Below, piece after piece: positions 1 to 64,000 of a DNA stretch of 64,000 bases. How positions within the stretch are numbered: the first letter of the stretch is position 1; each line of letters starts with the position of its first letter. This DNA comes from an uncultured Candidatus Saccharibacteria bacterium (lineage in GTDB: Bacteria > Patescibacteriota > Minisyncoccia > Ryanbacterales > 2-02-FULL-48-12). The position numbers were made by a program, and so were the translations under genes. Location of the stretch: the NCBI GenBank assembly GCA_964479945.1, contig CAYZNS010000006.1, positions 1,107 through 65,106 on the forward strand, in the 5' to 3' direction. The notes beneath the pieces are model-generated. The model ran no database searches. It worked only from the letters and a program-made list of their open reading frames with translations, and was not told the DNA's origin.

Positions 1-51
1 CAGGAGCGTTTTTCAACCAAGGAGCAAAAGTTATAGCACGTTCCTTTAGGG

Positions 52-264
52 GTGCCCAGGCGGTCAGGAGGCTACCCTTCTGAGAGCGATGTAATTAACG
101 ATAGTCTCGATCTTTTGGAAGAACGCGACCGGTACTTGCGTGAGAAAGTCAGAGAGGCCCTTGCATCGGGCGGCTCGATACCGGCCAAGGACGTGCGGAA
201 CTCCGTGCCCAGAACAACGAGCAGCGCCGGAAAGGCGTATGACTCAGGTATCCTACTCCAATAA
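52..264 (+). CDS. ParD/CopG-type antitoxin remnant (N-terminal RHH strand missing; in-frame stop at 34-36 upstream, GTG start)
   Basis: Translation SESDVINDSLDLLEERDRYLREKVREALASGGSIPAKD matches the C-terminal helix region of ParD antitoxins. It overlaps the downstream ParE-like ORF by 26 nt. Confidence 0.4.
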   Translation: MPRRSGGYPSESDVINDSLDLLEERDRYLREKVREALASGGSIPAKDVRNSVPRTTSSAGKAYDSGILLQ

Positions 265-466
265 AGCACGAGACGACCTTCGTGAAATTCGTGCCTTTAT
301 TGCTGCCAACAGTGTAGACATAGCAGACAAGTTTATAGATCGCATTGAAGAAAAATGCCACCTTTTGGCGGCCACTCCGAAAATCGGACGGGCACGGTTT
401 GATATTGCAGACGGGCTCCGTGTTTTTCCACCATCAGGACATGTGATCCACGACCGGTCACAATAA
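239..466 (+). CDS. ParE/RelE-family toxin, C-terminally short (possible degenerate toxin)
   Basis: MTQVSYSNKARDDLREIRAFIAANSVDIADKFIDRIEEKCHLLAATPKIGRARFDIADGLRVFP follows the ParE pattern. The ATG at 239 overlaps the antitoxin stop. The protein ends after VIHDRSQ, earlier than typical ParE. Confidence 0.5.
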   Translation: MTQVSYSNKARDDLREIRAFIAANSVDIADKFIDRIEEKCHLLAATPKIGRARFDIADGLRVFPPSGHVIHDRSQ

Positions 467-591
467 GGGAGATTGCTACTATTACAAGATCAATAAAGGA
501 TTGGAGGATTTCAGCTCGTTTGAGTCCATATTCTTCGATGCTCTGTATCGAAGTTGTTGATTCTGTGAGTACTTTTGCGTATATTTGAGGG

Positions 592-3500
592 ATGAAAAAG
601 AAGGAAGATATGATCATCGAGTTGCGATCTTTTTTTGAACCGCATATTTTCTCTCGAGGAAGAGTATATTTTCGAACTGGAGCGGTCGGAAAAATAAAAA
701 TAACGCCACAGTCGGCAGGGCCGGTGCATGTTCAGGCCAGCGTTCGTGGAAGTCGTACATATCGAACAGACATCTTGTTTTCGCCAGAGGACGGTACATT
801 TATGACCTTTGACTGCTCCTGTCCGTACGACGATTACTGCAAGCATGCCGCCGCGCTCGGGCTTATGTTCATTGAACACTATGCTGATCCGGGCGAAGCG
901 GGGCGAGGAGTCAATGCTCCAATTCTAGAGGATACTATTGCTTCAATACTGCGCGGCGATGCGGCGGCAGCCTCCGATATCGATCGGATCATAGAGCAAT
1001 TACAGCAGGTCAAGAAGCGGACGCAGACGGCCGCTTTTTCCCGTGACACACTACATGGTAGCCGATCGATCACATCCGTGCCAATCCAAAAGGATGCAGC
1101 ATCGGCGTTAGGAGAATACTATTTGGTGATTTCGCGATGGGACGGAAACGTATCCCTTCACCACCGCAGTAACCCATACCAAATGGCAAGCGTCGCCAAA
1201 CTTCTGAAACGTAGTGATCTTGAGGCCAAGGCGCGCGAAATGCTTGAGCTTACAAAAAGTGCGCAGAGCAAGAGCCCGCATGGGGTTGATCTTGGGCGGC
1301 TCTGTATTCTTGCACAAGAGGTTGGTATAAAAATGTATAGCGAAAACGAATACCGGTGGGGTGTGAAAGTGAAACCGCTTGTGGTTGAACCCGCTCCAAA
1401 GAAAATCTCCGCAACTTTGCGATTTGAAGAGTATCATTCCGAATCTGCGGGCCGCGTGCGTCCGCGATTTACGTTTACTTTTTATCCAAAAGATATCAAC
1501 GAAGATACATATAGTTTTATTGCAAGCACCAACCATCTTATACGGATAGGCAAGGATACGATCGCCTTATATTCGATGTCGGGGCGACTCGCCCGCTGTA
1601 TTGCGGATATGCTGCGACATCATAGGTATACTAATACTTTTGCACTCGCTGATCGGGATACAATACACATCAACGACATTATGACTGCCGCCAAGGAGGC
1701 GCTCGATCTCACGTGTGTATTGAAGGATTACGCCATCGAGCGCTATACAAATCCTAAAAAAGTATTGGTAGTTGATCTTAAAAACGACGAGGAGGTGCTT
1801 GCCATATATGCCTGCGTTGACTATTGGTTTACGCAGATCGATGTAACTGAAAGTGTTATGATAAGCAATAGCGGCGGGGGCAAGACGTTCAAGCGGCGAA
1901 ACAACCCCTATGGCGATGCGGACACGCATATAATCGAGTTTGATGGACAGACTATCCGTGCCGCGCCTATCGACGAAAAGATGGAAGAGACACTTGTTGC
2001 AGACTTGTATGACAAAGGGGTACTGCCGAATATGAAGCCGCGCGCAACCATAAAGAAGTTTTCTAATATTTTTTATTTTTACAACACCTACTGGCAGAAA
2101 TTGGAGAAGTATTGTTGCACCATTGGCTGTGAGATACGTTTTCCGCACGATCGGTTCGCCTTTAGCGAGGGTAACTTCCGCGCTGATTTTTCCGTCGATA
2201 TACATGAGAAGAACGACTGGCTCGCATTCGATGCAACTTGCTATTTAGGAGAAGATAAAGTAACACTCGACGATATCCGACGCTTACTTTCCGAAGAGAA
2301 AGAGTTCTTCCGGCATGCTGACGGTCGGATACTTCGTATTACTAATCGCGAGGAGCTTGCGCGGTTTGTCGCGATGCTCCGTCGTTTTGCCGAGCGCGAA
2401 GGGCGCTTTGAAGGCAGACTTTACAATGCGCCTGAGTTGCAATACATCGTTACCAGCTCGCCATATTACAATGCCCAACAGTCCGAAGGCTTTGATGCTT
2501 TTTGTAAGGCTATGAAACAAGGCAAACCGGTGAAGCGCGTCGCGCTTACTGCTTCTCATCGCAGGATTTTGCGGCCGTACCAGAGAGCGGGTGTCGAATG
2601 GCTCTACTTCTTGCGCTCGTATCATTTTGCCGGTATTCTAGCGGACGATATGGGACTTGGCAAAACCGTGCAAACGCTCATACTCCTTGAGCGCGAGCGT
2701 GTAGAAAAAACACCTTCGCTCGTCATCTGCCCAAAATCGCTTCTCTATAACTGGCAGGCGGAGGCTGCCCGCTTTACTCCCGCGCTCAATGTTGCCGTGG
2801 TAGACGGAACGCCGACCGAGCGCGCAGAGATTATCAAGAACGCCAAGCGGTACGACGTGCTTGTTACCGGCTACGCTACGTATAAAATCGACGCGCCCGC
2901 GTACAAAAAGTGGAACATAAAGTTTAATTATTGCGTGCTTGACGAAGCGCAATTCATTAAAAATCATGCCACCAAAAACGCGCAGATTATAAAAGAAGTG
3001 GATGCGCAGTGGCGCTTGGCGCTCACCGGCACGCCGCTTGAAAACAACGTGTCGGAGATCTGGTCGATGTTTGACTTTCTAATGCCCGGCTTCCTCGGCA
3101 CGCACAAAGAATTTTCCGAGCATTTTCATACACCTATAATGAAGCGTGGCGATACGGAAGCGCTGACGCACCTCCGCAAAAAAGTGGAATGCTTCATGTT
3201 GCGCCGCATAAAAGAAGAGGTGCTTGCAGAATTGCCGCCAAAGGTTGTGCAAGATAGTCGTTGTCATTTAAGCGCCGCGCAAAACCTGCTGTATCAAGAA
3301 GTGCTCGCGCGGGTCAAACAAGAAATCTGGGAGACAGTGGCCTCAAAGGGCTTTGATCGATCAGGTATCCACATACTCGCGGGTCTCACCAAATTGCGAC
3401 AGGTGTGCAACCATCCTAACCTTCTCCTCAAGGAACGCGACCACACCGCACACCCGTCCGCAAAGCTTGATATGTTCCATGAACTGATTGAAGAAGTGTC

Positions 3501-3963
3501 CGAAAACAAGCGTAAAGTGTTGGTATTCAGCCAGTTTACCGCCATGCTTGATATATTGGCGCTCGAGCTTAAAGCTAAAAATATCTCGTATTCGTATCTC
3601 TCCGGCAAGACCCGCAACCGGCAAAAGATGGTCGATACGTTCAACAATGATCCGGCTATTCCGGTCTTTCTCATAAGTCTCAAAGCAGGCGGAACAGGAC
3701 TCAATCTCACCACCGCCGACATGGTCATCATCTTTGATCCGTGGTGGAACCCGAGCGTGGAAAATCAGGCGATTGACCGCGCGCATCGGATCGGACAGAA
3801 ACGTTCGGTTAACGTGCACAAACTCATCACGAGCGGCACCATCGAAGAGAAGATTATTGCCTTGCAAAACAAAAAGAAAAACCTCTTTGATTCCGTTGTC
3901 GGTGAGAGTAAAGACATCTTTAAGAAACTCACATGGGATGACATTCAAGATCTGTTTCGATAG
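592..3963 (+). CDS. SNF2-family DEAD-like helicase with N-terminal SWIM zinc finger
   Basis: CSCPYDDYCKHAAALG is a SWIM finger. LADDMGLGKTVQT is helicase motif I. VLDEAQFIKN is the DExx box. The C-terminal helicase domain ends in QAIDRAHRIGQ. Confidence 0.85.
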   Translation: MKKKEDMIIELRSFFEPHIFSRGRVYFRTGAVGKIKITPQSAGPVHVQASVRGSRTYRTDILFSPEDGTFMTFDCSCPYDDYCKHAAALGLMFIEHYADPGEAGRGVNAPILEDTIASILRGDAAAASDIDRIIEQLQQVKKRTQTAAFSRDTLHGSRSITSVPIQKDAASALGEYYLVISRWDGNVSLHHRSNPYQMASVAKLLKRSDLEAKAREMLELTKSAQSKSPHGVDLGRLCILAQEVGIKMYSENEYRWGVKVKPLVVEPAPKKISATLRFEEYHSESAGRVRPRFTFTFYPKDINEDTYSFIASTNHLIRIGKDTIALYSMSGRLARCIADMLRHHRYTNTFALADRDTIHINDIMTAAKEALDLTCVLKDYAIERYTNPKKVLVVDLKNDEEVLAIYACVDYWFTQIDVTESVMISNSGGGKTFKRRNNPYGDADTHIIEFDGQTIRAAPIDEKMEETLVADLYDKGVLPNMKPRATIKKFSNIFYFYNTYWQKLEKYCCTIGCEIRFPHDRFAFSEGNFRADFSVDIHEKNDWLAFDATCYLGEDKVTLDDIRRLLSEEKEFFRHADGRILRITNREELARFVAMLRRFAEREGRFEGRLYNAPELQYIVTSSPYYNAQQSEGFDAFCKAMKQGKPVKRVALTASHRRILRPYQRAGVEWLYFLRSYHFAGILADDMGLGKTVQTLILLERERVEKTPSLVICPKSLLYNWQAEAARFTPALNVAVVDGTPTERAEIIKNAKRYDVLVTGYATYKIDAPAYKKWNIKFNYCVLDEAQFIKNHATKNAQIIKEVDAQWRLALTGTPLENNVSEIWSMFDFLMPGFLGTHKEFSEHFHTPIMKRGDTEALTHLRKKVECFMLRRIKEEVLAELPPKVVQDSRCHLSAAQNLLYQEVLARVKQEIWETVASKGFDRSGIHILAGLTKLRQVCNHPNLLLKERDHTAHPSAKLDMFHELIEEVSENKRKVLVFSQFTAMLDILALELKAKNISYSYLSGKTRNRQKMVDTFNNDPAIPVFLISLKAGGTGLNLTTADMVIIFDPWWNPSVENQAIDRAHRIGQKRSVNVHKLITSGTIEEKIIALQNKKKNLFDSVVGESKDIFKKLTWDDIQDLFR

Positions 3964-4042
3964 GATTCAGGATTCAGTGTCAGTTGGATTCAGGATTCAG
4001 AGGATTCAGGATTCAGTGTCAGGATTCAGATTCAGTGTCAGG
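3964..4042. repeat. Tandem GGATTCAG(T/A)-type short repeat array immediately 3' of the helicase stop
   Basis: ggattcaggattcagtgtcag...ggattcaggattcagtgtcaggattcagattcagtgtcagg seen directly. Confidence 0.8.
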
Positions 4043-4403
4043 TACCTTTTTCAAAAGGCGTTTGAAAGCACCTGTGTACTTTGTGTGAGTAATTAGTACT
4101 TTGGAAAATTTTCTTTGAAAAATTGGGTGCCATCGTGGAGGATGTTAGAACTGTGTTTGAGCGGAAAAATGATGCGACTGTTTATATTCCCGACTTTTCA
4201 TATTTGGTTGAACACGCGTAATCTACCCCACCCTTGAATTCACTATATAATTAAAGAAAAAGCCCGGTATTATTGGCCGAGCCGAGTGCGCTATGAGTAA
4301 CTACCTTCTATCGTCCACTCCCTTAAATCAACTACCACCGCAGAAGCCTGTCGGAGACTGCTATAGCAACTGACAAAAGTAACTTTACATAATACCTGTT
4401 CTA

Positions 4404-4917
4404 TTGGACAATTGATGTATATTATCCATAATATACACTCATTATGAATACGGTACATCAATTGTCCAAAATCAACAGATCTCTTGAAAGAGTAAAGGAT
4501 GCCGAGACTCGGGAACGCCTCATGCTATTGAAACGCTACTATCAATCAAGGTCATTACGGGATACCGCTCAAGAATATCGATGTAGTCATGGCAAAGTCA
4601 AATACTGGAAAGATCGGTATGAAACAGAAGGAGTACGGGGACTCTTGACACAGGAGAAATCAGGCAGACCGCCAGACGTAGACCACCGTACACTGGAAAC
4701 TATCAGACAAGCCGTGAAGCAAAAATGCAGAAAAGAACAATGGGTGGTTGAACAAGTGCGCGAGTTCATTAAGAAAAAAAGCGGTAAACAATATACCTTG
4801 CGGCACACCATACGCATAATCCAGAGTTGGGGATTTTCCATGATTACGCCACGCCCGCAGTATGCACATGCTGCATCAAAGGCACAGCAAAGGGCTTTTT
4901 TAAAAGAAGAACACTGA
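4404..4917 (+). mobile_element. IS630/Tc1-family insertion-sequence remnant: 16-bp inverted repeat pair bracketing the start codon, plus the transposase N-terminal HTH ORF (4444-4917); DDE domain absent
   Basis: TTGGACAATTGATGTA at 4404-4419 has its perfect reverse complement at 4454-4469. ORF QEYRCSHGKVKYWKDRYETEGVRGLLTQEKSGRP resembles the IS630 transposase N-terminus. No DDE catalytic ORF follows. Confidence 0.55.
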
Positions 4918-5026
4918 ACAATGGCGGAAATGGTTGAAAAACGGTTGGCATATTGTCACACATGTCTTTAGGTATAGCACTCATTGTGCTTTGGCGACCC
5001 GACAAAAAAAGACTGGCACATGCCAG

Positions 5027-5224
5027 TCATTTATCCTCAATCGGTTCTACCCAATATATTTGCTTGTGGGCATGCTTTTCAAGCTCCTCTTTTTTCTCTT
5101 CCGCCTCTGCCCTTGTATCATATTTCTTTTCTATATAATATTTTACCCCGTTGTCGTCCTGCCGGACGATCTGATAGCGTGTCATGGCATCCTCATTCAA
5201 TTGCGAGCGCCGCTTCAATATCAT
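5027..5224 (-). CDS. small hypothetical protein (65 aa, K/E-rich)
   Basis: ORF only; overlaps 3' end of the isochorismatase gene by ~30 nt. Confidence 0.25.
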   Translation of the reverse strand: MILKRRSQLNEDAMTRYQIVRQDDNGVKYYIEKKYDTRAEAEEKKEELEKHAHKQIYWVEPIEDK

Positions 5225-5810
5225 GCGCTATGCGTATGCGGCGCGGCGCGGCGGCAGAAGGGACCTCTTTGAGAATATTTTCTAACCAATATTCTTCCCG
5301 CCGCTCCGTCAACCTTGTATAACAGCACTGCCCAAGCAACGTTACCGCAAAACCGTTTCGTAACCCGCCAACTGCTGTCCAATACACGCAACACTCCGTA
5401 TGAAATCCTGCCAGACATATCTCGCGGACGTTGCGCTCTTGAAGGTAGTGCAAGAAAGCTTTGTTTGTAAATGCGTCGGTTGTCTTCTTGCAAAATACAG
5501 GCTCGGCGGCATGATTATGCTCCAAAAACGGAGCGAGAGAATACTCCCCATCGCAAAATACGCACGAATCAAATGCCCGAAACATGATTTCTTTCTGATA
5601 TTGATCCAGCGGATAGCCATACGGACACACAATAAATACAATTGGCATTTGTAAGCTAGATGCGCGCGCAATAGAAAGCGCTTTGGCTATATTGCCAGCC
5701 ACTACGATAGTGTCATCCGTAAACCCAAGTTTTATTTTTTCCTTGTCTATGCAATCCCAACACTCATCACTCCCTTGATGAATATCAACTATTACCAATG
5801 CCTTTGTCAT
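5193..5810 (-). CDS. isochorismatase-family cysteine hydrolase
   Basis: ALVIVDIHQG...ICLAGFHTECCV with the D/K/C catalytic arrangement typical of isochorismatase/nicotinamidase fold. Confidence 0.7.
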   Translation of the reverse strand: MTKALVIVDIHQGSDECWDCIDKEKIKLGFTDDTIVVAGNIAKALSIARASSLQMPIVFIVCPYGYPLDQYQKEIMFRAFDSCVFCDGEYSLAPFLEHNHAAEPVFCKKTTDAFTNKAFLHYLQERNVREICLAGFHTECCVYWTAVGGLRNGFAVTLLGQCCYTRLTERREEYWLENILKEVPSAAAPRRIRIAHDIEAALAIE

Positions 5811-5878
5811 AAGCGCCTCCGTAAAATATCAAAATAGCGTTCATGGTAAAGTCAAGCACGGAAAGATACGCGCGTCAA

Positions 5879-6532
5879 TCACCGTTTCCTCTTTCCAAAC
5901 ACAAGCGCCACCAGCATGCCGAAGGTAAAGCCGCCGATGTGCGCCCACCAGGCCACACCGCCTGTAGATCCGCTTGCCACGCCCAGACTTGCGGTTCCGT
6001 TGAGCAGCTGGGTCAGAAACCATAAAAACAAAACAAGCCGCGCGGGCAAATTCATAAACGTAAAGAATACAAAAATCGGCACCAACGTAGTTACCGAATG
6101 CCCCGGGAACGCGACAAAGTAATAGCCAAGTACTGCCGCCACAGCGCCGCTCGCTCCAAGTATCGGTATGGCCGCGCCCTGCAAGAACGCGAATTGGATG
6201 AGAGCCGCCACTACGCCTCCCGCCAAATAAAAGAGAAGATAACGAATCTTCCCCAACGCCGCCTCCACATTGTCTCCGAAGACCGCAAGAAACCACATAT
6301 TGGAGATAATATGCAAAAAGCCGGCGTGCAGAAACAGAGAAATGACGAACGGGTAGAGCGATGCGGCGCCTGCCGCGCTTACGCGGGCGGGTATAAGCGC
6401 CCATTGATATATAAACTGCTCGGTATCCGGCGCTATAAGCTCAAGCCAGAATACATAGGCCGTGATACCAATGAGAAGCCATGTTGCCACCGGCACTATG
6501 CCGGCCCGCTGATGATCGCGAATGGGAAACAT
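5879..6532 (-). CDS. rhomboid-family intramembrane serine protease
   Basis: Multi-TM protein with GASGAV (GxSG) and downstream AHIGGFTFG His. Start is trimmed to the internal MFPIRDHQ because the longer ORF runs through a tRNA-like gene. Confidence 0.75.
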   Translation of the reverse strand: MFPIRDHQRAGIVPVATWLLIGITAYVFWLELIAPDTEQFIYQWALIPARVSAAGAASLYPFVISLFLHAGFLHIISNMWFLAVFGDNVEAALGKIRYLLFYLAGGVVAALIQFAFLQGAAIPILGASGAVAAVLGYYFVAFPGHSVTTLVPIFVFFTFMNLPARLVLFLWFLTQLLNGTASLGVASGSTGGVAWWAHIGGFTFGMLVALVFGKRKR

Positions 6533-6572
6533 ACGTAAACAGTAAGTACTAAGATGTGCCTTTATAATAACA

Positions 6573-6612
6573 CTGACGCAAATAAGCGGCTCAACAATTA
6601 TTCTGGCTGAGC
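6573..6612. terminator. 12-bp perfect hairpin ATAAGCGGCTCA/TGAGCCGCTTAT downstream of the tRNA-like gene
   Basis: ataagcggctcaacaattattctggctgagccgcttat seen directly. Confidence 0.4.
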
Positions 6613-6626
6613 CGCTTATGCACGAT

Positions 6627-6712
6627 GTGCACCCACTAGGAGTTGAACCTAGAACCGTCTCATTAAGAGGGAGCTGCTCTGCCTCCACCGGCTGGCGGAT
6701 GAGCTATGGGTG
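6627..6712 (-). tRNA. aberrant tRNA-like gene: perfect 7-bp acceptor stem, canonical T-arm (GGTTCAACTCC), anticodon loop CUCUUAA (CUU, Lys-like) with two stem mismatches, and a 16-nt palindromic hairpin (TCCGCC-AGCC-GGTGGA) embedded in the D-loop
   Basis: Reverse complement GCACCCATAGCTCA[TCCGCCAGCCGGTGGA]GGCAGAGCAGCTCCCTCTTAATGAGACGGTTCTAGGTTCAACTCCTAGTGGGTGCA. 86 nt fits a class-I cloverleaf only if the bracketed hairpin is an insertion. Confidence 0.35.
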
Positions 6713-6770
6713 CTTAGAAAGTGTTTACAAACTCTTCAAAAGCGAAGGTTTTGTAAACACTTTCTTAAAG
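6713..6770. repeat. Palindromic repeat family F, short copy (TTAGAAAGTGTTTACAAAC ... GTTTGTAAACACTTTCTTA)
   Basis: Same termini as the 185-bp copy at 39964-40148. Confidence 0.65.
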
Positions 6771-6833
6771 CTAATTTGGAAAAGTCAGTAGGAAAAGGTG
6801 GGTAAATATTATATACATTATCTACTCTATTCG

Positions 6834-9800
6834 CTACGCGGCAGTAGGTTCCGATGCCGGCTCGCCGCCTGCGATGCCCATCAGCTTGCGAAACGTGTTT
6901 TGCTCCATGGTTTCGTGTTTGATAAGATACTCGGCAATTTCCATAAGTTTTTCCTTGCGATCGCGCACAATTCCTTTCGCTTTCTCAAGCGCCTCTTTCA
7001 TAAAACGCGCAACTTCTGTATCCACTAAGGAAGCAATTTCTTCGGAATATTTTTTCTCGTGTCCGATTTCACGCCCCAAAAACACCAAATCGCTTTGATC
7101 GTCCCATGCGACCGGACCTACTTTTTCCGACATGCCATACCGCGTTACCAAACCGCGCGCCAAACCTGTTGCTTTGCGAATGTCGTCCGAAGAGCCGGTT
7201 GTAATCTCTCCGAATACCACCTCCTCGGCGGCGTATCCGCCCAAAGAAACTGCCAATTCATCAAGGAAAAAATCGCGCGTGTACAGGTGTCGGTCTTCCG
7301 TGGGCAATTTCATGGTATATCCGCCAGCTCTACCGCGCGATACGATAGAAATTTTGTGCACCGGATCGGCGTTCGGAAGCGATGCCGCTACCAGCGCGTG
7401 CCCCGCTTCGTGAAATGCCGTAATTTTCTTTTCCTTCTCGGAAAATACTTTGCTTTTGCGCTCGGGTCCCAGCATTACTTTCTCAATAGAGACCACAAGA
7501 TCTTCCTGACTTACCGTTTTGCGGTCGTGGCGCGCCGCCAGAATGGCCGCTTCGTTCACCAGGTTCGCCAAGTCGGCGCCGGAGAACCCCGGCGTGCGCT
7601 CGGCAATCTGCCGCAAGGTTACGTCTTTGCTCATCGTCTTTTTAGCGGCATGCACCTGTAAAATTTCATCGCGCTCGGCGATATCCGGCAAATTCAATAC
7701 CACTCTGCGATCAAACCTTCCGGGGCGCAACAACGCGGGGTCCAGTACATCCGGCCGGTTTGTTGCCGCCATTATAATAACTTTGTCCGATGTTTCAAAA
7801 CCGTCCATCTCGGTTAATATCTGATTTAAGGTCTGCTCGCGCTCGTCATGTCCGCCACCCAAGCCCGCGCCGCGATGCCGCCCTACGGCGTCAATTTCAT
7901 CCACGAAAATAATCGCGGGAGCCGCTTTCTTTGCCATCTTAAATAAATCCCGTACGCGGCTGTTATGAAGCAACATCGGCTTTTCTCCGCCAAAAAACGC
8001 TTCATTTTCGCAACCAACCAGATCATACACATAATCGTTATATGGTTTTTTTGTAACTTTTTGAACGATAGGCCGCTTAAACTGATTGGGGCTTCGATAT
8101 GATAATCCGCTCCAGAAATCGCTTGTTTTTCCTACAATAATATTCCATGCCTCACCTGCCGGTAATGGTTTTTTGCCCATGCTGATTATCCTTCCCGGTT
8201 TTAAAGCCATTCTCCGCACGCCGACTTGAATGCCGTGCATGTTCAAAAGCCATGTGAGCTCGCGAATCAAGCCATGGCTAACGGATGTCATGCTTAGCTT
8301 GCCATCTTTCGTAACATACCCATCGCCGTCAGAATATCCTTTTACAAATTCACACACATACTCCCACGGAAGCTCCCATATCCACTGCGGCAGATGTTTT
8401 TGGTGACTGCCCGTCCCGCATTGCGTTTCAAAAAAACGGGCAAGCGGCTCTGCATGTACCGTGATGCGCGTGCTATTTGTAGTTGTCTCTTCCACATGTA
8501 CCGGAAGATTAAAAATCTGCTTTACCAACGAAATACAGTCGTTAATCAATGCTTTTTCATGCGAACCGAAAACAAACTGTGTATAATACGCCGTTGTGCG
8601 TCCTTCTGCCATATAATAACCCAAGATACGCATCAAATCTTTGGTAACGGCAACTTGCGCCGGAAGACCCTGCGTGATACTGCGGGACGAATACACGCGT
8701 GGCTTATGCGTGCCGTCTATCCATTTGCCAACGATTGCCTGGCTCATACCCACATGCGTGCCGATTTCTTTCTGTGTCATGGTTTCGGCATGCGCCAACG
8801 CATACGCATATTTTTCATTCGCTTGCCGGTACTGTTCCTCCCAGATCGGCAATAACGGGATCTGTTCAACATCAAACTCGTGCGCTTTTACTTTGTGTGT
8901 TGTACCAAAGCCAGGCACAAACGAAGAGCGTACTTTATAGGGAAGATTTACCAATACGTCGCCTTCCTCAAGCTCATCAGCGCGTTTTGCGCGCACGTAA
9001 TTTTTTTCCCGAACAAAAATACTATGATCCCCCGTTGTGCGAACAACGCCGCCGCGGAAATAAATCTCATATATGGAATCAACTTTATGGCGGTACACGC
9101 CTGAAAACGGTGCAAATCGGGAACCGCCCATATTAAATTTATCTTCGTTATTTTTAAAACCCCAAAAGCCAGTTCCCGCGCGTCTGGCGCTTAACGTTTC
9201 TAATCCGGAAACCTTTTTTACCATGCCGCCCTCGCCTTCCTTATAAAACTTATCCGCAACTTCCCGAATGGATAGAAGCTGCACTTTGCTGTCTTCCCGA
9301 ATAAGCACCGGCGTATCACCTGTTACAGAAGCCCCCACGCCTACAAACATTTCCACGAACTCGGAGGCCGACATATGAAAAAACGGCACGCCCGCTTCAA
9401 ACGCGACCGCTTTTGCCAGCAATGTCTTCCCCGTACCCGGCGCGCCCATCAACAGCACGCCGCGCGGAATGCGCGCTCCAATATCCAAAAACTTTTGCGG
9501 ATTTTTCAAAAAGTCCACAATTTCCAAAAGCTCTTCTTTGGCTTCTTCCGCGCCTGCCACATCCTTAAATGTTACTTTCTCGCGCGGGTCGTCCGGATTG
9601 ATAACGCGCGCGCGGGATTGCCCGAACATGAGCGCCTGCCCGTTAGAGCGCTGCACCTGGCGCATGGTAAGCCATATAAAAAGGCCGATTAAAATTATAG
9701 GCAAGAGAAACGGCAGTAGCGCCGAAAGCCAGAACGCAAGGCCGGACTGTTCTTTTACTTCAATGGTTATATCGGCAAGCATCTCGGGTGTAACCCCGTA

Positions 9801-10088
9801 ATTGCTTAATGTGTCGGACAAGGCGGCGTCCGGCTCTTTCTGCGATGTCTGCACCGTACCGTTTTTGAGCACGATTTCCAATTTATTGTTTGCCGCGGAA
9901 ATACGCAGTATCTCGCCCACGCGGATTTCTTCCACCAACCGGGAAAGCGAAACTGCTTCCGGCTTGTCCCGTTCGGCAAAAGAAGCATACAGCGCCGTGA
10001 GCACCAAGAAAATTAAAATGGCATAGAGAATATTTTTACCGAATTGCCCCATGGGGTTTTTCGGCATTTTTGGTTTTTTTAGGTTCAT
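6834..10088 (-). CDS. ftsH: ATP-dependent zinc metalloprotease FtsH interrupted by an intein (extein 628 aa + intein 456 aa)
   Basis: N-terminal TM helices. Walker A GAPGTGKT. Extein junction [10 protein letters not shown]|S...HN|SRVRDLF...[16 protein letters not shown] zinc site in the C-terminal protease domain. Confidence 0.9.
7962..9329 (-). mobile_element. Intein with LAGLIDADG homing-endonuclease domain inside ftsH (aa 254-709)
   Basis: Starts SVTGDTPV (Ser1). Block B RTTGDHS. Two LAGLIDADG motifs LGYYMAEG and [11 protein letters not shown]. Ends ...LLHN followed by Ser+1. Removing it restores the canonical FtsH sequence GVGA-SRVRDLF. Confidence 0.8.
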
Positions 10089-10265
10089 CCCGTTAGAAGC
10101 AGATTGCGATCTCCATAAAAATCTGCGTTAAAAAATTGGTAATACTTCTTTATTTTAAATAAAAATTCACTTCCCGCAAAGCAATCGCAACTTATAACGG
10201 GGTGCATAAAAGGTATGATGACATGAATTTCATAAAAAAACAAGCCCCATGACCGACATGCGCTT

Positions 10266-11246
10266 CTATACCATGGATAGCGAGCTTTCCTGCAACCCAA
10301 CTGAAAGCATATTCTTAAAATCATCCCTGGTAATACGCGTAGGAGATATATCTTTCGGGTTAATACCGCCATTCTGAAGAGAATTCGTCGCGGGGTCATA
10401 ATACCATTCCGGTACTATGTGCAATCTCCCGGAACTCATAAGCTCATATTCGTTTACCTCCGCCCGCACGCCTGCCCGCGTCATCTCTTCCGCGCGCACA
10501 AGCGCCGCCAACGCCTTTAAGCTGATGCGCTTCGCCGGGCGCGTTAAAATATTCACGTGACCGGACGGCAACCACTGCGCTACCACGTCGTACTTGCCGC
10601 CGTTTTGCGACCGCAAATAACCGGCCATGCTTGCGTTATTCGACTCAAGCATTACAACGCGCAATTTCTTTTTTTGTTGGCGTATTTCAAGTTCATCTAC
10701 TTTTCCCGTGCGCATAAGATCCTTAAATTCCCGCGGCAATTCCTCCGTACGGCGCACTTCCTCCTTATAGTGCGCCACTAACAACGGTATTATCACATCC
10801 ACGACTCGCGCGGGTTCCTTTGCAAGCACTTTATTCACATTCGCCACAAGCGCCGAGAGGCCAAACGCGCGATCAAGCGGATCGCTTGATATTGTCCCTT
10901 TTCCATAAAAATCATCTCTGCGCACGTATTCCAACAGCTTCGCCAACGCGGGATTACCAGAAACGCCAAGATACGATGAAACCAGGTCTGATGCCGTTGT
11001 TTTTTCTTTTACCGCATGATGATCAAATCGCCCGCCGCCAATGTCAATCAACACGACCCCCTCCGCATCAAGGCGTACTTCCGTAGCCCCGAGCGGCAGC
11101 GACTGCATTACTTCAATGCGTGCGTCTTTGATACACGGAAACCGTTCTCCGCCAAATTTTTTCAATATGAAAATGGCCGCAAGAGTATCCGGTTGGGGAC
11201 GTGTGGGTAAAATAATTCTATTGTAGAAAACTTGTTCTTTTTGCAT
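10266..11246 (-). CDS. hypothetical protein with degenerate DHH-phosphoesterase-like motifs
   Basis: TRPQPD (cf. DHH motif I RPDPD) and DIGGGRFDHH (DHH motif III). Weak assignment. Confidence 0.35.
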   Translation of the reverse strand: MQKEQVFYNRIILPTRPQPDTLAAIFILKKFGGERFPCIKDARIEVMQSLPLGATEVRLDAEGVVLIDIGGGRFDHHAVKEKTTASDLVSSYLGVSGNPALAKLLEYVRRDDFYGKGTISSDPLDRAFGLSALVANVNKVLAKEPARVVDVIIPLLVAHYKEEVRRTEELPREFKDLMRTGKVDELEIRQQKKKLRVVMLESNNASMAGYLRSQNGGKYDVVAQWLPSGHVNILTRPAKRISLKALAALVRAEEMTRAGVRAEVNEYELMSSGRLHIVPEWYYDPATNSLQNGGINPKDISPTRITRDDFKNMLSVGLQESSLSMV

Positions 11247-11303
11247 AAAAAAAACGAGCCCTTCTCCTCAAAGTATAAAGAAGAAGGGCTGTCAAAATCT
11301 ATC

Positions 11304-12359
11304 CTACCATCTGCGATTTTTGGAAATCGGAGGAAATTTCACCACCATATCTTTCAACTCAAACAAGGAAAAACTTGTGGGTGTTGTCTTACTATAGTTT
11401 CTCCCTCCATTCAATAACATCCCCTGATTCAGGGCATAATACCACTGACCGGGTTCCTGTGCACAAAGATGTTGTGCCAACTCTCGCAAGTCAGCCCCAT
11501 TAGTCAACACGGCGGAATGTCCCGTTGTTTTGCGAACAACGAGCACATCCCCTATTGAACGTGCTACCAATTTCACCAGCTGGTCACGATCGGTTTCCAA
11601 AATACGAACAATCAAACCGTTCCTCCCCAAAAATTGGTTCACGCCGGTTTGCCATTTAATGTTACGCGCATATTCTTCCATCCTTCCCTGTTCTTCTTTT
11701 ATGCGCTTCCATCCGGCAATCCACCACCCCGCCTTTTCGCAAATATCCTCAACTGCATACCCAAGCCGCCACATACCCCGCGCGTATGCGGCCGGCGTAA
11801 ACGGCGCCATTGAGCATTTTTTCACTTGCTCCAATAGAGCCGCGAGCCGCTCTTCACCTGCCATAGTGGCATCTTTCCGCTCAAATTCTTCCAATTCCTG
11901 CTCGGAAAGATACACTTCCACTACGTGCACCGCACGCGCAAACACTTCCGCGTCATCATACTGCGGCAGCTCATAAAGCTCCCGAAGTACCAAGGGAATT
12001 GCCATGTGCGGCTGTTTCAAGTGGCCGGTAGCATTATTCTTGTTGAGCAAGAACACAAACCTTTGTTCAGCCACATTGAGGCGCAGATAAAGCTGTGTAA
12101 CAACAGCCTCTGCAGCAGAACCAAACTGCTCTGATCGGTTGTATTTCTCGGGCCCTATGTCTATGGGAAGAATATTCTCTTCCCTCCAATGCGCCAACTG
12201 AGCAATTGTGCAGTCTGGTATCGGATCAAACCGGACATTTTCTATTGGCTCTGCCCGGCGGCGCTCCACAAGAGCTACGGCGCCGATCTTATCAATCGGC
12301 GGCTTATCGGGAACGATTACCGCAACCCAACGGCTGACATCCTCCAGATTATCCATCAC
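11304..12359 (-). CDS. hypothetical protein
   Basis: Long ORF, no recognisable motifs. Confidence 0.45.
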   Translation of the reverse strand: MMDNLEDVSRWVAVIVPDKPPIDKIGAVALVERRRAEPIENVRFDPIPDCTIAQLAHWREENILPIDIGPEKYNRSEQFGSAAEAVVTQLYLRLNVAEQRFVFLLNKNNATGHLKQPHMAIPLVLRELYELPQYDDAEVFARAVHVVEVYLSEQELEEFERKDATMAGEERLAALLEQVKKCSMAPFTPAAYARGMWRLGYAVEDICEKAGWWIAGWKRIKEEQGRMEEYARNIKWQTGVNQFLGRNGLIVRILETDRDQLVKLVARSIGDVLVVRKTTGHSAVLTNGADLRELAQHLCAQEPGQWYYALNQGMLLNGGRNYSKTTPTSFSLFELKDMVVKFPPISKNRRW

Positions 12360-12438
12360 ACACCTCCTTTTTGGTACTCAAAGATTTGCGGTGATTATAT
12401 AGCAAGATACGCGACTTGTCAATACCACTCTTCCCATT

Positions 12439-12519
12439 CCGGATGTGCCAAGCCAAGCTACCCACAATTCCGTCTATACACGGAATGTGTGAAGCTCGGC
12501 TAGTCACAATCCTGGCGCC
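12439..12519. repeat. Hairpin repeat family A copy (GGATGTGCCRAGCCRAGCT-loop-AGCTCGGCTAGTCACAATCCTGGCGC)
   Basis: Shares both arms with copies at 17395, 34932 (inverted), 53057 and the 23983-24298 composite. Confidence 0.7.
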
Positions 12520-13328
12520 TTGCCGTTTTTGTAGCTGTTCTCTTTGTTTCCATTATTGCCGAAAAACGCAATGAGCGCGTTGAGCAGTTCTTGAGATAAT
12601 GCGGTCACCTTCTCGGCCGCTATGCCATCCCGCGGATCCACCCCGGGGCAATACGGAAATACAATGCCTCCGCGCCATCCGTTTTGCTGGTCGCGAATCC
12701 GCGGCAATACCGTTTTGGTATCTATGAAACAAAATACCCCTCCGTGCCGCGGCGCAAGAACGCACCATTGGTCAACGCCGAGAGAATCAATATAACCTGT
12801 CCCGTTCTCGTACATAGCGTACCAGCCATACTTCACGACATCGCCGCGTAAGAAAAGAAGATGAAGCAAATATGTTACGAAGGCTTCTATGCGCTCCGAT
12901 AAGGCTATACGCTGCGCAACAAGAATTACAGATTTTACTTCCTCGCAAACGCTTGGCACTATAGGCAACTCAGATTCAAATCGGGTGATTTCTGTCTGCA
13001 AAAACAAACGCTTCTCTATTTTCGTTTTCTCCCAACGCCAACAATGGACTATCTTTTTTATATCCTCCGAATCATGCGGTGGCCACGGCCAGCACGGCAG
13101 TTCGATCCAATATCCTATTCCATCAAGCATTTCGGCAGTATCTGCGTTCATAAGCCAGTCCTCCAGAAAGAAATTTTTCAAAATCCAGGTTCCGTTGCTA
13201 CCATACAATACCTGTGGATAACAGACAAGTATTATTATGTAACATTTGGTATTATAGAAAGCGTATCGTCGCGCAAAAATGCGAATCCGAAAATTCCGGC
13301 ACGGCAATTCATAATAATAACAAAACAC
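12504..13328 (-). CDS. hypothetical protein (start probably internal)
   Basis: ORF only; the 3' end runs into repeat A. Confidence 0.35.
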   Translation of the reverse strand: MFCYYYELPCRNFRIRIFARRYAFYNTKCYIIILVCYPQVLYGSNGTWILKNFFLEDWLMNADTAEMLDGIGYWIELPCWPWPPHDSEDIKKIVHCWRWEKTKIEKRLFLQTEITRFESELPIVPSVCEEVKSVILVAQRIALSERIEAFVTYLLHLLFLRGDVVKYGWYAMYENGTGYIDSLGVDQWCVLAPRHGGVFCFIDTKTVLPRIRDQQNGWRGGIVFPYCPGVDPRDGIAAEKVTALSQELLNALIAFFGNNGNKENSYKNGKAPGL

Positions 13329-13398
13329 AAATTCCGAAACAAGAATAGAAAATCTATATTCGGGATTCTGGTTTGGTAATTGATGATTTTCTTACACA

Positions 13399-16300
13399 AT
13401 GCCCCGAAAGAAAAAAATTGTCTCCGATGCCAGCGACGCGCTGGAAATTCTGCGCGAAGCGTTTTCTCCGTACCATACAAAAAAATACGGAATGCCGCGC
13501 TTTGCGGAGCTGGGAAAGAAACCGCGCATACGACTCGTTGCCGCTAAGGAAAATGGATATGCAGGAGAAAAGGATCCCTATCTTGAAAATCCGGCTTCGG
13601 GGGCTGAAGAAAACAACAACACTCCCCCTGCGTCGGAACCGAAAGCAACTCTTGAACCATTAATCCGCAACGTGCAAGAAGGAACATTAAAACCGGAACA
13701 ACAGAAGAAAACCGTGGATAAAAAGCCATCGGGCGGCGCTTTATCGCTGGAAGATCTGAAAAAATACAACGAGATGCGGCTGGAACGGATGGAGGCCATT
13801 CCAAAACCGCCGCCGCAACCCTCTCCCGAAGAATTAAAAACAAAAATAGAAGTCGCCGCGCGCGGACGGGCAGAAATGCAACCCCCGGCTCAAGAAGCGA
13901 AGATACTATGGGAAAAAACACAGGAAGAACCGCAAAAGCAATCAGTTGAACAGTCATCCGCGCCCGTTCAACCGGACCGGCTTAAGATTATAGAAGAACA
14001 AGACGGCAGCTTTAGCCTGGAAGACGAGGAAGGCAATCTTAGAGCGGGCAGCCTTTCCAAAGCAGACGCGGAAAAGTATTCTGATCCCGATAAGATACAA
14101 GAATTGTACGACAAAACATATCTTGAAGAAGACATTGAGCGGGATATCGCGCAGCTGCACCGCCGGGCGCCGCGAGAGCAGACAACGCAAGACATGGTTG
14201 GAAAAGAACTTCTCAAGCGTTCCGGCATAAAAGACCTTACCGCCAAAGGCAAAGGGTTTCGCGTTGACATAGACAATAAACTCTACCAGCACATAGCTTC
14301 TGAAGAGGAAGCAAAACGGGTAGCGGATGTTATCAAATCGGGAAAAATGCCGGATCTGATAAAAGGAGAAGACGGCCCGTATCGTCTGCGAAATGACGAA
14401 TCTGCCGCGGAAAAAGAACGAGTGGCTGCTTTACATAAAAAAGCAGAAGATCTCCATGCGCAAAAATCCAAACTCTCGCCGGAAGATCAGAAGCGACTTT
14501 ATGACCTGACGGCCAAAATAAACGCGCAATTTGAAACGCAAAGTCAGGAAGGCCGAGTTCCTGCTACGGAAGCAACACCAATTCCTCCTGATGCTGATAA
14601 ACAAGCATTGGAAGTATTGCAAGAGATAGTATCGGAAGAGTCTCGTAAAAAACCGGAGCCGCCTATGGTGAGCCATAAAGAAACGCCGGTGAAAGTTGAA
14701 GCTGCCACGGGCGGACAAGCGGAAATAAAGGCCCCGGAAATGCCGCAAGCAGTTCCTGATCTTGGCACGCCATCGCTGGAGGAGGTGGAGAAACAGCTTT
14801 CCGAAAGCATGAAAACAAAAGTTGGCGCGCCGGAAAAAGCCGTGCCCACCGGCAGGCAGGCGCCGGAGCCGCCGCTGGCAGAGATCCCGAAACCGGAACT
14901 CAAAAAATCGGAGGCGGCAAAAGCGAAGGAGGCGAAGAATTTAAAACCGGAAGGCATCCGCTTGAGCGATTTGCCGCCGGAAGAACAGGAAAAGGCAAAA
15001 GTAGAAGCGGCAAAAGTTTCGTTTGAAGAAAAAACAAAATTACTGCTCAAAGAAATTGATTCGCCCGGCGGATGGTCAAGGGAAAAAGGGCAGGAAGTTT
15101 TAGCGCGGCAACTGGCACGAGAAAAAGGATACAGCGCCGAGGCAATTCAAAAGAGTATTGACGAACTGCGTTCGCGAGAGAAAGATATAAGCCACCGCGA
15201 ACGCCGCATGGTAGGACGGCTCGGGCTTGCCAAAAAACTCATTGAAGAAGAACTTGGCGCGACAACAAAAACGGAGGAAAAGAAAGAAGAAACCAAGCGC
15301 AGGCCTTACACAATAAATGAAACCGGCGACATTGAGCTTGAGAAAAGCGAGTACGCCGAAGTGAAAGAAACCGCCGTCGGCAAAGCATTTTCTGAAAAGT
15401 TCGGCATCACGGCGGAAGAATTGGCGCGCATGGAAGGTTTCCGCGATCTTTCAGACGGCCAGCAACTGCTTGTATTGCGCAACCTTGATCAGCTTACACG
15501 CGGGCGCATTGAAGAAGAAGCGGCTACCATTTACAAGGAAGGTACGCAACACAGTAAATTCCTGGGCAGAATATTCCGCGGCGTTACGGAAGGAATAACC
15601 GGAAAAGAATATAAAACACTTGCCGCCAAAAAACAAACGGAAGAAGCGATACGGACCGGCGGCATTGCCCTGCACGGCGCACACCTTGCATGGCTTACCA
15701 AAATGGCGAAAAATACTCCGGTAGAAGTAAAAGAAGATGGATCTCTGGAAATTAATTATATATATCCCGATACTTTTGGACCCGATGGCATACAAGTGGC
15801 AAAGGCATATAACACCGCTGCAACAAAATTTTCTACGATACCGCTTGCGTGGTCATGGGACACCGCAACAAATAAACAACAAAAAGAATTCGTAAAACTT
15901 GAAAAGCAATATCAAGAAGCGCGTGAAGCACTGGAGACATTGTTCGCTAAAGATTCCAATATAAAAGCGGCATCTCTTTTTGTGCACAATCTGGACAATG
16001 CCGTAAAAATGAATCAACTCCTCAACGCAAACCCGGAACTGGAAACTGCACTTCAACAAGTAGATTCAAAACGCACGTGGAAAGAATTTGCAAAAGGTGT
16101 TGGTAAATCACTTAGTGAAAAAGGTGCGTTTGCCGGAGCGGGTTACGTTACCCGATACGCCACCATAAGCTTGTTCGGACTAGCCGCCGCACCAGCCGCA
16201 GCTGGTGTAATAAAAGGCATCCGATCAACAATGAAAGGAGCGGAAAATTTCCGCGAGGAGAAAAAATTGCGCAGGAACAGCACTGCCCGAAAAGAAAAGG

Positions 16301-17388
16301 CGGGAATGGATAAGGAACTACTCGGTAAAAAAGATTTCGTTGACGCTGAAAATCTTAACGGAAGAATTGAGTTCCTTCTGGAAAAGATCAATACAGACCA
16401 TGTGCCAACCCGCCATGACCGCCATGTAGAACATCTGGACAAATTACTGCAATACACGCACGCAAAATTAAAAGATGGTTACATAAATTTCGGCACCAAA
16501 GACAAAAATCTGCAAAACCAATTTGAACTTCTTACAAACTTGAGTAAAGCCCAAGGATACCTTTTCATGCACCTCAATAATACAGGAGCTCAAGACAAGC
16601 AAGACAAGATGGTTGCAAAGGCTTTGGAACTTCACAAACGAAGAGTTTCCGGGGAAAAGAGAAAATATTTGGCGGTACAGTTTGGCAAAGGGGCTCTCAT
16701 AGGCGCATCATTCGCCGCAGGCGGTTGGATTACGCGCCATCTCATGGAAGAGAATGGTTTCTTCTCAAAAGCAGCAGAAGCTGCAAAGGATACCGCCGCG
16801 CCGCCCGAAAACCTGCCGCTAAAGCCGGAGATAGAACCAACACCCGTACTGCCAGCGGAAAAAGCGGCGAAAGCCCCCGCCTGGCAGCCGCTGGAAAAAC
16901 AAACGCCGCAATGGGAACCGTTGGATAATGCAGACGCGGGAACGGGCAGAAAAGGGCTGCCGGCATGGGAACCAGCGGAGAAAGCTTCGGACGCAATTTC
17001 CGCTGCGGAAAAAACAATGACGCTTTCCATTGCGGCGCGAGGGCCGGAGGGTACGCTTATTGATGAGCTTCAAAATAATGCAAAACTGGCAAAAGAATAC
17101 GGGTGGGATGGAACATCTGATATAAAAACATGGGCAGGCGGCGAAGCACACCGTATGTGGCTGGAACATGCGCATAAGGCCGTGAAAAATCCCGATGTAC
17201 TTAACCAAATGAAAAAACTTGGATATCTGAAAGGCCTTTCAAAAACACAAATGGAAGATGAAGATATTGTACTCGGCCGTTACAAAGAGATGATGCTTCG
17301 CATCAAAAAAGGGTCAACTCTTTCATTTGATCCTGCAAAAAAATTACTGGATTTTTCGAAAGTACTATTTTCAAAGGCGCCTAGATAA
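13399..17388 (+). CDS. very large (1329 aa) K/E/A-rich low-complexity, probably coiled-coil hypothetical protein
   Basis: Uninterrupted 4-kb ORF with strongly biased composition. A PRKKK start is followed by long charged repeats. Confidence 0.6.
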   Translation: MPRKKKIVSDASDALEILREAFSPYHTKKYGMPRFAELGKKPRIRLVAAKENGYAGEKDPYLENPASGAEENNNTPPASEPKATLEPLIRNVQEGTLKPEQQKKTVDKKPSGGALSLEDLKKYNEMRLERMEAIPKPPPQPSPEELKTKIEVAARGRAEMQPPAQEAKILWEKTQEEPQKQSVEQSSAPVQPDRLKIIEEQDGSFSLEDEEGNLRAGSLSKADAEKYSDPDKIQELYDKTYLEEDIERDIAQLHRRAPREQTTQDMVGKELLKRSGIKDLTAKGKGFRVDIDNKLYQHIASEEEAKRVADVIKSGKMPDLIKGEDGPYRLRNDESAAEKERVAALHKKAEDLHAQKSKLSPEDQKRLYDLTAKINAQFETQSQEGRVPATEATPIPPDADKQALEVLQEIVSEESRKKPEPPMVSHKETPVKVEAATGGQAEIKAPEMPQAVPDLGTPSLEEVEKQLSESMKTKVGAPEKAVPTGRQAPEPPLAEIPKPELKKSEAAKAKEAKNLKPEGIRLSDLPPEEQEKAKVEAAKVSFEEKTKLLLKEIDSPGGWSREKGQEVLARQLAREKGYSAEAIQKSIDELRSREKDISHRERRMVGRLGLAKKLIEEELGATTKTEEKKEETKRRPYTINETGDIELEKSEYAEVKETAVGKAFSEKFGITAEELARMEGFRDLSDGQQLLVLRNLDQLTRGRIEEEAATIYKEGTQHSKFLGRIFRGVTEGITGKEYKTLAAKKQTEEAIRTGGIALHGAHLAWLTKMAKNTPVEVKEDGSLEINYIYPDTFGPDGIQVAKAYNTAATKFSTIPLAWSWDTATNKQQKEFVKLEKQYQEAREALETLFAKDSNIKAASLFVHNLDNAVKMNQLLNANPELETALQQVDSKRTWKEFAKGVGKSLSEKGAFAGAGYVTRYATISLFGLAAAPAAAGVIKGIRSTMKGAENFREEKKLRRNSTARKEKAGMDKELLGKKDFVDAENLNGRIEFLLEKINTDHVPTRHDRHVEHLDKLLQYTHAKLKDGYINFGTKDKNLQNQFELLTNLSKAQGYLFMHLNNTGAQDKQDKMVAKALELHKRRVSGEKRKYLAVQFGKGALIGASFAAGGWITRHLMEENGFFSKAAEAAKDTAAPPENLPLKPEIEPTPVLPAEKAAKAPAWQPLEKQTPQWEPLDNADAGTGRKGLPAWEPAEKASDAISAAEKTMTLSIAARGPEGTLIDELQNNAKLAKEYGWDGTSDIKTWAGGEAHRMWLEHAHKAVKNPDVLNQMKKLGYLKGLSKTQMEDEDIVLGRYKEMMLRIKKGSTLSFDPAKKLLDFSKVLFSKAPR

Positions 17389-17394
17389 CATTTT

Positions 17395-17466
17395 CCGGAC
17401 GTGCCGAGCCGAGCTATCTCCCGGTACAACCGTGGATAGAGCTCGGCTAGTCACAATCCTGGCGCT
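17395..17466. repeat. Hairpin repeat family A copy
   Basis: ggacgtgccgagccgagctatctcccggtacaaccgtggatagagctcggctagtcacaatcctggcgc. Confidence 0.7.
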
Positions 17467-17516
17467 TGCTTGAATTTTAAACGTTCTTCGTTACACGTTT
17501 TACGTTCTACGAACTT

Positions 17517-18629
17517 ATGCCCTCAAAAAAAGAAATAGAACTAACACTGGAAGAGACGGAAACTGCGCTCGCTTCCGCGGCCGCGGCAGAAGCTGACCGT
17601 CTGGACGAACAGTCGTACTGGCTGGACCAGGCGCTGCGCAGCGAAGTGCCCAACAGCGTATTGGAACGCGCCTATGCGCTGCACAAGGAAACGAACGGCA
17701 TGCGCGGTTTGGCGCCCGAAGTTTTTAGCAGCGTGCCCTTTCCTTTGGAAAAGGGAGGTAGGGAGGAATTTGTTGATTCAAATAAAAAAACAGTTCCAGA
17801 AACTGCCAAAACCGGAGAGACGCTCTGGGGCATTCTCTACCGCGAATTTGCAAGCGGCAAGAATCTGGATGATCCGCATGTTGCCGACATATTCAACCAC
17901 CTGCCACCTGCCGCGCAGTGTCATTTTGTGGATGCCACTGAAGACTATATTCGCACGCGCGCTGCTGAAGAGAAACGCACAATGCACAAAACAATTTCCT
18001 TGAGCGCCCCTGAAGTTGACGCGATAAAAGACGGAGACGCGCTTAATCTGGATTCCGTATTGAAAAATGAGGAGCTGCTGCTGCACTTGGTGGATAAAGC
18101 AAAAGAAATTGCAGTTATTATGGAAGGAGTGATACAGGAACATAGCAAAAAAACAGCCGAGTGGATGCGGTACCATCAAGCGGAACCGCACACCGAAGCA
18201 AAGCTGGAAGAAATACTCTACGGCCCGGAAGCGGCAAAGACATTCGCCGAGCCGCCCGCGGACGAGATATTCAAGCTTATGCAAAAAGTAAAAAGCGGCT
18301 CTCCCGTAGGACCGCACGAAGAGAAAGCGGTTGCGGAGACATTAGCGCTCTACGAACGCAAAATCCGCGATCGTTTTACCATGACAACCAGTGAATATAT
18401 CCGTATACGAAGCCTGCCCGTACACACCCTGCTCGAAGCCGTGCCGCCCGATAAAAAACAACTCGCGTTTATTACGCAAAACGCCGTGCGGCCAGAGCTA
18501 TTGAATGTGCCGGATGCGGAATTCAGCAAGCGCGTGCGCATAGCGCAACTCATCCGCGCGTACTCATTCAGCAAGGAGCTCCGCACTATAACCATACGCC
18601 AGTTCTTCCGCGGGATTGTGGAGAATTAG
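17517..18629 (+). CDS. hypothetical protein
   Basis: ORF only. Confidence 0.45.
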   Translation: MPSKKEIELTLEETETALASAAAAEADRLDEQSYWLDQALRSEVPNSVLERAYALHKETNGMRGLAPEVFSSVPFPLEKGGREEFVDSNKKTVPETAKTGETLWGILYREFASGKNLDDPHVADIFNHLPPAAQCHFVDATEDYIRTRAAEEKRTMHKTISLSAPEVDAIKDGDALNLDSVLKNEELLLHLVDKAKEIAVIMEGVIQEHSKKTAEWMRYHQAEPHTEAKLEEILYGPEAAKTFAEPPADEIFKLMQKVKSGSPVGPHEEKAVAETLALYERKIRDRFTMTTSEYIRIRSLPVHTLLEAVPPDKKQLAFITQNAVRPELLNVPDAEFSKRVRIAQLIRAYSFSKELRTITIRQFFRGIVEN

Positions 18630-19737
18630 AGGGCACGCTATAGTATGCTCCATGCAGCGTGAGCATATTTTTGCAAATGCTCTCAACCATATACCGGAGC
18701 TTGGACCGCGCCGTCTGGCGGACCTTTATGCGCGGTTTGCCTCTTTTGAGCGCATGTGGCACGCCGCGTTATCCGATCTTGGTTTGGCTCTCCATAATGA
18801 TGCGCTCGCGCGCGCTGTCGCCGAGAAGCGCCGCGCTATCAATCCCGAACGGGAGTATGAGCGTGCCAGATCCCGCAACATAACAATCATACTGAAAACT
18901 GATCCTGCTTATCCTTCCCACCTGCGAGATCTGCCGGATTCCCCCGCTCTCTTATACATAGAAGGCGCGTTGCAGGCATTTACTCTCCCCGCGCTTGCCG
19001 TTGTTGGTACGCGTTCCCCGACACCTTACGGCCGCGAAGCGTGCCGCGCGCTGGTAGGCCCCGTAGCGGCCGCAGGCATTCCCATTATTTCCGGACTTGC
19101 TGTAGGCATTGACGCAGAAGCGCATAAAACAGCTCTTACGGAAAGTGGATATACGATAGGAGTTTTGGGATCTGGCATAGCGCGCGACGCTCTGTATCCA
19201 ACCCAAAACAAACGCCTCGCCGATGAAATAATCGCGCATGGGGGCGCACTTATTTCGGAATACCCGCCGTTTTTTAAAGCGGCAACATGGACATTTCCCA
19301 TGCGAAACCGTATTATCGCGGGGTTGAGCGCTGCCGTGCTTGTGGTAGAAGCAAAAGAAAAAAGCGGTACGCGCATTACCGCAAATTATGCTGCCGAATA
19401 CGGTCGCGACGTGCTTGCCGTACCAGGCGCTATCTTTTCCGCCAACTCATGGACGCCCCATAGCTTGATCCGGGATGGCGCGGCGGCGGTTACATCAGCC
19501 CATGAAGTGTTCGATGCTCTTGGGTTGCAGCGCCCTACCGTTGCAAGCGCCGTTGCCAATGTATCGCCGGATGAGCAGACAATTCTTGCTCTATTAGAAC
19601 ATGAACCGCGGTCAGCAAACGATTTGGCGCGCGGCTGCGCGATTGGCATCGGCGCCATACAACATATTCTCGCGCATTTTGAAATACGTGGTATGGTACG
19701 GAATATGGGAAACGGAGTGTACAGAAAAGTATCATGA
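18616..19737 (+). CDS. dprA: DNA-processing protein DprA (Smf)
   Basis: LAVVGTRSPTPYGREA...GLAVGIDAEAHKTAL...MRNRIIAGLS is Rossmann-like DprA signature. The dprA-topA order is conserved in many bacteria. Confidence 0.8.
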   Translation: MWRIRGHAIVCSMQREHIFANALNHIPELGPRRLADLYARFASFERMWHAALSDLGLALHNDALARAVAEKRRAINPEREYERARSRNITIILKTDPAYPSHLRDLPDSPALLYIEGALQAFTLPALAVVGTRSPTPYGREACRALVGPVAAAGIPIISGLAVGIDAEAHKTALTESGYTIGVLGSGIARDALYPTQNKRLADEIIAHGGALISEYPPFFKAATWTFPMRNRIIAGLSAAVLVVEAKEKSGTRITANYAAEYGRDVLAVPGAIFSANSWTPHSLIRDGAAAVTSAHEVFDALGLQRPTVASAVANVSPDEQTILALLEHEPRSANDLARGCAIGIGAIQHILAHFEIRGMVRNMGNGVYRKVS

Positions 19738-19740
19738 AAA

Positions 19741-19800
19741 CATTAAAACACAAGAACATAAAAACACTTCTGCTTTAACATTTTTGTGTTTTAATGTTTT
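19741..19800. promoter_or_regulatory. Inverted repeat CATTAAAACACAA / TTGTGTTTTAATG between dprA and topA
   Basis: Seen directly. Candidate terminator or leader hairpin. Confidence 0.3.
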
Positions 19801-19828
19801 CATGTTGTAGTGCTTTAATGAATTACCA

Positions 19829-22093
19829 ATGAAATCCCTTGTAATTGTAGAATCCCCCACTAAAGCCAAAACCATTTCCCGCTTCCTCGGGAAAGATTTT
19901 GTCGTGGAATCCAGCTTCGGCCACATTCGCGATCTGCCTTCGTCGTCGCTAGGCATTGACGTAGAGCATAATTTCACACCCAAATATGTTATTCCCCGTA
20001 AAGCATCGCCGAAGGTAAAAAACTTGAAAGAACTCGCGAAAAAGGCAGATCGTATTATTCTGGCAACTGACGAAGACCGGGAGGGAGAAGCCATAGCGTG
20101 GCACCTCACCCAGGCCCTTGGCCTGGGAAATTCCAATTTCCAAGAAACAATTTCCAAACGAATTACAAACAAAAACAAAAAATCAAATTCAAAACAAAAA
20201 AAAGAACACGCTCCACGCTCCACGCTCCACGCTCCACAAATCCAACGGATCGTTTTTCATGAAATTACCAAAAAAGCGATAGAGGATGCGCTTAAGCATC
20301 CGCGGGAGATTGATGCGCATCTAGTGGACGCGCAGCAAGCGCGGCGTATTTTGGACCGGCTGGTTGGCTATAAGCTCTCGCCGTTTCTCTGGAAGAAGAT
20401 AGTGCGCGGTCTCTCTGCCGGCCGCGTACAGTCAGTTGCCGTGCGGCTTATTGTAGATCGCGAACGCGAAATTGAAAAATTCAAACCACAGGAATATTGG
20501 TCGATTTCCGCACTACTGCGGAAATCGCAATTTCCAATTTCCAATCCACCAACTGGCGGACAATTTCCAAACGAATTTGAAGCACTGCTCATAAAAAAAG
20601 GCAACGAATCGCTGGATAAATTTGCCATAAAAACAAAACAGGCGGCGGATAATATTGTTGCTGATCTCACCGGCGCTTCCTACACCGTAAAATCCGTAGA
20701 GAAAAAAGCAACCCAGCGCATGCCCCCGCCTCCCTTTACCACGAGCACGCTTCAACAGGCGGCATCAGCGCGAATGGGATATTCCGCGCGCCAGACCATG
20801 GTATTAGCCCAGCAATTATATGAAGGCATTGATGTTGGCAACGGCGGCCATACCGGCTTGATAACCTATATGCGCACCGATTCGCTTAATCTATCCGCAG
20901 AATCGCTCACAGCAGCCGCAGTTTATATTACATCCGCGTGGGGTTCTTCGTACGCACTGTCCGCACCGCGCGTTTATAAAACAAAATCAAAGGGGGCGCA
21001 GGAAGCGCACGAGGCAATCCGTCCCACCGACGTTACGCGCGCGCCCGCGCGCATAAAACAATATCTTGACAATAAGCAATATAAATTATACGAACTCATA
21101 TGGCAGCGTTTTGTAGCAACGCAAATGCCACCCGCAATATTCGACAGTACAACTGTCGATATTGCGGCAAATCACAAAACACAAATCACAAATTCCAAAC
21201 AAATTCCAAATTCAAAAATCCAAAATCAAAACATAGAATACCTATTTCGCGCCACGGGGTCCGTTCTGAAGTTTGACGGATTTCTCAAAGCGTACCCCAT
21301 AAAAACGGAGGACAAATTGCTACCGGAACTTGTGGAAAAACAGGTACTTGATCTGGAGAAACTGGAGCCGCGGCAGCATTTTACCGAGCCGCCTCCACGG
21401 TATTCGGAAGCATCTCTTATTAAAGTGCTGGAAAAAAACGGCATTGGTCGGCCTTCCACCTATGCACCAACCATCGGCACCATTCAAGAACGCAATTATG
21501 TGCAAAAAAATGAGGCAAAACGCTTCCAACCGACTGAGATGGGCGTTATGGTAAACGACCTCTTGGCAGAACATTTCCCCGCTATTGTAGATGTGCAATT
21601 TACCGCGCGCATGGAAGAAGACTTGGATAAAATAGCAGAAGGAGAGCGCGCATGGGTGCCGACCATTCGGGAATTTTATGAACCGTTTGAAAAAACCTTA
21701 CTGGAAAAATACGAAACCGTTAAAAAACAAACCACAGACGAAACTACGGACGAGATATGTGAAAAGTGCGGCAAGCCGATGGTAATAAAACACGGGCGCT
21801 TCGGTAAATTTATTGCCTGTTCCGGTTTCCCGGAGTGCCGCAACACGAAACGTTCGTCCGAATCCTCCCCAGCCATTGGCATACCCTGCCCCAAATGCGG
21901 CGCGGAAATTATCCAAAAAAGAACGAAACGCGGTAAATTTTTCTTCGGCTGCAGCGCCTATCCCACATGCGATTTTGCTTTGTGGGATAAACCCACCGGG
22001 GAGAAATGTCCGAAATGCGGCTTGTTGATGGTAGAGAAAGGGAAGAAAGTTGTTTGTTCTGATAAGGAATGTGCTAGGGTATTAGAGCATTAG
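19829..22093 (+). CDS. topA: DNA topoisomerase I with three C-terminal C4 zinc ribbons and three in-frame low-complexity insertions
   Basis: Toprim IVESPTKAKTI. Active-site region LITYMRTDS. Zinc ribbons CEKCGKP...CSGFPEC, CPKCGAE...CSAYPTC and CPKCGLL...CSDKEC. Confidence 0.9.
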   Translation: MKSLVIVESPTKAKTISRFLGKDFVVESSFGHIRDLPSSSLGIDVEHNFTPKYVIPRKASPKVKNLKELAKKADRIILATDEDREGEAIAWHLTQALGLGNSNFQETISKRITNKNKKSNSKQKKEHAPRSTLHAPQIQRIVFHEITKKAIEDALKHPREIDAHLVDAQQARRILDRLVGYKLSPFLWKKIVRGLSAGRVQSVAVRLIVDREREIEKFKPQEYWSISALLRKSQFPISNPPTGGQFPNEFEALLIKKGNESLDKFAIKTKQAADNIVADLTGASYTVKSVEKKATQRMPPPPFTTSTLQQAASARMGYSARQTMVLAQQLYEGIDVGNGGHTGLITYMRTDSLNLSAESLTAAAVYITSAWGSSYALSAPRVYKTKSKGAQEAHEAIRPTDVTRAPARIKQYLDNKQYKLYELIWQRFVATQMPPAIFDSTTVDIAANHKTQITNSKQIPNSKIQNQNIEYLFRATGSVLKFDGFLKAYPIKTEDKLLPELVEKQVLDLEKLEPRQHFTEPPPRYSEASLIKVLEKNGIGRPSTYAPTIGTIQERNYVQKNEAKRFQPTEMGVMVNDLLAEHFPAIVDVQFTARMEEDLDKIAEGERAWVPTIREFYEPFEKTLLEKYETVKKQTTDETTDEICEKCGKPMVIKHGRFGKFIACSGFPECRNTKRSSESSPAIGIPCPKCGAEIIQKRTKRGKFFFGCSAYPTCDFALWDKPTGEKCPKCGLLMVEKGKKVVCSDKECARVLEH
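20128..20240 (+). repeat. In-frame insertion 1 in topA (AATTTCCAA / CAAAAA motifs, then CACGCTC x4)
   Basis: Encodes GLGNSNFQETISKRITNKNKKSNSKQKKEHAPRSTLHAPQ, between conserved AWHL and RIVFHEITK blocks. Confidence 0.55.
20521..20577 (+). repeat. In-frame insertion 2 in topA carrying CAATTTCCAATTTCCAATCCACCAACTGGCGGACAATTTCCAAAC
   Basis: Near-identical to tsaD segment 60317-60366. Confidence 0.6.
21168..21236 (+). repeat. In-frame insertion 3 in topA (AAATCACAAA / AATTCCAAA / CAAAATCAAAA motifs)
   Basis: Encodes NHKTQITNSKQIPNSKIQNQN. Confidence 0.5.
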
Positions 22094-22254
22094 GTTTTAG
22101 AGCATTATTGAGCTTTCATAAACAGCTTAACATGGTCGTCTTCTCAAAAATGCTTTAAAATAGGCATTTTACGGGGCATGCGCCTGTTAAGTGAATAGTG
22201 AAAGGTCAATAGAAAATGGGAATCCTACTAACCTAAAGCTCTAATGCTCTATTC

Positions 22255-23982
22255 ATGGATTGGAAACAATTTAACCAAATACTAACAGACCTCGGCTATT
22301 CCGAGAGTGATCGCGAATTCATATCGCAGGCTTTTTCTTTCGCCCGGAATGCTCATGAAGGACAGAAGCGCGCATCCGGCGAGCCGTATTTTACCCATTT
22401 AGCAAACGTCGGCGCATATATAGCGGAGATGAAGCTGGACGCGCATACGATAGCGGCCGCCCTTTTGCATGACGTACTGGAAGACTGCGCCGTGCCGCAG
22501 GAAGAGCTCGCGCGCCGTTTTGGAGAAGATACGGCATTTCTTGTTGAGGGTGCCACAAAACTTGGCACCGTGCGGTACCGCGGCATACAGCGCAAAGTTG
22601 AGTCGCTGCGCAAAATGTTTCTTGCAGTGGCCCAAGACGTGCGTGTAGTCCTTATCAAACTTGCCGACCGCCTGCACAATATGCAGACAATCCAATATCT
22701 TCCGCCGAAAAAACAACAACGCATCGCAACTGAAACGCTGGAGATCTATGCGCCTATTGCGTACCGCCTCGGCATGGGCGGCATGAAAGGCGCGTTGGAA
22801 GACCTCGCGTTTCCTGTTACGAATCCGGACGAATACGCATGGGTATGCCGCGAAGTGAAACACCGTGTACCGGAAGGCGAACAGTATCTCCGAGAAGAGG
22901 TAAAACCAGCGCTGGAAGAATTCCTGCATGCGGACGGCATACACCCTATTGCCATTGATTTTCGTAAAAAACATCTCTATAGCTTATGGCAGAAACTGCT
23001 TCGGTACAATATGGACTTCGGCCGCATTACGGATCTCCTTGCCATGCGCGTTATTGTAGATACTGTTGAGGATTGTTATCAGACGCTTGGCATCATTCAT
23101 CAACTCTGGAAGCCGCTTCCCGGCCGCATCAAGGATTACATAGCGCTTCCAAAACACAATGGCTACCGAAGCCTGCACACCACCGTGTTCTGCGGTGAAA
23201 ATAAAATAACGGAGTTCCAGATACGAACGCAGGAGATGCACGACGAAGCGGAGCGCGGCGTTGCCGCGCACTGGATGTACACGGAAACCGGCAAGCCGAA
23301 ACGAGGAGCGGCCGTGGAGCGGCAAACTGCATGGATACAAAAACTCTCCGCATGGCAGCAGGAGGTGGGCGCGGCTGAAGACGATGATGAATTTTTAGAA
23401 TCCTTAAAGATAGATTTCTTCAAAGACCGCATTTTCGTCTTGACGCCGAAAGGAGAAGTAATAGACCTCCCTGCTGGGGCAACGCCCGTTGATTTTGCGT
23501 ATGCAATACACTCAGAAATTGGGGACCATATGATGGGGGCCAAGGTAAACGGCAAACTCTCACCCTTTGACCGCGAGCTCGCCTCCGGCGAAACAATAGA
23601 AATTCTCACGCAAAAAAATAAAAAACCGAACGCCGAGTGGCTTTCGTTCATAAAAACGTCGCTCGCCCGCAACCGCATACGTGCCGCCGTCCGTAAAGAG
23701 CCAGAGGGCGCTTCTTCAGGCGCCACCCGCAAAAAGCAGCATCAGCAATATCAATGCGTCATTACCGGCCGCGACCGCGTGGGCTTGCTCAAAGATATAT
23801 CCGCGATATTTTCCGAATTCCGCATTAACATTCAGCACATCGCCATGAATACGAAGAATAAACAGCAATATCCGGATATCGTCATATCGTTTCAGGCACG
23901 CGATGAGCGGCAAGTGCACAGCGTCGCCACGCGCCTCAAAGGTGTCCCTGATATTGAAGAAATTGCAATGAAACGGGTGTAG
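22255..23982 (+). CDS. rel: RelA/SpoT-family (p)ppGpp synthetase/hydrolase (HD + synthetase + TGS + ACT domains)
   Basis: HD motif LLHDVLED. Synthetase core RVIVDTVEDCY...KDYIALPKHNGYRSLHTTV. TGS block IFVLTPKGEVIDLPAGATPVDFAY. C-terminal ACT-like region. Confidence 0.85.
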   Translation: MDWKQFNQILTDLGYSESDREFISQAFSFARNAHEGQKRASGEPYFTHLANVGAYIAEMKLDAHTIAAALLHDVLEDCAVPQEELARRFGEDTAFLVEGATKLGTVRYRGIQRKVESLRKMFLAVAQDVRVVLIKLADRLHNMQTIQYLPPKKQQRIATETLEIYAPIAYRLGMGGMKGALEDLAFPVTNPDEYAWVCREVKHRVPEGEQYLREEVKPALEEFLHADGIHPIAIDFRKKHLYSLWQKLLRYNMDFGRITDLLAMRVIVDTVEDCYQTLGIIHQLWKPLPGRIKDYIALPKHNGYRSLHTTVFCGENKITEFQIRTQEMHDEAERGVAAHWMYTETGKPKRGAAVERQTAWIQKLSAWQQEVGAAEDDDEFLESLKIDFFKDRIFVLTPKGEVIDLPAGATPVDFAYAIHSEIGDHMMGAKVNGKLSPFDRELASGETIEILTQKNKKPNAEWLSFIKTSLARNRIRAAVRKEPEGASSGATRKKQHQQYQCVITGRDRVGLLKDISAIFSEFRINIQHIAMNTKNKQQYPDIVISFQARDERQVHSVATRLKGVPDIEEIAMKRV

Positions 23983-24298
23983 GTGACTAGCCGAGCTCTA
24001 TCCCGGTGCAACCGCGGATGGATATGGATATCTCATCCAGAAAACGCATCATGTCATTCCCGCGTAGGCGGGAATCCAGTTGTCCGCCCGAGGCGGATCA
24101 GCATCCGGATGAAAAAACATATATACCTTCAATGGTAATGGATCCCGCATCAAGTGCGGGATGACAAATTATGTCGCATGTGGTGCGGATTCATAATGTT
24201 TTATCTATAGCCGGGCTCAGCACCGGAAATGCTTACCGGTGCCGTATTCCGGAATGTGCCGAACCCCGGTGGAACCTGAATTAGTCACAACCTTGCAC
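23983..24298. repeat. Composite ~315-bp copy of repeat family A with internal hairpins (ATTCCCGCGTAGGCGGGAAT, CCCGCATCAAGTGCGGG)
   Basis: Left end is GTGACTAGCCGAGCTCT, the inverted family-A arm. Right end has CCGGAATGTGCCGAACC ... TAGTCACAACC. Confidence 0.6.
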
Positions 24299-25987
24299 TT
24301 ATTCAGTCAAGAACTCAATTCCTCCTGCATCTTTTTGCACACACAATTTCCCATTCTTGAGCGTTATAGCACCTTTTCTTATAGGATCATATAAATATTT
24401 TTTTCCTTGTGGATGGTTTTTTTGGTATTTAATGAAATCTACAAGGATATCTTTAAATGTGGGTATATTTTTTAAAACATGTTTAACTATCCCATCTATG
24501 TAAGCAGTCGCATCGCCTTCCCTGCCTCGCATACTGTCCTCAAATGAAGCCAGTTCCTCTCTTGTCATTCCATTCCTAACTAAAAGGATGAATCTATTCA
24601 TTGCGTCCAAAGATTCTGGTTTATAGAGAGGATCTTTTGGCGCCTGCTTTTCCATTTTTTCTCGCCATTCTTTCAAGCCAATTTCCGGATCGGTGCTAAT
24701 AGTAATACCACTTTGCATGAGTTCCTTTTCAACAGCAAGTAGTCTGCGCCATATATCAGCGCTATTCTGCACAGCATCTACTACACGATTATTAATAACA
24801 TCCATGTACAATTTCTCTTTTTTTGGGATCTCCACTTTTATACGGCTCAAAACTTCTTTAAAAAAGAAAACATTTTTGATGTTCTGTTTGCAATCACGAA
24901 TCATATGCTTTAAAGTGAAATACCGCTTAACATCCACGTTACTGTCATCCTGAATGTCCTCTTCGGAGACCATACCATCCAATCGTTTATCAACTTTCTT
25001 GGCCTCAAAAAGAATATTTTGCACTTGTGGTAATAATTCCACATTCTCCATTATTGCATTATGTTCTTCTCTGTCTATCTTTTTTAGCGTTCCTGATAGA
25101 TAAATTAAATTCAACTCATCACTCCTGGAATCTATGGCTATGTTTTGTAAAATTTGATCCATTTCGTGAGTACCAAATCCTTTGCTCTCTGCTTTTTCAA
25201 CCATCGCCGCATAATATTCTATTTTCTCGGGTATCTCAAGTTTATTAAACTCAAGCACTTGCTCCAACCGCAACTCTCGCAACTGCTCAGGCGTTAATGG
25301 AAGTTGTTCCTGCACGCCACCAAAACGATCAACTCTCGATAGCGGCGACCCTTCATTTGTCTTTTCTTCGTATTCTGCCAACTCTTCCTCTGAAGAAGTT
25401 CTTGGTATTGATTGAATAAATTCTTTATACGTTTTCGCTTTTTCGGGATACTGGCTCGCAAATTCATTCCACATATGGATTGAATTTGCTTCGTATGTCC
25501 GATTCCAGACTTCATTGAATTGAAGTGTCGGTTTCTCAAGTGCTTGCCGCACACCAGAATCGGCATTTGTTTTTCTTAGTATTTCATTTTCCAAATTTTG
25601 AACAGCGGGATCATCAATAGGGTTATCGTAGATACGTTTCTCCTCTCGTGCATCATACATCTGTGCTACTTCACTAAATTTCTCTCGAAAGAGATTTTCG
25701 GCTCGATCATCCAAAGTAACCGGCTTCTCATGTTTTTTAAAAGCAGTTGGATCGCCAAACATATAATCTTGAAACTCGGAACGCAGTTCATTTCCATTCC
25801 ACCTATTACCATTCTGTCTTTCCCAATCAGCGATCAATTCATCTTTTATTGACTGAAATCTTGGATCATCAATTAATTTCCTCGTCAGACTCAACTCTTG
25901 CGTCTCGATTTTCTTATCCATACTTTCATCCTTATCTGGTTCAATTATTCGCGGCTGTTCGTATAAAATTTTTTTTTCGCCTTCCAT
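24299..25987 (-). CDS. hypothetical acidic protein (562 aa)
   Basis: ORF only; AT-rich relative to its neighbours. Confidence 0.5.
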   Translation of the reverse strand: MEGEKKILYEQPRIIEPDKDESMDKKIETQELSLTRKLIDDPRFQSIKDELIADWERQNGNRWNGNELRSEFQDYMFGDPTAFKKHEKPVTLDDRAENLFREKFSEVAQMYDAREEKRIYDNPIDDPAVQNLENEILRKTNADSGVRQALEKPTLQFNEVWNRTYEANSIHMWNEFASQYPEKAKTYKEFIQSIPRTSSEEELAEYEEKTNEGSPLSRVDRFGGVQEQLPLTPEQLRELRLEQVLEFNKLEIPEKIEYYAAMVEKAESKGFGTHEMDQILQNIAIDSRSDELNLIYLSGTLKKIDREEHNAIMENVELLPQVQNILFEAKKVDKRLDGMVSEEDIQDDSNVDVKRYFTLKHMIRDCKQNIKNVFFFKEVLSRIKVEIPKKEKLYMDVINNRVVDAVQNSADIWRRLLAVEKELMQSGITISTDPEIGLKEWREKMEKQAPKDPLYKPESLDAMNRFILLVRNGMTREELASFEDSMRGREGDATAYIDGIVKHVLKNIPTFKDILVDFIKYQKNHPQGKKYLYDPIRKGAITLKNGKLCVQKDAGGIEFLTE

Positions 25988-26004
25988 AATTTTAAATATT
26001 TATA

Positions 26005-27108
26005 TTACACCGTAAAAGTAGTAAGATCCTCAGGCCGCGCCATACCTTCCTCTTCCGGCTGTTCGTTCTGTGACTCATGTATGGTAACCGCGCTTCCGCT
26101 TGTATCTTCTTCCGGCATTGCGCCGCTTGCCGCCGCGTTGTCAGCCGCCATGCGCACCAATAAATTCTGCAACTCTTCTTCCGAGAAAAATTCTATGGAT
26201 ATTTTACCTTTCCCTTCCCTGTTCCGGCGCACGGAAACGCGCGTACCAAGCGCGTTAGCAAGTTTTGTCTCAAATGTGCGCGTTGCCACATCAAATGTTT
26301 CATTATCAGATTTTTTTGTCGCCTTCAGCGCCGGACCTATGCGTGCGAGCACCTGCCGCACCGAGTATTCTATGTCCCGCGATACCAACCCCTCCGACAA
26401 TATCCGGCGAAATAACACACGCTGTTCATCTTCATTATGAGAAATGCCCAGCAAAGGACGCGCCTGCCCTTCCGTCATACGCCCATGCGCAATAGCTTGC
26501 TGAATATAATCCGGCAATGCAAGCAAGCGCACGGTATTCGCCACCGCTTCCCTGCTTTTTGCCACGCGCATGCCAACTTCCCGCGCCGAGAGGTGAAACT
26601 CGCCCATAAGGCGCTTGTATGCCTGTGCTTTCTCCATCGCATTTAAGTCCTCGCGCTGTAAGTTTTCAATAAGGGCAAGCTCCAGCTTTATTTTATCGGA
26701 CTCCTCACGCCGTATCACAGCCGGAATATGCGCCAAGCCGATCATGCATGCCGCGCGGTACCGCCGCTCGCCCGCGATAATCTGGTATTCCACCTGCGTA
26801 CCGGTCGGCACGTCAAACTCCCGCTTGGAGACTACAATGGGCTGCAGCATGCCGTATTGCCGGATTGATTCGGCAAGCGCGCGGATTTTCTCTTCATCAA
26901 AATGGGTACGCGGCTGTTCCGGGTTGGGCTTTATCTTTGTGGTCTCAACCCAAAACACGCTTTCTTTTGGCCGCTCATTGGCCGGCGGCAGATTACTCGA
27001 CGCTGCCGGAGGAGCACTGATTTCTACGCTGCTTTGAGAAGAAGCCGCCGTTTCTTCGCCGCTTCCCCCCAGAAGAGCGTCAAGCCCGCGTCCTAATACG
27101 TTTGCCAT
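26005..27108 (-). CDS. parB: chromosome partitioning protein ParB/Spo0J
   Basis: ParB box IAGERRYRAACMIGLAHIPAVIRR plus HTH region. Confidence 0.85.
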   Translation of the reverse strand: MANVLGRGLDALLGGSGEETAASSQSSVEISAPPAASSNLPPANERPKESVFWVETTKIKPNPEQPRTHFDEEKIRALAESIRQYGMLQPIVVSKREFDVPTGTQVEYQIIAGERRYRAACMIGLAHIPAVIRREESDKIKLELALIENLQREDLNAMEKAQAYKRLMGEFHLSAREVGMRVAKSREAVANTVRLLALPDYIQQAIAHGRMTEGQARPLLGISHNEDEQRVLFRRILSEGLVSRDIEYSVRQVLARIGPALKATKKSDNETFDVATRTFETKLANALGTRVSVRRNREGKGKISIEFFSEEELQNLLVRMAADNAAASGAMPEEDTSGSAVTIHESQNEQPEEEGMARPEDLTTFTV

Positions 27109-27180
27109 ACTATCATTCTACTAAATTATTCTTTAAACATCAAACAAAGTTAATTACATGAGCGCTTGCGCCGTTTTTTT

Positions 27181-27253
27181 AATGAATTATGAAGATAGAA
27201 TTATGAATTATGGGAAAAAATCTTGTTCCATAATTCCTGATTCATAATTCATC
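27181..27253. repeat. Palindromic element family I (GAATTATGAA ... TTCATAATTC) in the parA-parB intergenic region
   Basis: aatgaattatgaagatagaattatgaattatggg...ccataattcctgattcataattcatc. The same motif class is inserted in tsaD at 59752-59832. Confidence 0.6.
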
Positions 27254-27276
27254 TCTCACCCAAGCAATCCCATAGA

Positions 27277-27305
27277 ATATGTTCGAAACGCAGTTTTGAA
27301 CATAT
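27277..27305. promoter_or_regulatory. Imperfect 13-bp-arm palindrome ATATGTTCGAAAC-GCA-GTTTTGAACATAT between parA and parB (candidate parS/operator)
   Basis: Seen directly. Related palindromes TGTTCGAAAC-N3-GTTTCGAACA occur in the family-G repeats. Confidence 0.3.
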
Positions 27306-27307
27306 GT

Positions 27308-28069
27308 CTATCCAACTAACCCAAGTATCTCTTCCGTAAGCTGCCAATATGCTTTGGCGCCATGCGAACGGGGCGCGTAGCGGAGTATTGTTTTTCCGAA
27401 ACCCGGCGCCTCGGCGAGCTTTGCGTTGCGGGGTATTACGGACTGAAACACGTAATAAGCTGATTTTTCCCGCACTTCTTTGAGTACCGCGTTCGCAAGG
27501 CGCGATTTTCTATCGTACATGGTACATAAAACGCCCAAAATGCGGGTTTTCCTGCGCGGAGCCTGATTTAGTTTCTGGATCGTACGAAATAGTTCCGACA
27601 TTCCTTCCAGCGCATAATACTCGCACTGAACCGGCACCACCACAAATTGTGAAGCGGCGAATCCGTTCACCGTAAGAACGCCAAGGCCCGGCGGCGCATC
27701 AATATAAATTACGTCATACACGGCAGCGGGCGGCATAAGCGCGCGATCAAGAAAGGTATTGCGCATATGCATATGCGTAAGCTCAATGGCAGTTGCCGCT
27801 AAATCCGGCGTTGCGGGAAGCAGCGACAAGTTGGGTATGGAAGTCTCAATAATTCCTTCGCGCGCGGGCACTTTCCCTATAAGCGCCTCGTACGTTCCCG
27901 GCACCCCCTTGAGCCGCGTCTTCCCCAGCAGCGCGGAGGTGGCATTCGCCTGCGGATCAAGATCAACCAGCAAAACTTTTTTGCCGAACGCCGCCGTGTA
28001 CGCCGCTACGTTTACGGCAGTAGTGGTTTTCCCCACGCCCCCTTTCTGGTTTGCGAAAATAATGGTCAT
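27308..28069 (-). CDS. parA: chromosome partitioning ATPase ParA/Soj
   Basis: Deviant Walker A QKGGVGKTTTAVN. Confidence 0.9.
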   Translation of the reverse strand: MTIIFANQKGGVGKTTTAVNVAAYTAAFGKKVLLVDLDPQANATSALLGKTRLKGVPGTYEALIGKVPAREGIIETSIPNLSLLPATPDLAATAIELTHMHMRNTFLDRALMPPAAVYDVIYIDAPPGLGVLTVNGFAASQFVVVPVQCEYYALEGMSELFRTIQKLNQAPRRKTRILGVLCTMYDRKSRLANAVLKEVREKSAYYVFQSVIPRNAKLAEAPGFGKTILRYAPRSHGAKAYWQLTEEILGLVG

Positions 28070-28166
28070 GCGCTTTAGTATAGGACAACAACAAGAGCTT
28101 GTCTAAAACTTGCACAAATAGGACATATTATGTATACTTTAGAAAAGATATATACAAGGAGGCGTT

Positions 28167-28397
28167 ATGGCAGATGTTAAAGGGGTGTTCTTCAGTTTGT
28201 TGTATCAAAGTTTTTTAAATGAAGTTGACTTGGGAATGCTTGATGAGAATATAATCACCCAAGTCGCAAATAACTTTTGGATAGAGGCCAAAAAGGAAGC
28301 AAAGGGCGGAAGGATTACCAATACAATCTTGGATAAAAAAATCCACGCCGCCACCGAACAGTTAAAGCTCCTTGCGGAGCTTGAAACTACGGTGTAA
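28167..28397 (+). CDS. small hypothetical protein (76 aa)
   Basis: ORF followed by an intrinsic-terminator-like hairpin. Confidence 0.35.
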   Translation: MADVKGVFFSLLYQSFLNEVDLGMLDENIITQVANNFWIEAKKEAKGGRITNTILDKKIHAATEQLKLLAELETTV

Positions 28398-28423
28398 TAA
28401 TTTTATCCTGTTCCCCGTTCCAT

Positions 28424-28447
28424 GCCCCATCCCAAGGGGCGTTTTTT
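28424..28447 (+). terminator. Rho-independent terminator GCCCCATCCCAAGGGGCG + T6
   Basis: Seen directly, downstream of the 28167 ORF. Confidence 0.5.
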
Positions 28448-28448
28448 C

Positions 28449-28477
28449 TTGAAAAAAGAAGAAAAATAAGGTATAAT
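28449..28477 (+). promoter_or_regulatory. sigma70-like promoter TTGAAA-17bp-TATAAT, 10 nt upstream of tRNA-Leu
   Basis: ttgaaa aaagaagaaaaataagg tataat. Confidence 0.5.
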
Positions 28478-28487
28478 TTTCATATGT

Positions 28488-28571
28488 GCCGCGGTGGCGG
28501 AACTGGCAGACGCGTTGGACTCAAAATCCAATGATCGCAAGGTCGTGTGGGTTCAACTCCCACCCGCGGCA
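28488..28571 (+). tRNA. tRNA-Leu (anticodon CAA), class II with long variable arm; CCA not encoded
   Basis: Acceptor GCCGCGG/CCGCGGC. Anticodon loop CUCAAAA. T-loop GGTTCAACTCC. Confidence 0.85.
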
Positions 28572-28604
28572 CTAGTACCCCATTAAATTAATTTTGTCGT
28601 TGTT

Positions 28605-28650
28605 TTTCTGCGTTTTTCTGCGTAAAGTCTGCGAATTTCTGCGAGTACTT
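28605..28650. repeat. Four direct TTTCTGCG-type repeats (iteron-like)
   Basis: tttttctgcgtttttctgcgtaaagtctgcgaatttctgcg. Confidence 0.4.
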
Positions 28651-28763
28651 CCGACAAATTTATTTTAAGGAAGTACTAGCACTTCTCTGTAAAGAAAATG
28701 CAATCACATAACGTAGCGGCGGGAGTTGAAGGGAATGCCGGGGGCATTCCCGGGCCCGAAGGG

Positions 28764-28781
28764 AACTCCCACCCGCGGCAC
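28764..28781 (+). repeat. 18-bp exact duplicate of the tRNA-Leu 3' end (AACTCCCACCCGCGGCAC), att-site-like direct repeat
   Basis: Identical to 28555-28572. Confidence 0.55.
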
Positions 28782-28786
28782 CATTT

Positions 28787-28858
28787 GCCCTCGTCGTTCA
28801 ATGGATAGGACGCAAGATTCCGGATCTTGTAATAGGGGTTCGAATCCTCTCGAGGGCA
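28787..28858 (+). tRNA. tRNA-Arg (anticodon CCG)
   Basis: Acceptor GCCCTCG/CGAGGGC. Anticodon loop UUCCGGA. T-loop GGGGTTCGAATCC. Confidence 0.8.
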
Positions 28859-28880
28859 CAAATGACAAAAGGAGTTATTT

Positions 28881-29162
28881 TTATAGCCGCTTCCTCGTAT
28901 TTTTATACACCACGGACCGATGCTGAATGGCAAATATTTTTACCGTTAATTTCTCTATGCGAAAAATAACGCGATAATCTCCTACACGCAGTTTGCGGTA
29001 TCCGGCAAGAGATTTTCGCAGCGGTTTTCCATACGTCTCAGGATATATTGCAAGCTTTTTCTCAATAGCAAGCCGTATCTTCTTTTTCCATGCGGCAGGC
29101 AAGCGCAGAATATCCTCGCGCACAGCCAACGCATGATACGTTATGGAAAATTTTATTTCCAT
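28881..29162 (-). CDS. relE: RelE/ParE-family mRNA interferase toxin
   Basis: YRKLRVGDYRVIFRIEKLTVKIFAIQHRS is canonical RelE/StbE. Confidence 0.8.
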   Translation of the reverse strand: MEIKFSITYHALAVREDILRLPAAWKKKIRLAIEKKLAIYPETYGKPLRKSLAGYRKLRVGDYRVIFRIEKLTVKIFAIQHRSVVYKNTRKRL

Positions 29163-29380
29163 GCGTTTTTATGCGGTATAAATGTAGCGCCGCGCGTATC
29201 GCGCATACCCGCAACGGCATCCCAAACCTGATCTTCTTCCAGTTCAATAGCCTCTTGCAAAAGTTCCGTTATTTTAGTAGCTTGCGGCGTCTTGTCCCGT
29301 ACGGCAAGCCGCGCCACCGCTTCTTCCAAAGCAGGGGAAAGACTGATATTAAGGCGTTTTTTTGTGGTGGGCATATGCAT
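29153..29380 (-). CDS. relB: ribbon-helix-helix antitoxin paired with relE (10-nt overlap)
   Basis: Small ORF upstream and overlapping the toxin. NISLSPALEEAVARLA is an RHH strand-helix. Confidence 0.6.
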   Translation of the reverse strand: MHMPTTKKRLNISLSPALEEAVARLAVRDKTPQATKITELLQEAIELEEDQVWDAVAGMRDTRGATFIPHKNAWK

Positions 29381-29501
29381 AGTGTATCAAAAGTGTATCA
29401 CACTTGTCAAATACAAAAAAGGGCAGAAATTCTGCCCCGACAGCATCATGCTTACGCAAGCTGCAATGTGCCGACGCGCTGGCGGAACTCCCTAAAATAA
29501 A

Positions 29502-29520
29502 TAATCCCATTTTGGGATTA
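29502..29520. promoter_or_regulatory. Inverted repeat TAATCCC-N5-GGGATTA ~17 bp upstream of the C-protein gene (candidate C-box/operator)
   Basis: taatcccattttgggatta. Confidence 0.3.
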
Positions 29521-29536
29521 TACCACAATAGGATAT

Positions 29537-29773
29537 ATGATACAAACAAGCATGAGCAAATCGGTTTACTCAAAAGACTACAAAGCCATCATAGAACGCC
29601 TAAAGACGGCGCGTATTGAGGCCGATCTATCTCAACAGGCGGTGGCTGATAAACTTGGCAAACCGCAGTCTTATATTTCCAAAATTGAGTCCGGCGAAAG
29701 ACGGCTTGATGTGGCAGAGATGAAAAAATTTGCAGCGATTTACAACAAACCAGCTGACTATTTTTTGAAATAA
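29537..29773 (+). CDS. XRE-family HTH protein; likely controller (C) protein of the restriction-modification module
   Basis: LSQQAVADKLGKPQSYISKIESGERRLDV is an HTH_3 motif. The stop is 1 nt before the start of the downstream nuclease gene. Confidence 0.7.
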   Translation: MIQTSMSKSVYSKDYKAIIERLKTARIEADLSQQAVADKLGKPQSYISKIESGERRLDVAEMKKFAAIYNKPADYFLK

Positions 29774-29774
29774 T

Positions 29775-30386
29775 ATGTTCGATAAATTTATAAAATTCTA
29801 CGAGCGAACAATACGAAAAATGTGGCACATTCGTGCCGGCGGCACTTTACGTTCGCTGAAAGGCACGCTCGTTGAGACGATGGCCGAGGAGATGGTTTTA
29901 CTCGCATGGAAAAATATCGGCGGCAAATCTTCGCGCATCAAAATCAACAAAACAAAATATCCTATCAGTGATGGAAGGGGAAATGTTTATAAGCTGTCCC
30001 AAGATAAACAGGTTTATATTGATGATGAATTTGTGCTGTCAATCGAGTGTAAGGCATATGCAGAGGTCGCGATGTATAAACGTATATTAGTTGATGCCTT
30101 TTTGCTCAAAAAGCATTTTCCAAAACTCAAATTCTGCCTTTTCCAATTAGAAAGTATGCTTGGCGGTGATTACTCCATTGCCGTTGATCATCCGAACGAA
30201 AGCCCATCGGTCAAAGTTCTTGAGCATCATTTTCCAAATCTCGACATTGAGATCATCACTATGCTGGATGGAGAACGAAACATCAAAGGGGAAATACATA
30301 AAAAGCAGTTTTATAAACCACTTCGTCCCGAAAGATTAGACCACGCAATCAAATACTTTGAGCGCGCATTAAAAGAGCATCTCTAA
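29775..30386 (+). CDS. putative type II restriction endonuclease (PD-(D/E)xK fold)
   Basis: YIDDEFVLSIECKAY gives D...E-C-K. The ORF is translationally coupled to the C gene and convergent with the MTase (4-nt stop overlap). AT-rich. Confidence 0.5.
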   Translation: MFDKFIKFYERTIRKMWHIRAGGTLRSLKGTLVETMAEEMVLLAWKNIGGKSSRIKINKTKYPISDGRGNVYKLSQDKQVYIDDEFVLSIECKAYAEVAMYKRILVDAFLLKKHFPKLKFCLFQLESMLGGDYSIAVDHPNESPSVKVLEHHFPNLDIEIITMLDGERNIKGEIHKKQFYKPLRPERLDHAIKYFERALKEHL

Positions 30387-31885
30387 AATAACTTCGCCGG
30401 AATTTCCTTTATTCGTTTCTCGGAGATTTTGCAGTATTTTGGTGAGATATCTATTCCGATATATTTTCTGCCTGTTTCTGCGGCGCAAAGTGTGGTTGTT
30501 CCCGCGCCGTTGAACGGATCAAGTACAATATCGTCTTGATAGCTAAAGAGTTTCATTAGTCGCGTTGCTAACTCCTTTGGAAACATTGCAGGATGATCAT
30601 ATTCTTTCATGTTTCGTTCGGGAGCGATGGACCATTTTGCATAAACCCATTTCTTGAATTCGTCGCCTGTTATATCGGCTTTTGACGAGTCGCCAGCCTT
30701 TTTGTGTGTATCTTTTGAGAAAACTTCAACAAATTCCCATGTGTATTTTAGATATGGCATACTAGGGCTTTTCCAACTGCCCCATGCAGTATACTTGCAG
30801 TTATAGTTATTTTTCTCCCACAAAATTTCTCCCTTCCAGATCAACCCATGATTAAGTAGTTGTTTTGACATCAAATGATGTGTCGGAATGTAATCTGAAA
30901 ACAACGGCTGCACGTTAAGGCAGAGCCGCCCTCCGGGTTTTAGAATGCGCGCGCACTCTTTCCAAATTGCGTCTATCTTCTTAAAATACTCGTCCCAGTG
31001 AATCGCGTCATTTTTCTCATCGTCTTTATATTCTAGGCCGAAATTATACGGTGGAGATGTAATGATAATATCAATCGAACCAGTTGGGATTTTACGCAAA
31101 ACTTCTTCACTGTCGCCACATATAATTTTGTCTGTAAACTTCTCAATGCCATTTGCTTGTGTAACCGCAAAAGCTTCTTTTTGAAATTTTGTGCCGCCCC
31201 GTGCTCTTTCTTTCGCCTCTCTATTTTTGACTTTTCTTTCTCGATTAAGAAGTTTTGCGTCTGGATAAATTTCTACTGGAGACATAAAACCGCCATCACG
31301 AATAACATCAAGCACTATGCCCTGAATTGAAACATCCCGCCCATTTCTAAAAATAAGTGGCTCCATAGTTTTGTTTGCCGGCTGTAAGCGGATATACTCC
31401 CTCTCTTTGTAAAATTTCTTTAAGGTTGCTTCGTGATTGTCGATGAGAGCTACTACCTTTTGTCCGTTCTCGGCTGTTTCCTGCTGACGCACCAAAACTA
31501 TATCGCCATCATTTATATTTTCATCAACCATGCTACTGCCGACTACACGGAGAGCATAAACTTCTGATGAAGAAGGGATTTTACTTTTTGGGACAGCGAT
31601 CATTTCCTTGTCTTGTATTGCTTCGATTGGTTGTCCGGCGGCAATAGTCCCCAAAAGAGGAATTTTTACCATTGTTTCACGACCAAATGCTTCAATAGAG
31701 CGCGGTTTATTTTCTTCTTTAGACAAAAGTCCTAAATCGCGGAGTTTTGAGACATGAAAATGAGCCGTAGAAACGGATGAGAGTTTTAATTTCTTGCGTA
31801 TCTCGTCAAGAGAGGGAGCGTATCCTTTGCGCCCCTGATAATCGGTTATGAAATCGAGAGCTTGTTTTTGCCTTTTTGTTACCAT
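30383..31885 (-). CDS. Fusion protein: complete LexA-type repressor (wHTH + Ala-Gly site + S24 peptidase Ser/Lys dyad) joined to an N4/N6 DNA methyltransferase
   Basis: N-terminal LexA DNA-binding domain at aa 1-65. Cleavage site LLGTIAAGQPIEA with A83-G84. Peptidase motifs VVGSSMVDENINDGDIVLV (Ser118) and EATLKKF (Lys156). MTase motif IV IIITSPPY. MTase motif I VLDPFNGAGTTT, at the C-terminus. Confidence 0.8.
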   Translation of the reverse strand: MVTKRQKQALDFITDYQGRKGYAPSLDEIRKKLKLSSVSTAHFHVSKLRDLGLLSKEENKPRSIEAFGRETMVKIPLLGTIAAGQPIEAIQDKEMIAVPKSKIPSSSEVYALRVVGSSMVDENINDGDIVLVRQQETAENGQKVVALIDNHEATLKKFYKEREYIRLQPANKTMEPLIFRNGRDVSIQGIVLDVIRDGGFMSPVEIYPDAKLLNRERKVKNREAKERARGGTKFQKEAFAVTQANGIEKFTDKIICGDSEEVLRKIPTGSIDIIITSPPYNFGLEYKDDEKNDAIHWDEYFKKIDAIWKECARILKPGGRLCLNVQPLFSDYIPTHHLMSKQLLNHGLIWKGEILWEKNNYNCKYTAWGSWKSPSMPYLKYTWEFVEVFSKDTHKKAGDSSKADITGDEFKKWVYAKWSIAPERNMKEYDHPAMFPKELATRLMKLFSYQDDIVLDPFNGAGTTTLCAAETGRKYIGIDISPKYCKISEKRIKEIPAKLF

Positions 31886-32071
31886 GGTTATATTATAGAA
31901 AATAAATCGAAAGTGTAAAAGGGCAAGTTATCCACATATGTTTATGTTCAGATCAAAACCAGAAGCAATTATAAAAAGATCGAAACCGTCTATTGGTTTT
32001 TGGACAAATGTAGGCGGGATAATAAAAATAAAAAACTATCCAGCCATAAGCGGAATAGTTTTATGTATGCT

Positions 32072-32788
32072 TCATCCTGCAAGCACATTGGCAATCACGC
32101 GATATGCTTGCAGGTTTACAATCAGACCCGAGTGTCCGCCGGTTACTTCTTCGTATCGCTCGTCAGAACGCATCTGGGCAAACCAGCCGACAATGCGGTC
32201 CTCTTTGGAAAAAATGGAGCAGCAAGATACTCCTGTTGGCATTGCTTCAAACACGGCCGGAAACAATCCACAGGAACAGGTAATACTTCTCTGTCCCTGC
32301 AGCCGCATACATGGCATCCAAACTCTTGCAAACGCCTCCACCACCCTCGCGAGACCGCTTTTTATAACCCCCTCTTGCTTTACAGGAGTTCCCAGTGTAA
32401 TAATGCGCTTTATTTTCTGGGGGAACACGTGACCCAATTGCCGCGCAAGAATACCGCCCAGGCTGTGGCCTATGAGAGACAACGGCCCCGCCTTATTATA
32501 CAAATACTCAATGCGCCGGCCGAGATTATCCGCGGTCTCGCGCGGACAGCGCCTGTTGCAATATATACCGGAGAGATACGGCGCATACCCGATGCGCTTG
32601 AGCCATTTAGCAAGCACCATCAACGTCCAATCTCCTCCGAGAAATCCGGGTATCAATACTACCGGCTCTCCATTTCCTTTTGCAATACCTCCGCCCGTAT
32701 ACACATCACTGCGTATAAGTTTAAAGAAATTATTCCAACAATCCATCCACTCCGCCCCCGCTTCCGACATGATTAACGCCATACTCAT
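32072..32788 (-). CDS. alpha/beta-hydrolase (lipase/esterase-like)
   Basis: Nucleophile elbow LIGHSLGG (GxSxG). Confidence 0.7.
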   Translation of the reverse strand: MSMALIMSEAGAEWMDCWNNFFKLIRSDVYTGGGIAKGNGEPVVLIPGFLGGDWTLMVLAKWLKRIGYAPYLSGIYCNRRCPRETADNLGRRIEYLYNKAGPLSLIGHSLGGILARQLGHVFPQKIKRIITLGTPVKQEGVIKSGLARVVEAFARVWMPCMRLQGQRSITCSCGLFPAVFEAMPTGVSCCSIFSKEDRIVGWFAQMRSDERYEEVTGGHSGLIVNLQAYRVIANVLAG

Positions 32789-32817
32789 GGGGTGCTCCTC
32801 CGGGTGAAGTTTTGAAA

Positions 32818-33690
32818 TTAAAACTGGTTTTCTTCTGCAGCTGCCGCATTTTCTGTCAATCTCGTGCGGAGTGTATTTTCCATAAGCATTGCTACCGCAA
32901 TGGGTCCCACACCACCCGGTACGGGCGTAATGATAGCGGCTTTTTGGGCAACGGAATTAAAATCAAAGTCGCCGTGCAACTTGCCGTCTTCTCCTGTTGA
33001 CATTCCCACATCAATGGCAATAACGCCATCCTTTACCATATCCCCCGTTATAATTCCCTGTTTGCCCACGCAAGAAACAATAATGTCGGCGTGGCGCGTA
33101 TAAAAAGACACATCGCGGGTATATTTATTAACAGGAGTAACAGTCGCTCCCTCACGTATGAACCAAATACTTACGGGCCTGCCGGCCACGGGACCTGTTC
33201 CGACCACCACAACTTCTTTTCCTTTCACATCTACCACGGGGGGATTGCCATAGGAAAGTATTTTCCGTACCGCGCTTACCAAAGGCGGAAGCCATTTCCC
33301 CTTTCCCGTAAGAAAATCACCGTTCGCATCACTGGACAACACATCAACATCCATTCCCAGCGGCACGGCATCAAGCGCTCGTTGTATATTCTCAACTCCG
33401 TTCCGCCCCGTCAATTGAATAATCATGGCATCATTTCCCTTCAACAACTCGCCTACACGCGCTCGCAATTTGTTTGCGGAATTCTTATATGTAAACTCTT
33501 TATAAATCCGGACTTCTATGCCGGCCGCCTCACCCGCACGAACTTTGCTTCTGACAAACGAATTGGTTGCCGGATCCTCCGCGGTAATAACAATACCAAG
33601 CCGCAATTTAAGATTGCGTTCATCCACTTCTCTGCGTATAGTTGCTAACAATTCTCGCGCAATTTGTTTTCCATCAATAATTATAGCCAT
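32818..33690 (-). CDS. folD: bifunctional methylenetetrahydrofolate dehydrogenase/cyclohydrolase
   Basis: Full-length FolD-like sequence, GTGPVAGRPV NAD(P) site. Adjacent to glyA. Confidence 0.9.
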   Translation of the reverse strand: MAIIIDGKQIARELLATIRREVDERNLKLRLGIVITAEDPATNSFVRSKVRAGEAAGIEVRIYKEFTYKNSANKLRARVGELLKGNDAMIIQLTGRNGVENIQRALDAVPLGMDVDVLSSDANGDFLTGKGKWLPPLVSAVRKILSYGNPPVVDVKGKEVVVVGTGPVAGRPVSIWFIREGATVTPVNKYTRDVSFYTRHADIIVSCVGKQGIITGDMVKDGVIAIDVGMSTGEDGKLHGDFDFNSVAQKAAIITPVPGGVGPIAVAMLMENTLRTRLTENAAAAEENQF

Positions 33691-33706
33691 ATTTGCTCCT
33701 ATTTCA

Positions 33707-34882
33707 TTATTTCAACGAACGTTGCTTTTCTAAAATATCATCAATCTGCCCGGCAATCTTTTTCATATCCTTCTCCTTCTTACCCTGCGTGGTAACGGCC
33801 GCGGTACCGATGCGGATACCAGAGGGACTAAACGGGCTCCGCGTATCATACGGAATGGTGTTCTTATTTACAATGATACCATGTTTCTCTAGCGCGTCGC
33901 TCGCGTCCGCCCCCGTAACGCCGCGCGCCCAGGTATCCACCAACAGTAAGTGATTGTCCGTGCCGCCCGAGACAACGCGCCAGCCCTTTTTTTGAAGCTC
34001 TTCCGCGAGGACCCGCGCGTTCTTTACAACTTGCGCCGCATACTTCCTGAAATTCGGCTGCATGGCTTCCTCTAATGCAACGGCAATGGCGGCTATCTGA
34101 TTTAAATGCGGCCCCCCCTGCATACCGGGAAATACGGCTTTGTCTATGAGTTCCTGAAACTTGAAATTTGAAAAAATCATGGCCGCGCGGGGACCACGAA
34201 GTGTTTTATGGGTAGTTGTGGTAACAACGTCCGCATATGGAAACGGCGACGGATGCGCCCCGCCGGCAACCAGTCCGGCGATATGCGACATATCCACCAT
34301 CAAGACCGCGCCGACCGTATCCGCAATGCTCCGAAACCGCTTCCAGTCAATAATGCGCGGATATGCCGTAAAGCCCGCGACAATAAGTTTCGGCCGCTCG
34401 CGCAATGCTATATTTAAAAGTTCATCGTAATTCAGGCGCTCGGTTTTTTTATCCACCACAAAAGGCACTTGCTGCCAGATTTTCCCCGATGCGCTTACCT
34501 TGTGCCCATGCGTCAAATGCCCGCCCATGGCAAGCTGCATACCCATAATCTTCTCGCCTATCGGCACGAGTGCTAAGTACACGGCAATGTTTGCAGGCGA
34601 GCCGGAGTATGGCTGCACATTTACCGCCCACTTTTTCGGCGAGAGCTTAAAGAGCTTGAGCGCCCGCTCCCGCGCCAGATTCTCAATTTCGTCCGCCACC
34701 GCGTTCCCGCCGTAATACCGCTTCCCCGGATACCCCTCTGCATATTTATTGGTAAGCACGGAACCCAAAGCGTCCACTACCGCATCGGATACATAATTTT
34801 CCGAAGCGATTAAGTTGATAACGCTCTTTTGGCGTTTTTCTTCTTTTTTGATGAGATTGAATAGTTGTGTGTCTTTTTTCAT
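33707..34882 (-). CDS. glyA: serine hydroxymethyltransferase
   Basis: Full-length SHMT with PLP site TTTTHKTLRGPR. Confidence 0.95.
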   Translation of the reverse strand: MKKDTQLFNLIKKEEKRQKSVINLIASENYVSDAVVDALGSVLTNKYAEGYPGKRYYGGNAVADEIENLARERALKLFKLSPKKWAVNVQPYSGSPANIAVYLALVPIGEKIMGMQLAMGGHLTHGHKVSASGKIWQQVPFVVDKKTERLNYDELLNIALRERPKLIVAGFTAYPRIIDWKRFRSIADTVGAVLMVDMSHIAGLVAGGAHPSPFPYADVVTTTTHKTLRGPRAAMIFSNFKFQELIDKAVFPGMQGGPHLNQIAAIAVALEEAMQPNFRKYAAQVVKNARVLAEELQKKGWRVVSGGTDNHLLLVDTWARGVTGADASDALEKHGIIVNKNTIPYDTRSPFSPSGIRIGTAAVTTQGKKEKDMKKIAGQIDDILEKQRSLK

Positions 34883-34931
34883 AAGAGTAATCGCGAATAA
34901 TGCGAATTAAGGCGAATATACGAATAGAATA

Positions 34932-35005
34932 TGGCGAACAAGCGCCAGGATGTGACTAGCCGAGCTCTGCACATGAGCGAAGCGAGATGTAAATAGCTCG
35001 GCTCG
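34932..35005. repeat. Hairpin repeat family A copy (inverted orientation)
   Basis: gatgtgactagccgagct...agctcggctcggcacatccgg. Confidence 0.7.
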
Positions 35006-35249
35006 GCACATCCGGAATCGCGAAATACCGTTTATATATCGTGCGCATTCGACTGTCAGTGTCGCTCCTTACAACATTCTTCCACTCTACCCTAAAAAAG
35101 CCCTTTATTGCTTTTGACTTCCAATAAGAAAGTCTACGTAATAGTGATAGTGAGTTATTCCCCTAATAGAACCATTATCTCATGACCACTACCCAGAATC
35201 AAAAATCGAGGGCAAACGCGTAAGTCCTAATATTATTTTATTGTCAAGT

Positions 35250-36947
35250 TTATTTATAGTATGGTGTTTTTTTATCCAAATATTTCAGTACCTCTTCTAT
35301 ACTGCCACCCCCCACTTTCTTTCCAGGATTAAATATGTTTTCCGGATCAAAAATGCGCTTTGTCTCTTCAAACATTCCGTACACCTCCCTGCCAAACATA
35401 TCTTCCACATACGCTCCGCGCACCATGCCATCGTTGTGCTCGCCGCTGATGGAACCGTGATATGACAACACTAACTCATACACGCGATGTCCTGCTTCCT
35501 GAATTGTTTTTTGCAATGTTTTATCTTTGGGATCCATGAGCGGGATGATGTGAAAATTACCATCGCCCATGTGCCCTGCCACCGTGTAGATCATATTGTC
35601 GTATTCATCCAGTATCGCTTCCAATTTCGGAAGAAATTCCGTAAGGTGTTCCGGCGCGACGACAATGTCATCAATAAAGGGCGCGGTGCGGAGGCCGCGT
35701 ATGCGCTTGCGCAGCAGGTTAAAACTTTCCCGCCGCATCACCCAATACTTTTCTGCTTGTGCCTTCGTGCGCGCAATTTTAACCGCAACATCAAAGTTTG
35801 TGCGAATATCGCGCGCCGCTTGTTTTGCTTGGCTTCCCGCCTTTTCCTGTGTATTGCCGGTAAACTCCGCCAAGAGCACCAGCTTCGGTATGCCCCCCGT
35901 TATAACCATCCACAATTCAGGAAGAAAGGAAAACGCAAGCTTAAAAAAATTGCTTTTGAGCCGCGTTGCGAACTCCGGAAAAAACTTAACCGCAACTTTA
36001 AATGTATGGTCATCGTACGACTCAAAACTCTCCGGCTTATAGCGCATCACATGGGTAATAACCTCCCCTAACCTTTTGGTATCTTTCAAAAACATGACCA
36101 CCAGCGATGAATACGGCGCAGGATGCACCAGGCGGAACGTAACATCCGTGATAATGCCCAGTGTTCCCTGCGAGCCGACTATCGCTTTGGTAAGATCAAA
36201 TGTTCCCTTTTCTTCGTCCATTATATTCCAGAGATAATACCCTGAAGAATTTTTAGACACGCGCGGCCGCGCCTTTTCAATTATTTCGCGATTGCGCAAA
36301 ATCAGATCATGCATGCGGCGGTATATGTCCCCTTCAATGCCGTCTTGCTGCATTTTCTTCTCAAGTTCTTTTTTTGTGAGCGCCTGGAAACTATGCGGCT
36401 TGCCGTCGCGCAGTATCATGGTGATTTTTTTGACATATCGTTCCGTTTTGCCGTATTTTAAATTTTTCTCGCCCCCCGCATTATTCGCCACCATGCCGCC
36501 CACGGCGCATATCTCGCGGGAGGCGGGATAGCTCGGCAGTATCATGCCATGCTTTTTCGTGTGAACGTCAAAGTCGCGGTAATACATCCCGGGCTCCACC
36601 GTAATATAGTCGCCCAAAAACCCTTTGAGGCGGTTCATGTGGCGCGTGAATACCATCACAATGGAATCCGAAAGCGGCCCGCCCGTCATGTCGGTACCTC
36701 CCGCGCGCGCGGTCAGCGAAATATCCGCCCCTTCCTGTTTTTTCTTCGCTGCAAACCGGACAAGGTTCTGCACATCGTCCGCATCCCGGGGGAATACCAC
36801 AATCTCCGGCTGTATGCGGAATAAACTCGCGTCCCGGCTATATTCTTCGCGCACAAGAGCAGACGTTTCCACATCACCCTTAAAAAATAAACGGATTTCT
36901 TTAGCAAGGTTCATGTTGTTAGTATACCGCACTCTTCTTACATACAA
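35250..36947 (-). CDS. FAD-linked oxidase (GlcD/D-lactate dehydrogenase-like)
   Basis: FAD-binding PCMH-type N-terminal domain with the C-terminal FAD-oxidase domain. Confidence 0.8.
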   Translation of the reverse strand: MYVRRVRYTNNMNLAKEIRLFFKGDVETSALVREEYSRDASLFRIQPEIVVFPRDADDVQNLVRFAAKKKQEGADISLTARAGGTDMTGGPLSDSIVMVFTRHMNRLKGFLGDYITVEPGMYYRDFDVHTKKHGMILPSYPASREICAVGGMVANNAGGEKNLKYGKTERYVKKITMILRDGKPHSFQALTKKELEKKMQQDGIEGDIYRRMHDLILRNREIIEKARPRVSKNSSGYYLWNIMDEEKGTFDLTKAIVGSQGTLGIITDVTFRLVHPAPYSSLVVMFLKDTKRLGEVITHVMRYKPESFESYDDHTFKVAVKFFPEFATRLKSNFFKLAFSFLPELWMVITGGIPKLVLLAEFTGNTQEKAGSQAKQAARDIRTNFDVAVKIARTKAQAEKYWVMRRESFNLLRKRIRGLRTAPFIDDIVVAPEHLTEFLPKLEAILDEYDNMIYTVAGHMGDGNFHIIPLMDPKDKTLQKTIQEAGHRVYELVLSYHGSISGEHNDGMVRGAYVEDMFGREVYGMFEETKRIFDPENIFNPGKKVGGGSIEEVLKYLDKKTPYYK

Positions 36948-37100
36948 AACAAAAAGGCGCCATCAAGACGCCTTTCTTTGTTACCAATTCACCCAGCCGT
37001 CTGACCAAACCTTTCGCGATTTAATTTTCTTGCCACTCTTTCGGTGTTTCATAAAACCCTCCAATGAACAGTTGTTTTCTATACAACGCCGTTCACTACA

Positions 37101-37140
37101 TTCTGGTTTCAGGTTCCAAGTTCCAGGCTTCAGGTTTCAA
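37101..37140. repeat. Tandem GG(T/C)TTCA(G/A)-type repeats right after the stop of the 37144 gene
   Basis: tctggtttcaggttccaagttccaggcttcaggtttcaag. Confidence 0.7.
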
Positions 37141-37143
37141 GCA

Positions 37144-37896
37144 CTACCCCTTGCTGTCATGCGCCTCCACGCGGAGCGTTACCATATAATCAGCGCCATC
37201 CAATTCTGGACCTGATTTCGGATGAGGACTTACTTCCAGAAGAGTTATAATATAGCTTCCTGTTACTGCGGCATTCGGTATGCCACTGTCGCCCGGGAGG
37301 CGCAACCGCAACTCCTCGCCGCCCGCCTTGATATGCACGGTAACCCAACCTGCCTGTATGCATTGCACATCCTGCGGACAACGGCTATCATCTTCCACAC
37401 CTGTGAACGCAATTTTCAAATCCTCCACCCATTTGACTTCCCCGAATGCGAGCGTAAATGTATTTCCTTCTTCCGCGCTTACCCGTTCCCGACGTTCAAC
37501 ATCCAATACAAACGGCGTGTTGTTGATCGTCGCGGACAATACCGCATTATTCGCAGCGTCAAACGATACGCGGAACGGCGCCTCAAAAATAACCTGCGCG
37601 CAGATATCGGCGGTTTGCTCGGCAGTAAAGCGCAATACAACTTCTTCCGGGCTGCCCCCATGATTCTCGGCCGACACGGAAAGCGTATAGCACGGGTTAG
37701 GAAGCGTCACGGTCCCCTCCACGGTATGCATGCCGTTACCCGCGTAATCCACGCCGGTAGCTTTCTCCGCAAGCGGCTGCGCGCTTGCTTCCTCTTCACT
37801 CCGCCAGCCGGCGGAGCGGAACATAAGCCACGCGCCGAGGCCAAGCAACACTATGATAAGTATTCCCCAGATTGTTTTTTTGGTTGTCATATTCAT
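37144..37896 (-). CDS. hypothetical membrane-anchored protein
   Basis: N-terminal TM IWGILIIVLLGLGAWLMF. Confidence 0.5.
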   Translation of the reverse strand: MNMTTKKTIWGILIIVLLGLGAWLMFRSAGWRSEEEASAQPLAEKATGVDYAGNGMHTVEGTVTLPNPCYTLSVSAENHGGSPEEVVLRFTAEQTADICAQVIFEAPFRVSFDAANNAVLSATINNTPFVLDVERRERVSAEEGNTFTLAFGEVKWVEDLKIAFTGVEDDSRCPQDVQCIQAGWVTVHIKAGGEELRLRLPGDSGIPNAAVTGSYIITLLEVSPHPKSGPELDGADYMVTLRVEAHDSKG

Positions 37897-37960
37897 TATA
37901 CGCTCTTTGCTTTCCTGAAATTTGTTCTATGATGGCCTTGATTATACATGGGGCGTTACC

Positions 37961-38863
37961 CTACTCCTCCACAATCAACTTCCCTACCATTCCCATGGCA
38001 CGGTGATTCCCCACATTGCAGTAATACTCAAACGTACCTGCTTTATCGGCAATGAAATCCACCGAGGATCGGTTGCCGGAAGCCACCTGTTCCGTATGCG
38101 CGTTAAACTCGTCTATTGTCCAATCGTGAAAACCGCCGGCGCTGGTAAAATTGATACGGACGAAATCCTCCTTCTTTACGCGAATTTCGCCCTGCGAGAA
38201 TTCAAAATTACGGCCAGAGATGTCAAATTCCTTAAAAGAGCGAGCTTCCACCGCACTATCCTCTGCCGTATTTGACGACTGACTGCCGCTTGTAGTACCG
38301 CTTCCACCCTCCGGTACCGTCAGCATCTCATCTTCCGCGCCAATCTCCACCATGGGCGCGGCCTCCACAATTTCACCGCAAGCAACCGACGGCGATGGCA
38401 GCGACGGTCCCGCGTGCACTACCACAATCCGCGGCGGGCTTCCCACCACCTCGTCAAATAAAACGGAGAGTATGGTATGCGACAATCCGCCTATAACATT
38501 TTCCAGATTATACACAACGCTGCCCAATGCACCGCAAGTTCCTTCATGAATGTGAGCCGCCATGGAAATAGATTCACGGTTTGTCGAATCGGGAATGGAA
38601 AATTCAATATCCACTGAGGTAGCGCCATCTTCGCGCGTGATAGCAGCCACGCCCGCCATATTGCTTCCGTTCATAGGCTCCAGCGCCAAAAGCCGAATCT
38701 GGGAATTGAACTCCTCGAAGGTCGGCGAAGGAGGAAATTCCGGCGAAGGAATATCCGCGTCTAACGCGCTCTGCTGCAGCCGCGCCCCGCGGTATAAAAC
38801 CGCGCCAAGTGATATAACGGCTATCACAATAAGAATGATGGTGCGTGTGGAAAATTGCTTCAT
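37961..38863 (-). CDS. membrane-anchored cupredoxin-domain (type-1 copper) protein
   Basis: C-terminal FHDWTIDEF...YYCNVGNHRAMGM (H...C-x4-H-x2-M) copper ligands. N-terminal TM. Confidence 0.6.
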   Translation of the reverse strand: MKQFSTRTIILIVIAVISLGAVLYRGARLQQSALDADIPSPEFPPSPTFEEFNSQIRLLALEPMNGSNMAGVAAITREDGATSVDIEFSIPDSTNRESISMAAHIHEGTCGALGSVVYNLENVIGGLSHTILSVLFDEVVGSPPRIVVVHAGPSLPSPSVACGEIVEAAPMVEIGAEDEMLTVPEGGSGTTSGSQSSNTAEDSAVEARSFKEFDISGRNFEFSQGEIRVKKEDFVRINFTSAGGFHDWTIDEFNAHTEQVASGNRSSVDFIADKAGTFEYYCNVGNHRAMGMVGKLIVEE

Positions 38864-38894
38864 ATAACAAGTATACGTTTTAAACTACGCTTGA

Positions 38895-39923
38895 TCAAGA
38901 GCCCGACGGCGGTGACGGTGGAGGCGCTGTACTATCAGGTGTTGGTTCCGGCGCTGATGAAGACGGGCAAGGCGCGAATTCGCAGGTTGGTCCCGTGCGC
39001 CCGACTGCCGAGCCATCCGGACATATTTTTGCTTCCTGCGTACATGCCCCATTTGTTACCGGATCTTCTGTGCCACCTCTGACGAGCGGCCGCGGAGGCA
39101 AATTTTTCAGCAATGCCCTGCCTGAAAGCGCGCGCACTTGATTTACCGCAAGAAGCAGCTTCTCGTCCATAACCGGCGTAAGACGTTCATAGACCCCGCC
39201 TAATAATGTCTCTTCATGCCCACGGACCGCGCCTTCCAGATATAAGGCCGGTGACACGCCGTCATTAGAATCCGCGCGCCATTCATGAAGAATCTTCTGG
39301 GTCTCCGACAGATAGGCGCTGTATTCTTCCAGCGCTTCCTCGTTATTTTCATGATCAATGGCAACTTCGCGCACGCGATTCATCCGCCGCCCCAAAGCAT
39401 CCGCGAAAATCATCAATGCTTCATCCGGGTACCGCTTCGCAAAAGAGGAAAGCGTCTGAAGCTGTTGGTTGATGAGAAAAATTTTAGTAAAAAGAATAAA
39501 CCGCTTTTTGTCAGCATCCGTGCGCTCGGAAATATGATCAAGCGCCTGCATGTGATCCGATGCCAGCGTGAGCGCGTCTGACAGCGGCGCCTTGTCCCCC
39601 AGACGCAGCGCCGCCGCATATAAAAACGGCATATCGGCGCGATACTGATCCAACGCTTTTTGCGTGGCGGAAATGCCCCTGCCCGCAAGCTTATCCGCTT
39701 CGGCAAGCCGCTCGGATACATTCGCGGTATAGCGTTCCAGGCGCTTCCTATCCGAGCGCGTAAAAAATAACCGCAGGCGCTCTTCCCAGATGTCAAGAAA
39801 ATACACCGGACTCTCCGGCGTCAATCCCGGGTCCGGTAATATAAATTGCTGGGCGTGTGTAGGAATACCAACCCCGAACAAAAAAACAAAAAGAGCTGCT
39901 GGCGCTAAAAATTTTTGTATCAC
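38895..39923 (-). CDS. hypothetical secreted protein with Pro/Ser-rich C-terminus
   Basis: Signal peptide MIQKFLAPAALFVFLFGVGIPTHAQQ. Confidence 0.5.
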   Translation of the reverse strand: MIQKFLAPAALFVFLFGVGIPTHAQQFILPDPGLTPESPVYFLDIWEERLRLFFTRSDRKRLERYTANVSERLAEADKLAGRGISATQKALDQYRADMPFLYAAALRLGDKAPLSDALTLASDHMQALDHISERTDADKKRFILFTKIFLINQQLQTLSSFAKRYPDEALMIFADALGRRMNRVREVAIDHENNEEALEEYSAYLSETQKILHEWRADSNDGVSPALYLEGAVRGHEETLLGGVYERLTPVMDEKLLLAVNQVRALSGRALLKNLPPRPLVRGGTEDPVTNGACTQEAKICPDGSAVGRTGPTCEFAPCPSSSAPEPTPDSTAPPPSPPSGS

Positions 39924-39963
39924 TCTTTTAGTATATATATTTATTGATAACCTGGGAAGTAAT

Positions 39964-40148
39964 CCTTTAGAAAGTGTTTACAAACCCTTCGTAGCGAAGC
40001 TTTCCTGCTTTGAGCTGATACAAGGAAGGCAAGTAAAACGGCATAAGGCGTAGCAACGCTACGGTGAAATGCTGTTTTACGCAGCCTGACGCCGTAGCAG
40101 CCAAAGCAGGAAAGCTGCAGTAGAAGGGGTTTGTAAACACTTTCTTAT
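39964..40148. repeat. Palindromic repeat family F, long copy (nested inverted repeats, ~185-nt hairpin)
   Basis: Termini TTAGAAAGTGTTTACAAAC/GTTTGTAAACACTTTCTTA. Inner palindrome CGAAGCTTTCCTGCTTTG/CAAAGCAGGAAAGCTG. Confidence 0.65.
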
Positions 40149-40159
40149 AGAACGCACAG

Positions 40160-40300
40160 TATGAAATAGCGCTTACAGTTGTCATTGCGAGGAGCGAAGC
40201 GACGTGGCAATCCCGTCATTTTCAAGCAACTCTCGGGATTGCTTCGTCCCGGTGTAACCGGGGGGACGAAGCAATGACAGAGTACCGAAACTTCTATTTC
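40160..40300. other. Cluster of nested stem-loops (GTCATTGC..GCAATGAC outer; GGCAATCCCG/CGGGATTGC; CTTCGTCCC/GGGACGAAG), candidate structured ncRNA or MITE
   Basis: Complementarity seen directly; no family assigned. Confidence 0.3.
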
Positions 40301-40597
40301 GTTTCCCTATAATTGTCTGGTTTGCAGCATCTTTTTCAGGTGATACAACACCCTTTCAATTGGTATTCCTTGATTTTTAGTCATCATTGACCCGCCCAAC
40401 ATAACAACGGATAGTTATTTCAGTTTTACCACTAATCCTTCATACGGATGAAGTTTTAGTTGGGTCGTCTGAATTTTTTCGCCGCCGCATTTGCCCAGGC
40501 GCGTATTACAAAAGAGTGTTCCTTCTACAGATATATTTGTTGTTTGTTCCAAGCTGGAAAAATATTGAGTATGCTACTATTTTTGTTTTCCATACTT

Positions 40598-43000
40598 TTA
40601 TACTTTATGCCCGCCGAATACGGCGCGGAGCGTTGAAAGAATTTTTCCGGTAAACGAAGGATTGTTTTTTGAACGCAATCGAAAAAGATATGAACCTTTT
40701 ATGATTGGTGCGGAAACGCCTAACTCCTTGGCGGTTTTCACCGTCCATGCGCCTTCACCTGTATGTGCTACTACACCAGATGCTTTTTTTAAATCCTCCC
40801 CGTATTCCTTAAAGCCTTCTTCGAGCCACCCCGTTAGACGCGAGGTAATAATACTATTCTGATTGTACACATTAGCGACATCTTTCAGGCGAAACTTAAT
40901 CGGAGATTTTTTTAGTATCGTAAATCCTTCCGCGAGCGACTGCATCATTCCATACTCAATGCCATTGTGAACCATTTTTGCAAAATGTCCGGCGCCGGAA
41001 CGCCCCATATATCCGGAAGGCGTATCGGACATCGCGTCAAAAATCGGCCTGCTTTTCTCGTATATTTCTTTTTCGCCACCGGCCATGATGGCAAATTTTC
41101 CGAGTTGAATAGAAACAGGCCCGCCGGAAACGCCGACATCAAGAAAATGTATTCCTTTCGCTTTGAGCTTTTTTGCGCGACGGACAGAATCCTTATAGAA
41201 AGAATTGCCTCCGTCAACGACGACATCTCCTCTGTCTAAGACGTATGCGAGGCCTCCTTCCCCAAAAATTACTTCATCCACGGGCTTACCGGCTGGAACC
41301 ATAAGCCATACGGCGCGCGGCGCGTGAATTTTGTCCACGAAATCTTTTAGGGAATATGCGCCGACAACGCCTTCTTTTTCAAGCGCTCTGGTGGGATCGG
41401 ACGTTTTGTTGAATCCAACGACTCTCCATTTTTTTGCGGCTAGACGCCGCGCAAGGTTCCCGCCCATTTTTCCCAAACCAATGATTCCGATTTCTCCGGC
41501 GCCGGTATCAGTTTTTTTATCTTTGGTATCTGTTCCTTCCCTCACAAAAGACGGACGTGGAATTGTGCCGGATTTGTATTCTATCAAAGGAACAAAATTG
41601 CGTTTCCAGCCATTAACAACCGGGTCAGTAAATTTCCATAAGGCCTCTACTTCTCTAGGCGAAACAAAGAAATCCTGCCTGCCCTCCATCGCCGCGAAAA
41701 GAATTTTCGCATATTCTTCCACGTATTGCGCTTTCGCTTCTTTTTCATACAAGAAGAACGAGAATGTTCTTTCTTCTACCACATGCTCAAATCCCGGCTT
41801 TTTCGTCCAGAAATGAATGATTATTTCATCGTTCGGTTCAAGGCGGAACACAATTTTATTCGGTTCATGAGGTCCGGTTTCGCAAAGATGGCAAACCTTT
41901 GGGTGCTTTAAGGTGAGCACTATTTCCTTTCGCGCCTCAGCCATTCGTTTGCCTGCCTCCATATATATCGGAATTCCTTTCCACCGCGCCTGAGCAAGCT
42001 CCGTTTGCAAGGCAAAATACGTTTCCGTCTGCGAATGCGCTTGTACGCCCTTAATGCTGTCATAGCCCGCGTACCGGGCACGATAGGTTCTGTCCTTAAG
42101 AAGCGCGTCATTCCACGGCGCGAGAGATTCAAGAATCACCGCGCGATTCTCTCGTACCGCATCCCCTCCTCCATTGGGATAGTCCATGGTTAATAGAGAA
42201 AGCATTGAAGGAATGTGATTTTGTCCGACGTCGCGCAGCGCTCCGACTGCGTCATAAAAACTCCCCCGATCTTCCACGCCAATCGTCTCGTGCAGGCGGA
42301 TGTCAATGCGGTCAATAGTGGCGTTGTCCCACGTATTTTCGAAAAGATTATTGGAAAATCTGAAATTCTCCATCCCTTGAACAATCTCCTTAAAAAGATA
42401 GTGGTCAATGCGGTATAGCTGTTCTTCTTTGAAATAAAAGGAAAGCAGCACCTGGAGTTTCCGCGCGCTTTCTAAATCCGTGCCAAAAGGTTTTTCAATA
42501 AGCATGCGGCTCCATCCAAGATTTCCCCCGCACGGCAGATTCAGTTTTACCGCCGCAAGGTTTTTAAAGATATCCCCATATGCCGCAGGCGGCACGGCCA
42601 GATAAAAAAGCTTGTTTGCGCAAACGCCCCAAGAACTCTCCATCTTGGTGATTTTTTCTGTAAGCGCGGAAAAGGATTCTTTATTTTCAAATGTTCCCGC
42701 GTGATATGAAAAATGCTCAAAAAAACGAGAAAAATCGCTTTCATTTATCCTGTCGCCGCCGCGCTTATCCACGGAGTCGCGCAGCAGTTTTTTGAACTGT
42801 TCAAGAGAAAGGTCACTCCGCGAAAAGCCGATAACCGAAAAGCGGTCGGGTAGGCGCTTTTGCTGGAACAGGCGCCAAAGCGACGGAAAAATCTTTTTTG
42901 CCGCCAAATCACCGGTTGCCCCTAAAATGACAAGAATGGAGGGTGTATGTACCCCATTAGAAGTTCGCTTTGTAGAATTGTATTCATTATTTTTTGTCAT
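40598..43000 (-). CDS. zwf: Fusion: glucose-6-phosphate dehydrogenase (N-term ~490 aa) + short 6-phosphogluconate dehydrogenase-like domain (C-term ~300 aa)
   Basis: N-terminal G6PD NADP site ILVILGATGDLAAKKIFPSLWRL and ...RIDHYLGKE-like block. C-terminal GIIGLGKMGGNLARRLAAKKWRVVGFN Rossmann plus 6PGDH C-terminal domain. Confidence 0.85.
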   Translation of the reverse strand: MTKNNEYNSTKRTSNGVHTPSILVILGATGDLAAKKIFPSLWRLFQQKRLPDRFSVIGFSRSDLSLEQFKKLLRDSVDKRGGDRINESDFSRFFEHFSYHAGTFENKESFSALTEKITKMESSWGVCANKLFYLAVPPAAYGDIFKNLAAVKLNLPCGGNLGWSRMLIEKPFGTDLESARKLQVLLSFYFKEEQLYRIDHYLFKEIVQGMENFRFSNNLFENTWDNATIDRIDIRLHETIGVEDRGSFYDAVGALRDVGQNHIPSMLSLLTMDYPNGGGDAVRENRAVILESLAPWNDALLKDRTYRARYAGYDSIKGVQAHSQTETYFALQTELAQARWKGIPIYMEAGKRMAEARKEIVLTLKHPKVCHLCETGPHEPNKIVFRLEPNDEIIIHFWTKKPGFEHVVEERTFSFFLYEKEAKAQYVEEYAKILFAAMEGRQDFFVSPREVEALWKFTDPVVNGWKRNFVPLIEYKSGTIPRPSFVREGTDTKDKKTDTGAGEIGIIGLGKMGGNLARRLAAKKWRVVGFNKTSDPTRALEKEGVVGAYSLKDFVDKIHAPRAVWLMVPAGKPVDEVIFGEGGLAYVLDRGDVVVDGGNSFYKDSVRRAKKLKAKGIHFLDVGVSGGPVSIQLGKFAIMAGGEKEIYEKSRPIFDAMSDTPSGYMGRSGAGHFAKMVHNGIEYGMMQSLAEGFTILKKSPIKFRLKDVANVYNQNSIITSRLTGWLEEGFKEYGEDLKKASGVVAHTGEGAWTVKTAKELGVSAPIIKGSYLFRLRSKNNPSFTGKILSTLRAVFGGHKV

Positions 43001-43140
43001 AGTTTGGTTTCAGGACAGACGCCCTATTTAACCAAGCTTCTAACAGGGTTCGTAAACTTATGTATGTACGCGTCGCTTTGCTCAATCGCTTTTAACAGCT
43101 AATCCTGAAGATTCTATCTGTGTTACTATAGTTAAATGAA

Positions 43141-43375
43141 TTACCAAACTGCCCCAAGAGCAAATGGCAACTGGACAAATGGCAACTGGACAAATGGCAA
43201 ATAGCAAATGGGGTCAGTCCCTTTTTTTAAATAAATATCAACATGTGGCCTTTACTTTTAAGGTTAGCATGCGTGTGCCTTTATGAGAATGCGGAATTAT
43301 TAATAAAGCTCTGCAACAGAATTAATGGGGACTGACCCCATTTTCCATTTTCATTTTCATTTTCCATTTTCCCAA
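43141..43375. mobile_element. MITE-like element: tandem CAAATGGCAA(CTGGA) arrays on the left and their inverted complement on the right, flanking ~120 bp AT-rich core
   Basis: caaatggcaaatagcaaatggggtcagtccc ... ggggactgaccccattttccattttcattttc. Confidence 0.5.
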
Positions 43376-43403
43376 AAAAAGCGGCTTTTTTGCAAGAGCT
43401 TCC

Positions 43404-44312
43404 ATGTATTTATTTGCCTCAACGAATACATATGATATTCTATACTACATGAAGCATGCCTCCCAAGAACAATTCGGACCATACACCGCGACGGAAGAAA
43501 ACATGGAAGAACCCTCGAGGCACCAAGGTGTAGAACTCTTAAAACAAACGCCTCCCGGCAATATACCCGGAAGAAAATATGAACGTAGCGATAAAACTCA
43601 TATTCCGATTGATGAAATTGTAACCGCACTCAACAGCGGACCAGACGCGCTTGATCACTCGCTTAGCAAGGCAAGCCATGAGTTTCGGGAAAAAATATCA
43701 TCCACACGCTGGGGTAACAAAGTTTTCCGCTTTTTTGAAAAATGCGCCACCGCCGAAAACCCCGACTGGCCCGTCTACACATTTCAAATTCAACGTGACA
43801 TAAACCAATTAGACAACACCGTAAAAAATCGATTTTCAAGTGTTTTGGCTGAATGGCACGCAGCACAGCTTCTAGAAAGACTGGATAAAAACGTGCAAAG
43901 CGCGCAAGCTCATTATGCGCTTGACGCCGGCGCAGGGGTAGATCTTTTGTTCTACATTCCTGAAGAAAACTCGGAGGGATCTTTTTTTGCAGTCCAGGTG
44001 AAAAAAGATACAACAAGATTAACCCCGAAAGTTGAAAGCATAGAAGAAGCAATCAGCGCTGAAGCTGATGACAGAGTACGGAAGGGATTTGAAAACTGCC
44101 GCATGGCAGCAATCCAAATGGGCAAACAGGCTTCAAAAAAATATATTCCTCTTGTTATGCGCGTACCCACGTACGATAAATTACTTGAACAAAAACTTGT
44201 TGACAACCGAACACTTGCATTTACTAACACACCCGGTGTTGACAAATGGAATGCTGAAATGATATCGTATTTTAGAAATAAAAAATACAAAAAGGAAACG
44301 TATGGAAAATAA
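43404..44312 (+). CDS. hypothetical protein
   Basis: ORF only. Confidence 0.45.
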   Translation: MYLFASTNTYDILYYMKHASQEQFGPYTATEENMEEPSRHQGVELLKQTPPGNIPGRKYERSDKTHIPIDEIVTALNSGPDALDHSLSKASHEFREKISSTRWGNKVFRFFEKCATAENPDWPVYTFQIQRDINQLDNTVKNRFSSVLAEWHAAQLLERLDKNVQSAQAHYALDAGAGVDLLFYIPEENSEGSFFAVQVKKDTTRLTPKVESIEEAISAEADDRVRKGFENCRMAAIQMGKQASKKYIPLVMRVPTYDKLLEQKLVDNRTLAFTNTPGVDKWNAEMISYFRNKKYKKETYGK

Positions 44313-44538
44313 CAAAAGCAAAAAAAGGACGGCCGAAGAACTCTTTGCGCCTTATGCTGACGACAGCGAGAAAATGACTGCAGAAGAAGTGGAGAAATTC
44401 ATGAAAGAGTGGCCGCAGATTATCGAAGAATTAGAAAAAGGTGCGAAAGAATAATCCACCTCCATTCTTCTACCTTCCACAAAAAAACGAAGGCCCGTAG
44501 ATATGCAGGCCTTTTTCTTTTTTACTCAAAAAAAACAG

Positions 44539-45576
44539 CTACCCGAACGTAAACGTGAATACGCGCAAGCCCGCGCTTTTAATTTTAAGCTCCAACACAT
44601 GTTCTCCGGAATCCAACCCTTCAATTACCGTATATAAGCCCTCTTCTAAAATCGTAATATCTTTAACTTTGACATTATTATCCATGAAGATTTCCACATC
44701 AACCGGCGTGTCCGATCCGGCAACCATATAGACATCTTTTGCCCGATACTTAAAAATGATCCCGCTTTCTTTTTTACTCTCGGCATATTCTTCATGTATT
44801 GCCCATAGCCCAGCCAAATATAATGTATTGAGTTGAATACTTTTCGGCGCAATAAATGTTTGTTCTCCGCGCGATAAGGATTTCCCATTACCCAGATATT
44901 CGTTTCGATGCGCCCCAAAATATATTTCCGGACTTGCAGGCGCTTTTGGCGTCTCCGGCATGCGGGAGGCAACAAGCGAACCGTCCCTTTGCGAGCTTGC
45001 CTCGCCCAATACACGCGCACGATCTTCCAAGAGTTCACGTATTTTCATTTCCGTTTCTTGATACGCTCCTTCTCCAATGTGGTCATAGACAATAACACCA
45101 TGTATATCTATGAGATACTTTCGGGGCCAAAAACGGTTGCCGTACGCCCGCCATGTTGCATAATCGTTATCAAGAACAATCGGATGCATAATCCCATAGC
45201 GCCTCATCGCTTTCTGCACGTTGCCGATATCTTTCTCGAACGCAAACTCCGGCGTATGTATGCCGATTATTTCAAGCCCCTGATCACGGTACGCCTCATA
45301 CCAAGCGTTCAAATATGGAAACGTGCGCTGGCAATTGATGCAGCTATAGGTAAGAAAATCCACCAGTATCACTTTTTTTCCAACAAGTTCGCCAATGGTA
45401 ATGGGAGGAGTGTTTACGAAACCTGATGGATTTACAATTTCTTTGTACGGCTCTCCGCTGGTTTCATCTGCCGTTTCCCGGCCGATCATGGAAGTACCGG
45501 GGGAAAAGAAAAGAAACGCAAGTCCTATACCTACAAGCCCCAATACTATACTTCCAATGATATATTCCGTTCTCAT
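44539..45576 (-). CDS. membrane-anchored thiol-disulfide oxidoreductase (TlpA/ResA/DipZ-C-like redoxin)
   Basis: FLTYSCINCQRTFPYLNAWYEAY contains the CxxC motif in a thioredoxin fold. Confidence 0.7.
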   Translation of the reverse strand: MRTEYIIGSIVLGLVGIGLAFLFFSPGTSMIGRETADETSGEPYKEIVNPSGFVNTPPITIGELVGKKVILVDFLTYSCINCQRTFPYLNAWYEAYRDQGLEIIGIHTPEFAFEKDIGNVQKAMRRYGIMHPIVLDNDYATWRAYGNRFWPRKYLIDIHGVIVYDHIGEGAYQETEMKIRELLEDRARVLGEASSQRDGSLVASRMPETPKAPASPEIYFGAHRNEYLGNGKSLSRGEQTFIAPKSIQLNTLYLAGLWAIHEEYAESKKESGIIFKYRAKDVYMVAGSDTPVDVEIFMDNNVKVKDITILEEGLYTVIEGLDSGEHVLELKIKSAGLRVFTFTFG

Positions 45577-45579
45577 GTT

Positions 45580-46305
45580 TTATTCAACTTTTTGCAATAG
45601 AAACAGCTCAATTTTTGTAATATCAAAGTATCCGCTCTCAAGAATGGCGGTTTCGAGTTTTTTCTCGTATCCGGTAGCGACAAATAATCCAAGTACAATG
45701 AACAAGGCGCCAATGCCGCGCTTCAGATAACTGTGCGGATCAGAAACATGCGCTAATTTGTTGGCAAACCGCTGACCGAGAAGCGCGATGAGAAGAAGCA
45801 TCAGCGAAAGGCCCAAAACATAAGCAAGAATATACGCCGTCCCCAATGCAAACGATACGGGAAGTACGGATGCCAGAATAACAAAATATGTCGGCGAGCA
45901 TGTGGAAAACACGGGACCGAGTGCCGCACCTATGAGTATATCGCCAAAAAAACTTTTTCGCTGATATCCTGCGCCGATCAGTTGGTTAGACTGAATGGAT
46001 ACCTTAGAGAGGCCGGGTAATTTTTCCCACAAGATCGGAAACAAAAGCGTGAGGCCGAAAAGAACAAGAATGCCGCCGGAAAGATACATCCAAAATTCCG
46101 GCGGCACCATAATAAGCGCCGCGGATGCCTTAAGAATGTAGGTAAATAAAATAACGGAGAGCGCCAACGACCCCACCACCACATAGGGTGTGTAACGGCT
46201 TCTGCCGGAAGCAGCAGACCCGACAACCACCGGAAGCAGAGGCAGAATGCACGGGGCAAGCACCGTCAATACGCCAGCAATAAATGAAACAATGAGGAGC
46301 GCCAT
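45580..46305 (-). CDS. ccdA: cytochrome c-type biogenesis / disulfide transport membrane protein CcdA (DsbD TM domain)
   Basis: MALLIVSFIAGVLTVLAPCILPLLP and a second conserved Cys; six TM helices. Confidence 0.85.
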   Translation of the reverse strand: MALLIVSFIAGVLTVLAPCILPLLPVVVGSAASGRSRYTPYVVVGSLALSVILFTYILKASAALIMVPPEFWMYLSGGILVLFGLTLLFPILWEKLPGLSKVSIQSNQLIGAGYQRKSFFGDILIGAALGPVFSTCSPTYFVILASVLPVSFALGTAYILAYVLGLSLMLLLIALLGQRFANKLAHVSDPHSYLKRGIGALFIVLGLFVATGYEKKLETAILESGYFDITKIELFLLQKVE

Positions 46306-46306
46306 G

Positions 46307-46843
46307 TTATTGAATATGCGCTATCACATCGCCCAGCGTCGGGGAACTCGACCACTTGGTAATCAAACTGCCGTCGGTATTCACCTGCACAAGCGTGTGC
46401 TGATACGTAACGCCGTATTTCTGCTTTAAAACCGTTGAAGCATCATAATCAACATTCAGTATAGTAACGCCGGCGGGAATGGCATCAAGATTAGCGCGTA
46501 TATTCGCATCCAGCGCGCGGCAGGTAGGACACCACGAAGCGCGGAAAAAGAGCACTACACTGCCATTTTCCGCGCGCGCCAATTTTTCCGCGCTGTATGC
46601 CTCATACGATCCTTTTTGCATCATGGAATCCTCGTTTTCCATCATCATGCCGTCTTCTTTCTTTTCCATCATTGCGCCGTCTTCCCGCATCATGGCGCTG
46701 TCGTCTTTTTCCATCATCGTCTCATCGCCGGAATTCATCATTTCCCCCTCTTTCAAGTCATCTGATGGAGTTTCTTGATTTGAAAGCGCAAACCAACCCG
46801 CCGCAACAATAACTATAAGCCCTATAATTAAAAACTTTATCAT
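46307..46843 (-). CDS. membrane-anchored thioredoxin
   Basis: FFRASWCPTCRA (WCxxC). Confidence 0.7.
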   Translation of the reverse strand: MIKFLIIGLIVIVAAGWFALSNQETPSDDLKEGEMMNSGDETMMEKDDSAMMREDGAMMEKKEDGMMMENEDSMMQKGSYEAYSAEKLARAENGSVVLFFRASWCPTCRALDANIRANLDAIPAGVTILNVDYDASTVLKQKYGVTYQHTLVQVNTDGSLITKWSSSPTLGDVIAHIQ

Positions 46844-47257
46844 AATGATATTTCGTATTGCTTATAACTTTTTTATAACCGCATCTACAATGTCAACTAT
46901 ACTTTACAATATGCTAAAGCAAAATACGAATGCAAAAAGAAAAAGAGCTGGTTAGGCTCTTTATTGTTATAAAAAACATCGGGTGCGCAATCCCAACCAG
47001 AAGCATCTAGAATTCCGGTTGGGTTCACATGCTTTTTCAGTGCCCATGCGTTATAACACGTTCAACTGCATGCGAGGCAATTGCGCTTCACCTCATAACT
47101 CTCAACAATCTCCCACCAAAATCTTCCGTTCTATTTGTGCAACACCGAGTGTTGCACTGTCAAACACTTAGTGTTTGACAGTGTTTGACAAGATCAAAAA
47201 CTTTGATGAGAATTCTTTCTCTTGTATAGCACTGCAAACCGTGATATCCTGCGCACA

Positions 47258-47434
47258 TGCCAACAGTTTCAACAAAAACAAAAAACGTACGGACACCACA
47301 GCCCTTAAAAATGCCAAAGCAGCAATTACCGGAAAGCATGTTAAAAGCGGCAGGTCTTTTACGAAACAAACGAAAAGCGCTTGAACGCCATCTTCAAATA
47401 GTCCGCAAAGAATGGAGTCGCAGTTCCAAGTAAT
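47258..47434 (+). CDS. small antitoxin-like ORF (58 aa) immediately upstream of vapC
   Basis: MPTVSTKTKN...LKAAGLLRNKRKALERHLQIVRKEW. Its stop is 1 nt before the vapC ATG. Below the ORF-track size cutoff. Confidence 0.35.
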
Positions 47435-47806
47435 ATGACAATAGATGCCAATATTGTCATTGCATACCTCGCGGGTGAGCAGTCTGTTACACAAACCATT
47501 ATTTCTTGGCGTACACAAAACACGCCGCTTTTTCTATCTTCTGTAGCAGAATCAGAAGTGTTATCGTTTTCCAAATGGACGGATGAAGAACTTCTTCTTA
47601 CCGAACAATTTCTGCAAGAAAATTTTACAACCATACCCTTTGATAGAACTCTTGCAAGATTTGCCGCCGAAATTCGGCGTACCACAAGAATGAAATTTCC
47701 AGATGCCGCAATCGCAGCAACTGCTGTTTTTACTCACTCTGCCGTTGTTACAAGAAATGTCCGAGACTTCAAACGTATTCAAGGACTTCAAGTTATAACC
47801 ATTTAA
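47435..47806 (+). CDS. vapC: PIN-domain toxin VapC
   Basis: MTIDANIVIAYL...AESE...AAIAATAVF...VTRNVRDF carries the PIN acidic residues. Confidence 0.8.
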   Translation: MTIDANIVIAYLAGEQSVTQTIISWRTQNTPLFLSSVAESEVLSFSKWTDEELLLTEQFLQENFTTIPFDRTLARFAAEIRRTTRMKFPDAAIAATAVFTHSAVVTRNVRDFKRIQGLQVITI

Positions 47807-47807
47807 A

Positions 47808-47905
47808 AGAACTCCCACCAAAATCTTCGCCTCACAAATTGTTCAAAGCTTAGCTTTGAACAATCGAAAACTTTGGTAGGAGTCCGATTATAGTAATCGG
47901 ACACA
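47808..47905. repeat. Repeat family G copy (CTCCCACCAAAATCTTC ... TGTTCAAAGC-TTA-GCTTTGAACA ... GAAAACTTTGGTAGGAGTCCGATT)
   Basis: Shares both ends and a central palindrome with 49738-49838. A partial copy sits at ~47100-47125. Confidence 0.65.
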
Positions 47906-47954
47906 ATTGATCCCGACATTTTTTAACGCGGTTGCCGGTTTCCGCGGTTAAAAG

Positions 47955-48317
47955 TTAATCTCGTTCTAGGAACATTTCATTCTCTAGCTTTGCCCAGAAT
48001 TCCCGCACCTCATCCTCGGAGATGCTTTTCGCACGTCTTACAATCAACCTCCTTTCTTGCACAGTTAATCCTTCCGGGTAGATCCGCATAGCATGCAGAC
48101 CATACCACGGGCCAAACCCCTTCACCTCTATCCCCAGCTTTTCCGCCGCTAACAAACATGCCCCCACCTCTCTCCGGTTCCGCACCCCATCCTCTCCCTC
48201 ATTGTAGGACCGCTTATCGAACACATCATCGGTAATTTTCATATCTCCTCCTTCTTTTCTAGTTAGGAATTTGGATACAACGAGCACATAAATACTCGTC
48301 ATTAAACCACCAATCAT
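47955..48317 (-). CDS. hypothetical protein (GC-rich cassette gene 4)
   Basis: ORF; 4-nt overlap with the upstream gene. Confidence 0.5.
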   Translation of the reverse strand: MIGGLMTSIYVLVVSKFLTRKEGGDMKITDDVFDKRSYNEGEDGVRNRREVGACLLAAEKLGIEVKGFGPWYGLHAMRIYPEGLTVQERRLIVRRAKSISEDEVREFWAKLENEMFLERD

Positions 48318-48859
48318 TCCTCCTTTGCTTTTCTGTTGGCTAACCAGCGTTTTGTCGCCTCCTTCGCTTTTACCTTGTTTTCAGGCTTCGCATGCCACCG
48401 AGCACTTCTGCGTTTCTGGCTCTCCTTCGCCCGCACCTCCCTACACATATCACAGAATTTGCGAGTGGAAGGAACGAGATTCAAGCAAGAAGTAGTGCCA
48501 CAACGACGGAGCACCGGTGGCGGAAGCGGAGGCTGTTCGTTCACCAATTCTCTCCAAATTTTTTTGAAGCCGCGGGCACGCAATGTTTCTAACGCGGCGT
48601 TGGAAATATCTTGTTGAAAATCAATCGGATTTTCCCGGTAGTGGGCGATAACCCACTTGCAGTTACCGGGGTACCGACGACCCGCCGCTTCCACTGCGCG
48701 CCGCCATGAACCAAAAACGCGATGCGCCGCCATTACCACCACATCCCCCAAATGCCTGCGTGCTTCCGTGTAGCGAAGATGCGCATCGGGGATAGACTGT
48801 ATGAACCGAACAACCGTCTGTTCATTCCATCCTTCGAGGGGAACAATCTTTCTTTTCAT
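48314..48859 (-). CDS. hypothetical protein with Cys4 cluster (RCGTTSC...CDMC) and basic C-terminal tail
   Basis: ORF only. Confidence 0.5.
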   Translation of the reverse strand: MKRKIVPLEGWNEQTVVRFIQSIPDAHLRYTEARRHLGDVVVMAAHRVFGSWRRAVEAAGRRYPGNCKWVIAHYRENPIDFQQDISNAALETLRARGFKKIWRELVNEQPPLPPPVLRRCGTTSCLNLVPSTRKFCDMCREVRAKESQKRRSARWHAKPENKVKAKEATKRWLANRKAKEE

Positions 48860-48931
48860 TTCAGAACTCTCCTTTCTTCAAAAAAGAAATCTGGGCTTCG
48901 GTGGGCTTCGTTCCTGACATACTTTCTCTCC

Positions 48932-49360
48932 TTAACTTCTTTTCGCTGGCGTAAGAGATTCGCCGACATCACTTGTTGGGTCCGGGTTGTTCCAGACTTT
49001 CTCCATGAAGCCGAAATGAACAGTCTTGGGATTACGTCGTGAATCTAAACAGTCAGTGGTTGGATACATGTAGACATGGTATACGGCCGAAAGTCCGAAT
49101 ATGCCGTCTTGCCGCTTTTGAGGGTGGTTTTCAAAGAAACCAAAGCTGCACCCTTTGAGAGCTACATCCATGCAATGAGATAATCGGGCTACCACATATA
49201 CGAAGCCGTCCACATGACTGCGGATATACTCCGCAAGACCACCACCTGAAAACTCAACGGGATCCTTCACTACATCCACATTCTCGCCGTGAAGTGTGCG
49301 GATTGCTGTCTGCTGCGCAGACGACAAATCATGTCGAGAAATCCAATAAACTTTTGCCAT
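48932..49360 (-). CDS. hypothetical protein
   Basis: ORF only. Confidence 0.5.
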   Translation of the reverse strand: MAKVYWISRHDLSSAQQTAIRTLHGENVDVVKDPVEFSGGGLAEYIRSHVDGFVYVVARLSHCMDVALKGCSFGFFENHPQKRQDGIFGLSAVYHVYMYPTTDCLDSRRNPKTVHFGFMEKVWNNPDPTSDVGESLTPAKRS

Positions 49361-49737
49361 GCTTCACCTCCGTGCTTTATAAATTTGTAAAATTTTAAAG
49401 GTACAACTTCCATTCGAAGCTACTGCGCGTCGTGCCGTAATAGCTTCGAAAAGAAGGGCGAAGGGTTTTGCGCCTTCGCCACAGTAAGGCGGGAATTATC
49501 CTCCTTCACTGGACTCGTGATTGGCTTCCCGCGCGCTTTATGCGCACCAACCACGCGTTCCTGCCTCCTAAAACAGAAACACCAGTTCCCTCTTATAACC
49601 GACCCTAAATTGATCGGCGAGGTTTCCCGGATAGTACGCTGGGAGGAGCGTCGCTCACCGCACGATGTACGGCGTCCGGGAACTCTTGCGTGCTACAAAG
49701 TGTAGCTAAACACAAGAGTGGAGGATAAAATTTTGGG

Positions 49738-49838
49738 AAAGAACTCCCGCCAAAACTCTCGATATGCATTGTTCGAAACTCGGTTTCGAACAATCGAAAA
49801 CTTTGGTAGGAGTCCGATTCTTGGGTTGAATCGGACTG
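49738..49838. repeat. Repeat family G copy containing perfect palindrome TGTTCGAAAC-TCG-GTTTCGAACA
   Basis: aactcccgccaaaactctc...ttgttcgaaactcggtttcgaacaatcgaaaactttggtaggagtccgatt. Confidence 0.65.
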
Positions 49839-49885
49839 GTTTGGTGGGTCCGGCAGGGAGGCAACTGCCAGACCCGGTTAGGAGG

Positions 49886-50530
49886 TTACGCGCCATGGTC
49901 GGCCCAGCCAACGCGCCGGTCCTTGTCCCGACGACCCCCGTTGTGGACTTTTTTGCTCTTTGGCTTGGAAGCCGCGGGGCTAGCAAAGTCCCGACCCTTA
50001 CCCTCAAACGGGATGGGGGCCTTCAACGGAGCCGGTTTCGGTTCACCGGCGGCGGAGGACTTGTTGGCAAGAGGGGTGGGGCGTTTGCCGTAGTCGCCAA
50101 CAAAAGCATCCACACCTTTGTTGCCGGCAATCCTCTCCTCCAGAAACCGCACGGAGTTGAGGTACCGGTAGCAACGGACACCACGATCCTCCAGAGCGTT
50201 GGCGTGCTTGCGGCACACCAGGAAGCTCCTTAGATCCTCCGGCACGGCCTTCTTCCCCAACTTTGCCTCCACGAAGTTAAGGTTGGGAACGATTGCCTGC
50301 TCTTCCCGTATCCCCCCGCCCTTTTCTCCACAAAGAGCACAGGAGAACTGTACAACCGGCGACTGTTCGGCAGGTTTCGGCAGTTCAATCTTGCCGAGGA
50401 CCCGACCGTTCGTCTCGACTGTCTGTTGTTCGGCCTCCAATTTGTCGGCCGCGGGCGCGGTCAGAACAGCGCCGTTTGCAACGGTTTCGATGGTCTCGGG
50501 GGTGCCAGTGGTGATCACATCTGTGGTCAT
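49886..50530 (-). CDS. hypothetical protein (GC-rich; CALCGEKGGG motif)
   Basis: ORF only. Confidence 0.5.
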   Translation of the reverse strand: MTTDVITTGTPETIETVANGAVLTAPAADKLEAEQQTVETNGRVLGKIELPKPAEQSPVVQFSCALCGEKGGGIREEQAIVPNLNFVEAKLGKKAVPEDLRSFLVCRKHANALEDRGVRCYRYLNSVRFLEERIAGNKGVDAFVGDYGKRPTPLANKSSAAGEPKPAPLKAPIPFEGKGRDFASPAASKPKSKKVHNGGRRDKDRRVGWADHGA

Positions 50531-51535
50531 AAAAACCTCCTGAAAAATTTGTACCAGACGAATTCGTCTGGGTAGTTTAAAGAACTTTCAAAAATTTTCC
50601 TCCCGCCACAGACGACCACCCTATGCCAGAACTTTTTTTGTCCTTATGATCGTCTTTGGTAGGAAAGGAAACTCATCAGCGTATTTATTCGAAATGATTC
50701 GAAATGGCCCGCTTACATGCCTTTAACGTGGGTTAGCTTCCTTACAGCCCCACGACACATTCAATGTTTTCTCTGCACGATAATCCCCCGCCGCCGCGGC
50801 TGCTTCCCCGTTGGAACAAGAAGCATCTGCCACTCAAACGCGGCCTGCTTCGAGTCCGCCTCTTTCCGAGGCAAACCGTTCCAACTGAACCCTCCCTTAC
50901 GAAGGATGGTGTTAGCCACCTTGTGCAGTTCGTGAGACATGTTACCTCCTTTTTCTTTTTTGTCTCTTATCCCTCCCGAATGTGCGGGCCGTGATGGGAG
51001 ACTAGACAGCCCGCATACTCGAGAGAGAAAAACCTTTTCAAATGCAACTATTCGCCATTATACTCGGCTATAAAATTTTGTCAAGTGTTCATGACATATA
51101 ATACCATTATATTTCAGAAATATGTTGTAATATAAGGATATTTTACATGTTTTATTTAATATGTATTTCTAACATATTTTGTTATACAACGCATGTCTGT
51201 AAAAAATATTTCTGTCAGTGGCATTTGACAAATATTTGAGTACGTGCTATGTTTCAGGCGGGTGCACCTTGAACAAGAATCTTAAACCGGCGGCTCTCGG
51301 CCGAGAACGAGAGCGCAAATCTGGTTTCAGGGGGATTTTAAACGAAAAAGGGAGCTCTGGATTCCCGCCTCCGCGGGAATGACACTCTGATGGTGCGCCT
51401 GCTTGGTTCATTTTGCTCCCACTCCCAAAAAAGAAATCCTCCTGAAGAATAGGAGGACAAGATGGGCGGACATTAATCTAATTTAATGATTCTCTTGTCT
51501 AAATACGACAAAGGCCGCTTTAGCAACAAAGCGGC

Positions 51536-52285
51536 CTAAATTTTTTCTGCGGCCATCCAAAGAATCTCAAATATACCCCGAAAAGAATTAGCTATTTCCT
51601 TGTGACTAATAATGGCGCCTGAAATATTTCCTTTTAATGCGGCAATGGCAACATTGTCATCAAATATTGTAATATCAGCAGAAAACGGCATCTTTTTCGG
51701 TGAGATATACCTAGTTTCGCGTAACATTTTCTCATCTTTTCTTGGGTAAACAGAATTTTCCGTGGAAGTATATATAAGGCGTGATTTAATTCCTTTTTTT
51801 ACGCGCCGCGGCGTATAAGTATTTTTATGATCCGGAAATACAGAGAACACTTCATCAACTGGTGATATGGCCAATATCTCTTTTCGTTTTGCTTTTAAAA
51901 AATCCTCCTGCATCTTTAACAAACCCTCCTTCCCCTCAAAATACCGCACTACCGGCTTCTCTTCCGCCAAATCAAACATCGCTTTTAACTCCGGCAGCAC
52001 GCTTTTTAACTCCTCCTGCTTCTGCTCCAGTTCTTTCTTTTCATGTCCCAGCAAATACTCCAACTGCTCCGGATCTTCGGCGATGTAGAGCTGTTTTTTG
52101 CCTTTGGTCTGCATGCTGACTAACCCCTTTTTCTTTAAGGATTCAATTTGTACATACGCCGTGGGGCGGTTGATGGCGGCTTTGGCGGCAATTTCAAGCA
52201 CGGACGAGGGCCCAAGCTCTAGCATAGCCAAATACACTTTGGCTTCATTGTCTGAAAGACCGATATGTTTTAATTGGGTAAGCAT
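51536..52285 (-). CDS. TrmB-family transcriptional regulator
   Basis: N-terminal TrmB HTH LSDNEAKVYLAMLELGPSSVLEIAAKAAINRPTAY. Confidence 0.7.
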   Translation of the reverse strand: MLTQLKHIGLSDNEAKVYLAMLELGPSSVLEIAAKAAINRPTAYVQIESLKKKGLVSMQTKGKKQLYIAEDPEQLEYLLGHEKKELEQKQEELKSVLPELKAMFDLAEEKPVVRYFEGKEGLLKMQEDFLKAKRKEILAISPVDEVFSVFPDHKNTYTPRRVKKGIKSRLIYTSTENSVYPRKDEKMLRETRYISPKKMPFSADITIFDDNVAIAALKGNISGAIISHKEIANSFRGIFEILWMAAEKI

Positions 52286-52296
52286 GGCTGCGATTT

Positions 52297-52713
52297 TTAC
52301 ATGTCTCCGAGTAATTCTACATTGATTTCTTTTATTTTTTTGAGGGTCCTATCGTTGGTAACAAACGTTTGTGCGCCAAAATCCAACGCCGTTGCAATGT
52401 GTATGGCATCGGGTGTTTTGATGCCATAGTGCGCGCGCAAGTCAGACGCAATATCCACAATTTGCTCGCTCATGCCCATAATAGTAAGATGAGGAAACCG
52501 AATCAAAAGATTTTTATATTGTACCGCAAGCTCATGCCGATTCAGTTTTTTAGGTCCCGTCAAAATCTCTATAACGCCGATGCTTGAAAATACGGCTTCC
52601 CGCGCGCCTGCTTCCACTTGCTGTAATAATTTTTCGGCAAGGCGCGCGTGAATTCCCGTCCCTTCAAAAAGATATATAAATACTGCCGTATCAATTCCTA
52701 TTTTTTGCCCCAT
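52297..52713 (-). CDS. vapC: PIN-domain toxin VapC
   Basis: IGIDTAVFIY...IGVIEIL...DAIHIATAL...VTNDRTL. Confidence 0.8.
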   Translation of the reverse strand: MGQKIGIDTAVFIYLFEGTGIHARLAEKLLQQVEAGAREAVFSSIGVIEILTGPKKLNRHELAVQYKNLLIRFPHLTIMGMSEQIVDIASDLRAHYGIKTPDAIHIATALDFGAQTFVTNDRTLKKIKEINVELLGDM

Positions 52714-52943
52714 GACGCGCGCTCTTGCTTAATATAACGCACCGCGCCGCCTAACCGGCGCCACACGTCTTTTCCAAGGCCTTTCATTGCCTGAACTCTG
52801 TTCTGCTTATATTTCAAAAGAATTGCCCGATCTTCGTCCAGAGGATATATCTCCAAGCGCGCGCCAGCTTCCAAGCGCATTTTCCTGCGCACTTCTTTCG
52901 GTACTACTATTTGATATTTTTGCGAGAGGGTGGAAGTTTCCAT
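52698..52943 (-). CDS. vapB: AbrB/MazE/SpoVT-family antitoxin VapB
   Basis: QIVVPKEVRRKMRLEAGARLEI is a swapped-hairpin motif; overlaps vapC start. Confidence 0.7.
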   Translation of the reverse strand: METSTLSQKYQIVVPKEVRRKMRLEAGARLEIYPLDEDRAILLKYKQNRVQAMKGLGKDVWRRLGGAVRYIKQERASWGKK

Positions 52944-53056
52944 AAACGTTTTACTATTATATATATGCTTTACATTTTATCAAGAAGTAAAATAATGTCA
53001 AGAGCGGTATTTGTAAGAGCTCACAAACTCGGATAATTGTGTAACATTTGCTATCT

Positions 53057-53128
53057 CGGATGTGCCAAGCCGAGCTCCACATCGCCCTACGGGCGTGTGT
53101 AGAGCTCGGCTAGTCACAATCCTGGCGC
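53057..53128. repeat. Hairpin repeat family A copy
   Basis: cggatgtgccaagccgagct...agagctcggctagtcacaatcctggcgc. Confidence 0.7.
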
Positions 53129-53207
53129 TTACTCAAGTTTGTGAGTTCTTACCGGTACTTTCTTGAAAATTATAAGGGGAGGCGATTGCTCGTCTCCCCT
53201 TTTTTCT

Positions 53208-53375
53208 AATGCACAACCGGCATCTGCACAATCGGGGCGTCGGAGTTTGCCTCCGCATACTTCTCAAGCTTTTGCCGAATCTCCGCGGCCCAGCGCTGTG
53301 CCTTTTCCGCATCTACTTCTCCCGCATCCAGCTTTCGCTGGATTTCATCCAAAAAATGCTCAAAAAAAGTCATAA
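53208..53375 (-). CDS. small hypothetical protein (55 aa, MTFFEHFLDEIQRKLDAGEVDAEKAQRWAAEIRQKLEKYAEANSDAPIVQMPVVH)
   Basis: ORF below the track cutoff; helical, charged. Confidence 0.25.
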
Positions 53376-53710
53376 AAAAACCTCCTTAAAGTACATTCAC
53401 TAAACTCTCGAATGCCCTGATTTCAAGACCTTGGTGAATGGGAGGAGAACGATCTTTATTTGTGTTCTCCCCCGTGGCAGGATTTTATTGGGCTTGTTTT
53501 GTATAAGCCCTGCGGTTACCTGCCGTCCGCTTGTCTTTTGTCGGAGACCTATGCGTTCACTCTCACCTTTCTCGTCTGATGCGCCCGCGATTGCTAGTAC
53601 CTCCCAAAATTTTTCAACGCGAAGCGTTTGATGTTTTTTCCGGCCTATTCGATAGCCGGGTTAGAGGTTAATTCAAAAAAATTGATATGACACTCACCCA
53701 TCCTTTCTAT

Positions 53711-54238
53711 CTACTCACTCATGAGATGCATGTATGCCCGTGCCGCCGCCACGCTATCGTATAACGGATGGTGCGTAGACAGACCTTCGGCCTCGGACAC
53801 TTTGTCCATTAGGCCGAACACCATGTTGTAGGAGTCCACGCTGGTGGGGTCGAAACCCTTTGCCTTCAGCACGCTGGCGACATCGAGGAACGGATACGGT
53901 CCGTCCCAGTCGCCAATCAACCCCTTCTGGTGCATGTCGATCAAGAGTTTGCTCTCGACCGGCACGCCCATGTGAGCGATCACGTCGGCGCCGTCCTTGT
54001 TTGCCTTGTAAAACTCGGCGAGGGCCGCCAACATGGCATCGTACGAGTCGTGGGTCTTGTCGAGGTCACCGAGCTTGGGCAGGACATTTTCCCGCACCCA
54101 GCCGTCGGTCACTCCGTCGGGACCGAGGTAGGCGGTGAAGCTGTTGACCAGCTTACCGTCCTCATACACCGCCGCCGAGATGGCGAAGGCATCGCCCCAT
54201 AGACCATTTGTTTCCGCATCAAACGAAAAAACTTTCAT
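53711..54238 (-). CDS. DEDDh-type 3'-5' exonuclease (oligoribonuclease/RNase T-like); GC-rich relative to flanks
   Basis: Exo I FDAETNGL. Exo III HHPLYDSVAAARAY (H-x4-D). Confidence 0.55.
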   Translation of the reverse strand: MKVFSFDAETNGLWGDAFAISAAVYEDGKLVNSFTAYLGPDGVTDGWVRENVLPKLGDLDKTHDSYDAMLAALAEFYKANKDGADVIAHMGVPVESKLLIDMHQKGLIGDWDGPYPFLDVASVLKAKGFDPTSVDSYNMVFGLMDKVSEAEGLSTHHPLYDSVAAARAYMHLMSE

Positions 54239-54321
54239 TGCAACACCTCCCTACGAGTTGTTTAAGAATTTATCGCGTTCCCAATTTCCTTCAGGAGAGC
54301 AGGTACACGGGCCCTCCTTTC

Positions 54322-54831
54322 TTATTTCGTAGCATTAACAATCTGTCCAACAATGGAGTCAATCCCCTCCGACAGATCCAGTAACGTGCCACGTCTAGAG
54401 GGATCAGTCTCCCCTTCCTCCGCCTCGTACCCCTTTGCAAAGATCTCCTTAATCTTGGACAAGAGGCCTTCCGCCTCTGTCCTGCGGGGGAGTTCCTTGC
54501 TGTAGAGCTCGTCCCCGAAATAAGCCTTGTAAAAAGGGACCCCCACAACATCCTCTATCTCGGTCGGCGTCATTGGCCAAGCTATATGGCCTACAAACGC
54601 CCCACGAAATGGAGCAATCCGTACGACGTGACCCTGATCGGACGAACGGATATAGGGCTTGACGAGCCAAGCCTTCTTTTTCATAGCTGCCGTAGTCGCT
54701 GAAAACTCCATTTTACACCTCCTGTGTGGAATTATTGAACTCAAAGTACTAAAAAATTTGAGAGAAGAAACAGAGACGCGATGTGTAGCGCGTACACATC
54801 TGACCTTGAGCGGCCCTTTCTGTTTTTTCAT
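54322..54831 (-). CDS. hypothetical protein (GC-rich; start may be the internal Met at ~54711)
   Basis: ORF only. Confidence 0.4.
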   Translation of the reverse strand: MKKQKGPLKVRCVRATHRVSVSSLKFFSTLSSIIPHRRCKMEFSATTAAMKKKAWLVKPYIRSSDQGHVVRIAPFRGAFVGHIAWPMTPTEIEDVVGVPFYKAYFGDELYSKELPRRTEAEGLLSKIKEIFAKGYEAEEGETDPSRRGTLLDLSEGIDSIVGQIVNATK

Positions 54832-54845
54832 TGCTCAAACTCCTC

Positions 54846-54912
54846 TCATCAAAGCTTTCCAAGAGCTACCCCATGTATTATATAAAAGGGTTCTGGAAAG
54901 CTTTGATGAGAG
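54846..54912. promoter_or_regulatory. Inverted repeat CTCATCAAAGCTTTCCAAG / CTGGAAAGCTTTGATGAG with ~25-nt loop, followed by G5T5
   Basis: Seen directly between the 54322 gene start and brnT. Confidence 0.35.
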
Positions 54913-55128
54913 GGGGTTTTTCCGGATACCCCCCAGACACGGATTTGGAAATCCGAGATTTATAATATTAGAAGTATAAGATCACCCCCTTTTTTTGATT
55001 TGCAAGAAGTATAGCATGTTTGGTTGTCTGTGTCAAGCCCTGCACGGATGGGCTAAAAGCTGTGGACAAATATTGACAAAACATATCTATTGTCTATACT
55101 TATACCATAAGAGCTTGTTCGACATGAT

Positions 55129-55419
55129 ATGAAATACTTTGACTGGGAAAACTCAAAAAACGAGCAGCTCAAGAAGGAACGCGAAATCAGCTTTGAGGAC
55201 ATTGTAATTGCAATAGATGAAGGGCGGTTGTGTGACATTCTTGTCCACCCCAATCAAAAACGATACCCCCATCAGCAGATTTTTGTCGTTGCAGTATACG
55301 AATATGCGTATCTTGTGCCATTCGTTGAAGATGATGAAAAAGTATTTCTTAAAACTATTATCCCTAGCCGCAAAGCAACCAAGAAGTATGTTATTGGCAG
55401 TAAAAATAAAAAACCATGA
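55129..55419 (+). CDS. brnT: BrnT-family ribonuclease toxin (DUF497)
   Basis: FDWENSKNEQLKKEREISFEDIVIAI matches the BrnT N-terminus. Confidence 0.75.
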   Translation: MKYFDWENSKNEQLKKEREISFEDIVIAIDEGRLCDILVHPNQKRYPHQQIFVVAVYEYAYLVPFVEDDEKVFLKTIIPSRKATKKYVIGSKNKKP

Positions 55420-55676
55420 AATACTATGAACTTACAAAAGAAGAAGAACGGCTTATTGAAGACTACGAGGAGGGTGAGCTTCGAAGCATCCCTGATCAGC
55501 TGCAAGAAACAACGCGGTACCGCTCGTACGCTAAATCTTCCCTTAATAGGGAGCGGAACATTAACATTCGCCTTTCCGAGAGAGATTTACAAAAAATCAA
55601 AGCAAAAGCTGCCGAAAAAGGATTGCCATACCAAACGCTTGTTTCCTCAATTCTGCATCAGTACAGCCTTCGATAG
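55416..55676 (+). CDS. brnA: BrnA antitoxin
   Basis: Overlaps brnT stop by 4 nt. C-terminal LPYQTLVSSILHQYS is typical of BrnA. Confidence 0.7.
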   Translation: MKYYELTKEEERLIEDYEEGELRSIPDQLQETTRYRSYAKSSLNRERNINIRLSERDLQKIKAKAAEKGLPYQTLVSSILHQYSLR

Positions 55677-56327
55677 CTCTTTGAGAGTATCCTCTAACTC
55701 ACTCGGAAGCTCAGCTTCCAAGCGGAGTCGTTTACCGTCTTTTGCTACAAACTCTAGCCCGGCCGCGTGCAAAAATTGTCTTCCTAACCCGTTCGGGCAC
55801 ATATATTTCTTTCCTCCGTAGAGTTTGTCACAGGCAACCGGATAGCCGATGCTCGCAAGATGCGAGCGAATTTGATGAGTTCTCCCTGTTTTTGGAGATA
55901 CTTCAAGCAACGTGTACTCTTGGAATCTTTTCCGTACCGTAAAATGGGTCTCCGCGGAACGCGCGCCGTCCACCATGCGCGGAGACGCTATGCGTTTTCG
56001 AAAATCTTTTTTTGACCGCGCGATAGGAAGCGAAATAACGCCTTTGTCTTTGGAAACATGTCCCGAGACAAGTGCAATATACGTTTTTTTGATTTTACGA
56101 TCATGAAATAACTTTTTTAGATACTCGTATGCCGCGTGGTTTTTCGCAATTAAAAGCAGGCCGGAAGTATCTTTATCCAGCCGGTGCGCCAGTTCGGCAT
56201 CCGGGTATGTTTTCCGGATTTCCTGCAACAGCGTCCCTTCCGCACGATGCTCATCAGGATGCACGGAAACGCCCGCCGGTTTGTTGACCGCAAGAATATC
56301 ACTGTCTTCGTAGATAATTGTATACAT
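55647..56327 (-). CDS. RluA-family pseudouridine synthase (start trimmed to MYTIIYEDSD to avoid the tRNA)
   Basis: HRLDKDTSGLLLIAKN catalytic Asp motif. Confidence 0.8.
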   Translation of the reverse strand: MYTIIYEDSDILAVNKPAGVSVHPDEHRAEGTLLQEIRKTYPDAELAHRLDKDTSGLLLIAKNHAAYEYLKKLFHDRKIKKTYIALVSGHVSKDKGVISLPIARSKKDFRKRIASPRMVDGARSAETHFTVRKRFQEYTLLEVSPKTGRTHQIRSHLASIGYPVACDKLYGGKKYMCPNGLGRQFLHAAGLEFVAKDGKRLRLEAELPSELEDTLKELSKAVLMQN

Positions 56328-56402
56328 TGGTGCGCCCATGAAGGATCGAACTTCAGGCCTCGTCGATGTCAACGACGCGCTCTACCACTGAGCTATGGGC
56401 GC
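56328..56402 (-). tRNA. tRNA-Val (anticodon GAC), CCA encoded
   Basis: GCGCCCATAGCTCAGTGGTAGAGCGCGTCGTTGACATCGACGAGGCCTGAAGTTCGATCCTTCATGGGCGCACCA. Confidence 0.85.
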
Positions 56403-56575
56403 ATCTTTAAACAGGCAATAACAAAGAAAGTAGTGCGAGCGGCAAAGCAATGTAACTATTAATCACGCAAAACCAGGCATGCTTGATATAATCCGGCGGA
56501 GATCCAAACGGGGGAGTTGTAGTAAGTTGATGTAGGGCAAGAACTACCAACAAGATAATTGCAATAGTTTTCATA

Positions 56576-56650
56576 GGCGCCGCCAACGGGGATCGAACCC
56601 GTATTGCCGGATTGAAAGCCCGGTTTCCTAACCAATTAGAAGATAGCGGC
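56576..56650 (-). tRNA. tRNA-Glu (anticodon UUC)
   Basis: GCCGCTATCTTCTAATTGGTTAGGAAACCGGGCTTTCAATCCGGCAATACGGGTTCGATCCCCGTTGGCGGCGCC. Anticodon loop CUUUCAA. G-U in acceptor. Confidence 0.75.
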
Positions 56651-56987
56651 TTATGTGTAATACTACCAGATAACGCACAATTTATCCACACCTTTCGCTA
56701 CTCCCTTGTAAAAAAGTTCGGCTGGGTGTATAATATTGCTAGATTGCAAAGGGGGACAAATTATGTCATGCAGCGGGAACATAAGAGCAACACCAGTTGA
56801 CGCTTCACGGAAGCCCACATTATCAAAAAGTGGATTGCCGCGAGGTATCAACAATACATCCTCTTCCCGCCTTGCAAAAGGGCGGCGCTTTGTTCCGGCA
56901 CAACCGGAAAAGAGCATGCCCGTGTCTGCATTTTTTATATGAGAATGCAAATGCGGTTTTTATTTATACAAATATACAATTAACTCA

Positions 56988-58418
56988 ATGAAACAAATTT
57001 TTTATACCGGCGCTGTTCTCGCGTTACTTATATCGCTTGGTGTTACACCTTTTGCGCTTGCCGCCGAAGACGCGGTAGCGGCCGATACAGAGCATGGCGG
57101 ACCCGCCATAACCTTCCTGTGGATTGCGGTTATTTTACTGGCCGCCAAGTTCTCCGGCCTTATTGAACGCTTCGGCCAGCCATCGGTCCTGGGCGAGCTG
57201 GTTATGGGCGTTATCCTTGGTAACTTGGTGCTTCTGGGCATTACGGTATTTGAGCCCATTAAGTACGATTCCATCATACGCTTCCTAGCAGAGTTGGGCG
57301 TGGTAGTGCTTCTCTTTCAAATAGGCCTTGAATCCAACATATCCAAGATGCGCTCCGTGGGAACCAGCGCATTCTTAGTGGCTGTTGTCGGCGTGGTGGT
57401 ACCCTTTCTTTTGGGCACATATCTCGTGGGGCCCTATTTGCTCCCCGGCCTCTCGCAAAATGCGTATCTCTTTTTGGGCGCCGCGCTCACCGCTACATCG
57501 GTCGGCATTACCGCGCGCGTATTCCGCGACCTGGGTAAATTACAGGATAAGGAAGCACAGATTATTTTGGGAGCCGCCGTTATTGACGATGTGCTGGGCT
57601 TAGTTATACTTGCCGTAATATCCGCACTGGTAACGCTGGGCGCTATAACATTCGGCGCTATCGGCTTGATTGTCGCCAAAGCGGCGCTGTTTCTTGCCGC
57701 GGCCGTGTTCTTGGGGCAAATCTTTGCCGACAAAATCGGGTATCTTTTCTCATTTATCAGCACCGGAACCGGTATGAAGTTCACATTAGCGCTCTCGTTT
57801 GGCCTGGTGTTTGCGTTCTTGGCGCACATAATAGGGCTTGCTCCCATTGTGGGCGCGTTTGCGGCAGGCCTTATCTTGGACCCCGTGCACTTCCGATTCT
57901 TCCGTAATCCGCACATTGTGGACGAAATAGACGAATGCATGCATGACTGCTCGGACGCGGCATCCCGCAAGCGCGTGGGCGACGTCATCGCCGCACATGC
58001 CAGTAAGCACGTGGAAGACTTGTTGGAACCCGTAAGCATTCTGCTCGTGCCGCTCTTCTTTGTGGTAACCGGCATGGATGTAAATCTTACCGTGCTATTT
58101 AACGGACCAATTCTTCTGGTTGCTCTTGGTATCACAGCAGTTGCCTTTATCGGCAAAATATGCGCGGGGCTTGTCGCGGGCAACGGCGTCAACAAATCCC
58201 TCATTGGCTGGGGCATGGTACCACGCGGCGAAGTCGGCCTGATATTTGCAACCGTAGGCCGCTCGCTCGGCGTTGTTACGGAGGAAGTGTTTTCGGTAAT
58301 TGTCATTATGGTAATTCTTACCACGCTTCTGACGCCGCCCATCCTTACATTCCTCTTAAAACGCGGCGTGGCAAAACACGCGCAACAAGCAGAAGCGCAA
58401 TTATCGCACGCGCATTAA
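56988..58418 (+). CDS. monovalent cation:proton antiporter (Na+/H+ exchanger, CPA family)
   Basis: Signal peptide plus ~12 TM helices. Confidence 0.75.
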   Translation: MKQIFYTGAVLALLISLGVTPFALAAEDAVAADTEHGGPAITFLWIAVILLAAKFSGLIERFGQPSVLGELVMGVILGNLVLLGITVFEPIKYDSIIRFLAELGVVVLLFQIGLESNISKMRSVGTSAFLVAVVGVVVPFLLGTYLVGPYLLPGLSQNAYLFLGAALTATSVGITARVFRDLGKLQDKEAQIILGAAVIDDVLGLVILAVISALVTLGAITFGAIGLIVAKAALFLAAAVFLGQIFADKIGYLFSFISTGTGMKFTLALSFGLVFAFLAHIIGLAPIVGAFAAGLILDPVHFRFFRNPHIVDEIDECMHDCSDAASRKRVGDVIAAHASKHVEDLLEPVSILLVPLFFVVTGMDVNLTVLFNGPILLVALGITAVAFIGKICAGLVAGNGVNKSLIGWGMVPRGEVGLIFATVGRSLGVVTEEVFSVIVIMVILTTLLTPPILTFLLKRGVAKHAQQAEAQLSHAH

Positions 58419-58484
58419 ATGTCGTAATCAAAACACCTCCGATCCAGATCAGAGGTGTTTTGATTGACTTTGTAATTCCACTTG

Positions 58485-58715
58485 CTATTGCGATTCGCTG
58501 ATTGCCGCTTCCAGCTCTGCGTCTATCTCGGCAAATTCTCCATCGAGATTCTCCAGATCAGTTTCATCCAATTCTCGCTCAATGGCGGAAACCGAGGCAT
58601 CGTTGCTTGCGGCGGGAAACGTATCTATCGGTTCCCGCTGTGACAAAGACATGAAATACACAATTCCTAAAATCACAACGGCGATACCAATAAAAATAAG
58701 GAGATTTTTATTCAT
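58485..58715 (-). CDS. small membrane protein with acidic tail
   Basis: MNKNLLIFIGIAVVILGIVYF TM. Confidence 0.4.
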   Translation of the reverse strand: MNKNLLIFIGIAVVILGIVYFMSLSQREPIDTFPAASNDASVSAIERELDETDLENLDGEFAEIDAELEAAISESQ

Positions 58716-58742
58716 ATACCTTGATTTTTATGTTATGTACTG

Positions 58743-59495
58743 CTAATTTCCTTCACTCTCTCCGCCACCATCTTCGTCATCAGCACTGTCATTGTCTTCC
58801 TTTTCCATCAATTGACCTTTTTTGATTTCTTTAACTACTTCTACCAGCGCGGCGTGCGCTTCGCGGAGCGCTGCTTTAACGTCTTCAAACGCCAGTCGCG
58901 CGTTGCCAATTGCTTCCGCAGGGTTGTCTGATTCGGGCGCGGCGCGCAATTCTGCCGCAGCTTCATCTAATTCCGCTTGCGCTGTCGCTATTGCCTCGCG
59001 CGCGTCTGCAAGAAGCGGCCGCAATGTGCTCACATCCGCGCCATCACCTTCCAGTACGTCAACACGATCCTCAATTTTATCCGCAAGCACGGATAGGCGG
59101 TTTATCGCCGATTGCATCCGCTGAATAAGGCGTTCTATATGGTTTTTAATAACCTGCTTTCGGCGCTCGGAAAGCTGCACTTTACGCTCCGCCCATTGCC
59201 GACGCAATTCTTCATGGCGATCCTCAATCTGCTGTTTCATTTTATCTCTTCGCTCGAGGGCTTCCGCTTTGCGCGCTTCAAAATTCTCGCGCATTTCTTC
59301 TCTCTGTTCCTGCATCCGCGCGCGTTGCGTCTCCATCCGCATGCGCTGTTCTTCCGATAACCCCTGTGTTACCGGATCAGGCGGCGGCGACGCATCCTGC
59401 GCGAACACAACGGCTCCATTTCCGCTCACAAAAAACAATGCAAGCAAAATGGCAAGTATTGATTTCTTGCTTTGTATGTTTATCATATAAGCCAA
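58743..59495 (-). CDS. secreted coiled-coil protein (R/E/Q-rich)
   Basis: Signal peptide ILLALFFVSGNGAVVFAQ; heptad-like charged repeats. Confidence 0.5.
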   Translation of the reverse strand: MAYMINIQSKKSILAILLALFFVSGNGAVVFAQDASPPPDPVTQGLSEEQRMRMETQRARMQEQREEMRENFEARKAEALERRDKMKQQIEDRHEELRRQWAERKVQLSERRKQVIKNHIERLIQRMQSAINRLSVLADKIEDRVDVLEGDGADVSTLRPLLADAREAIATAQAELDEAAAELRAAPESDNPAEAIGNARLAFEDVKAALREAHAALVEVVKEIKKGQLMEKEDNDSADDEDGGGESEGN

Positions 59496-59530
59496 CCATT
59501 AATTTATAATAATCTTATTATAACCATACC

Positions 59531-60865
59531 ATGATAATTACCGCAATAGAAACATCGTGCGATGAGACGGCAATTGCCGTTATTCAAACCGCCGGCGGAG
59601 GACGCGGCTTTCGCGTACTCTCCAATTTGGTGCTTTCGCAAGCTAATCTTCATGCCGAATGGGGCGGCGTGGTACCGAATTTGGCTAAACGAGAACACGA
59701 AAAAGCTTTGGTACCCATGCTTTTACAGGCATTGGACGAAACAGGGCTTTTTGAATCAAGAATCATGAATTATGAATCAAGGAAAAAAAACAAAACCCAT
59801 AATTCAAAATTCATAATTCATAATTCAATTCTAGAAAAGAATGAAGAACTTAGAAAATCTTTTGAAGCGCATATTACAAGCATCTCGCGCCCAAACATAG
59901 ATATAATCGCCGTAACGCAGGGGCCGGGGCTGGAACCGGCATTATGGGTAGGCGTTAATTTCGCGCGGGCGCTCTCGGCGCTGTGGAATATTCCGTTGTT
60001 AGGTGTAAACCATATGGAAGGACACATCGTCTCGGCGAGAATCGCCGAGACGGACGCAAAACGTAAAACGCAAAACGTAAAACTACAACTCAAAACTCAA
60101 AAACCTAAAACCTATCACCTAAAACCTATCACCTGCCCCGCGCTTGCATTGCTGGTCAGTGGTGGTCACACGGAATTGGTACTTATGAAAAAGCCGCTGC
60201 ACTATGAAATTATCGGCGAAACGCGGGATGACGCGGCAGGCGAAGCGTTTGATAAGGTGGCACGGCTTCTCGGCCTTCCCTATCCTGGAGGACCCGCCAT
60301 AGCTCAGCAAGCTGATCTATGGAATTTCCAATTTCCAATCCGCCAGCTGGCGGACAATTTCCAAACAAATTCCAAAATCAAAAATCAAAATTCCAAACAA
60401 AAATTACGAGTTACGGATTACGAGTTACGGATTACGCTCCCTAGGCCGATGATAAACACAAAAGACTTTGACTTTTCGTTTTCCGGCTTAAAGACTGCCG
60501 TTCTTTATCTCATACGAGACTTAGAAAAATGCGGTGAAAACATCAAAAAACTTCGTCCTGCCATCTGCAAAGAATTTCAAGATGCCGTGGTAGATGTGCT
60601 TGTTGCAAAAACCATCCGCGCGGCAAAGGAATATAAGGCAAAAACGATTCTTCTTGGCGGCGGCGTCGCCGCAAATAAGGAACTCCGCAAGCGCCTTGCG
60701 GAAGAAATTAAAACTCAGCTACCACGTTCTACGTTCCACGTTCCACGTTCTACTCTTACGGGTGACAACGCGCTCATGATAGCCGTCGCGGCAATGGAAC
60801 GCGCAAAACAAGCAAAAAAAACAACATGGAAAACGCTCAAACCGGACGCAAATATGCGATTTTGA
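59531..60865 (+). CDS. tsaD: tRNA N6-adenosine threonylcarbamoyltransferase TsaD (Kae1/YgjD) with four in-frame low-complexity insertions (~100 extra aa)
   Basis: MIITAIETSCDETAIAV. GVNHMEGHI metal site. LVSGGHTEL. GGGVAANKELR. Confidence 0.9.
   Translation: MIITAIETSCDETAIAVIQTAGGGRGFRVLSNLVLSQANLHAEWGGVVPNLAKREHEKALVPMLLQALDETGLFESRIMNYESRKKNKTHNSKFIIHNSILEKNEELRKSFEAHITSISRPNIDIIAVTQGPGLEPALWVGVNFARALSALWNIPLLGVNHMEGHIVSARIAETDAKRKTQNVKLQLKTQKPKTYHLKPITCPALALLVSGGHTELVLMKKPLHYEIIGETRDDAAGEAFDKVARLLGLPYPGGPAIAQQADLWNFQFPIRQLADNFQTNSKIKNQNSKQKLRVTDYELRITLPRPMINTKDFDFSFSGLKTAVLYLIRDLEKCGENIKKLRPAICKEFQDAVVDVLVAKTIRAAKEYKAKTILLGGGVAANKELRKRLAEEIKTQLPRSTFHVPRSTLTGDNALMIAVAAMERAKQAKKTTWKTLKPDANMRF
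59752..59832 (+). repeat. In-frame insertion 1 in tsaD: palindromic GAATTATGAA/TTCATAATTC element (family I)
   Basis: Encodes ESRIMNYESRKKNKTHNSKFIIHNSIL. Confidence 0.55.
60052..60134 (+). repeat. In-frame insertion 2 in tsaD (AAAACGTAAAACG / CTCAAAACTCAAAA / CCTATCACCTAAAA tandem motifs)
   Basis: Encodes DAKRKTQNVKLQLKTQKPKTYHLKPIT, right after conserved HMEGHIVSARIAE. Confidence 0.55.
60322..60440 (+). repeat. In-frame insertion 3 in tsaD: CAATTTCCAATCCGCCAGCTGGCGGACAATTTCCAAAC + CAAAATCAAAA + (TTACGAGTTACGGA)x2
   Basis: Encodes NFQFPIRQLADNFQTNSKIKNQNSKQKLRVTDYELRITL. Contains perfect palindrome CCGCCAGCTGGCGG. Confidence 0.6.
60721..60755 (+). repeat. In-frame insertion 4 in tsaD: (CCACGTTCTACGTT) tandem motif
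   Basis: Encodes PRSTFHVPRSTL. A similar ACGTTCTTCGTTACACGTTTTACGTTCTACG lies intergenic at 17480-17515. Confidence 0.5.
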
Positions 60866-60906
60866 AAGCATCTATTTGCCAAGCTTTATGGTACAGTAGA
60901 AGTGTT

Positions 60907-61137
60907 ATGAGAAAAAAGAACAGGTCACTTCCAGGGACCGTTGCATACTTTGCCAAAAACTTCAGCATTGTGATGAGTCTTGTGCTTATCTGGCGCGGCG
61001 TGTGGTATGTTCTGGACGCGTTTGACATATTTGCGTTTGCAGGCAACCATATTTTCTCGGCCGTAGGCGGCATCATCATCGGCTTACTGCTTCTCTATCT
61101 GCCGGATAAGGATTTAAAAGAGATTGAAAAGTTGTGA
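60907..61137 (+). CDS. small two-TM membrane protein
   Basis: Track ORF 60826-61137 trimmed to MRKKNRSLPG. Hydrophobic helices. Confidence 0.4.
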   Translation: MRKKNRSLPGTVAYFAKNFSIVMSLVLIWRGVWYVLDAFDIFAFAGNHIFSAVGGIIIGLLLLYLPDKDLKEIEKL

Positions 61138-61260
61138 AAATATCAAAATACATCCATTCATGCATCCTTGTGGAATCAGGGGATGTGAAAGTATTGTTTG
61201 ATCCCGGCTGGCGGAGGTGGGGATAACCCAATTCCCCTTGTCTTCCTGCGTAGACATGGT

Positions 61261-61515
61261 ATGATGCAGCGTATGGTGCAAGTAACAGAAACAACGAAAA
61301 TAAAAAACGGCTCCGTTGTGCTTCCGCGCGAACTGCGCGCAACGTGGAAAGACGCCGAAGTATTTCTGCGTTCCTCCGATGATACGATTGTTATCAAAAA
61401 AATGCAGAAAGCGCCATTTTGGAACACCTGGAAAAAGCTTGGCGCCCTGAAAACGAAAATTAACCGCAAAGATATTGATGACGCGATAACGTGGGCACGG
61501 AGACGATCAAAGTAA
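61261..61515 (+). CDS. AbrB/MazE-like antitoxin
   Basis: GSVVLPRELRATWKDAEVFLRSSDDTIVIKK is SpoVT/AbrB-type. The 3' end overlaps the PIN gene start. Confidence 0.5.
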   Translation: MMQRMVQVTETTKIKNGSVVLPRELRATWKDAEVFLRSSDDTIVIKKMQKAPFWNTWKKLGALKTKINRKDIDDAITWARRRSK

Positions 61516-61925
61516 TCTTGGACACGAATGTTCTCATATCAGCGCTTCTTTGGCAAGGAACTACCAAAGAAATATTTCAGCTTTCAAAAGATGAACAGAT
61601 TGTCATCTGTATATCGCGAGAAACGTTTGATTAATTTCAACGCGTTCTTACTTATCAAAAATTTAAAGAACACCTTGCAACCATCGGCAAATCGCCGCAA
61701 CAGGTAGCTGATGAACTTCTTGAGATAGCATCCTATTATGCGACAAATGATATCCCGCTTACCGTTATTAAAAATGATCCATCAGATAACGAATTTCTCA
61801 AGTGCGCTGCTGTTGCAGAGGCAGCATATATTGTCTCCGGCGACGCGCATCTGTTTAAGCTCAAAAAATTCCGTGGAATCCCCATTGTTCCGCCGAATAC
61901 GTTCTTAAAAATCCTCAAAGTTTGA
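61491..61925 (+). pseudogene. PIN-domain toxin gene (PIN_3/TIGR00305-like) interrupted by a single in-frame TAA at 61632-61634
   Basis: GTG start, then TETIKVILDTNVLISALLWQGTTKEIFQLSKDEQIVICISRETFD * FQRVLTYQKF...IVSGDAHLF...PNTFLKILKV. Both halves are in the same frame. Confidence 0.6.
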
Positions 61926-62025
61926 GCTCCAAATACAACTAGTCCTTCACCTTCTATATCATCCACATCCTCCCTGTCCTAGGAAAGCGGGAAGGTGGGG
62001 ATAAAATGTATGCTATACTAACCAC

Positions 62026-62709
62026 ATGCCGGATCAGGAATTGCCAAGGCGTGCGCGGAGGCGCAGAAACGGTGGACGTCTTTCAGCGCTCCTTACCAAA
62101 CACCGCGTGGAGACGTTAAGCGACAGCGTGTTCGCCATTGTAATGACCATCCTGGTACTTGATATCAAAGTGCCGGTGTTTTATTCGCCGCTTACCGATA
62201 CGCAATTGCAGCAAAGCCTGCAGAAACTCTGGCCGGTGTTCGGCGGATATGTCGTGAGCTTTTTGGTACTTTCCATGTTCTGGATGAGCCATCATGTGCT
62301 GTTCCATGCATTCTCCAAAAACGTAAACCGCCAGATCGTTTCTATCAATACGCTGTTTCTCCTGTTCGTCGCTTTCATTCCCTTCTCCACGCACCTGCTC
62401 GGCGTGTACCATGAACACCGCACCGCCATATTTATATATGGCACGAATGTGGTGATAATCGGATTGATGCTTGTCTCCATGTTCATCTATGCGCTCAACT
62501 CGCGGGAAATTAAAAACGGCCGGTTGAGCGAAGAGACCGTCCGCAAAGTAAAAACGCGTATTATGCTGCCGCCCGTATTTGCCGTGCTTGCCATGCTGGC
62601 ATCGCCCTACTCCATACCGGCAAGTTTGTTTCTGTTCGCGTTTCCTATCGTATTCAATATTATTCCCGGATCGCTAACCGCGATTGAACGAATGTTTCAG
62701 CGAAGCTGA
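62026..62709 (+). CDS. DUF1211/TMEM175-family membrane protein (putative K+ channel)
   Basis: RVETLSDSVFAIVMTILVLDIKVP is the family hallmark; 6 TM. Confidence 0.65.
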   Translation: MPDQELPRRARRRRNGGRLSALLTKHRVETLSDSVFAIVMTILVLDIKVPVFYSPLTDTQLQQSLQKLWPVFGGYVVSFLVLSMFWMSHHVLFHAFSKNVNRQIVSINTLFLLFVAFIPFSTHLLGVYHEHRTAIFIYGTNVVIIGLMLVSMFIYALNSREIKNGRLSEETVRKVKTRIMLPPVFAVLAMLASPYSIPASLFLFAFPIVFNIIPGSLTAIERMFQRS

Positions 62710-62710
62710 A

Positions 62711-64000
62711 TTATACTACCGCAATGGTCTCTGCGGCTTCATGCATCTCCGAAATCTCCGGCAGTTCCACACCAGCAGGTATTTTTTCGTAGATATGATA
62801 CTTGTTCATAAGCGTCAGCAACACGCCGTTGGTCCAGCCGAACCCGTCCTGCAACTCATACTCGCCGCCCGCGGCAAGCGATTCTAAGTCCTCTATATTG
62901 TACTTTTCAAGAAGAAGCCCCGTTTTTTCAAACACGGAAATATTAAGCGTGCACCAGCGCAGGGCAATTTCTTTGGCAAGTTCATGCGCGCCGTACCGCT
63001 CTAAACCCATTACGGTCATATAAACCATGGGCGCCCAGCCATTCGGCGCGTCCCACTGCTCGCCGGTGGTTTCCAAAGTGGTGGCCACGCCGCCCGGACG
63101 CAGAAACTTCTCTTCCACCGCCTCAATTACCCGCGCGGCCTGTTCGGTGGTAGCAGCGCCGGCAAAAAGCGGGTAGAGACCGGCAATAGTCGGCTTCGTA
63201 TTGAGTCGCTTCTCGGAGTGAATATAATCGCCGTACCAGCCCGCATCTTCGTCCCATAGGTATTTCTGAATTGCGTCTCTACGCGCTTGAGAGAGCTTAT
63301 CGTACCGTGCTGAGAGATTAAACTTGCCTTCCCGCTGATACACGCGCGAAAGCAGCTCTTCGGTGAGTAATAAGAGGCAATTTAAATCCACCGGCACCAA
63401 ATCCGTAACGCGGATGCTCTCGCGCCCGCCGCCATCCGCAAACCAGCGGGAGCTGTAATCCCAGCCCGTCTCCGCGCCCGCGCGCATGTTGCGGTAGAAA
63501 TTCGCGGACTCGTCAATGCGCCGGCCAACAGCCACATCCTCGCCAAAACTCTCCTCGCGCGGGGAGATGGAGGAATCCCAGTAGCGGTTCAGAAGCTCGC
63601 CGCCGGGCATGCGCACGACGTGCTCCGAGGTATGCGAAATTCCTTTGACAAACGCCTGCCGCTCGCTGCCCCGCATCCAATATTTGTACTCTTTGACCAT
63701 AAGCAGCCGATATTCGTCAAAAACCTGCTCGCCGCGAATCTCCGCAAGAAGCGCTACCATAAGGGAAAACACCGGCGGCTGGGAGCGCGTAAGGTAATAC
63801 GTGCGATTGCCGTTCGGTATAAATCCGTAGCGGCTGATCATATACGCGAAATTTCGAACCATGTCCTCAATAAGGTCATCCTTGCCGCTCTCACGCAGGC
63901 CCAGCATGGTAAAATACGCGTCCCAGTAATAAATCTCGCGGAAACGGCCACCCGGCGTGACGTAATTGTGCGGCAAGTCCAACAGCGACGAAAACCTGTT
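62711..64000 (-). CDS. treA: alpha,alpha-trehalase (GH37), N-terminus beyond window edge
   Basis: GGRFREIYYWDAYFTMLGL and RSQPPVFSLMV are GH37 signatures. The ORF is open to position 64000. Confidence 0.8.
   Translation of the reverse strand, partial: NRFSSLLDLPHNYVTPGGRFREIYYWDAYFTMLGLRESGKDDLIEDMVRNFAYMISRYGFIPNGNRTYYLTRSQPPVFSLMVALLAEIRGEQVFDEYRLLMVKEYKYWMRGSERQAFVKGISHTSEHVVRMPGGELLNRYWDSSISPREESFGEDVAVGRRIDESANFYRNMRAGAETGWDYSSRWFADGGGRESIRVTDLVPVDLNCLLLLTEELLSRVYQREGKFNLSARYDKLSQARRDAIQKYLWDEDAGWYGDYIHSEKRLNTKPTIAGLYPLFAGAATTEQAARVIEAVEEKFLRPGGVATTLETTGEQWDAPNGWAPMVYMTVMGLERYGAHELAKEIALRWCTLNISVFEKTGLLLEKYNIEDLESLAAGGEYELQDGFGWTNGVLLTLMNKYHIYEKIPAGVELPEISEMHEAAETIAVV

Follow-up and report, generated by a model that had tools for sequence, protein, structure and literature searches.

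A tRNA-Lys(CUU) gene with an expanded D-loop is located on the minus strand at positions 6628 to 6713 of the window, the whole 64,000-nucleotide stretch of DNA that was analysed, and its D-loop contains a 16-nt GC-rich quasi-palindrome of a dispersed family which, on sequence comparison, appears to have been inserted into the gene. Palindromes of this kind occur in both orientations, are present or absent at orthologous sites, lie in-frame, in three different phases, inside genes that include essential ones, and recur in tRNA D-loops, and are thus best described as mobile-like modules; judged from this distribution, they would behave like mobile DNA. The features of the gene are the following.

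6628..6713, minus strand: tRNA-Lys(CUU) gene of 86 nt with an expanded 21-nt D-loop, CCA not encoded (Rfam RF00005, and ARAGORN on the hairpin-deleted form)
6665..6667, minus strand: anticodon CUU in the loop CUCUUAA, with U33 and A37 present (sequence, RF00005 and ARAGORN)
6684..6699, minus strand: 16-nt GC-rich quasi-palindrome TCCGCCAGCCGGTGGA, with a 6-bp stem containing one G.U pair and an AGCC loop

Read from 6713 to 6628 on the minus strand, the tRNA is GCACCCA UA GCUC A UCCGCCAGCCGGUGGA GGCA GAGC A GCUCC CUCUUAA UGAGA CGGUU CUAGG UUCAACU CCUAG UGGGUGC A. The RF00005 model aligned with it end-to-end (model positions 1-71), with 19 extra bases accommodated in the D-loop and two anticodon-stem pairs flagged as non-canonical. 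The original prediction had suggested that the gene be scored with and without its hairpin. In this comparison, run with RF00005 and ARAGORN, the intact gene obtained 46.4 bits with RF00005 (gathering score 29), while ARAGORN missed it at 6628-6713 on the native window sequence and called tRNA-Lys(ctt) in every one of the four variants from which all 16 nt or 12-14 nt of the hairpin had been deleted in silico. The four ordinary tRNAs of the window scored 59-68 bits with RF00005 and all four were called by ARAGORN.

The structure is that of a tRNA. The acceptor stem is perfect over its 7 bp, the D and T stems have 4 and 5 bp, the T-loop is UUCAACU and the variable loop has 5 nt; the nucleotides U8, A14, G18G19, A21, U33, those of the T-loop and A73 are kept; the D-loop has 21 nt compared with about 7-11 nt in ordinary tRNAs. 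In the predicted minimum free energy fold of the 86-mer (-35.7 kcal/mol, z = -3.1), four helices are retained: those of the acceptor, the D arm, the hairpin and the T arm. The identity features of tRNA-Lys are present: the anticodon CUU, the discriminator A73, and a D stem and anticodon arm like those of CPR tRNA-Lys genes, the arm matching GCTCC CTCTTAA GGAGA of the CPR tRNA-Lys of L004. The perfect acceptor stem, canonical T-arm, 5-nt variable loop, 6-bp/4-nt hairpin and length of 86 nt first read from this locus were all confirmed, and the covariance model gave tRNA-Lys(CUU) in the predicted fold, not another tRNA type or a different fold; the position was one base off, 6628-6713 being correct and not 6627-6712. 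Two independent JGI metagenome assemblies (L001 and L002) give exactly the same sequence for the locus, which is therefore not an assembly artefact. We also considered a tRNA-Sec-like D-arm of 6 bp and 4 nt, but rejected it on three counts: the hairpin is flanked by a normal 4-bp D stem, the long variable arm is missing, and the anticodon reads CUU.

The order of the D-loop is A14, the 16-mer, then G18, G19, C20 and A21, so the 16-mer stands in place of positions 15-17, between A14 and G18G19. In relatives, positions 15-17 are AAU or AUU, with A15 pairing with U48. The replacement of positions 15-17 means that the tRNA-Lys of the window has lost the partner of U48 in the 15-48 (Levitt) pair. 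Folded alone, the hairpin in this orientation, with its G.U pair, has a predicted energy of -9.1 kcal/mol. The transcript would form a normal cloverleaf (U8, A14, G18G19, A21 and the T-loop intact) with an extra 6-bp hairpin emerging from the D-loop.

We searched the window for TCCGCCAGCNGGTGGA on both strands with at most two mismatches, and assessed significance with 100 shuffles. There were six strand-matches at four loci, the query included, compared with 0.11 expected, and none of the 100 shuffles reached this number. The other copies, with one looser relative, are the following.

60339..60354, plus strand: perfect palindrome TCCGCCAGCTGGCGGA in tsaD (I-R-Q-L-A-D), the core of a 49-nt AT-rich in-frame element at 60323-60371
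20545..20560, plus strand: TCCACCAACTGGCGGA in topA (N-P-P-T-G-G), the core of a second 49-nt element at 20529-20577
37800..37815, plus strand: bare copy TCCGCCAGCCGGCGGA in the minus-strand ORF 37144-37896 (S-A-G-W-R-S), 15/16 identical to the tRNA copy
24083..24097, no strand assigned: looser relative TCCGCCCGAGGCGGA in a convergent intergenic region, from a loose-pattern search

The loose form of the hairpin has five sites in the window, compared with about one per 190 kb in about 0.96 Mb of unrelated loci; the copy at 24083 may simply be a terminator hairpin. The 16-mer of the tRNA D-loop is 14/16 identical to both the tsaD and the topA copies, which bears out the match first noticed between the hairpin core and the palindrome of these two genes, and 15/16 identical to the copy at 37800. 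The 49-nt AT-rich elements (family D9) have 94% identity between tsaD and topA and the 16-mer is the core of both, while a third copy of the AT-rich element, at 20127-20162, is palindrome-less and has GAAA where the core would be. The copies in the tRNA and at 37800 consist of the core without the AT-rich surround. The original prediction that one small element occupies tsaD, topA and the tRNA consequently stands for the 16-nt core and falls for the 49-nt AT-rich element, which is absent from the tRNA. The insertion in the tRNA and the in-frame insertions in tsaD and topA can be viewed as one linked phenomenon.

The three coding copies (tsaD, topA and ORF 37144-37896) are each read in a different codon phase, three phases in all, and none of the reading frames of the palindrome contains a stop codon. 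Since the same 16-mer is read in three phases, the conserved unit must be DNA or RNA and not peptide, which argues for an element acting at the DNA level; a peptide motif, S-A-S/G-W-R, was rejected on the same ground. The copy at 37800 is located directly after the N-terminal hydrophobic segment of its ORF, and this ORF matched no Pfam family.

Upstream of the tRNA-Lys gene lies ftsH (6834-10088), which an intein interrupts, and downstream of it is a gene for a rhomboid protease. The C-terminal part of FtsH has metagenome homologues at 86-91% identity, one of them named 'Parcubacteria group bacterium Gr01-1014_70', and the next-best homologues, at about 80% identity, are from Ryanbacteria. The homologues of TsaD, from Gr01-1014_29 and Gr01-1014_70, agree with those of FtsH. 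These nearest homologues point to a host that is a groundwater Parcubacteria (CPR/Patescibacteria) bacterium related to Ryanbacteria and to Gr01-1014_70. The rhomboid gene was also tried as a synteny anchor; its best non-self homologues are about 60% identical and none of them adjoins a tRNA or ftsH. Three other features were found around the tRNA gene or share sequence with its surroundings.

6716..6765, no strand assigned: 50-nt palindrome with perfect 16-nt arms AGAAAGTGTTTACAAA, ending 2 nt before the 5' end of the tRNA
39969..40145, no strand assigned: 177-nt highly structured palindromic element, MITE-like, whose terminal inverted repeats of 16-22 nt are shared with the 50-nt palindrome
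6584..6616, minus strand: terminator-like GC-rich hairpin AAGCGGCTCA...TGAGCCGCTT followed by ATTT, downstream of the tRNA (sequence and predicted fold)

The 50-nt palindrome appears from its arms to be a short derivative of the 177-nt element, for which no Rfam match was found; as identical arms bound the two, palindromic elements of this genome evidently undergo internal shortening. A scan for promoter and terminator consensus sequences around the tRNA-Lys called none, the hairpin at 6584-6616 included; one TATAAT box is present near the gene, at 6808-6813. The ORF at 4444-4917 contains helix-turn-helix domains only, a combination which we take to resemble the N-terminus of IS630-family transposases.

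The evidence for insertion was strengthened by the relatives of the host. In five of them, ftsH is followed downstream by a tRNA-Ile(UAU) gene in convergent orientation, behind a conserved promoter-like sequence, CAATAGAAACRTGATATAAT. L139, L144, L145 and L147 have intact orthologues of this tRNA-Ile(UAU), without the 16-mer and with AATGGCA or a similar sequence as the D-loop. L137 and L138 belong to organisms with an FtsH 91% identical to that of the window; in these two the upstream sequence GCGGTACATAGCTCA is kept at the start of the orthologous gene and is followed by an exact 16-mer, located after TAGCTCA and before GG; then come GGTAGAAC and a degenerate anticodon region with CTTATAA, and the 3' half is absent. 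Beyond this fragment, after 19 bases, comes a tRNA-Ile(UAU) that is intact but differs in its acceptor stem, and the sole difference between L137 and L138 in the region falls inside the fragment. The orthologous site is thus filled in L137 and L138 and empty in L139, L144, L145 and L147. Comparison of the two tRNAs in the tRNA sense showed that both orientations occur, since the window has TCCGCCAGCCGGTGGA and L137/L138 have its reverse complement TCCACCGGCTGGCGGA. The flipped copy has a predicted RNA hairpin with an A.C mismatch, at -5.6 kcal/mol. The claim that a small element had inserted into a tRNA gene is strengthened by the finding of the exact 16-mer, flipped, at the same D-loop position in a relative's tRNA and of the empty site in others.

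The same exact match bears upon the idea that the GC-rich hairpin arose in place or was mis-assembled and has nothing to do with the other palindromes. Generic TCCGCC...GGCGGA hairpins are also found as terminator-like structures (24083 in the window, and L018), as such a coincidence would have it, but the sequence is identical in independent assemblies, the similarity among copies is 14-16/16 including the loop, the enrichment is far beyond that of the shuffles, and an exact 16/16 match in the tRNA D-loop of a relative has, by our own arithmetic, an expectation of about 3e-5 in about 60 kb of relatives' DNA. We regard coincidence or artefact as scarcely credible.

A second group of observations came from L133, an unrelated CPR contig with a normal tRNA-Lys(CUU) (73 bits) and, upstream of it, two 5' fragments of another tRNA-Lys(CUU). 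The D-loop of the first fragment carries GTT-TCCGCCAGAGGCGGA, and that of the second has a 45-nt GC palindrome, CCCGCCTCGACTCG...CGAGGCGGG, after G19. The tsaD gene of Gr01-1014_70 (L149) contains the AT-rich element at the same position as in the window, but with a different core, CCAGCCTCGACTCGTCCCGAGTCGGGCGAGGCGGG, a 35-nt palindrome which is a relative of the 45-nt D-loop palindrome of L133 (the CCCGCCTCG...CGAGGCGGG family). The tsaD site is therefore occupied by the 16-mer in the window, by a 35-nt palindrome in L149, and by nothing or by other sequence in further relatives. As two families of GC palindromes are each found both in tRNA D-loops and at the centre of the AT-rich element, the simplest reading is that they are interchangeable, mobile GC-rich hairpin modules. 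In tRNAs, the module substitutes for 2-3 nt and is not a clean addition.

We also looked for tRNA-Lys genes with long D-loops in larger collections. The scan of a genome collection gave at least 120 matches; two kinds of sequence predominated among those listed, in which the source genome does not figure, namely introns in archaeal D-loops and ordinary tRNA-Lys genes of bacteria preceded by a stray TAGCTCA. Nine loci came from the scan for the CPR type in a metagenome collection, in which the JGI contigs of the window itself are not included; eight of the loci are normal tRNA-Lys genes with a 5' partial duplicate, so only L133 was informative. A scan of viral contigs for a D-arm with the palindrome gave no match. 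Full-length tRNA-Lys-like genes with longer D-loop hairpins were found in other bacteria (L031, L061 and L108).

The archaeal matches raise the question of whether the 16 nt could be an intron or intervening sequence removed from the transcript, either by bulge-helix-bulge splicing or by an RNase III-type excision leaving a split tRNA. Archaeal tRNA-Lys D-loop introns of 15-35 nt are common, with dozens among the matches listed, and CPR bacteria are known for insertions in their rRNA genes. However, the host is a bacterium, and the fold shows neither a bulge-helix-bulge nor its relaxed form (helix-bulge-helix-loop), the junctions being in a 1-nt/4-nt internal loop beside a 6-bp helix with a 4-nt hairpin loop; a 6-bp stem is too short for RNase III, and the same sequence is found inverted in another tRNA and in-frame in proteins. 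Removal from the transcript thus seems very improbable.

The arrangement in L137/L138 and in L133, where a 5' fragment is immediately upstream of an intact isoacceptor, is what would be expected if the palindromes were recombination sites, that is, junctions at which incoming tRNA segments or cassettes replace residents and leave 5' fragments ending near the D-loop. The acceptor stem of the isoacceptor is indeed unlike those of the fragment and the orthologues (GCGCGTG versus CGGTCCG/CGGCCTG), many genomes have, immediately before an intact gene, 5' tRNA-Lys fragments that stop within the D-loop, and 16-bp palindromes resemble the core sites of recombinases. On the other hand, the acceptor halves that flank the palindrome in the window pair 7/7, so that no chimera is evident, gene replacement is not apparent at the palindromes of tsaD, topA and the other ORF, and no recombinase gene is adjacent. 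We consider such a role improbable, and a chimera of the window gene with the tRNA-Ile of the relatives, formed through the palindrome, was rejected on the 7/7 pairing of the acceptor halves.

Insertion of a mobile-like palindrome, the reading that we prefer, leaves two views of the state of the tRNA, and both depend in part on the anticodon stem, in which the following change was found.

6662, minus strand: U39, a G39-to-U change that breaks the 31-39 pair, by comparison with the CPR-type tRNA-Lys of L004, L018, L046 and L128-L136

The anticodon stem has three Watson-Crick pairs, G27.A43 and C31.U39, and a 7-nt loop CUCUUAA with U33. The anticodon arms of other CPR tRNA-Lys are GCTCC/GTTCC/GATCC, then CTCTTAA or CTTTTAA, then GGAGA/GGAAA/GGATA. 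The G27.A43 opposition is usual in CPR-type tRNA-Lys (L004, L018 and L046), whereas C31.U39 is peculiar to the window gene, the compared CPR tRNA-Lys having G39. Both of the closing mismatches noted in the original prediction are hence present, but only C31.U39 is an abnormality, G27.A43 being typical of the lineage. The isolated anticodon arm is predicted to fold in the wrong register, CUC32-34 pairing with GAG40-42 (-2.4 kcal/mol), while its G39 variant is predicted to adopt the canonical fold (-4.1 kcal/mol). A suppressor or frameshift tRNA with an effective 9-nt loop, CCUCUUAAU, was rejected because the stem mismatch widens the loop without an inserted base and because U33 and the CUU register are standard.

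With the 15-48 pair lost and the anticodon stem reduced by the G39U change to three Watson-Crick pairs, the tRNA-Lys of the window may well be crippled or decaying, decoding poorly or not at all and turning into a pseudogene; we put the chances of this at about even. The reading of AAG codons would then fall to a tRNA-Lys(UUU) whose gene lies in another part of the genome. Several observations argue against decay. The gene is full length, its acceptor, D and T stems are perfect and the universal tertiary nucleotides are kept except at position 15, whereas decay predicts scattered damage. Positions 15-17 of the D-loop are the most permissive place in a tRNA, and the recurrence of insertions there could mean tolerance and not lethality. 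The window gene may also be the sole tRNA-Lys(CUU), no intact tRNA-Lys gene having been seen near it, and AAG makes up 29% of the Lys codons in 16 long ORFs.

It is possible, though we hold it to be less probable, that the tRNA-Lys(CUU) still works with its inserted palindrome, the hairpin being tolerated on the solvent-exposed 15-17 segment where it would leave the L-shape undisturbed. The perfect stems and the conserved nucleotides listed above, from U8 to A73, are consistent with function, as are an Rfam score well over the threshold and a predicted minimum free energy fold that is essentially the cloverleaf plus the hairpin. The window gene carries the stable G.U orientation (-9.1 kcal/mol), while the dead L137 gene carries the A.C orientation (-5.6 kcal/mol), the same D-loop position is used in three organisms, as selection filtering insertions would give, and L031, L061 and L108 provide full-length tRNA-Lys-like genes with still longer D-loop hairpins. 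Against a working tRNA are the G39U change, with the 3-bp anticodon stem that it leaves and the predicted misfolding of the isolated arm, and the U48 without its Levitt-pair partner. The elbow of a tRNA is contacted by RNase P and by the ribosome, and the 21-nt D-loop adjoins this elbow. Moreover, all the other palindrome-bearing tRNA copies that were found, in L137/L138 and in L133, are dead fragments, truncated and degenerate, each beside an intact isoacceptor.

The module would have arrived by insertion as DNA, through a mechanism supplied in trans and probably dependent on the hairpin. Mobility has evidence against it as well: the flanks of the six palindrome copies showed neither a target-site duplication nor a common motif, and the window contains no candidate transposase or nuclease for the 16-nt element and no RAYT gene. 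A broader proposal is that CPR bacteria harbour ultra-short (15-45 nt) GC-rich hairpin modules without an enzyme of their own, which prefer tRNA D-loops and the centres of AT-rich in-frame elements of essential proteins, and which either drive the death and replacement of tRNA genes or make a new class of tRNAs with hairpin D-loops; this is speculative and we think it rather unlikely.

Small palindromic repeats invade intergenic DNA and, rarely, proteins. The observations made here suggest a recurrent association of ultra-short GC palindromes with tRNA D-loops in CPR bacteria, beyond a one-off event, and D-loop palindromes could offer a route to the study of tRNA-gene turnover in the reduced genomes of these bacteria. 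The tRNA-Lys of the window is also a concrete case for how much extra structure a bacterial D-loop tolerates. As ARAGORN, the one standard tRNA finder that was run, misses this gene, CPR tRNA inventories, and the missing isoacceptors or altered codes deduced from them, may be biased.

The window palindromes appear to be small mobile palindromic repeats that fall outside every named family with which they were compared. In the literature searched, we found no counterpart of a 16-nt module located repeatedly at one spot of the tRNA D-loop across genes and organisms, and nothing relevant on D-loop insertions in CPR tRNAs. Archaeal D-loop introns likewise place 15-40 extra nt in the D-loop of an otherwise normal tRNA-Lys (for the class, see PMC3978253), but the present case differs in lacking a bulge-helix-bulge, in its bacterial host, and in having as insert a dispersed repeat, also found inverted and in proteins. 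MITEs span 50-500 bp between terminal inverted repeats and have a target duplication; the 16-mer falls short of this length and lacks the duplication, although the neighbouring 50-nt and 177-nt elements share terminal inverted repeats of 16-22 nt. The REP/BIME sequences mobilised by RAYT are, like the window family, GC-rich imperfect palindromes (20-40 bp) present in many copies and in both orientations; they are extragenic and have a GTAG/CGTC end tag, whereas the window copies start with TCCG, end with CGGA and are inside genes in four cases out of five (PMC3733652). The hairpin elements of sponge mitochondria are also short repeats that invade a compact genome, including the structural RNA genes rns and rnl and the protein gene nad5, but they are organellar, mostly intergenic beside tRNA genes, and have helices of at least 10 bp (PMC2800124).

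The Rickettsia palindromic elements (RPE) resemble the window family in being dispersed, both between genes and in-frame in the proteins of a small-genome, host-dependent bacterium, and in both cases the insertions are evidently tolerated by the host proteins (PMC1779305). They differ in their length, 100-150 bp compared with 16 nt for the core and 49 nt for the composite AT-rich element here; there is no sequence relationship, and the available part of PMC1779305 reports no RPE inside a tRNA gene. The behaviour of the window palindromes appears, by analogy, to be closest to that of the GC clusters of yeast mitochondria. These palindromic clusters (GC42, GC18 and others) are 18-48 nt long, sporadic in AT-rich DNA, able to merge and shuffle and able to occupy the protein gene var1/rps3 (PMC4478555). 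The host here is a CPR bacterium and not an organelle, the module is shorter (15-16 nt) and there is no target duplication of the AG/ACT type, while the available part of PMC4478555 does not report a recurrent tRNA D-loop location for the GC clusters. The window palindromes and the GC clusters have in common that they are short GC-rich hairpins in AT-rich sequence, present or absent at homologous sites, with no transposase of their own known for either, and the variable GC core inside the conserved AT-rich element of tsaD resembles the 'merger and shuffling' of the GC clusters.

The 16-mer, a GC-rich quasi-palindrome located in the D-loop of the window tRNA-Lys(CUU), was also found in the D-loop of a decayed tRNA gene, as an exact copy, in two loci from close relatives (L137 and L138):

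L137, 3255-3335, minus strand: decayed 5' half of tRNA-Ile(UAU), exact 16-mer in the D-loop
L138, 2044-2124, minus strand: decayed 5' half of tRNA-Ile(UAU), exact 16-mer in the D-loop

A conserved promoter-like sequence precedes the decayed half in both loci, and an intact tRNA-Ile(UAU) gene lies 19 nt downstream. The acceptor stem of this intact gene is GCGCGTG, whereas that of its orthologs is CGGTCCG or CGGCCTG.

A comparable arrangement was seen in an unrelated CPR metagenome contig, where a tRNA cluster (Lys-Arg-His-Arg) begins:

L133, 2707-2965: two 5' fragments of tRNA-Lys(CUU), acceptor GCGCTGT

Both fragments have a palindrome inserted in the D-loop, of 15 nt in one and 45 nt in the other. 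Directly downstream of them is an intact tRNA-Lys(CUU) whose acceptor stem differs from theirs.

Among the matches listed, which came from a search pattern that itself selected for this arrangement, many unrelated bacteria (L004, L018, L057, L081, L093, L104, L106, L116, L131, L136 and others) have a 5' tRNA-Lys fragment and, 0-15 nt downstream of it, an intact tRNA-Lys gene. These fragments end within the D-loop or just past it, and a similar CCCCGTAYAAWT sequence follows the fragment in L004 and L018.

Several other elements were located in the window:

4444-4917, plus strand: 157-aa ORF, HTH_33/HTH_28/HTH_32 domains only
6716-6765: 50-nt palindromic element abutting the 5' end of the window tRNA
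6834-10088, minus strand: ftsH, intein-bearing, product of 1084 aa
12431-12530, 17387-17477, 53048-53140: conserved intergenic repeat containing GAGCTCGGCTAGTCACAATCCTGGCGC (families D3, D6, D17)
19829-22093: topA
23962-23999, 34931-34968: the GAGCTCGGCTAGTCACAATCCTGGCGC repeat, reverse complement
39969-40145: 177-nt palindromic element
47838-47889, 49768-49819: 52-nt repeat, copies 88% identical
59531-60865: tsaD

The 50-nt and 177-nt elements share terminal inverted repeats of 16-22 nt (AGAAAGTGTTTACAAA...) and are MITE-like. Rfam gave no match for either of them or for the D3, D6 and D17 repeat. The first part of the 52-nt repeat is a 27-nt palindrome, ATTGTTCAAAGC...GCTTTGAACAAT, and CGAAAACTTTGGTAGGAGTCCGATT comes next. 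No catalytic domain follows the HTH domains of the 157-aa ORF, which looks like the remnant of an IS630-type transposase.

Besides the 16-mer-bearing element, both tsaD and topA carry several additional insertions that are in frame and of low complexity, made up of the AT-rich repeat units AATTTCCAA, AAAATCAAAA, TTACGAGTTACGG and CACGCTCCACGCTCC; the alignment with relatives, which covered tsaD, showed hypervariable length and sequence at the same loop regions of that gene. The FtsH intein, which has a LAGLIDADG-type region, is inserted in the GVGAS|RVRDLF motif. FtsH of the closest relatives is 612-629 aa long, lacks this intein and is 86-91% identical to the window protein over the remainder.

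In L031 (a Draconibacterium MAG), L061 (Parabacteroides sp. PH5-46) and L108, full-length genes resembling tRNA-Lys carry a D-loop hairpin of 26-32 nt after G19/U20. ARAGORN made no call for these genes, and no second tRNA is present around them (2.6-8 kb per locus). All three share the motif CGAAAGCGAAGCTTTTG and may represent a conserved class of their own, made up of tRNA-like genes with an expanded D-loop.

Follow-up and report, generated by a model that had tools for sequence, protein, structure and literature searches.

Among the archaeal LAGLIDADG-bearing class-1 inteins of solved structure, TliVMA and PhoVMA (7qsu, 7qss, 7qst), PI-PkoII (2cw7) and PI-PfuI (1dq3) share one layout, a HINT domain split by an endonuclease with two LAGLIDADG motifs, and one catalytic set of N-terminal nucleophile, TxxH, HN and +1 nucleophile, and PI-SceI (1vde) has the same bipartite architecture but is more distant. 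The hosts of these solved inteins are V-ATPase, DNA polymerase and ribonucleotide reductase, and the archaeal RFC small subunit is another catalogued host (Novikova et al., 2016; PMC4760082). Our search of the literature on FtsH, on CPR/Patescibacteria and on AAA/metalloprotease inteins turned up no report of an FtsH intein, and FtsH is absent from the main texts of the Novikova 2016 survey, the eukaryotic intein landscape paper and the Anaeramoeba paper. Papers on jumbo phage MIJ3, a prasinovirus, a diplonemid and Floydiella were considered as FtsH-intein reports and set aside, as they mention FtsH and inteins separately.

The window analysed here, a 64-kb stretch of DNA (64,000 nucleotides), comes from a Parcubacteria-type (CPR/Patescibacteria) bacterium and carries an ftsH ORF at positions 6834..10088 of the minus strand, which encodes a 1084-aa precursor; the NCBI record P0191 places the start 12 codons further downstream. 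The host protein has the AAA+ module with Walker A, Walker B and the second region of homology (SRH) and the HEXXH of an M41 zinc protease by which FtsH is recognised, the TIGR01241 FtsH_fam profile matches the precursor in two stretches with 764 bits (cut-off 600), and Pfam Peptidase_M41, AAA and AAA_lid_3 are all matched. An initial annotation had placed a 456-aa intein with a LAGLIDADG endonuclease in the AAA+ region of this FtsH, and its coordinates proved exact, with both corresponding Pfam models above their cut-offs (Table 1). The insertion point lies between Ala253 and Ser710, three residues past the FVG of the pore-1 loop. Its reported position between Walker A and Walker B stands, but naming the SRH as well was imprecise, since that region (aa ~774-793) is reached only far past Walker B. 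The further claim, that removal of SVTGDTPV...LLHN from the 1084-aa ORF leaves a normal FtsH, was borne out: excision rejoins ...FVGVGA/SRVRDLF... into a 628-aa protein that aligns without a gap across this junction to Thermotoga maritima FtsH (7tdo). Within the 64-kb window, neither a second ftsH copy nor a further copy of the same intein family was seen.

Table 1. Features of the intein-containing ftsH gene, in window coordinates; intein residues are numbered from Ser1.
Feature	Position	Strand	Remarks
FtsH N-extein, precursor aa 1-253	9330..10088	-	TIGR01241 FtsH_fam; membrane/periplasmic region
Walker A GAPGTGKT, aa 215-222	9423..9446	-	N-extein, upstream of insert
Pore-1 loop MFVG	9339..9350	-	N-extein
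Intein, 456 aa, precursor aa 254-709, SVTGDTPV...LLHN	7962..9329	-	Pfam, PDB phmmer, AF2 model, Foldseek
Block A, Ser1 (N-terminal splicing nucleophile)	9300..9329	-	S1-V-T-G-D-T-P invariant in alignment A2 and 18 complete homologs
Block B, T99-G-D-H102 (TxxH)	9012..9044	-	T99, H102 invariant in alignment A2
HTH-like segment, intein aa 184-206, in three-helix stretch ~aa 164-219	8712..8780	-	Model helices H164-179, H186-193, H197-204
First LAGLIDADG motif LGYYMAEG, intein aa 236-243, catalytic acid E242	8601..8624	-	G237, G243 invariant and A241/E242 at least 90% in alignment A1
Endonuclease block D QKHLP, K311 and P314	8388..8402	-	At least 90% in alignment A1, invariant in A2
Second LAGLIDADG motif (SDGDG), intein aa 329-339, catalytic acid D336	8313..8345	-	G335-D336-G337 at least 90% in A1
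Block F, D436	7986..8033	-	V434-Y435-D436, N442-E-A-F-F-G-G448 invariant in alignment A2
Block G PMLLHN, penultimate H455, terminal N456	7962..7979	-	L453-L-H-N456 invariant in alignment A2
FtsH C-extein, precursor aa 710-1084, and stop codon (6834..6836)	6834..7961	-	
Ser+1 nucleophile in SRVRDLF	7941..7961	-	C-extein start
Walker B IIFVDEID, aa 726-733	7890..7913	-	C-extein, downstream of insert
Sensor-1/SRH AATNRPD...RFD	7710..7769	-	C-extein
M41 protease HEAGH	7398..7412	-	C-extein, which also holds the lid domain

The matches of the insert are well outside what chance would give, and its splicing domain is supported by profile, sequence and structural comparisons. Pfam Intein_splicing (PF14890) matches with E=1.2e-9 and 38.5 bits against a cut-off of 35.8, TIGR01445 intein_Nterm scores 20.9, under its cut-off of 24.5, and phmmer against solved inteins finds PI-PkoII (1.5e-10) and the TFIIB mini-intein (4e-10), with similarity also to the V-ATPase intein 7qsu and to PI-PfuI. 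The AlphaFold (AF2) model of the intein (pLDDT 90.8, pTM 0.88) shows a HINT splicing domain together with a LAGLIDADG endonuclease; its top Foldseek matches are TliVMA (E=4e-22), PI-PkoII, PhoVMA, PI-PfuI, PI-SceI and I-DmoI, and it also matches the mini-inteins 5o9i/5o9j and the RadA intein. Ser1, the TxxH of block B, two LAGLIDADG motifs, the terminal HN and Ser+1, all named in the initial annotation, are present, and the splicing and endonuclease residues are invariant or near-invariant in the intein family: conservation in alignments A1 and A2 and in the 18 complete homologs extends to blocks A, B, F and G and to each of the two LAGLIDADG motifs, and all 18 homologs keep blocks F and G with the C-terminal His-Asn and a +1 nucleophile. 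The block F His of many inteins (HNF motif) is replaced by E-A-F across the whole family, a change that is probably tolerated. A class-3 assignment, which would call for the lack of an N-terminal nucleophile, a WCT triplet and a block F Cys at F:4, was rejected, since Ser1 is present and F:4 is Asp436 by our own alignment to the canonical block F, the conserved Cys lying 4 residues later.

For the endonuclease, Pfam LAGLIDADG_3 (PF14528) matches with E=9e-10 and 39.1 bits against a cut-off of 22.5, the best stretch being aa 323-374, and Foldseek comparison with I-DmoI and I-Tsp061I gives target-normalised TM values of 0.59-0.72 (E about 1e-6 to 1e-8). Besides the profile match, the modelled domain shows the alpha-beta-beta-alpha-beta-beta-alpha arrangement twice, as in LAGLIDADG enzymes, and the catalytic E242, D336 and K311 are intact in the window copy, so that the freed intein is a predicted monomeric double-motif LAGLIDADG endonuclease. 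The N-terminal lobe of the splicing domain is followed, ahead of the endonuclease, by an HTH-like segment with sub-threshold Pfam matches only (HTH_28, MarR and HTH_3; E about 0.03), which the homolog alignment finds kept in bacterial FtsH/AAA inteins and missing from RFC and PriS inteins; judged from the model, it is a putative extra DNA-binding module.

Compared with the solved archaeal inteins, which are both its best sequence matches and its best folds (Foldseek E 4e-22 to 3.5e-15), the window intein is only 12-18% identical over the structural alignment, resides in a bacterial FtsH protease, and uses Ser1 and Ser+1 where several of them have Cys. Far closer are the allelic pore-loop inteins of FtsH and YME1-like proteins (L001 from a Saccharibacteria MAG, P0001, P0048, P0052, P0058, P0059 and the YME1-like P0071), which occupy the same site, GVGA/S...HN/S(R/K)VR, show 37-64% identity to the window intein, keep its order of domains, HTH-like segment included, and form one clade with it; their database entries are labelled only 'AAA family ATPase' or 'FtsH', the literature search yielded no publication on them, and the exteins around them share just 32-69% identity with those of the window. 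A sister clade in the tree comprises the sensor-1 inteins of FtsH and archaeal CDC48-like ATPases (AA/TNRPD; P0016, P0018, P0045, P0051, P0053-P0056), which are about 40% identical to the window intein and share its block sequences (FFGG..P.LLHN) and HTH-like segment, but are sited about 65 extein residues downstream of the pore-loop site, with Thr+1, and have TGNH in block B instead of TGDH. The sensor-1 site of the window ftsH is empty. The archaeal RFC small-subunit inteins (P0037-P0043) are distant members of the same clade, with 24-28% identity over the full length and SVTPDTP...LLHN/S junctions in an AAA+ ATPase module, but their host is a clamp loader and, like the PriS relatives, they lack the three-helix segment; reading the sequences by eye, their site EMNA/SDERG appears to align nearer the FtsH 'HMSA/SEF', about 13 residues upstream of the window site.

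Based on these comparisons, we propose a course of splicing and homing, the steps of which are read from the intact residues. After translation of the 1084-aa precursor, both HINT half-domains would fold together, and an N-O acyl shift at Ser1, aided by T99 and H102 of block B, would produce an ester that the C-extein Ser+1 could attack to form a branched intermediate. Cyclisation of Asn456 with the help of His455 would then free the intein, and an O-N shift would leave a normal peptide bond, ...GVGA-SRVRD..., in an active 628-aa FtsH. The splicing steps proposed here are established intein chemistry. The freed intein could cut an intein-free ftsH allele around GTGGGGGCT^AGCCGCGTA, probably helped by the HTH-like three-helix module, and repair from the intein-bearing copy would spread the element by homing. 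The candidate cleavage target, as reconstructed, is GAAATGTTTGTAGGCGTGGGGGCT^AGCCGCGTACGGGATTTATTTAAG; the target peptide is identical in the intein-free alleles L005-L007, and 22-24 of the 30 central nucleotides are identical. The motif encoded at this site is invariant and essential for function, so that imprecise loss of the intein would be lethal, which would account for its persistence.

Purifying selection on the host exteins is strong, with dN/dS of 0.04-0.05 against intein-free orthologs. A value of about 0.05 indicates a functional host gene, and from this, together with the intact catalytic residues and the presence of a single ftsH in the window, we infer protein splicing of the FtsH precursor. 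Overall, no observation speaks against the identification as an intein, and we hold with high confidence that the insert is a canonical class-1 intein with a LAGLIDADG homing endonuclease, which would splice and home as proposed.

The window intein belongs, as one allele, to a widespread family of pore-loop inteins found in FtsH and YME1-like proteins of many lineages. Among 1.84 billion cluster representatives searched, 46 match it at E<=1e-30, and an allelic intein lies exactly at GVGA/S...HN/SRVRD in about 35 FtsH fragments or proteins; a genome scan of GTDB with the single intein sequence gave 3 loci, a number set by strict exact-peptide patterns and no measure of taxonomic spread. Several lines of evidence point to mobility. 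The orthologs P0192-P0199 and P0201 (85-88% identical, 612-629 aa) have GVGASRVRDLF uninterrupted and lack the intein, so that the insert has no counterpart in aligned FtsH relatives. Among the best 120 FtsH orthologs the pore-loop intein occurs only in the window's own protein, whereas P0200 and P0202 have another intein, inserted in the P-loop. Mini-inteins whose endonuclease is deleted sit at the pore-loop site (P0030, P0032, P0033, P0068, P0069, P0075), and a neighbour-joining tree groups the inteins by insertion site, with the window intein sister to L001. GC3 is 0.46 in the intein and 0.58 in the flanking exteins; as a sign of recent transfer this gap is weak, since the difference falls within the gene-to-gene range of the window (0.513 +/- 0.074). 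The nearest full-length relative, L001, has an intein 61% identical to that of the window and exteins 58-69% identical, and because intein and exteins have thus diverged roughly equally, long vertical residence with several precise losses may apply instead of a recent gain. No possible donor closer than 64% identity was found, and viral contigs gave distant inteins only (<=32% identity, mostly giant-virus MAGs) and no evidence for a viral vector.

This similar divergence also fits long vertical co-descent and so bears on whether the element still homes. Splicing could be active while the LAGLIDADG endonuclease is dead, the intein being a vertically inherited passenger en route to a mini-intein, for which the same-site mini-inteins of other lineages and the degenerate LAGLIDADG motifs of some relatives (e.g. 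P0058 and P0034) would be precedents. The window copy itself speaks against this, as it retains all three catalytic residues in an endonuclease domain modelled entirely with high confidence, and its dN against L001 (0.31) is not above that of the FtsH exteins (0.30), indicating that the domain is not decaying; dN/dS of the intein itself was discarded as uninformative, because synonymous changes relative to the nearest relative have reached saturation. The lack of the intein in the closest host orthologs likewise points to movement, and we consider a dead endonuclease unlikely, if still worth weighing. That the insert is a permanent, non-splicing HINT-like domain of the bacterial intein-like (BIL) type, or a chimeric join of metagenome assembly, is scarcely credible, even though the sequence stems from a metagenome-assembled genome and is known here from DNA alone. 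The identical 1084-aa protein is recorded on two contigs of separate provenance, one in JGI 3300022563 and one of 65.7 kb at NCBI, which were assembled independently, the same junction recurs in dozens of independent assemblies, and the insertion preserves the reading frame exactly, with invariant FtsH residues on both sides and every splicing residue intact. Retention of 456 aa by the pore loop would be incompatible with a hexameric AAA+ ring, yet the exteins are as constrained as described above. BIL domains are HINT domains that usually have no +1 nucleophile and occur in variable regions of non-conserved proteins; they are not known to carry an endonuclease and are sited in variable regions of secreted proteins. 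The window insert has both endonuclease and Ser+1, and the motif that it interrupts is invariant in a protein that is essential and conserved.

Other inteins are documented to splice conditionally, a subject discussed in PMC4760082 and PMC10663303, and the window intein might be domesticated as such a switch, with splicing at the pore loop under redox, temperature or metal ions setting FtsH activity. Insertion directly past the substrate-translocating pore-1 loop means that the unspliced precursor should be inactive, and the block F Cys (GCENEAFF) is kept in most FtsH-type inteins. With Ser1 and Ser+1 as nucleophiles, however, the disulfide traps known for Cys1/Cys+1 are impossible, the closest orthologs manage without the intein, which is thus not required for FtsH regulation in the lineage, and an intact homing endonuclease is what a selfish element would be expected to carry; we regard domestication as very improbable. 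A broader proposal includes this role. Four FtsH insertion points were seen (P-loop GTGK/T, pore loop GVGA/S, pre-Walker B NAP/C and sensor-1 AA/TNRPD), and one intein clade fills the pore-loop and sensor-1 sites, occurs also in CDC48-like ATPases and YME1-like proteins and, more distantly, in RFC, archaeal secretion ATPases and primase. FtsH could accordingly be an unrecognised multi-site intein hotspot in CPR and beyond, with the clade jumping between analogous AAA+/P-loop motifs across domains of life and the window intein acting as a conditional splicing switch on the only FtsH; taken together, these claims seem to us improbable. The reading we prefer remains the canonical class-1 intein, an ordinary mobile element in a rarely discussed intein host, ftsH.

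In conclusion, an essential membrane AAA+ protease joins the list of intein hosts, which supports the targeting of invariant ATPase motifs and not only of replication proteins. Annotators should name the 1084-aa product 'intein-containing FtsH' and not an aberrant or fused protein, and the intein should be cut out of the sequence before it enters orthology or phylogeny pipelines. The intein uses Ser1 and Ser+1, its host is presumably a mesophile and close intein-free target alleles are available, so it could suit the study of splicing and homing or protein engineering. For the organism, the finding means that streamlined CPR genomes tolerate inteins in a single-copy essential gene, single copy as seen within the 64-kb window.

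The minus-strand ftsH ORF encodes a 1084-aa precursor, in which the 456-aa insert (SVTGDTPV...LLHN) closely follows the Walker A motif and the pore-1 loop, and precedes Walker B, the sensor-1/SRH region and the HEAGH zinc site. The limits assigned to the insert by the initial annotation, 7962-9329, proved exact, and its excision leaves a 628-aa FtsH in which ...EMFVGVGA is joined to the C-extein. The whole ORF matches TIGR01241, the equivalog model for FtsH, at 764 bits, and the match falls into two parts, one on either side of the insert. The spliced FtsH aligns with Thermotoga maritima FtsH (7tdo) without a gap (E=8e-185), with FVGVGA-SRVRDLF pairing with FVGVGAARVRDLF, and therefore the insertion lies 3 residues past the FVG pore-1 loop. 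FtsH grips its substrate with this loop, and an unremoved 456-aa domain beside it should be incompatible with FtsH function. The ftsH start is ambiguous (window 10053..10088, minus strand), being called as a 1084-aa form by JGI and as a 1072-aa form from Met13 (MGQFGKN...) by NCBI; the longer form, with its Lys-rich N-terminus, is retained in the orthologs P0192 and P0193.

Features of the ftsH region and of its relatives (slashes mark intein junctions)
Feature	Precursor aa	Position, strand	Remark
ftsH ORF	1-1084	window 6834..10088, -	
Intein	254-709	window 9329..7962, -	
Walker A, GAPGTGKT	215-222	window 9423..9446	P-loop site, empty
Pore-1 loop, MFVG	247-250		
Walker B	726-733		
Sensor-1/SRH region	774-793	window 7710..7769	sensor-1 site, empty
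HEAGH zinc site			downstream of insert
Rhomboid ORF		window 5879..6688, -	269 aa as mechanically listed, 217 aa in JGI call
tRNA gene		window 6628..6713, -	120 nt downstream of ftsH stop
326- and 351-aa ORFs		window 10266..11246, 11304..12359, -	directly upstream of ftsH, no Pfam match
1329-aa ORF		window 13399..17388, +	no Pfam match at E<=1e-5
800-aa ORF		window 40598..43000, -	G6PD_N, G6PD_C + NAD_binding_2, 6PGD
PaaX_M/weak Cas2-like gene after ftsH		L005 2717..3346; L006 4918..5415; L007 6224..6853	
P-loop intein, GTGK/C...HN/T			P0200, P0202, P0047, P0051
Intein just before Walker B, NAP/CLTGDAVV			P0033
Sensor-1 intein, AA/S...HN/TNRPD			P0016, P0018, P0045, P0051, P0053

All intein motifs named by the initial annotation were found, at intein positions 1, 99-102, 236-243, 329-339 and 455-456, and a Ser occupies +1. 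When 18 complete related inteins are aligned, they share conserved blocks A, B, F and G together with the two LAGLIDADG motifs; among the six members of an alignment of the closest clades, S1, T99, H102, E242, K311, D336, D436, H455 and N456 do not vary. The insert scores above the cut-offs of Pfam Intein_splicing (38.5 vs 35.8 bits) and LAGLIDADG_3 (39.1 vs 22.5 bits), all of its NCBIfam matches fall within the inteins of archaeal proteins (Tes, RpoA'', PolII, RNR, IF2, V-ATPase and RFC), and phmmer against the PDB returned PI-PkoII, TFIIB mini-inteins, a V-ATPase intein (7qsu) and PI-PfuI. AlphaFold2, given a 32-sequence alignment, produced a confident model (mean pLDDT 90.8, pTM 0.88). In a Foldseek comparison of this model with the PDB, intein homing endonucleases alone took the top places, TliVMA (E=4e-22) and PI-PkoII (8e-22) ahead of PhoVMA, PI-PfuI and PI-SceI; the next are mini-inteins and free LAGLIDADG enzymes (I-DmoI, I-Tsp061I), each covering one sub-domain. 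The insert is a standard class-1 intein. Both of its families, class-1 inteins and LAGLIDADG homing endonucleases, are well known; each sequence- and structure-level hallmark tested is present, and splicing and cleavage are predicted. Assignment to class 3 was rejected given Ser1 and an Asp at position F:4, and a BIL domain was rejected as well.

A three-helix stretch (intein aa ~164-219) separates the N-terminal splicing lobe from the endonuclease, and 23 of its residues resemble a helix-turn-helix, although Pfam HTH models gave only sub-threshold matches (E about 0.03). This segment is conserved in the FtsH/AAA intein clades, and the RFC and PriS inteins aligned with them lack it. PI-SceI and PI-PfuI have extra DNA-binding regions, and by analogy the segment may act as an accessory DNA-recognition module.

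A word-indexed search with the intein gave 44 matches, all with the junction GVGA/SVTGDTP...LLHN/SRVRD, mostly FtsH fragments of Patescibacteria MAGs (Paceibacterota, Gottesmanbacteria, Nealsonbacteria), with a few from MAGs labelled Firmicutes, Deltaproteobacteria, Chloroflexi or Eisenbacteria. When 1.84 billion representatives were searched exhaustively, 3517 matched at E<=1e-3, 46 of them at E<=1e-30. Full-length FtsH proteins with the allelic intein include P0048, P0052, P0058, P0059 and the 1063-aa ORF of a Saccharibacteria MAG (L001), whose intein is 61% identical; endonuclease-deleted mini-inteins occupy the same site in P0030, P0032, P0033, P0068, P0069 and P0075, and in the representative search the allelic intein also occurs in YME1-like, eukaryote-looking i-AAA protease sequences (P0071, P0073, P0076; FDEMYVGVGA/SVTGDT...LLHN/SKVRSLF). 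Inteins of a sister clade, with about 40% identity, sit at the sensor-1 site AA/TNRPD of FtsH and archaeal CDC48-like ATPases, and more distant members have archaeal RFC, secretion ATPases and primase PriS as hosts. In a neighbour-joining tree, indicative only as it was built without bootstrapping, inteins group by insertion site and that of the window is sister to L001, the pattern that site-specific homing would be expected to leave if ectopic moves were rare. Two FtsH entries, P0036 and P0024 (the latter on a 1.15-Mb contig, its sequence end out of frame), contain this same intein, its interior scrambled or frameshifted, and are either decaying pseudogenes or assembly/sequencing errors.

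The search with spliced FtsH shows the host to be a Parcubacteria-type CPR bacterium: 'Parcubacteria group bacterium Gr01-1014_70' has 88% identity, a Ryanbacteria MAG 79% and Giovannonibacteria about 67%. The identical intein-bearing protein is encoded both on an NCBI contig of 65.7 kb (P0191) and on a contig from a JGI metagenome (L004). Of the best 120 orthologs, just 3 are longer than 1000 aa: P0200, P0202 and the protein of the window itself. P0200 and P0202 carry a different LAGLIDADG intein with Cys1 in the Walker A P-loop (GTGK/CVTGDT...HN/TLLAKA) and have an empty pore-loop site. FtsH relatives do not align through the insert, for the 7tdo alignment is gapless and GVGASRVRDLF is uninterrupted in nine orthologs of 612-629 aa at 84-88% identity (P0192-P0199, P0201), and the initial intein interpretation is upheld with refinements.

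The exteins differ from two intein-free orthologs by a dN of about 0.10 and a dS of about 2, giving a dN/dS of 0.04-0.05 that is approximate with dS near saturation, which indicates strong purifying selection on the interrupted ftsH. Such selection implies that active FtsH is made, and therefore we infer that the intein splices. Neither a second ftsH nor a second intein copy was found within the 64-kb window. Against L001, dN is 0.31 for the intein and 0.30 for the exteins, and the intein is therefore not decaying. Intein and extein identities also run parallel against L001, P0048 and P0052; the target peptide is identical in intein-free alleles, which differ from the reconstituted site by synonymous DNA changes only (22-24 identities in the central 30 nt). 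Ancient residence of the intein with repeated precise loss is possible, but since many close orthologs are intein-free, acquisition in the host lineage from an unsampled donor is favoured. The nearest sampled intein, P0001, is 64% identical, and the intein has a GC3 of 0.463 against 0.584 in the exteins, a lower value but within the spread of window genes (0.513 +/- 0.074).

Downstream synteny differs even at 85-88% FtsH identity, since the window's ftsH is followed by the tRNA gene and then a rhomboid protease, whereas a PaaX_M/weak Cas2-like gene follows it in intein-free and P-loop-intein relatives (L005-L007). The tRNA gene overlaps the 5' extension of the 269-aa rhomboid ORF, whose long GTG start is probably wrong. 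Upstream of ftsH, L006 and L007 have a gene (1313-1553 aa) similar in length to the 1329-aa ORF, and the 320- and 378-aa genes preceding ftsH in L006 are close in size to the 326- and 351-aa ORFs. The 800-aa ORF fuses glucose-6-phosphate dehydrogenase and 6-phosphogluconate dehydrogenase in one polypeptide.

The less familiar part of this case is the host, FtsH, and the insertion site. No FtsH intein was found described in the searchable literature, of incomplete coverage, and FtsH is not among the hosts named in the main text of a large prokaryotic intein survey, which names LonB, RFC and others (Novikova et al., 2016; PMC4760082); many allelic copies are already in public databases, unannotated. 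In FtsH genes of other, largely CPR, lineages at least three more sites hold inteins, and some of these genes have two (P0008, P0045, P0047, P0051), and therefore FtsH looks like a multi-site intein host.

What the first reader, a model, noticed from the sequence alone, without database searches (positions are those of the whole stretch)
20128..21236. Three in-frame low-complexity insertions in topoisomerase I
Relative to canonical TopA, the ORF carries three in-frame insertions: GLGNSNFQ...HAPRSTLHAPQ, SQFPISNPPTGGQFPNEF, and NHKTQITNSKQIPNSKIQNQN. Each is made of short tandem DNA motifs (AATTTCCAA, CAAAATCAAAA, CACGCTC x4). The reading frame and all catalytic motifs are preserved, so the element lengths have been selected to be multiples of three, as in Rickettsia palindromic elements. 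The second insertion is shared with tsaD (see 60317-60440).
Basis: seen in the sequence. Interest (0 to 1): 0.75.

Follow-up and report, generated by a model that had tools for sequence, protein, structure and literature searches.

The report
Translated heptamer-repeat DNA elements inside topoisomerase I
The topoisomerase I gene of this Parcubacteria (CPR) bacterium carries three in-frame copies of one small dispersed DNA repeat, built from 7-base tandem units and sometimes a GC-rich hairpin, which also sits in the loops of many other housekeeping genes across CPR bacteria and appears to be undescribed.

Summary
topA (19829-22093, +) has three in-frame, stop-free insertions at 20126-20239, 20525-20575 and 21170-21232. 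Solved TopA structures lack all three, and the nearest orthologues lack the second and third. In an AlphaFold model all three fall in low-confidence loops, and the catalytic residues are intact.

The repeat unit is 7 nt, not 9 or 11. All three insertions align to one ~60-nt backbone: (AATTTCC)2-4 + AAAC + AAATTCC/AAAATC-like units.

Insertion 2 also holds a decayed 14-nt palindrome, CCGCCAGCTGGCGG. It matches the tsaD copy (60323-60371) at 46 of 49 nt but is read in a different frame. The conserved unit is therefore DNA, not peptide.

Eighteen distinct copies of this hairpin composite turned up in Parcubacteria, Levybacteria and Saccharibacteria contigs. They lie inside pyruvate kinase, ArgRS, GatA, a Mur ligase, RecX, RNase HII and other genes, in all frames and both orientations. 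The 46-nt core has no stop triplet on either strand.

Relatives carry the same backbone with no hairpin or with different hairpins.

Best reading: a selfish or neutral dispersed repeat, tolerated and translated in surface loops. It behaves like Rickettsia RPEs but is not one. How it spreads is unknown.

The parts
19829..22093 (+). topA CDS (type IA DNA topoisomerase I, 754 aa), the host gene
   Evidence: ORF. Pfam PF01751, PF01131 and PF01396 precomputed for the identical protein P0001. PDB TopA hits at E=4e-159. Invariant E8, D81-E87 and Y347.
20126..20239 (+). Insertion 1 (aa 100-137, 114 nt). Nt 20126-20206 are the AATTTCC-type backbone without a hairpin (GGGAAATTCCAATTTCCAAGAAACAATTTCCAAACGAATTAC...). 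Nt 20207-20237 are a separate perfect heptamer array, CACGCTC x4.4, encoding HAPRSTLHAP.
   Evidence: Gap against PDB TopAs. Hypervariable column block in A1. TRF. Aligns to the tsaD site C backbone with 0 of 500 shuffles reaching the score. pLDDT below 50 for residues 102-134. No predicted DNA structure.
20525..20575 (+). Insertion 2 (aa 233-249; net +14 aa against relatives). It has two AATTTCC units, then AAT, then a decayed palindrome CCACCAACTGGCGG, then ACAATTTCCAAAC.
   Evidence: Absent from L001, L003 and L004. 46 of 49 nt identical to tsaD 60323-60371. nhmmer E=7e-17 against a profile of the 18 copies, of which this copy is one. Loop between strands 222-232 and 249-257. Hairpin lost: -1.4 kcal/mol, no better than shuffles.
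21170..21232 (+). Insertion 3 (aa 448-468, 63 nt). A diverged copy of the right half of the backbone (CAAATCACAAATTCCAAACAAATTCCAAATTCAAAAATCCAAAATCAAAAC).
   Evidence: Absent from L001, L003 and L004 and from PDB TopAs. 44 of 52 ungapped matches to tsaD site C with the hairpin removed, 0 of 500 shuffles. Loop between strands 436-448 and 471-482, pLDDT about 50-59.
59531..60865 (+). tsaD CDS (444 aa, against about 340 aa in solved TsaD). A second host gene with four heptamer-based insertions.
   Evidence: ORF. PDB alignment splits into 4 blocks with gaps at aa 74-120, 172-198 and 262-299. Orthologue alignment A2.
60320..60436 (+). tsaD site C. An intact composite element (two AATTTCC units, AAT, palindrome CCGCCAGCTGGCGG, then ACAATTTCCAAACAAATTCCAAAATCAAAAATCAAAATTCCAAAC), followed by an ATTACGAGTTACGG x2.4 array (60403-60436).
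   Evidence: Hairpin -8.6 kcal/mol, z=-2.2. nhmmer E=2e-19 against a profile that includes this copy.
59750..59827 (+). tsaD site A insertion, made of TGAATCA and CATAATT heptamers.
60047..60133 (+). tsaD site B insertion, made of ACGCAAA, ACGTAAA, ACTCAAA, ACCTAAA and ACCTATC heptamers. Orthologues carry the AATTTCC backbone at this same site.
60722..60750 (+). tsaD site D. A CCACGTT x4 heptamer array encoding PRSTFHVPRST.
37801..37814 (.). Bare copy of the palindrome (CCGCCAGCCGGCGG, one mismatch; 16 bp with the flanking T and A), without heptamer flanks. It lies inside ORF 37144-37896 (-) and encodes ...RSAGWRS...
   Evidence: ORF.

Best explanation
The three topA insertions are copies or derivatives of one small dispersed DNA repeat family found in CPR (Patescibacteria) genomes.

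**Anatomy.** The family has an A/T/C-rich backbone of about 60 nt. It consists of 2-4 tandem AATTTCC heptamers, then AAAC, then degenerate AAATTCC/AAAATC-like units. Short GC-rich hairpin modules of 19-36 nt can sit inside it. One of these is the palindrome CCGCCAGCTGGCGG.

**Shown.**
- The element exists as DNA. It is nearly identical at unrelated loci and is read in different frames.
- It lies in frame and without stops inside essential genes.
- In TopA it occupies three low-confidence loops and leaves the catalytic residues untouched.
- The core carries no stop triplet on either strand.

**Inferred.**
- The element is selfish or neutral DNA. It survives only where the encoded N/F/Q/P/I/S/K-rich peptide can be extruded as a disordered surface loop, so copies accumulate at the same permissive loops in different lineages.
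- Arrays then evolve by 7-nt slippage and gene conversion. Only net changes of 3n nucleotides are viable inside genes. For example, the 19-nt hairpin is accompanied by one heptamer fewer, giving a net +12 nt.
- Hairpin modules enter pre-existing heptamer arrays.

**Not shown.** The spreading mechanism is unknown. My preferred guess is copy-and-paste by recombination between arrays, possibly helped by natural transformation, which CPR bacteria are thought to rely on. I prefer this to classical transposition because there are no terminal inverted repeats, no visible target duplication, and no transposase nearby.
For: **Insertions are real.** They appear as gaps against solved TopA structures. 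Sites 2 and 3 are absent from three syntenic relatives at about 70-77% identity.

**One family.** All three topA sites, tsaD site C and eight sites in relatives align to one backbone. For sites 1 and 3 against the tsaD element, 0 of 500 shuffles reach the observed score.

**DNA-level unit.** topA site 2 and tsaD site C agree at 46 of 49 nt. Across topA site 1, topA site 2 and tsaD site C, the AATTTCC array is read in codon phases 2, 1 and 0.

**Dispersed.**
- A 20-mer of the element gave 18 loci in GTDB genomes, against roughly 2 expected from database size and uniform base use (my estimate). About 10 of them carry the complete element.
- A 23-mer gave 19 metagenome loci.
- Together these make 18 distinct copies. 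Their 17 nt upstream of the search pattern, which the search did not require, are also conserved.

**Hosts.** Prepilin peptidase, FemAB, pyruvate kinase, RecX, TsaD, GatA-type amidase, Mur ligase, ArgRS and RNase HII. Both orientations and all phases occur.

**Modularity at tsaD site C.**
- L042 has (AATTTCC)x4 with no hairpin.
- The window has a 19-nt hairpin module.
- L043 has a 36-nt hairpin that also occurs in topA site 1 of L004.

**Stop-free.** The 46-nt core has no stop triplet on either strand (0.23% of shuffles). The backbone has none on the sense strand (0.25% of shuffles).

**Loops.** pLDDT is below 50 for residues 102-134. Sites 2 and 3 are loops between paired strands.

**Period 7 is specific.** Lag-7 and lag-14 arrays occur in the window and in CPR loci but not in control loci.
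Against: - No mobilising enzyme, terminal inverted repeat or target-site duplication was found, so mobility is inferred only from distribution.
- Element boundaries could not be fixed to the base. Site 2 is a net +42 nt, and the relatives have CCGCCG exactly where the palindrome arm lies, which could also point to a local origin.
- The collection scans required a 20-23-nt exact match, so the apparent near-identity across CPR classes is partly due to how copies were found.
- Some arrays, such as tsaD site D, differ in unit sequence between lineages yet encode the same peptide pattern. That fits growth in place and concerted evolution better than insertion.
- Translation of the insertions is inferred from frame and stop conservation. 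There is no peptide evidence.
- A selective benefit of the loops cannot be excluded.
Confidence: 0.7

Rival explanations
1. The insertions arose purely in place. Each loop grew where it is by replication slippage of heptanucleotide simple-sequence repeats, and similarities between sites are convergence driven by composition.
For: Heptanucleotide repeats are reported as the most abundant long SSR class in most prokaryote genomes and are attributed to polymerase slippage (Mrazek et al. 2007, as summarised in PMC4679880). tsaD site D carries different heptamers in different lineages at one site. The CACGCTC x4.4 array is perfect and local. Site 1 is hypervariable among relatives.
Against: A 49-nt stretch that includes a non-repetitive 14-nt palindrome is 94% identical in two unrelated genes, in different frames. 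Eighteen distinct copies share the same non-repetitive parts across CPR classes. A second 36-nt hairpin is shared between tsaD of one genome and topA of another. Slippage probably explains array dynamics, but not the origin of the family.
Confidence: 0.12
2. The loops are adaptive protein features, such as Lys-rich DNA-binding loops or interaction loops, kept by selection on the peptide.
For: Insertion 1 is Lys/Asn-rich (KRITNKNKKSNSKQKK), and a segment is retained at that site in several relatives. TopA and TsaD of many Parcubacteria are longer than the canonical proteins.
Against: The same DNA is read in three frames and both orientations, giving unrelated peptides. The closest orthologues lack sites 2 and 3. 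The segments have low pLDDT. Sequence at site 1 turns over rapidly.
Confidence: 0.08
3. The segments are ancestral variable loops of Parcubacteria TopA rather than insertions.
For: Site 1 is occupied by 10-50 residues in most Parcubacteria orthologues. Sites 2 and 3 carry other short insertions in some distant orthologues (P0019, P0029, P0042, P0043).
Against: The occupying sequences are not homologous between lineages except where they share the DNA element. Close relatives have empty sites 2 and 3. Solved TopAs have no such segments.
Confidence: 0.05
4. The segments are removed before the mature protein forms (intron-like, intein-like or translational bypass), or they are assembly artefacts.
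For: Low-complexity repeats can be misassembled. Bypassed GC-rich hairpin elements in coding genes are known from yeast mitochondria (from my own knowledge).
Against: All seven insertions in topA and tsaD keep the frame and have no stop. By itself the frame would be kept in all seven with probability (1/3)^7 if it did not matter. The segments are too short for an intein and lack intein splicing residues. No Rfam intron or other family matches. Independent assemblies from other samples show the same kind of insertion at the same sites.
Confidence: 0.03

Closest known systems
Rickettsia palindromic elements (RPE; Ogata et al. 2000, listed in PMC3184786)
   Same: A dispersed, non-coding-origin DNA repeat inserted in frame into housekeeping genes. 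It is translated, tolerated in surface loops away from active sites, and also found between genes.
   Different: RPEs are about 105-146 bp, fold as long palindromes, and are confined to Rickettsia. Here the elements are about 42-114 nt, are built from tandem heptamers, and are mostly unstructured. The only palindrome is an optional 14-nt module. The hosts are CPR bacteria. There is no sequence relationship.
Small dispersed repeats (SDR) within tandem heptameric repeats (STRR) of Nostoc and other cyanobacteria (Elhai et al. 2008, Genome Res 18:1484). Cited from memory: the paper is not held in the library.
   Same: Very small hairpin-forming modules that appear inside arrays of tandem heptanucleotides. 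There are several hairpin families with one common architecture, and no transposase is evident.
   Different: The phylum and the sequences are different. As far as I recall, the cyanobacterial elements are mainly intergenic or lie inside other mobile elements. The CPR elements were found largely inside essential ORFs, and their core has no stop triplet in any of the six frames.
Heptanucleotide long simple-sequence repeats of prokaryotes (Mrazek et al. 2007) and TAACTGA repeats of Beggiatoaceae and cyanobacteria (PMC4679880)
   Same: A strong, specific excess of 7-nt tandem units. The same heptamer occurs in distantly related lineages, which suggests horizontal spread with no evident mechanism.
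   Different: Those repeats are mostly intergenic. TAACTGA contains stop codons and is excluded from ORFs. In the same literature, units whose length is a multiple of three are the ones expected inside genes. Here 7-nt units sit inside ORFs.
Borg tandem repeats that create intrinsically disordered regions (PMC9879509)
   Same: A-rich tandem repeats that add disordered segments to proteins without breaking ORFs and that evolve quickly.
   Different: All Borg repeats within ORFs have unit lengths divisible by three and are locally unique. Here the unit is 7 nt and the same sequence is dispersed across loci and lineages.
REP/REPIN and MITEs (PMC3116915, PMC3184786)
   Same: Short dispersed repeats, some with a GC-rich hairpin. 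Other such repeats have occasionally been reported fused in frame to ORFs.
   Different: No terminal inverted repeats, no target duplication, no RAYT or matching IS found, and a predominantly intragenic location.

Membership tests
Type IA DNA topoisomerase (TopA), the host protein | Toprim, Topoisom_bac and C-terminal zinc-ribbon domains, with the catalytic Tyr and the acidic Toprim residues | tested here: met
   Pfam PF01751, PF01131 and PF01396. PDB TopA at E=4e-159. E8, DEDREGE (81-87) and Y347 in ITYMRTDS.
Rickettsia palindromic elements (RPE) | In-frame, stop-free insertion in protein-coding genes, located in loops away from catalytic sites | tested here: met
Rickettsia palindromic elements (RPE) | Element of about 100-150 bp that folds into a long palindromic stem-loop | tested here: not met
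   Lengths are 114, 51 and 63 nt. DNA folding gives -2.1, -1.4 and 0 kcal/mol, none better than shuffles.
Rickettsia palindromic elements (RPE) | Sequence homology to RPE families and occurrence in Rickettsia | not tested
   No RPE consensus was available in the tools. The host is a Parcubacteria bacterium, so membership is implausible.
MITE | Terminal inverted repeats | tested here: not met
   The flanks of the hairpin are direct AATTTCC repeats. Alignment of 18 copies shows no terminal inverted repeats.
MITE | Target-site duplication at filled sites compared with empty sites | tested here: inconclusive
   No duplication is visible at topA site 2 against L001 and L004, or at the short copies in L024, L025 and L036. 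Boundaries are not resolved to the base.
MITE | A cognate autonomous IS with matching ends | not testable with these tools
   The window holds only an IS630-like HTH fragment (4444-4917). The rest of the genome is not available.
REP/REPIN | Short GC-rich palindrome, extragenic, associated with a RAYT transposase | tested here: not met
   The palindrome module is present, but copies are mostly intragenic. No RAYT was found among the window ORFs scanned, and not all ORFs were scanned.
Heptanucleotide simple-sequence repeats (long SSR) | At least 3 head-to-tail copies of a 7-nt unit, in excess over chance | tested here: met
   TRF. Lag analysis shows regions almost only at lag 7 and its multiple 14.
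Heptanucleotide simple-sequence repeats (long SSR) | Copy-number variation by slippage within populations | not testable with these tools
   No reads are available. Between genomes, AATTTCC copy number differs (2-4) at orthologous sites.
Small dispersed repeats in heptamer arrays (cyanobacterial SDR) | Hairpin modules under 40 nt inserted within tandem heptamer arrays, with several hairpin families | tested here: met
   A 19-nt module, a 36-nt module and two other hairpins lie inside the AATTTCC backbone at orthologous sites. L042 shows the hairpin-free array.
Small dispersed repeats in heptamer arrays (cyanobacterial SDR) | Sequence identity to SDR1-8 or STRR units and cyanobacterial host | not tested
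   The reference paper is not held. The host is CPR, so this is at most an analogue.
Intein or intron (segments that are removed) | Splicing motifs or a catalytic RNA structure, with no need for frame or stop conservation | tested here: not met
   No Rfam hit. The segments are 17-38 aa. Frame and stop-freeness are conserved in 7 of 7 insertions.

The most novel reading that the evidence does not exclude
CPR (Patescibacteria) genomes may harbour an undescribed class of ultra-small modular DNA elements: a heptamer-array backbone of about 60 nt plus interchangeable 16-36-nt GC hairpins. These elements preferentially persist inside essential protein-coding genes and have a core free of stop triplets in all six frames. 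They are exchanged among CPR classes, possibly by transformation and recombination rather than by a transposase. If so, they would be a major, overlooked source of the extra, poorly conserved segments typical of CPR proteins.
Probability: 0.4. Interest if true: 0.75.

Novelty: new variant of a known kind. Interest (0 to 1): 0.62.

Why it matters
If correct, many of the extra, unalignable loops that lengthen CPR housekeeping proteins are not lineage-specific adaptations. TopA here is 754 aa against about 670-700 aa in the shortest close orthologues. TsaD is 444 aa against about 340 aa. RNase HII ranges from 215 to 329 aa among relatives. On this reading those loops are translated copies of a few tiny DNA repeat families.

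This matters in three ways:
- **Annotation and structure prediction.** The segments could be masked.
- **Phylogenomics of CPR.** Shared insertions may be horizontally acquired rather than synapomorphies.
- **Mobile DNA biology.** This would be a repeat with a 7-nt unit living inside ORFs, with a six-frame stop-free core, hairpin modules that enter heptamer arrays, and no visible transposase. It offers a tractable case of how selfish DNA creates new disordered protein segments in bacteria with minimal genomes.

Tried and rejected
- **Rfam.** The whole window at gathering threshold gave only five tRNAs. The tsaD element at E<=10 gave nothing credible; the best was CRISPR-DR58 at 15.7 bits against a gathering score of 38.
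- **IMG/VR viral contigs.** A scan for the 20-mer gave 0 hits, so there is no evidence for a phage vector.
- **Spread beyond CPR.** Hits in MAGs labelled Bdellovibrionales and Gammaproteobacteria first suggested this. The RNase HII of the 'Bdellovibrionales' contig L011 has its best named hits in Moranbacteria and Parcubacteria. I therefore treat those labels as probable binning errors and claim a CPR-only distribution. L008 and L010 were not checked.
- **Chance 20-mer matches.** L005, L007, L009, L012, L015, L017/18, L022 and L037/38/41 are high-GC or ordinary coding matches without the element. I used them as negative controls.
- **GC-dip scan for further coding insertions.** A window-wide scan for low-GC dips was too noisy to be useful.
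- **Indel census against the syntenic relative L001.** dprA, relA, parB and folD showed no heptamer-type indels, so insertions are concentrated in particular genes rather than uniform.
- **Search for a mobilising enzyme.** Pfam scans of 20 window ORFs found no RAYT, HUH or complete transposase. Not all ORFs were scanned.
- **Literature.** I found no paper describing in-frame heptamer or hairpin elements in CPR. Elhai et al. 2008 could not be read.
- **Window genome.** The window's own contig was among the hits of neither the genome scan nor the metagenome scan, so a genome-wide census for this organism was not possible.
Full report
**1. What is at the coordinates**

The ORF at 19829-22093 (+) encodes a 754-aa type IA topoisomerase. 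The identical protein is on record with Toprim, Topoisom_bac and zinc-ribbon Pfam domains. Its closest named relatives are Parcubacteria, including Ryanbacteria and Sungbacteria (CPR/Patescibacteria). It matches solved TopA structures at E=4e-159.

- aa 100-137, nt 20126-20239
- aa 233-249, nt 20525-20575
- aa 448-468, nt 21170-21232

Each coincides with a gap in the alignments to solved TopAs. The catalytic residues E8, DEDREGE (81-87) and Tyr347 in ITYMRTDS are intact and invariant among 28 orthologues.

**2. Is it more than chance?**

Tandem Repeats Finder reports CACGCTC x4.4 at 100% identity, CAATTTC x2.6, CAAATCA x3.7 and CAAAATC x4.6 inside the three segments.

A lag-autocorrelation scan of the whole window finds strong local periodicity almost only at lag 7. 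The exceptions are its multiple 14 and a single period-15 array. AATTTCCAA occurs 9 times against 1.8 expected, and 0 of 100 shuffles reach that count. Eight of the nine occurrences lie in topA or tsaD.

**3. Are they insertions?**

Twenty-seven Parcubacteria orthologues were aligned (A1). DNA of three syntenic relatives was read (L001, L003, L004) and a pairwise census was made.

- **Sites 2 and 3** are empty in the closest relatives (about 70-77% identity). More distant orthologues sometimes carry other, unrelated short insertions at the same loops.
- **Site 1** is hypervariable, from none to about 40 extra residues. Some relatives (P0002, P0009, P0015, P0019) share the opening GNSKFQ/ENSKS, encoded by GG(G)AAATTCCAAAT. 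Equally close ones (P0006, P0012, P0018) and the distant ones lack it.

Site 1 is therefore an older, patchily retained insertion. Sites 2 and 3 are private to this genome among those sampled.

dprA, relA, parB and folD show no such indels against L001.

An AlphaFold2 model built from A1 (mean pLDDT 78.6) places all three in loops:
- residues 102-134 have pLDDT below 50
- site 2 links strands 222-232 and 249-257
- site 3 links strands 436-448 and 471-482

**4. One element, three copies**

topA 20529-20577 and tsaD 60323-60371 agree at 46 of 49 nt. The AATTTCC array is read in codon phase 1 in topA site 2, phase 0 in tsaD and phase 2 in topA site 1. What is conserved is DNA, not peptide.

I aligned the three topA sites, tsaD site C and eight sites from relatives (A3). 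All fit one backbone:

GG AATTTCC AATTTCC AATTTCC AATTTC CAAAC AAATTCC AAAATC AAAAATC AAAATTCC AAAC

Against the tsaD copy with its hairpin removed:
- site 3 gives 44 of 52 ungapped matches
- site 1 gives an equally high score
- 0 of 500 shuffles reach either score

Insertion 1 also carries a separate perfect CACGCTC array. It is related to the CCACGTT array in tsaD and to the ACGTTCT array at 17477-17511.

**5. Modular hairpins**

tsaD site C shows three states in three genomes:
- L042 has (AATTTCC)x4 and no hairpin.
- The window has two units, then AAT[CCGCCAGCTGGCGGACAAT]TTCC. That is a 19-nt module with one heptamer fewer, for a net +12 nt.
- L043 has two units, a 36-nt hairpin (CCAGCCTCGACTCGTCCCGAGTCGGGCGAGGCGGGC), then two more units.

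The same 36-nt hairpin sits in topA site 1 of L004. L001 and L003 have yet other GC hairpins in topA site 1.

In the window's topA site 2 the palindrome has two G-to-A changes and no longer folds (-1.4 kcal/mol). The tsaD copy folds at -8.6 kcal/mol with z=-2.2. Sites 1 and 3 are unstructured.

A bare copy of the palindrome, with one mismatch, lies at 37801-37814 inside another ORF.

**6. Distribution**

- A 20-mer of the element found 18 loci among GTDB species representatives. I estimate about 2 expected by chance from database size, assuming uniform base use. About 10 of the loci carry the whole composite, in Levybacteria, Saccharibacteria, Yanofskybacteria and Parcubacteria.
- A 23-mer found 19 JGI metagenome loci.
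- After removing duplicates there are 18 distinct copies. The 17 nt upstream of the search pattern (AATTTCCAATTTCCAAT), which the search did not require, are conserved in most of them.

The copies lie in long ORFs, in all three phases and both orientations. Pfam identifies the hosts as prepilin peptidase, FemAB, pyruvate kinase, RecX, TsaD, GatA-type amidase, a Mur ligase, ArgRS and RNase HII.

Hits in MAGs labelled Bdellovibrionales and Gammaproteobacteria are probably mis-binned CPR contigs. The L011 RNase HII has Moranbacteria and Parcubacteria as its best named hits. There were no hits in IMG/VR.

Lag-7 and lag-14 arrays recur in these CPR loci and are absent from the chance-hit control loci.

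**7. Why it survives in genes**

The 46-nt core has no TAA, TAG or TGA on either strand, which only 0.23% of shuffles achieve. The 66-78-nt backbone has none on the sense strand (0.25% of shuffles). Any in-frame insertion is therefore readable.

All seven insertions in topA and tsaD keep the frame. Heptamers that do contain stops (CATAATT, ACGTAAA, ACCTAAA, TGAATCA) occur inside tsaD only in short runs or mixed with other units, so the stop is never read in frame.

Because 7 = 1 mod 3, three units encode a 7-residue peptide: NFQFPIS, HAPRSTL, PRSTFHV. Only net 3n changes are viable inside a gene.

**8. Mechanism: what is shown and what is inferred**

*Shown:*
- a dispersed DNA-level repeat
- in-frame and stop-free inside essential genes
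- located in loops
- modular hairpins within heptamer arrays

*Inferred:*
- The repeat is selfish or neutral DNA, filtered by selection to permissive loops.
- Arrays evolve by slippage and gene conversion.
- Spread occurs by recombination between arrays, possibly through natural transformation.

The inference about spread rests on three absences: no terminal inverted repeats, no visible target duplication, and no transposase or RAYT among the 20 window ORFs scanned. This last step is the weakest.

At site 2 the relatives have CCGCCG exactly where the palindrome arm lies. A targeted or locally templated origin therefore cannot be excluded.

**9. Comparison with known systems**

The behaviour matches Rickettsia palindromic elements: in-frame, translated and in loops (PMC3184786). 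The defining RPE size and long palindrome are not met.

The architecture most resembles the small dispersed hairpin repeats inside tandem heptamers of Nostoc (Elhai et al. 2008). I cite that from memory, because the paper is not held.

The excess of heptanucleotide repeats is a known general feature of prokaryotes (Mrazek 2007, via PMC4679880). That literature, and the Borg tandem-repeat study (PMC9879509), expect or find units divisible by three inside ORFs. This case differs.

Four literature searches found no description of such elements in CPR.

**10. Verdict**

The object is broader than reported: a modular heptamer-array and hairpin repeat family that colonises loops of housekeeping proteins across CPR. 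I rate it a new variant of a known kind, with interest 0.62.

Noticed in passing
window 22075-22251: A MITE-like unit fills the topA-relA spacer: 22-nt inverted repeats (TAGGGTATTAGAGCATTAGGTT / AACCTAAAGCTCTAATGCTCTA, 86% complementary) flank 133 nt. Its left arm supplies the last codons (..VLEH) and the stop codon of topA. In the syntenic relative L001 the spacer is only 24 nt.
   Followed up: partly
window 19733-19821: The 91-nt dprA-topA spacer is a near-perfect hairpin made of 8-nt-period arrays (CATAAAAA / TGTTTTAA). As DNA it folds at -20.8 kcal/mol, z=-5.0. In relatives dprA and topA overlap by 4 nt and have no spacer.
   Followed up: partly
window 27182-27252: Between parB and parA, heptamer arrays ATGAATT and CATAATT are arranged as an inverted repeat that folds at -13.7 kcal/mol, z=-3.7.
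   Followed up: partly
window 43160-43372: Heptamer arrays GCAAATG (x7) and CCATTTT (x5) abut complementary GC boxes (GGGGTCAGTCCC / GGGACTGACCCC) and flank 106 nt. The unit sits in the divergent spacer between the G6PD-6PGD fusion gene and ORF 43404-44312.
   Followed up: no
window 3962-4042 and 4444-4917: An AGGATTC/AGTGTC array starts at the stop codon of an SNF2-family helicase (592-3963). About 400 nt downstream is a 157-aa ORF with only transposase-type HTH domains (HTH_33/28/32), probably an IS630-like remnant.
   Followed up: no
window 60722-60750; L042, L043, L044 tsaD site D: At tsaD site D each lineage has a different heptamer array (CCACGTT, CTTACAA-like, CCTAATT). All encode the same duplicated pattern, P-x-S/T-x-F/Y/L-x-x P-x-S/T-x-L/V. 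This looks like concerted evolution of a coding heptamer array grown from the native sequence.
   Followed up: partly
window 6837-10088 (-): FtsH (AAA + Peptidase_M41) is 1084 aa long and contains an intein with a LAGLIDADG domain (Intein_splicing, LAGLIDADG_3) inside the AAA module.
   Followed up: no
window 30386-31885 (-): A single 500-aa ORF fuses a LexA DNA-binding domain, a Peptidase_S24 domain and an N6/N4 DNA methylase domain.
   Followed up: no
window 40601-43000 (-): An 800-aa fusion of glucose-6-phosphate dehydrogenase (G6PD_N/C) with 6-phosphogluconate dehydrogenase (NAD_binding_2 + 6PGD).
   Followed up: no
window 24299-25987 (-): A 562-aa ORF with no Pfam match and many stretches of 25% GC or less lies between relA and parB. 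These two genes are adjacent in the syntenic relative L001, so the ORF is probably a recently acquired gene.
   Followed up: no
P0127 TsaD site C (alignment A2): Another orthologue carries ..SFPRKRGSRNLILDSRFRGNDI.. at the same loop. It looks like the translation of a different GC-rich hairpin repeat family. P0122 and P0128 share yet another (..SALRPRVSAREL..). Several repeat families appear to compete for the same loop.
   Followed up: no
L033 (metagenome contig Ga0265297_10003711), the 578-aa open frame spanning 4519-5282: One GatA-type amidase gene holds three separate modules: the hairpin composite (4519-4560), a hairpin-free (AATTTCC)x4 array (4824), and a second copy of the palindrome flanked by other heptamers (5282).
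   Followed up: partly
L011 (CAZCMV010000008.1), L008, L010: Contigs deposited as Bdellovibrionales or Gammaproteobacteria MAGs carry the CPR element. The RNase HII of L011 is closest to Moranbacteria and Parcubacteria proteins, which suggests binning or taxonomy errors in those MAGs.
   Followed up: partly
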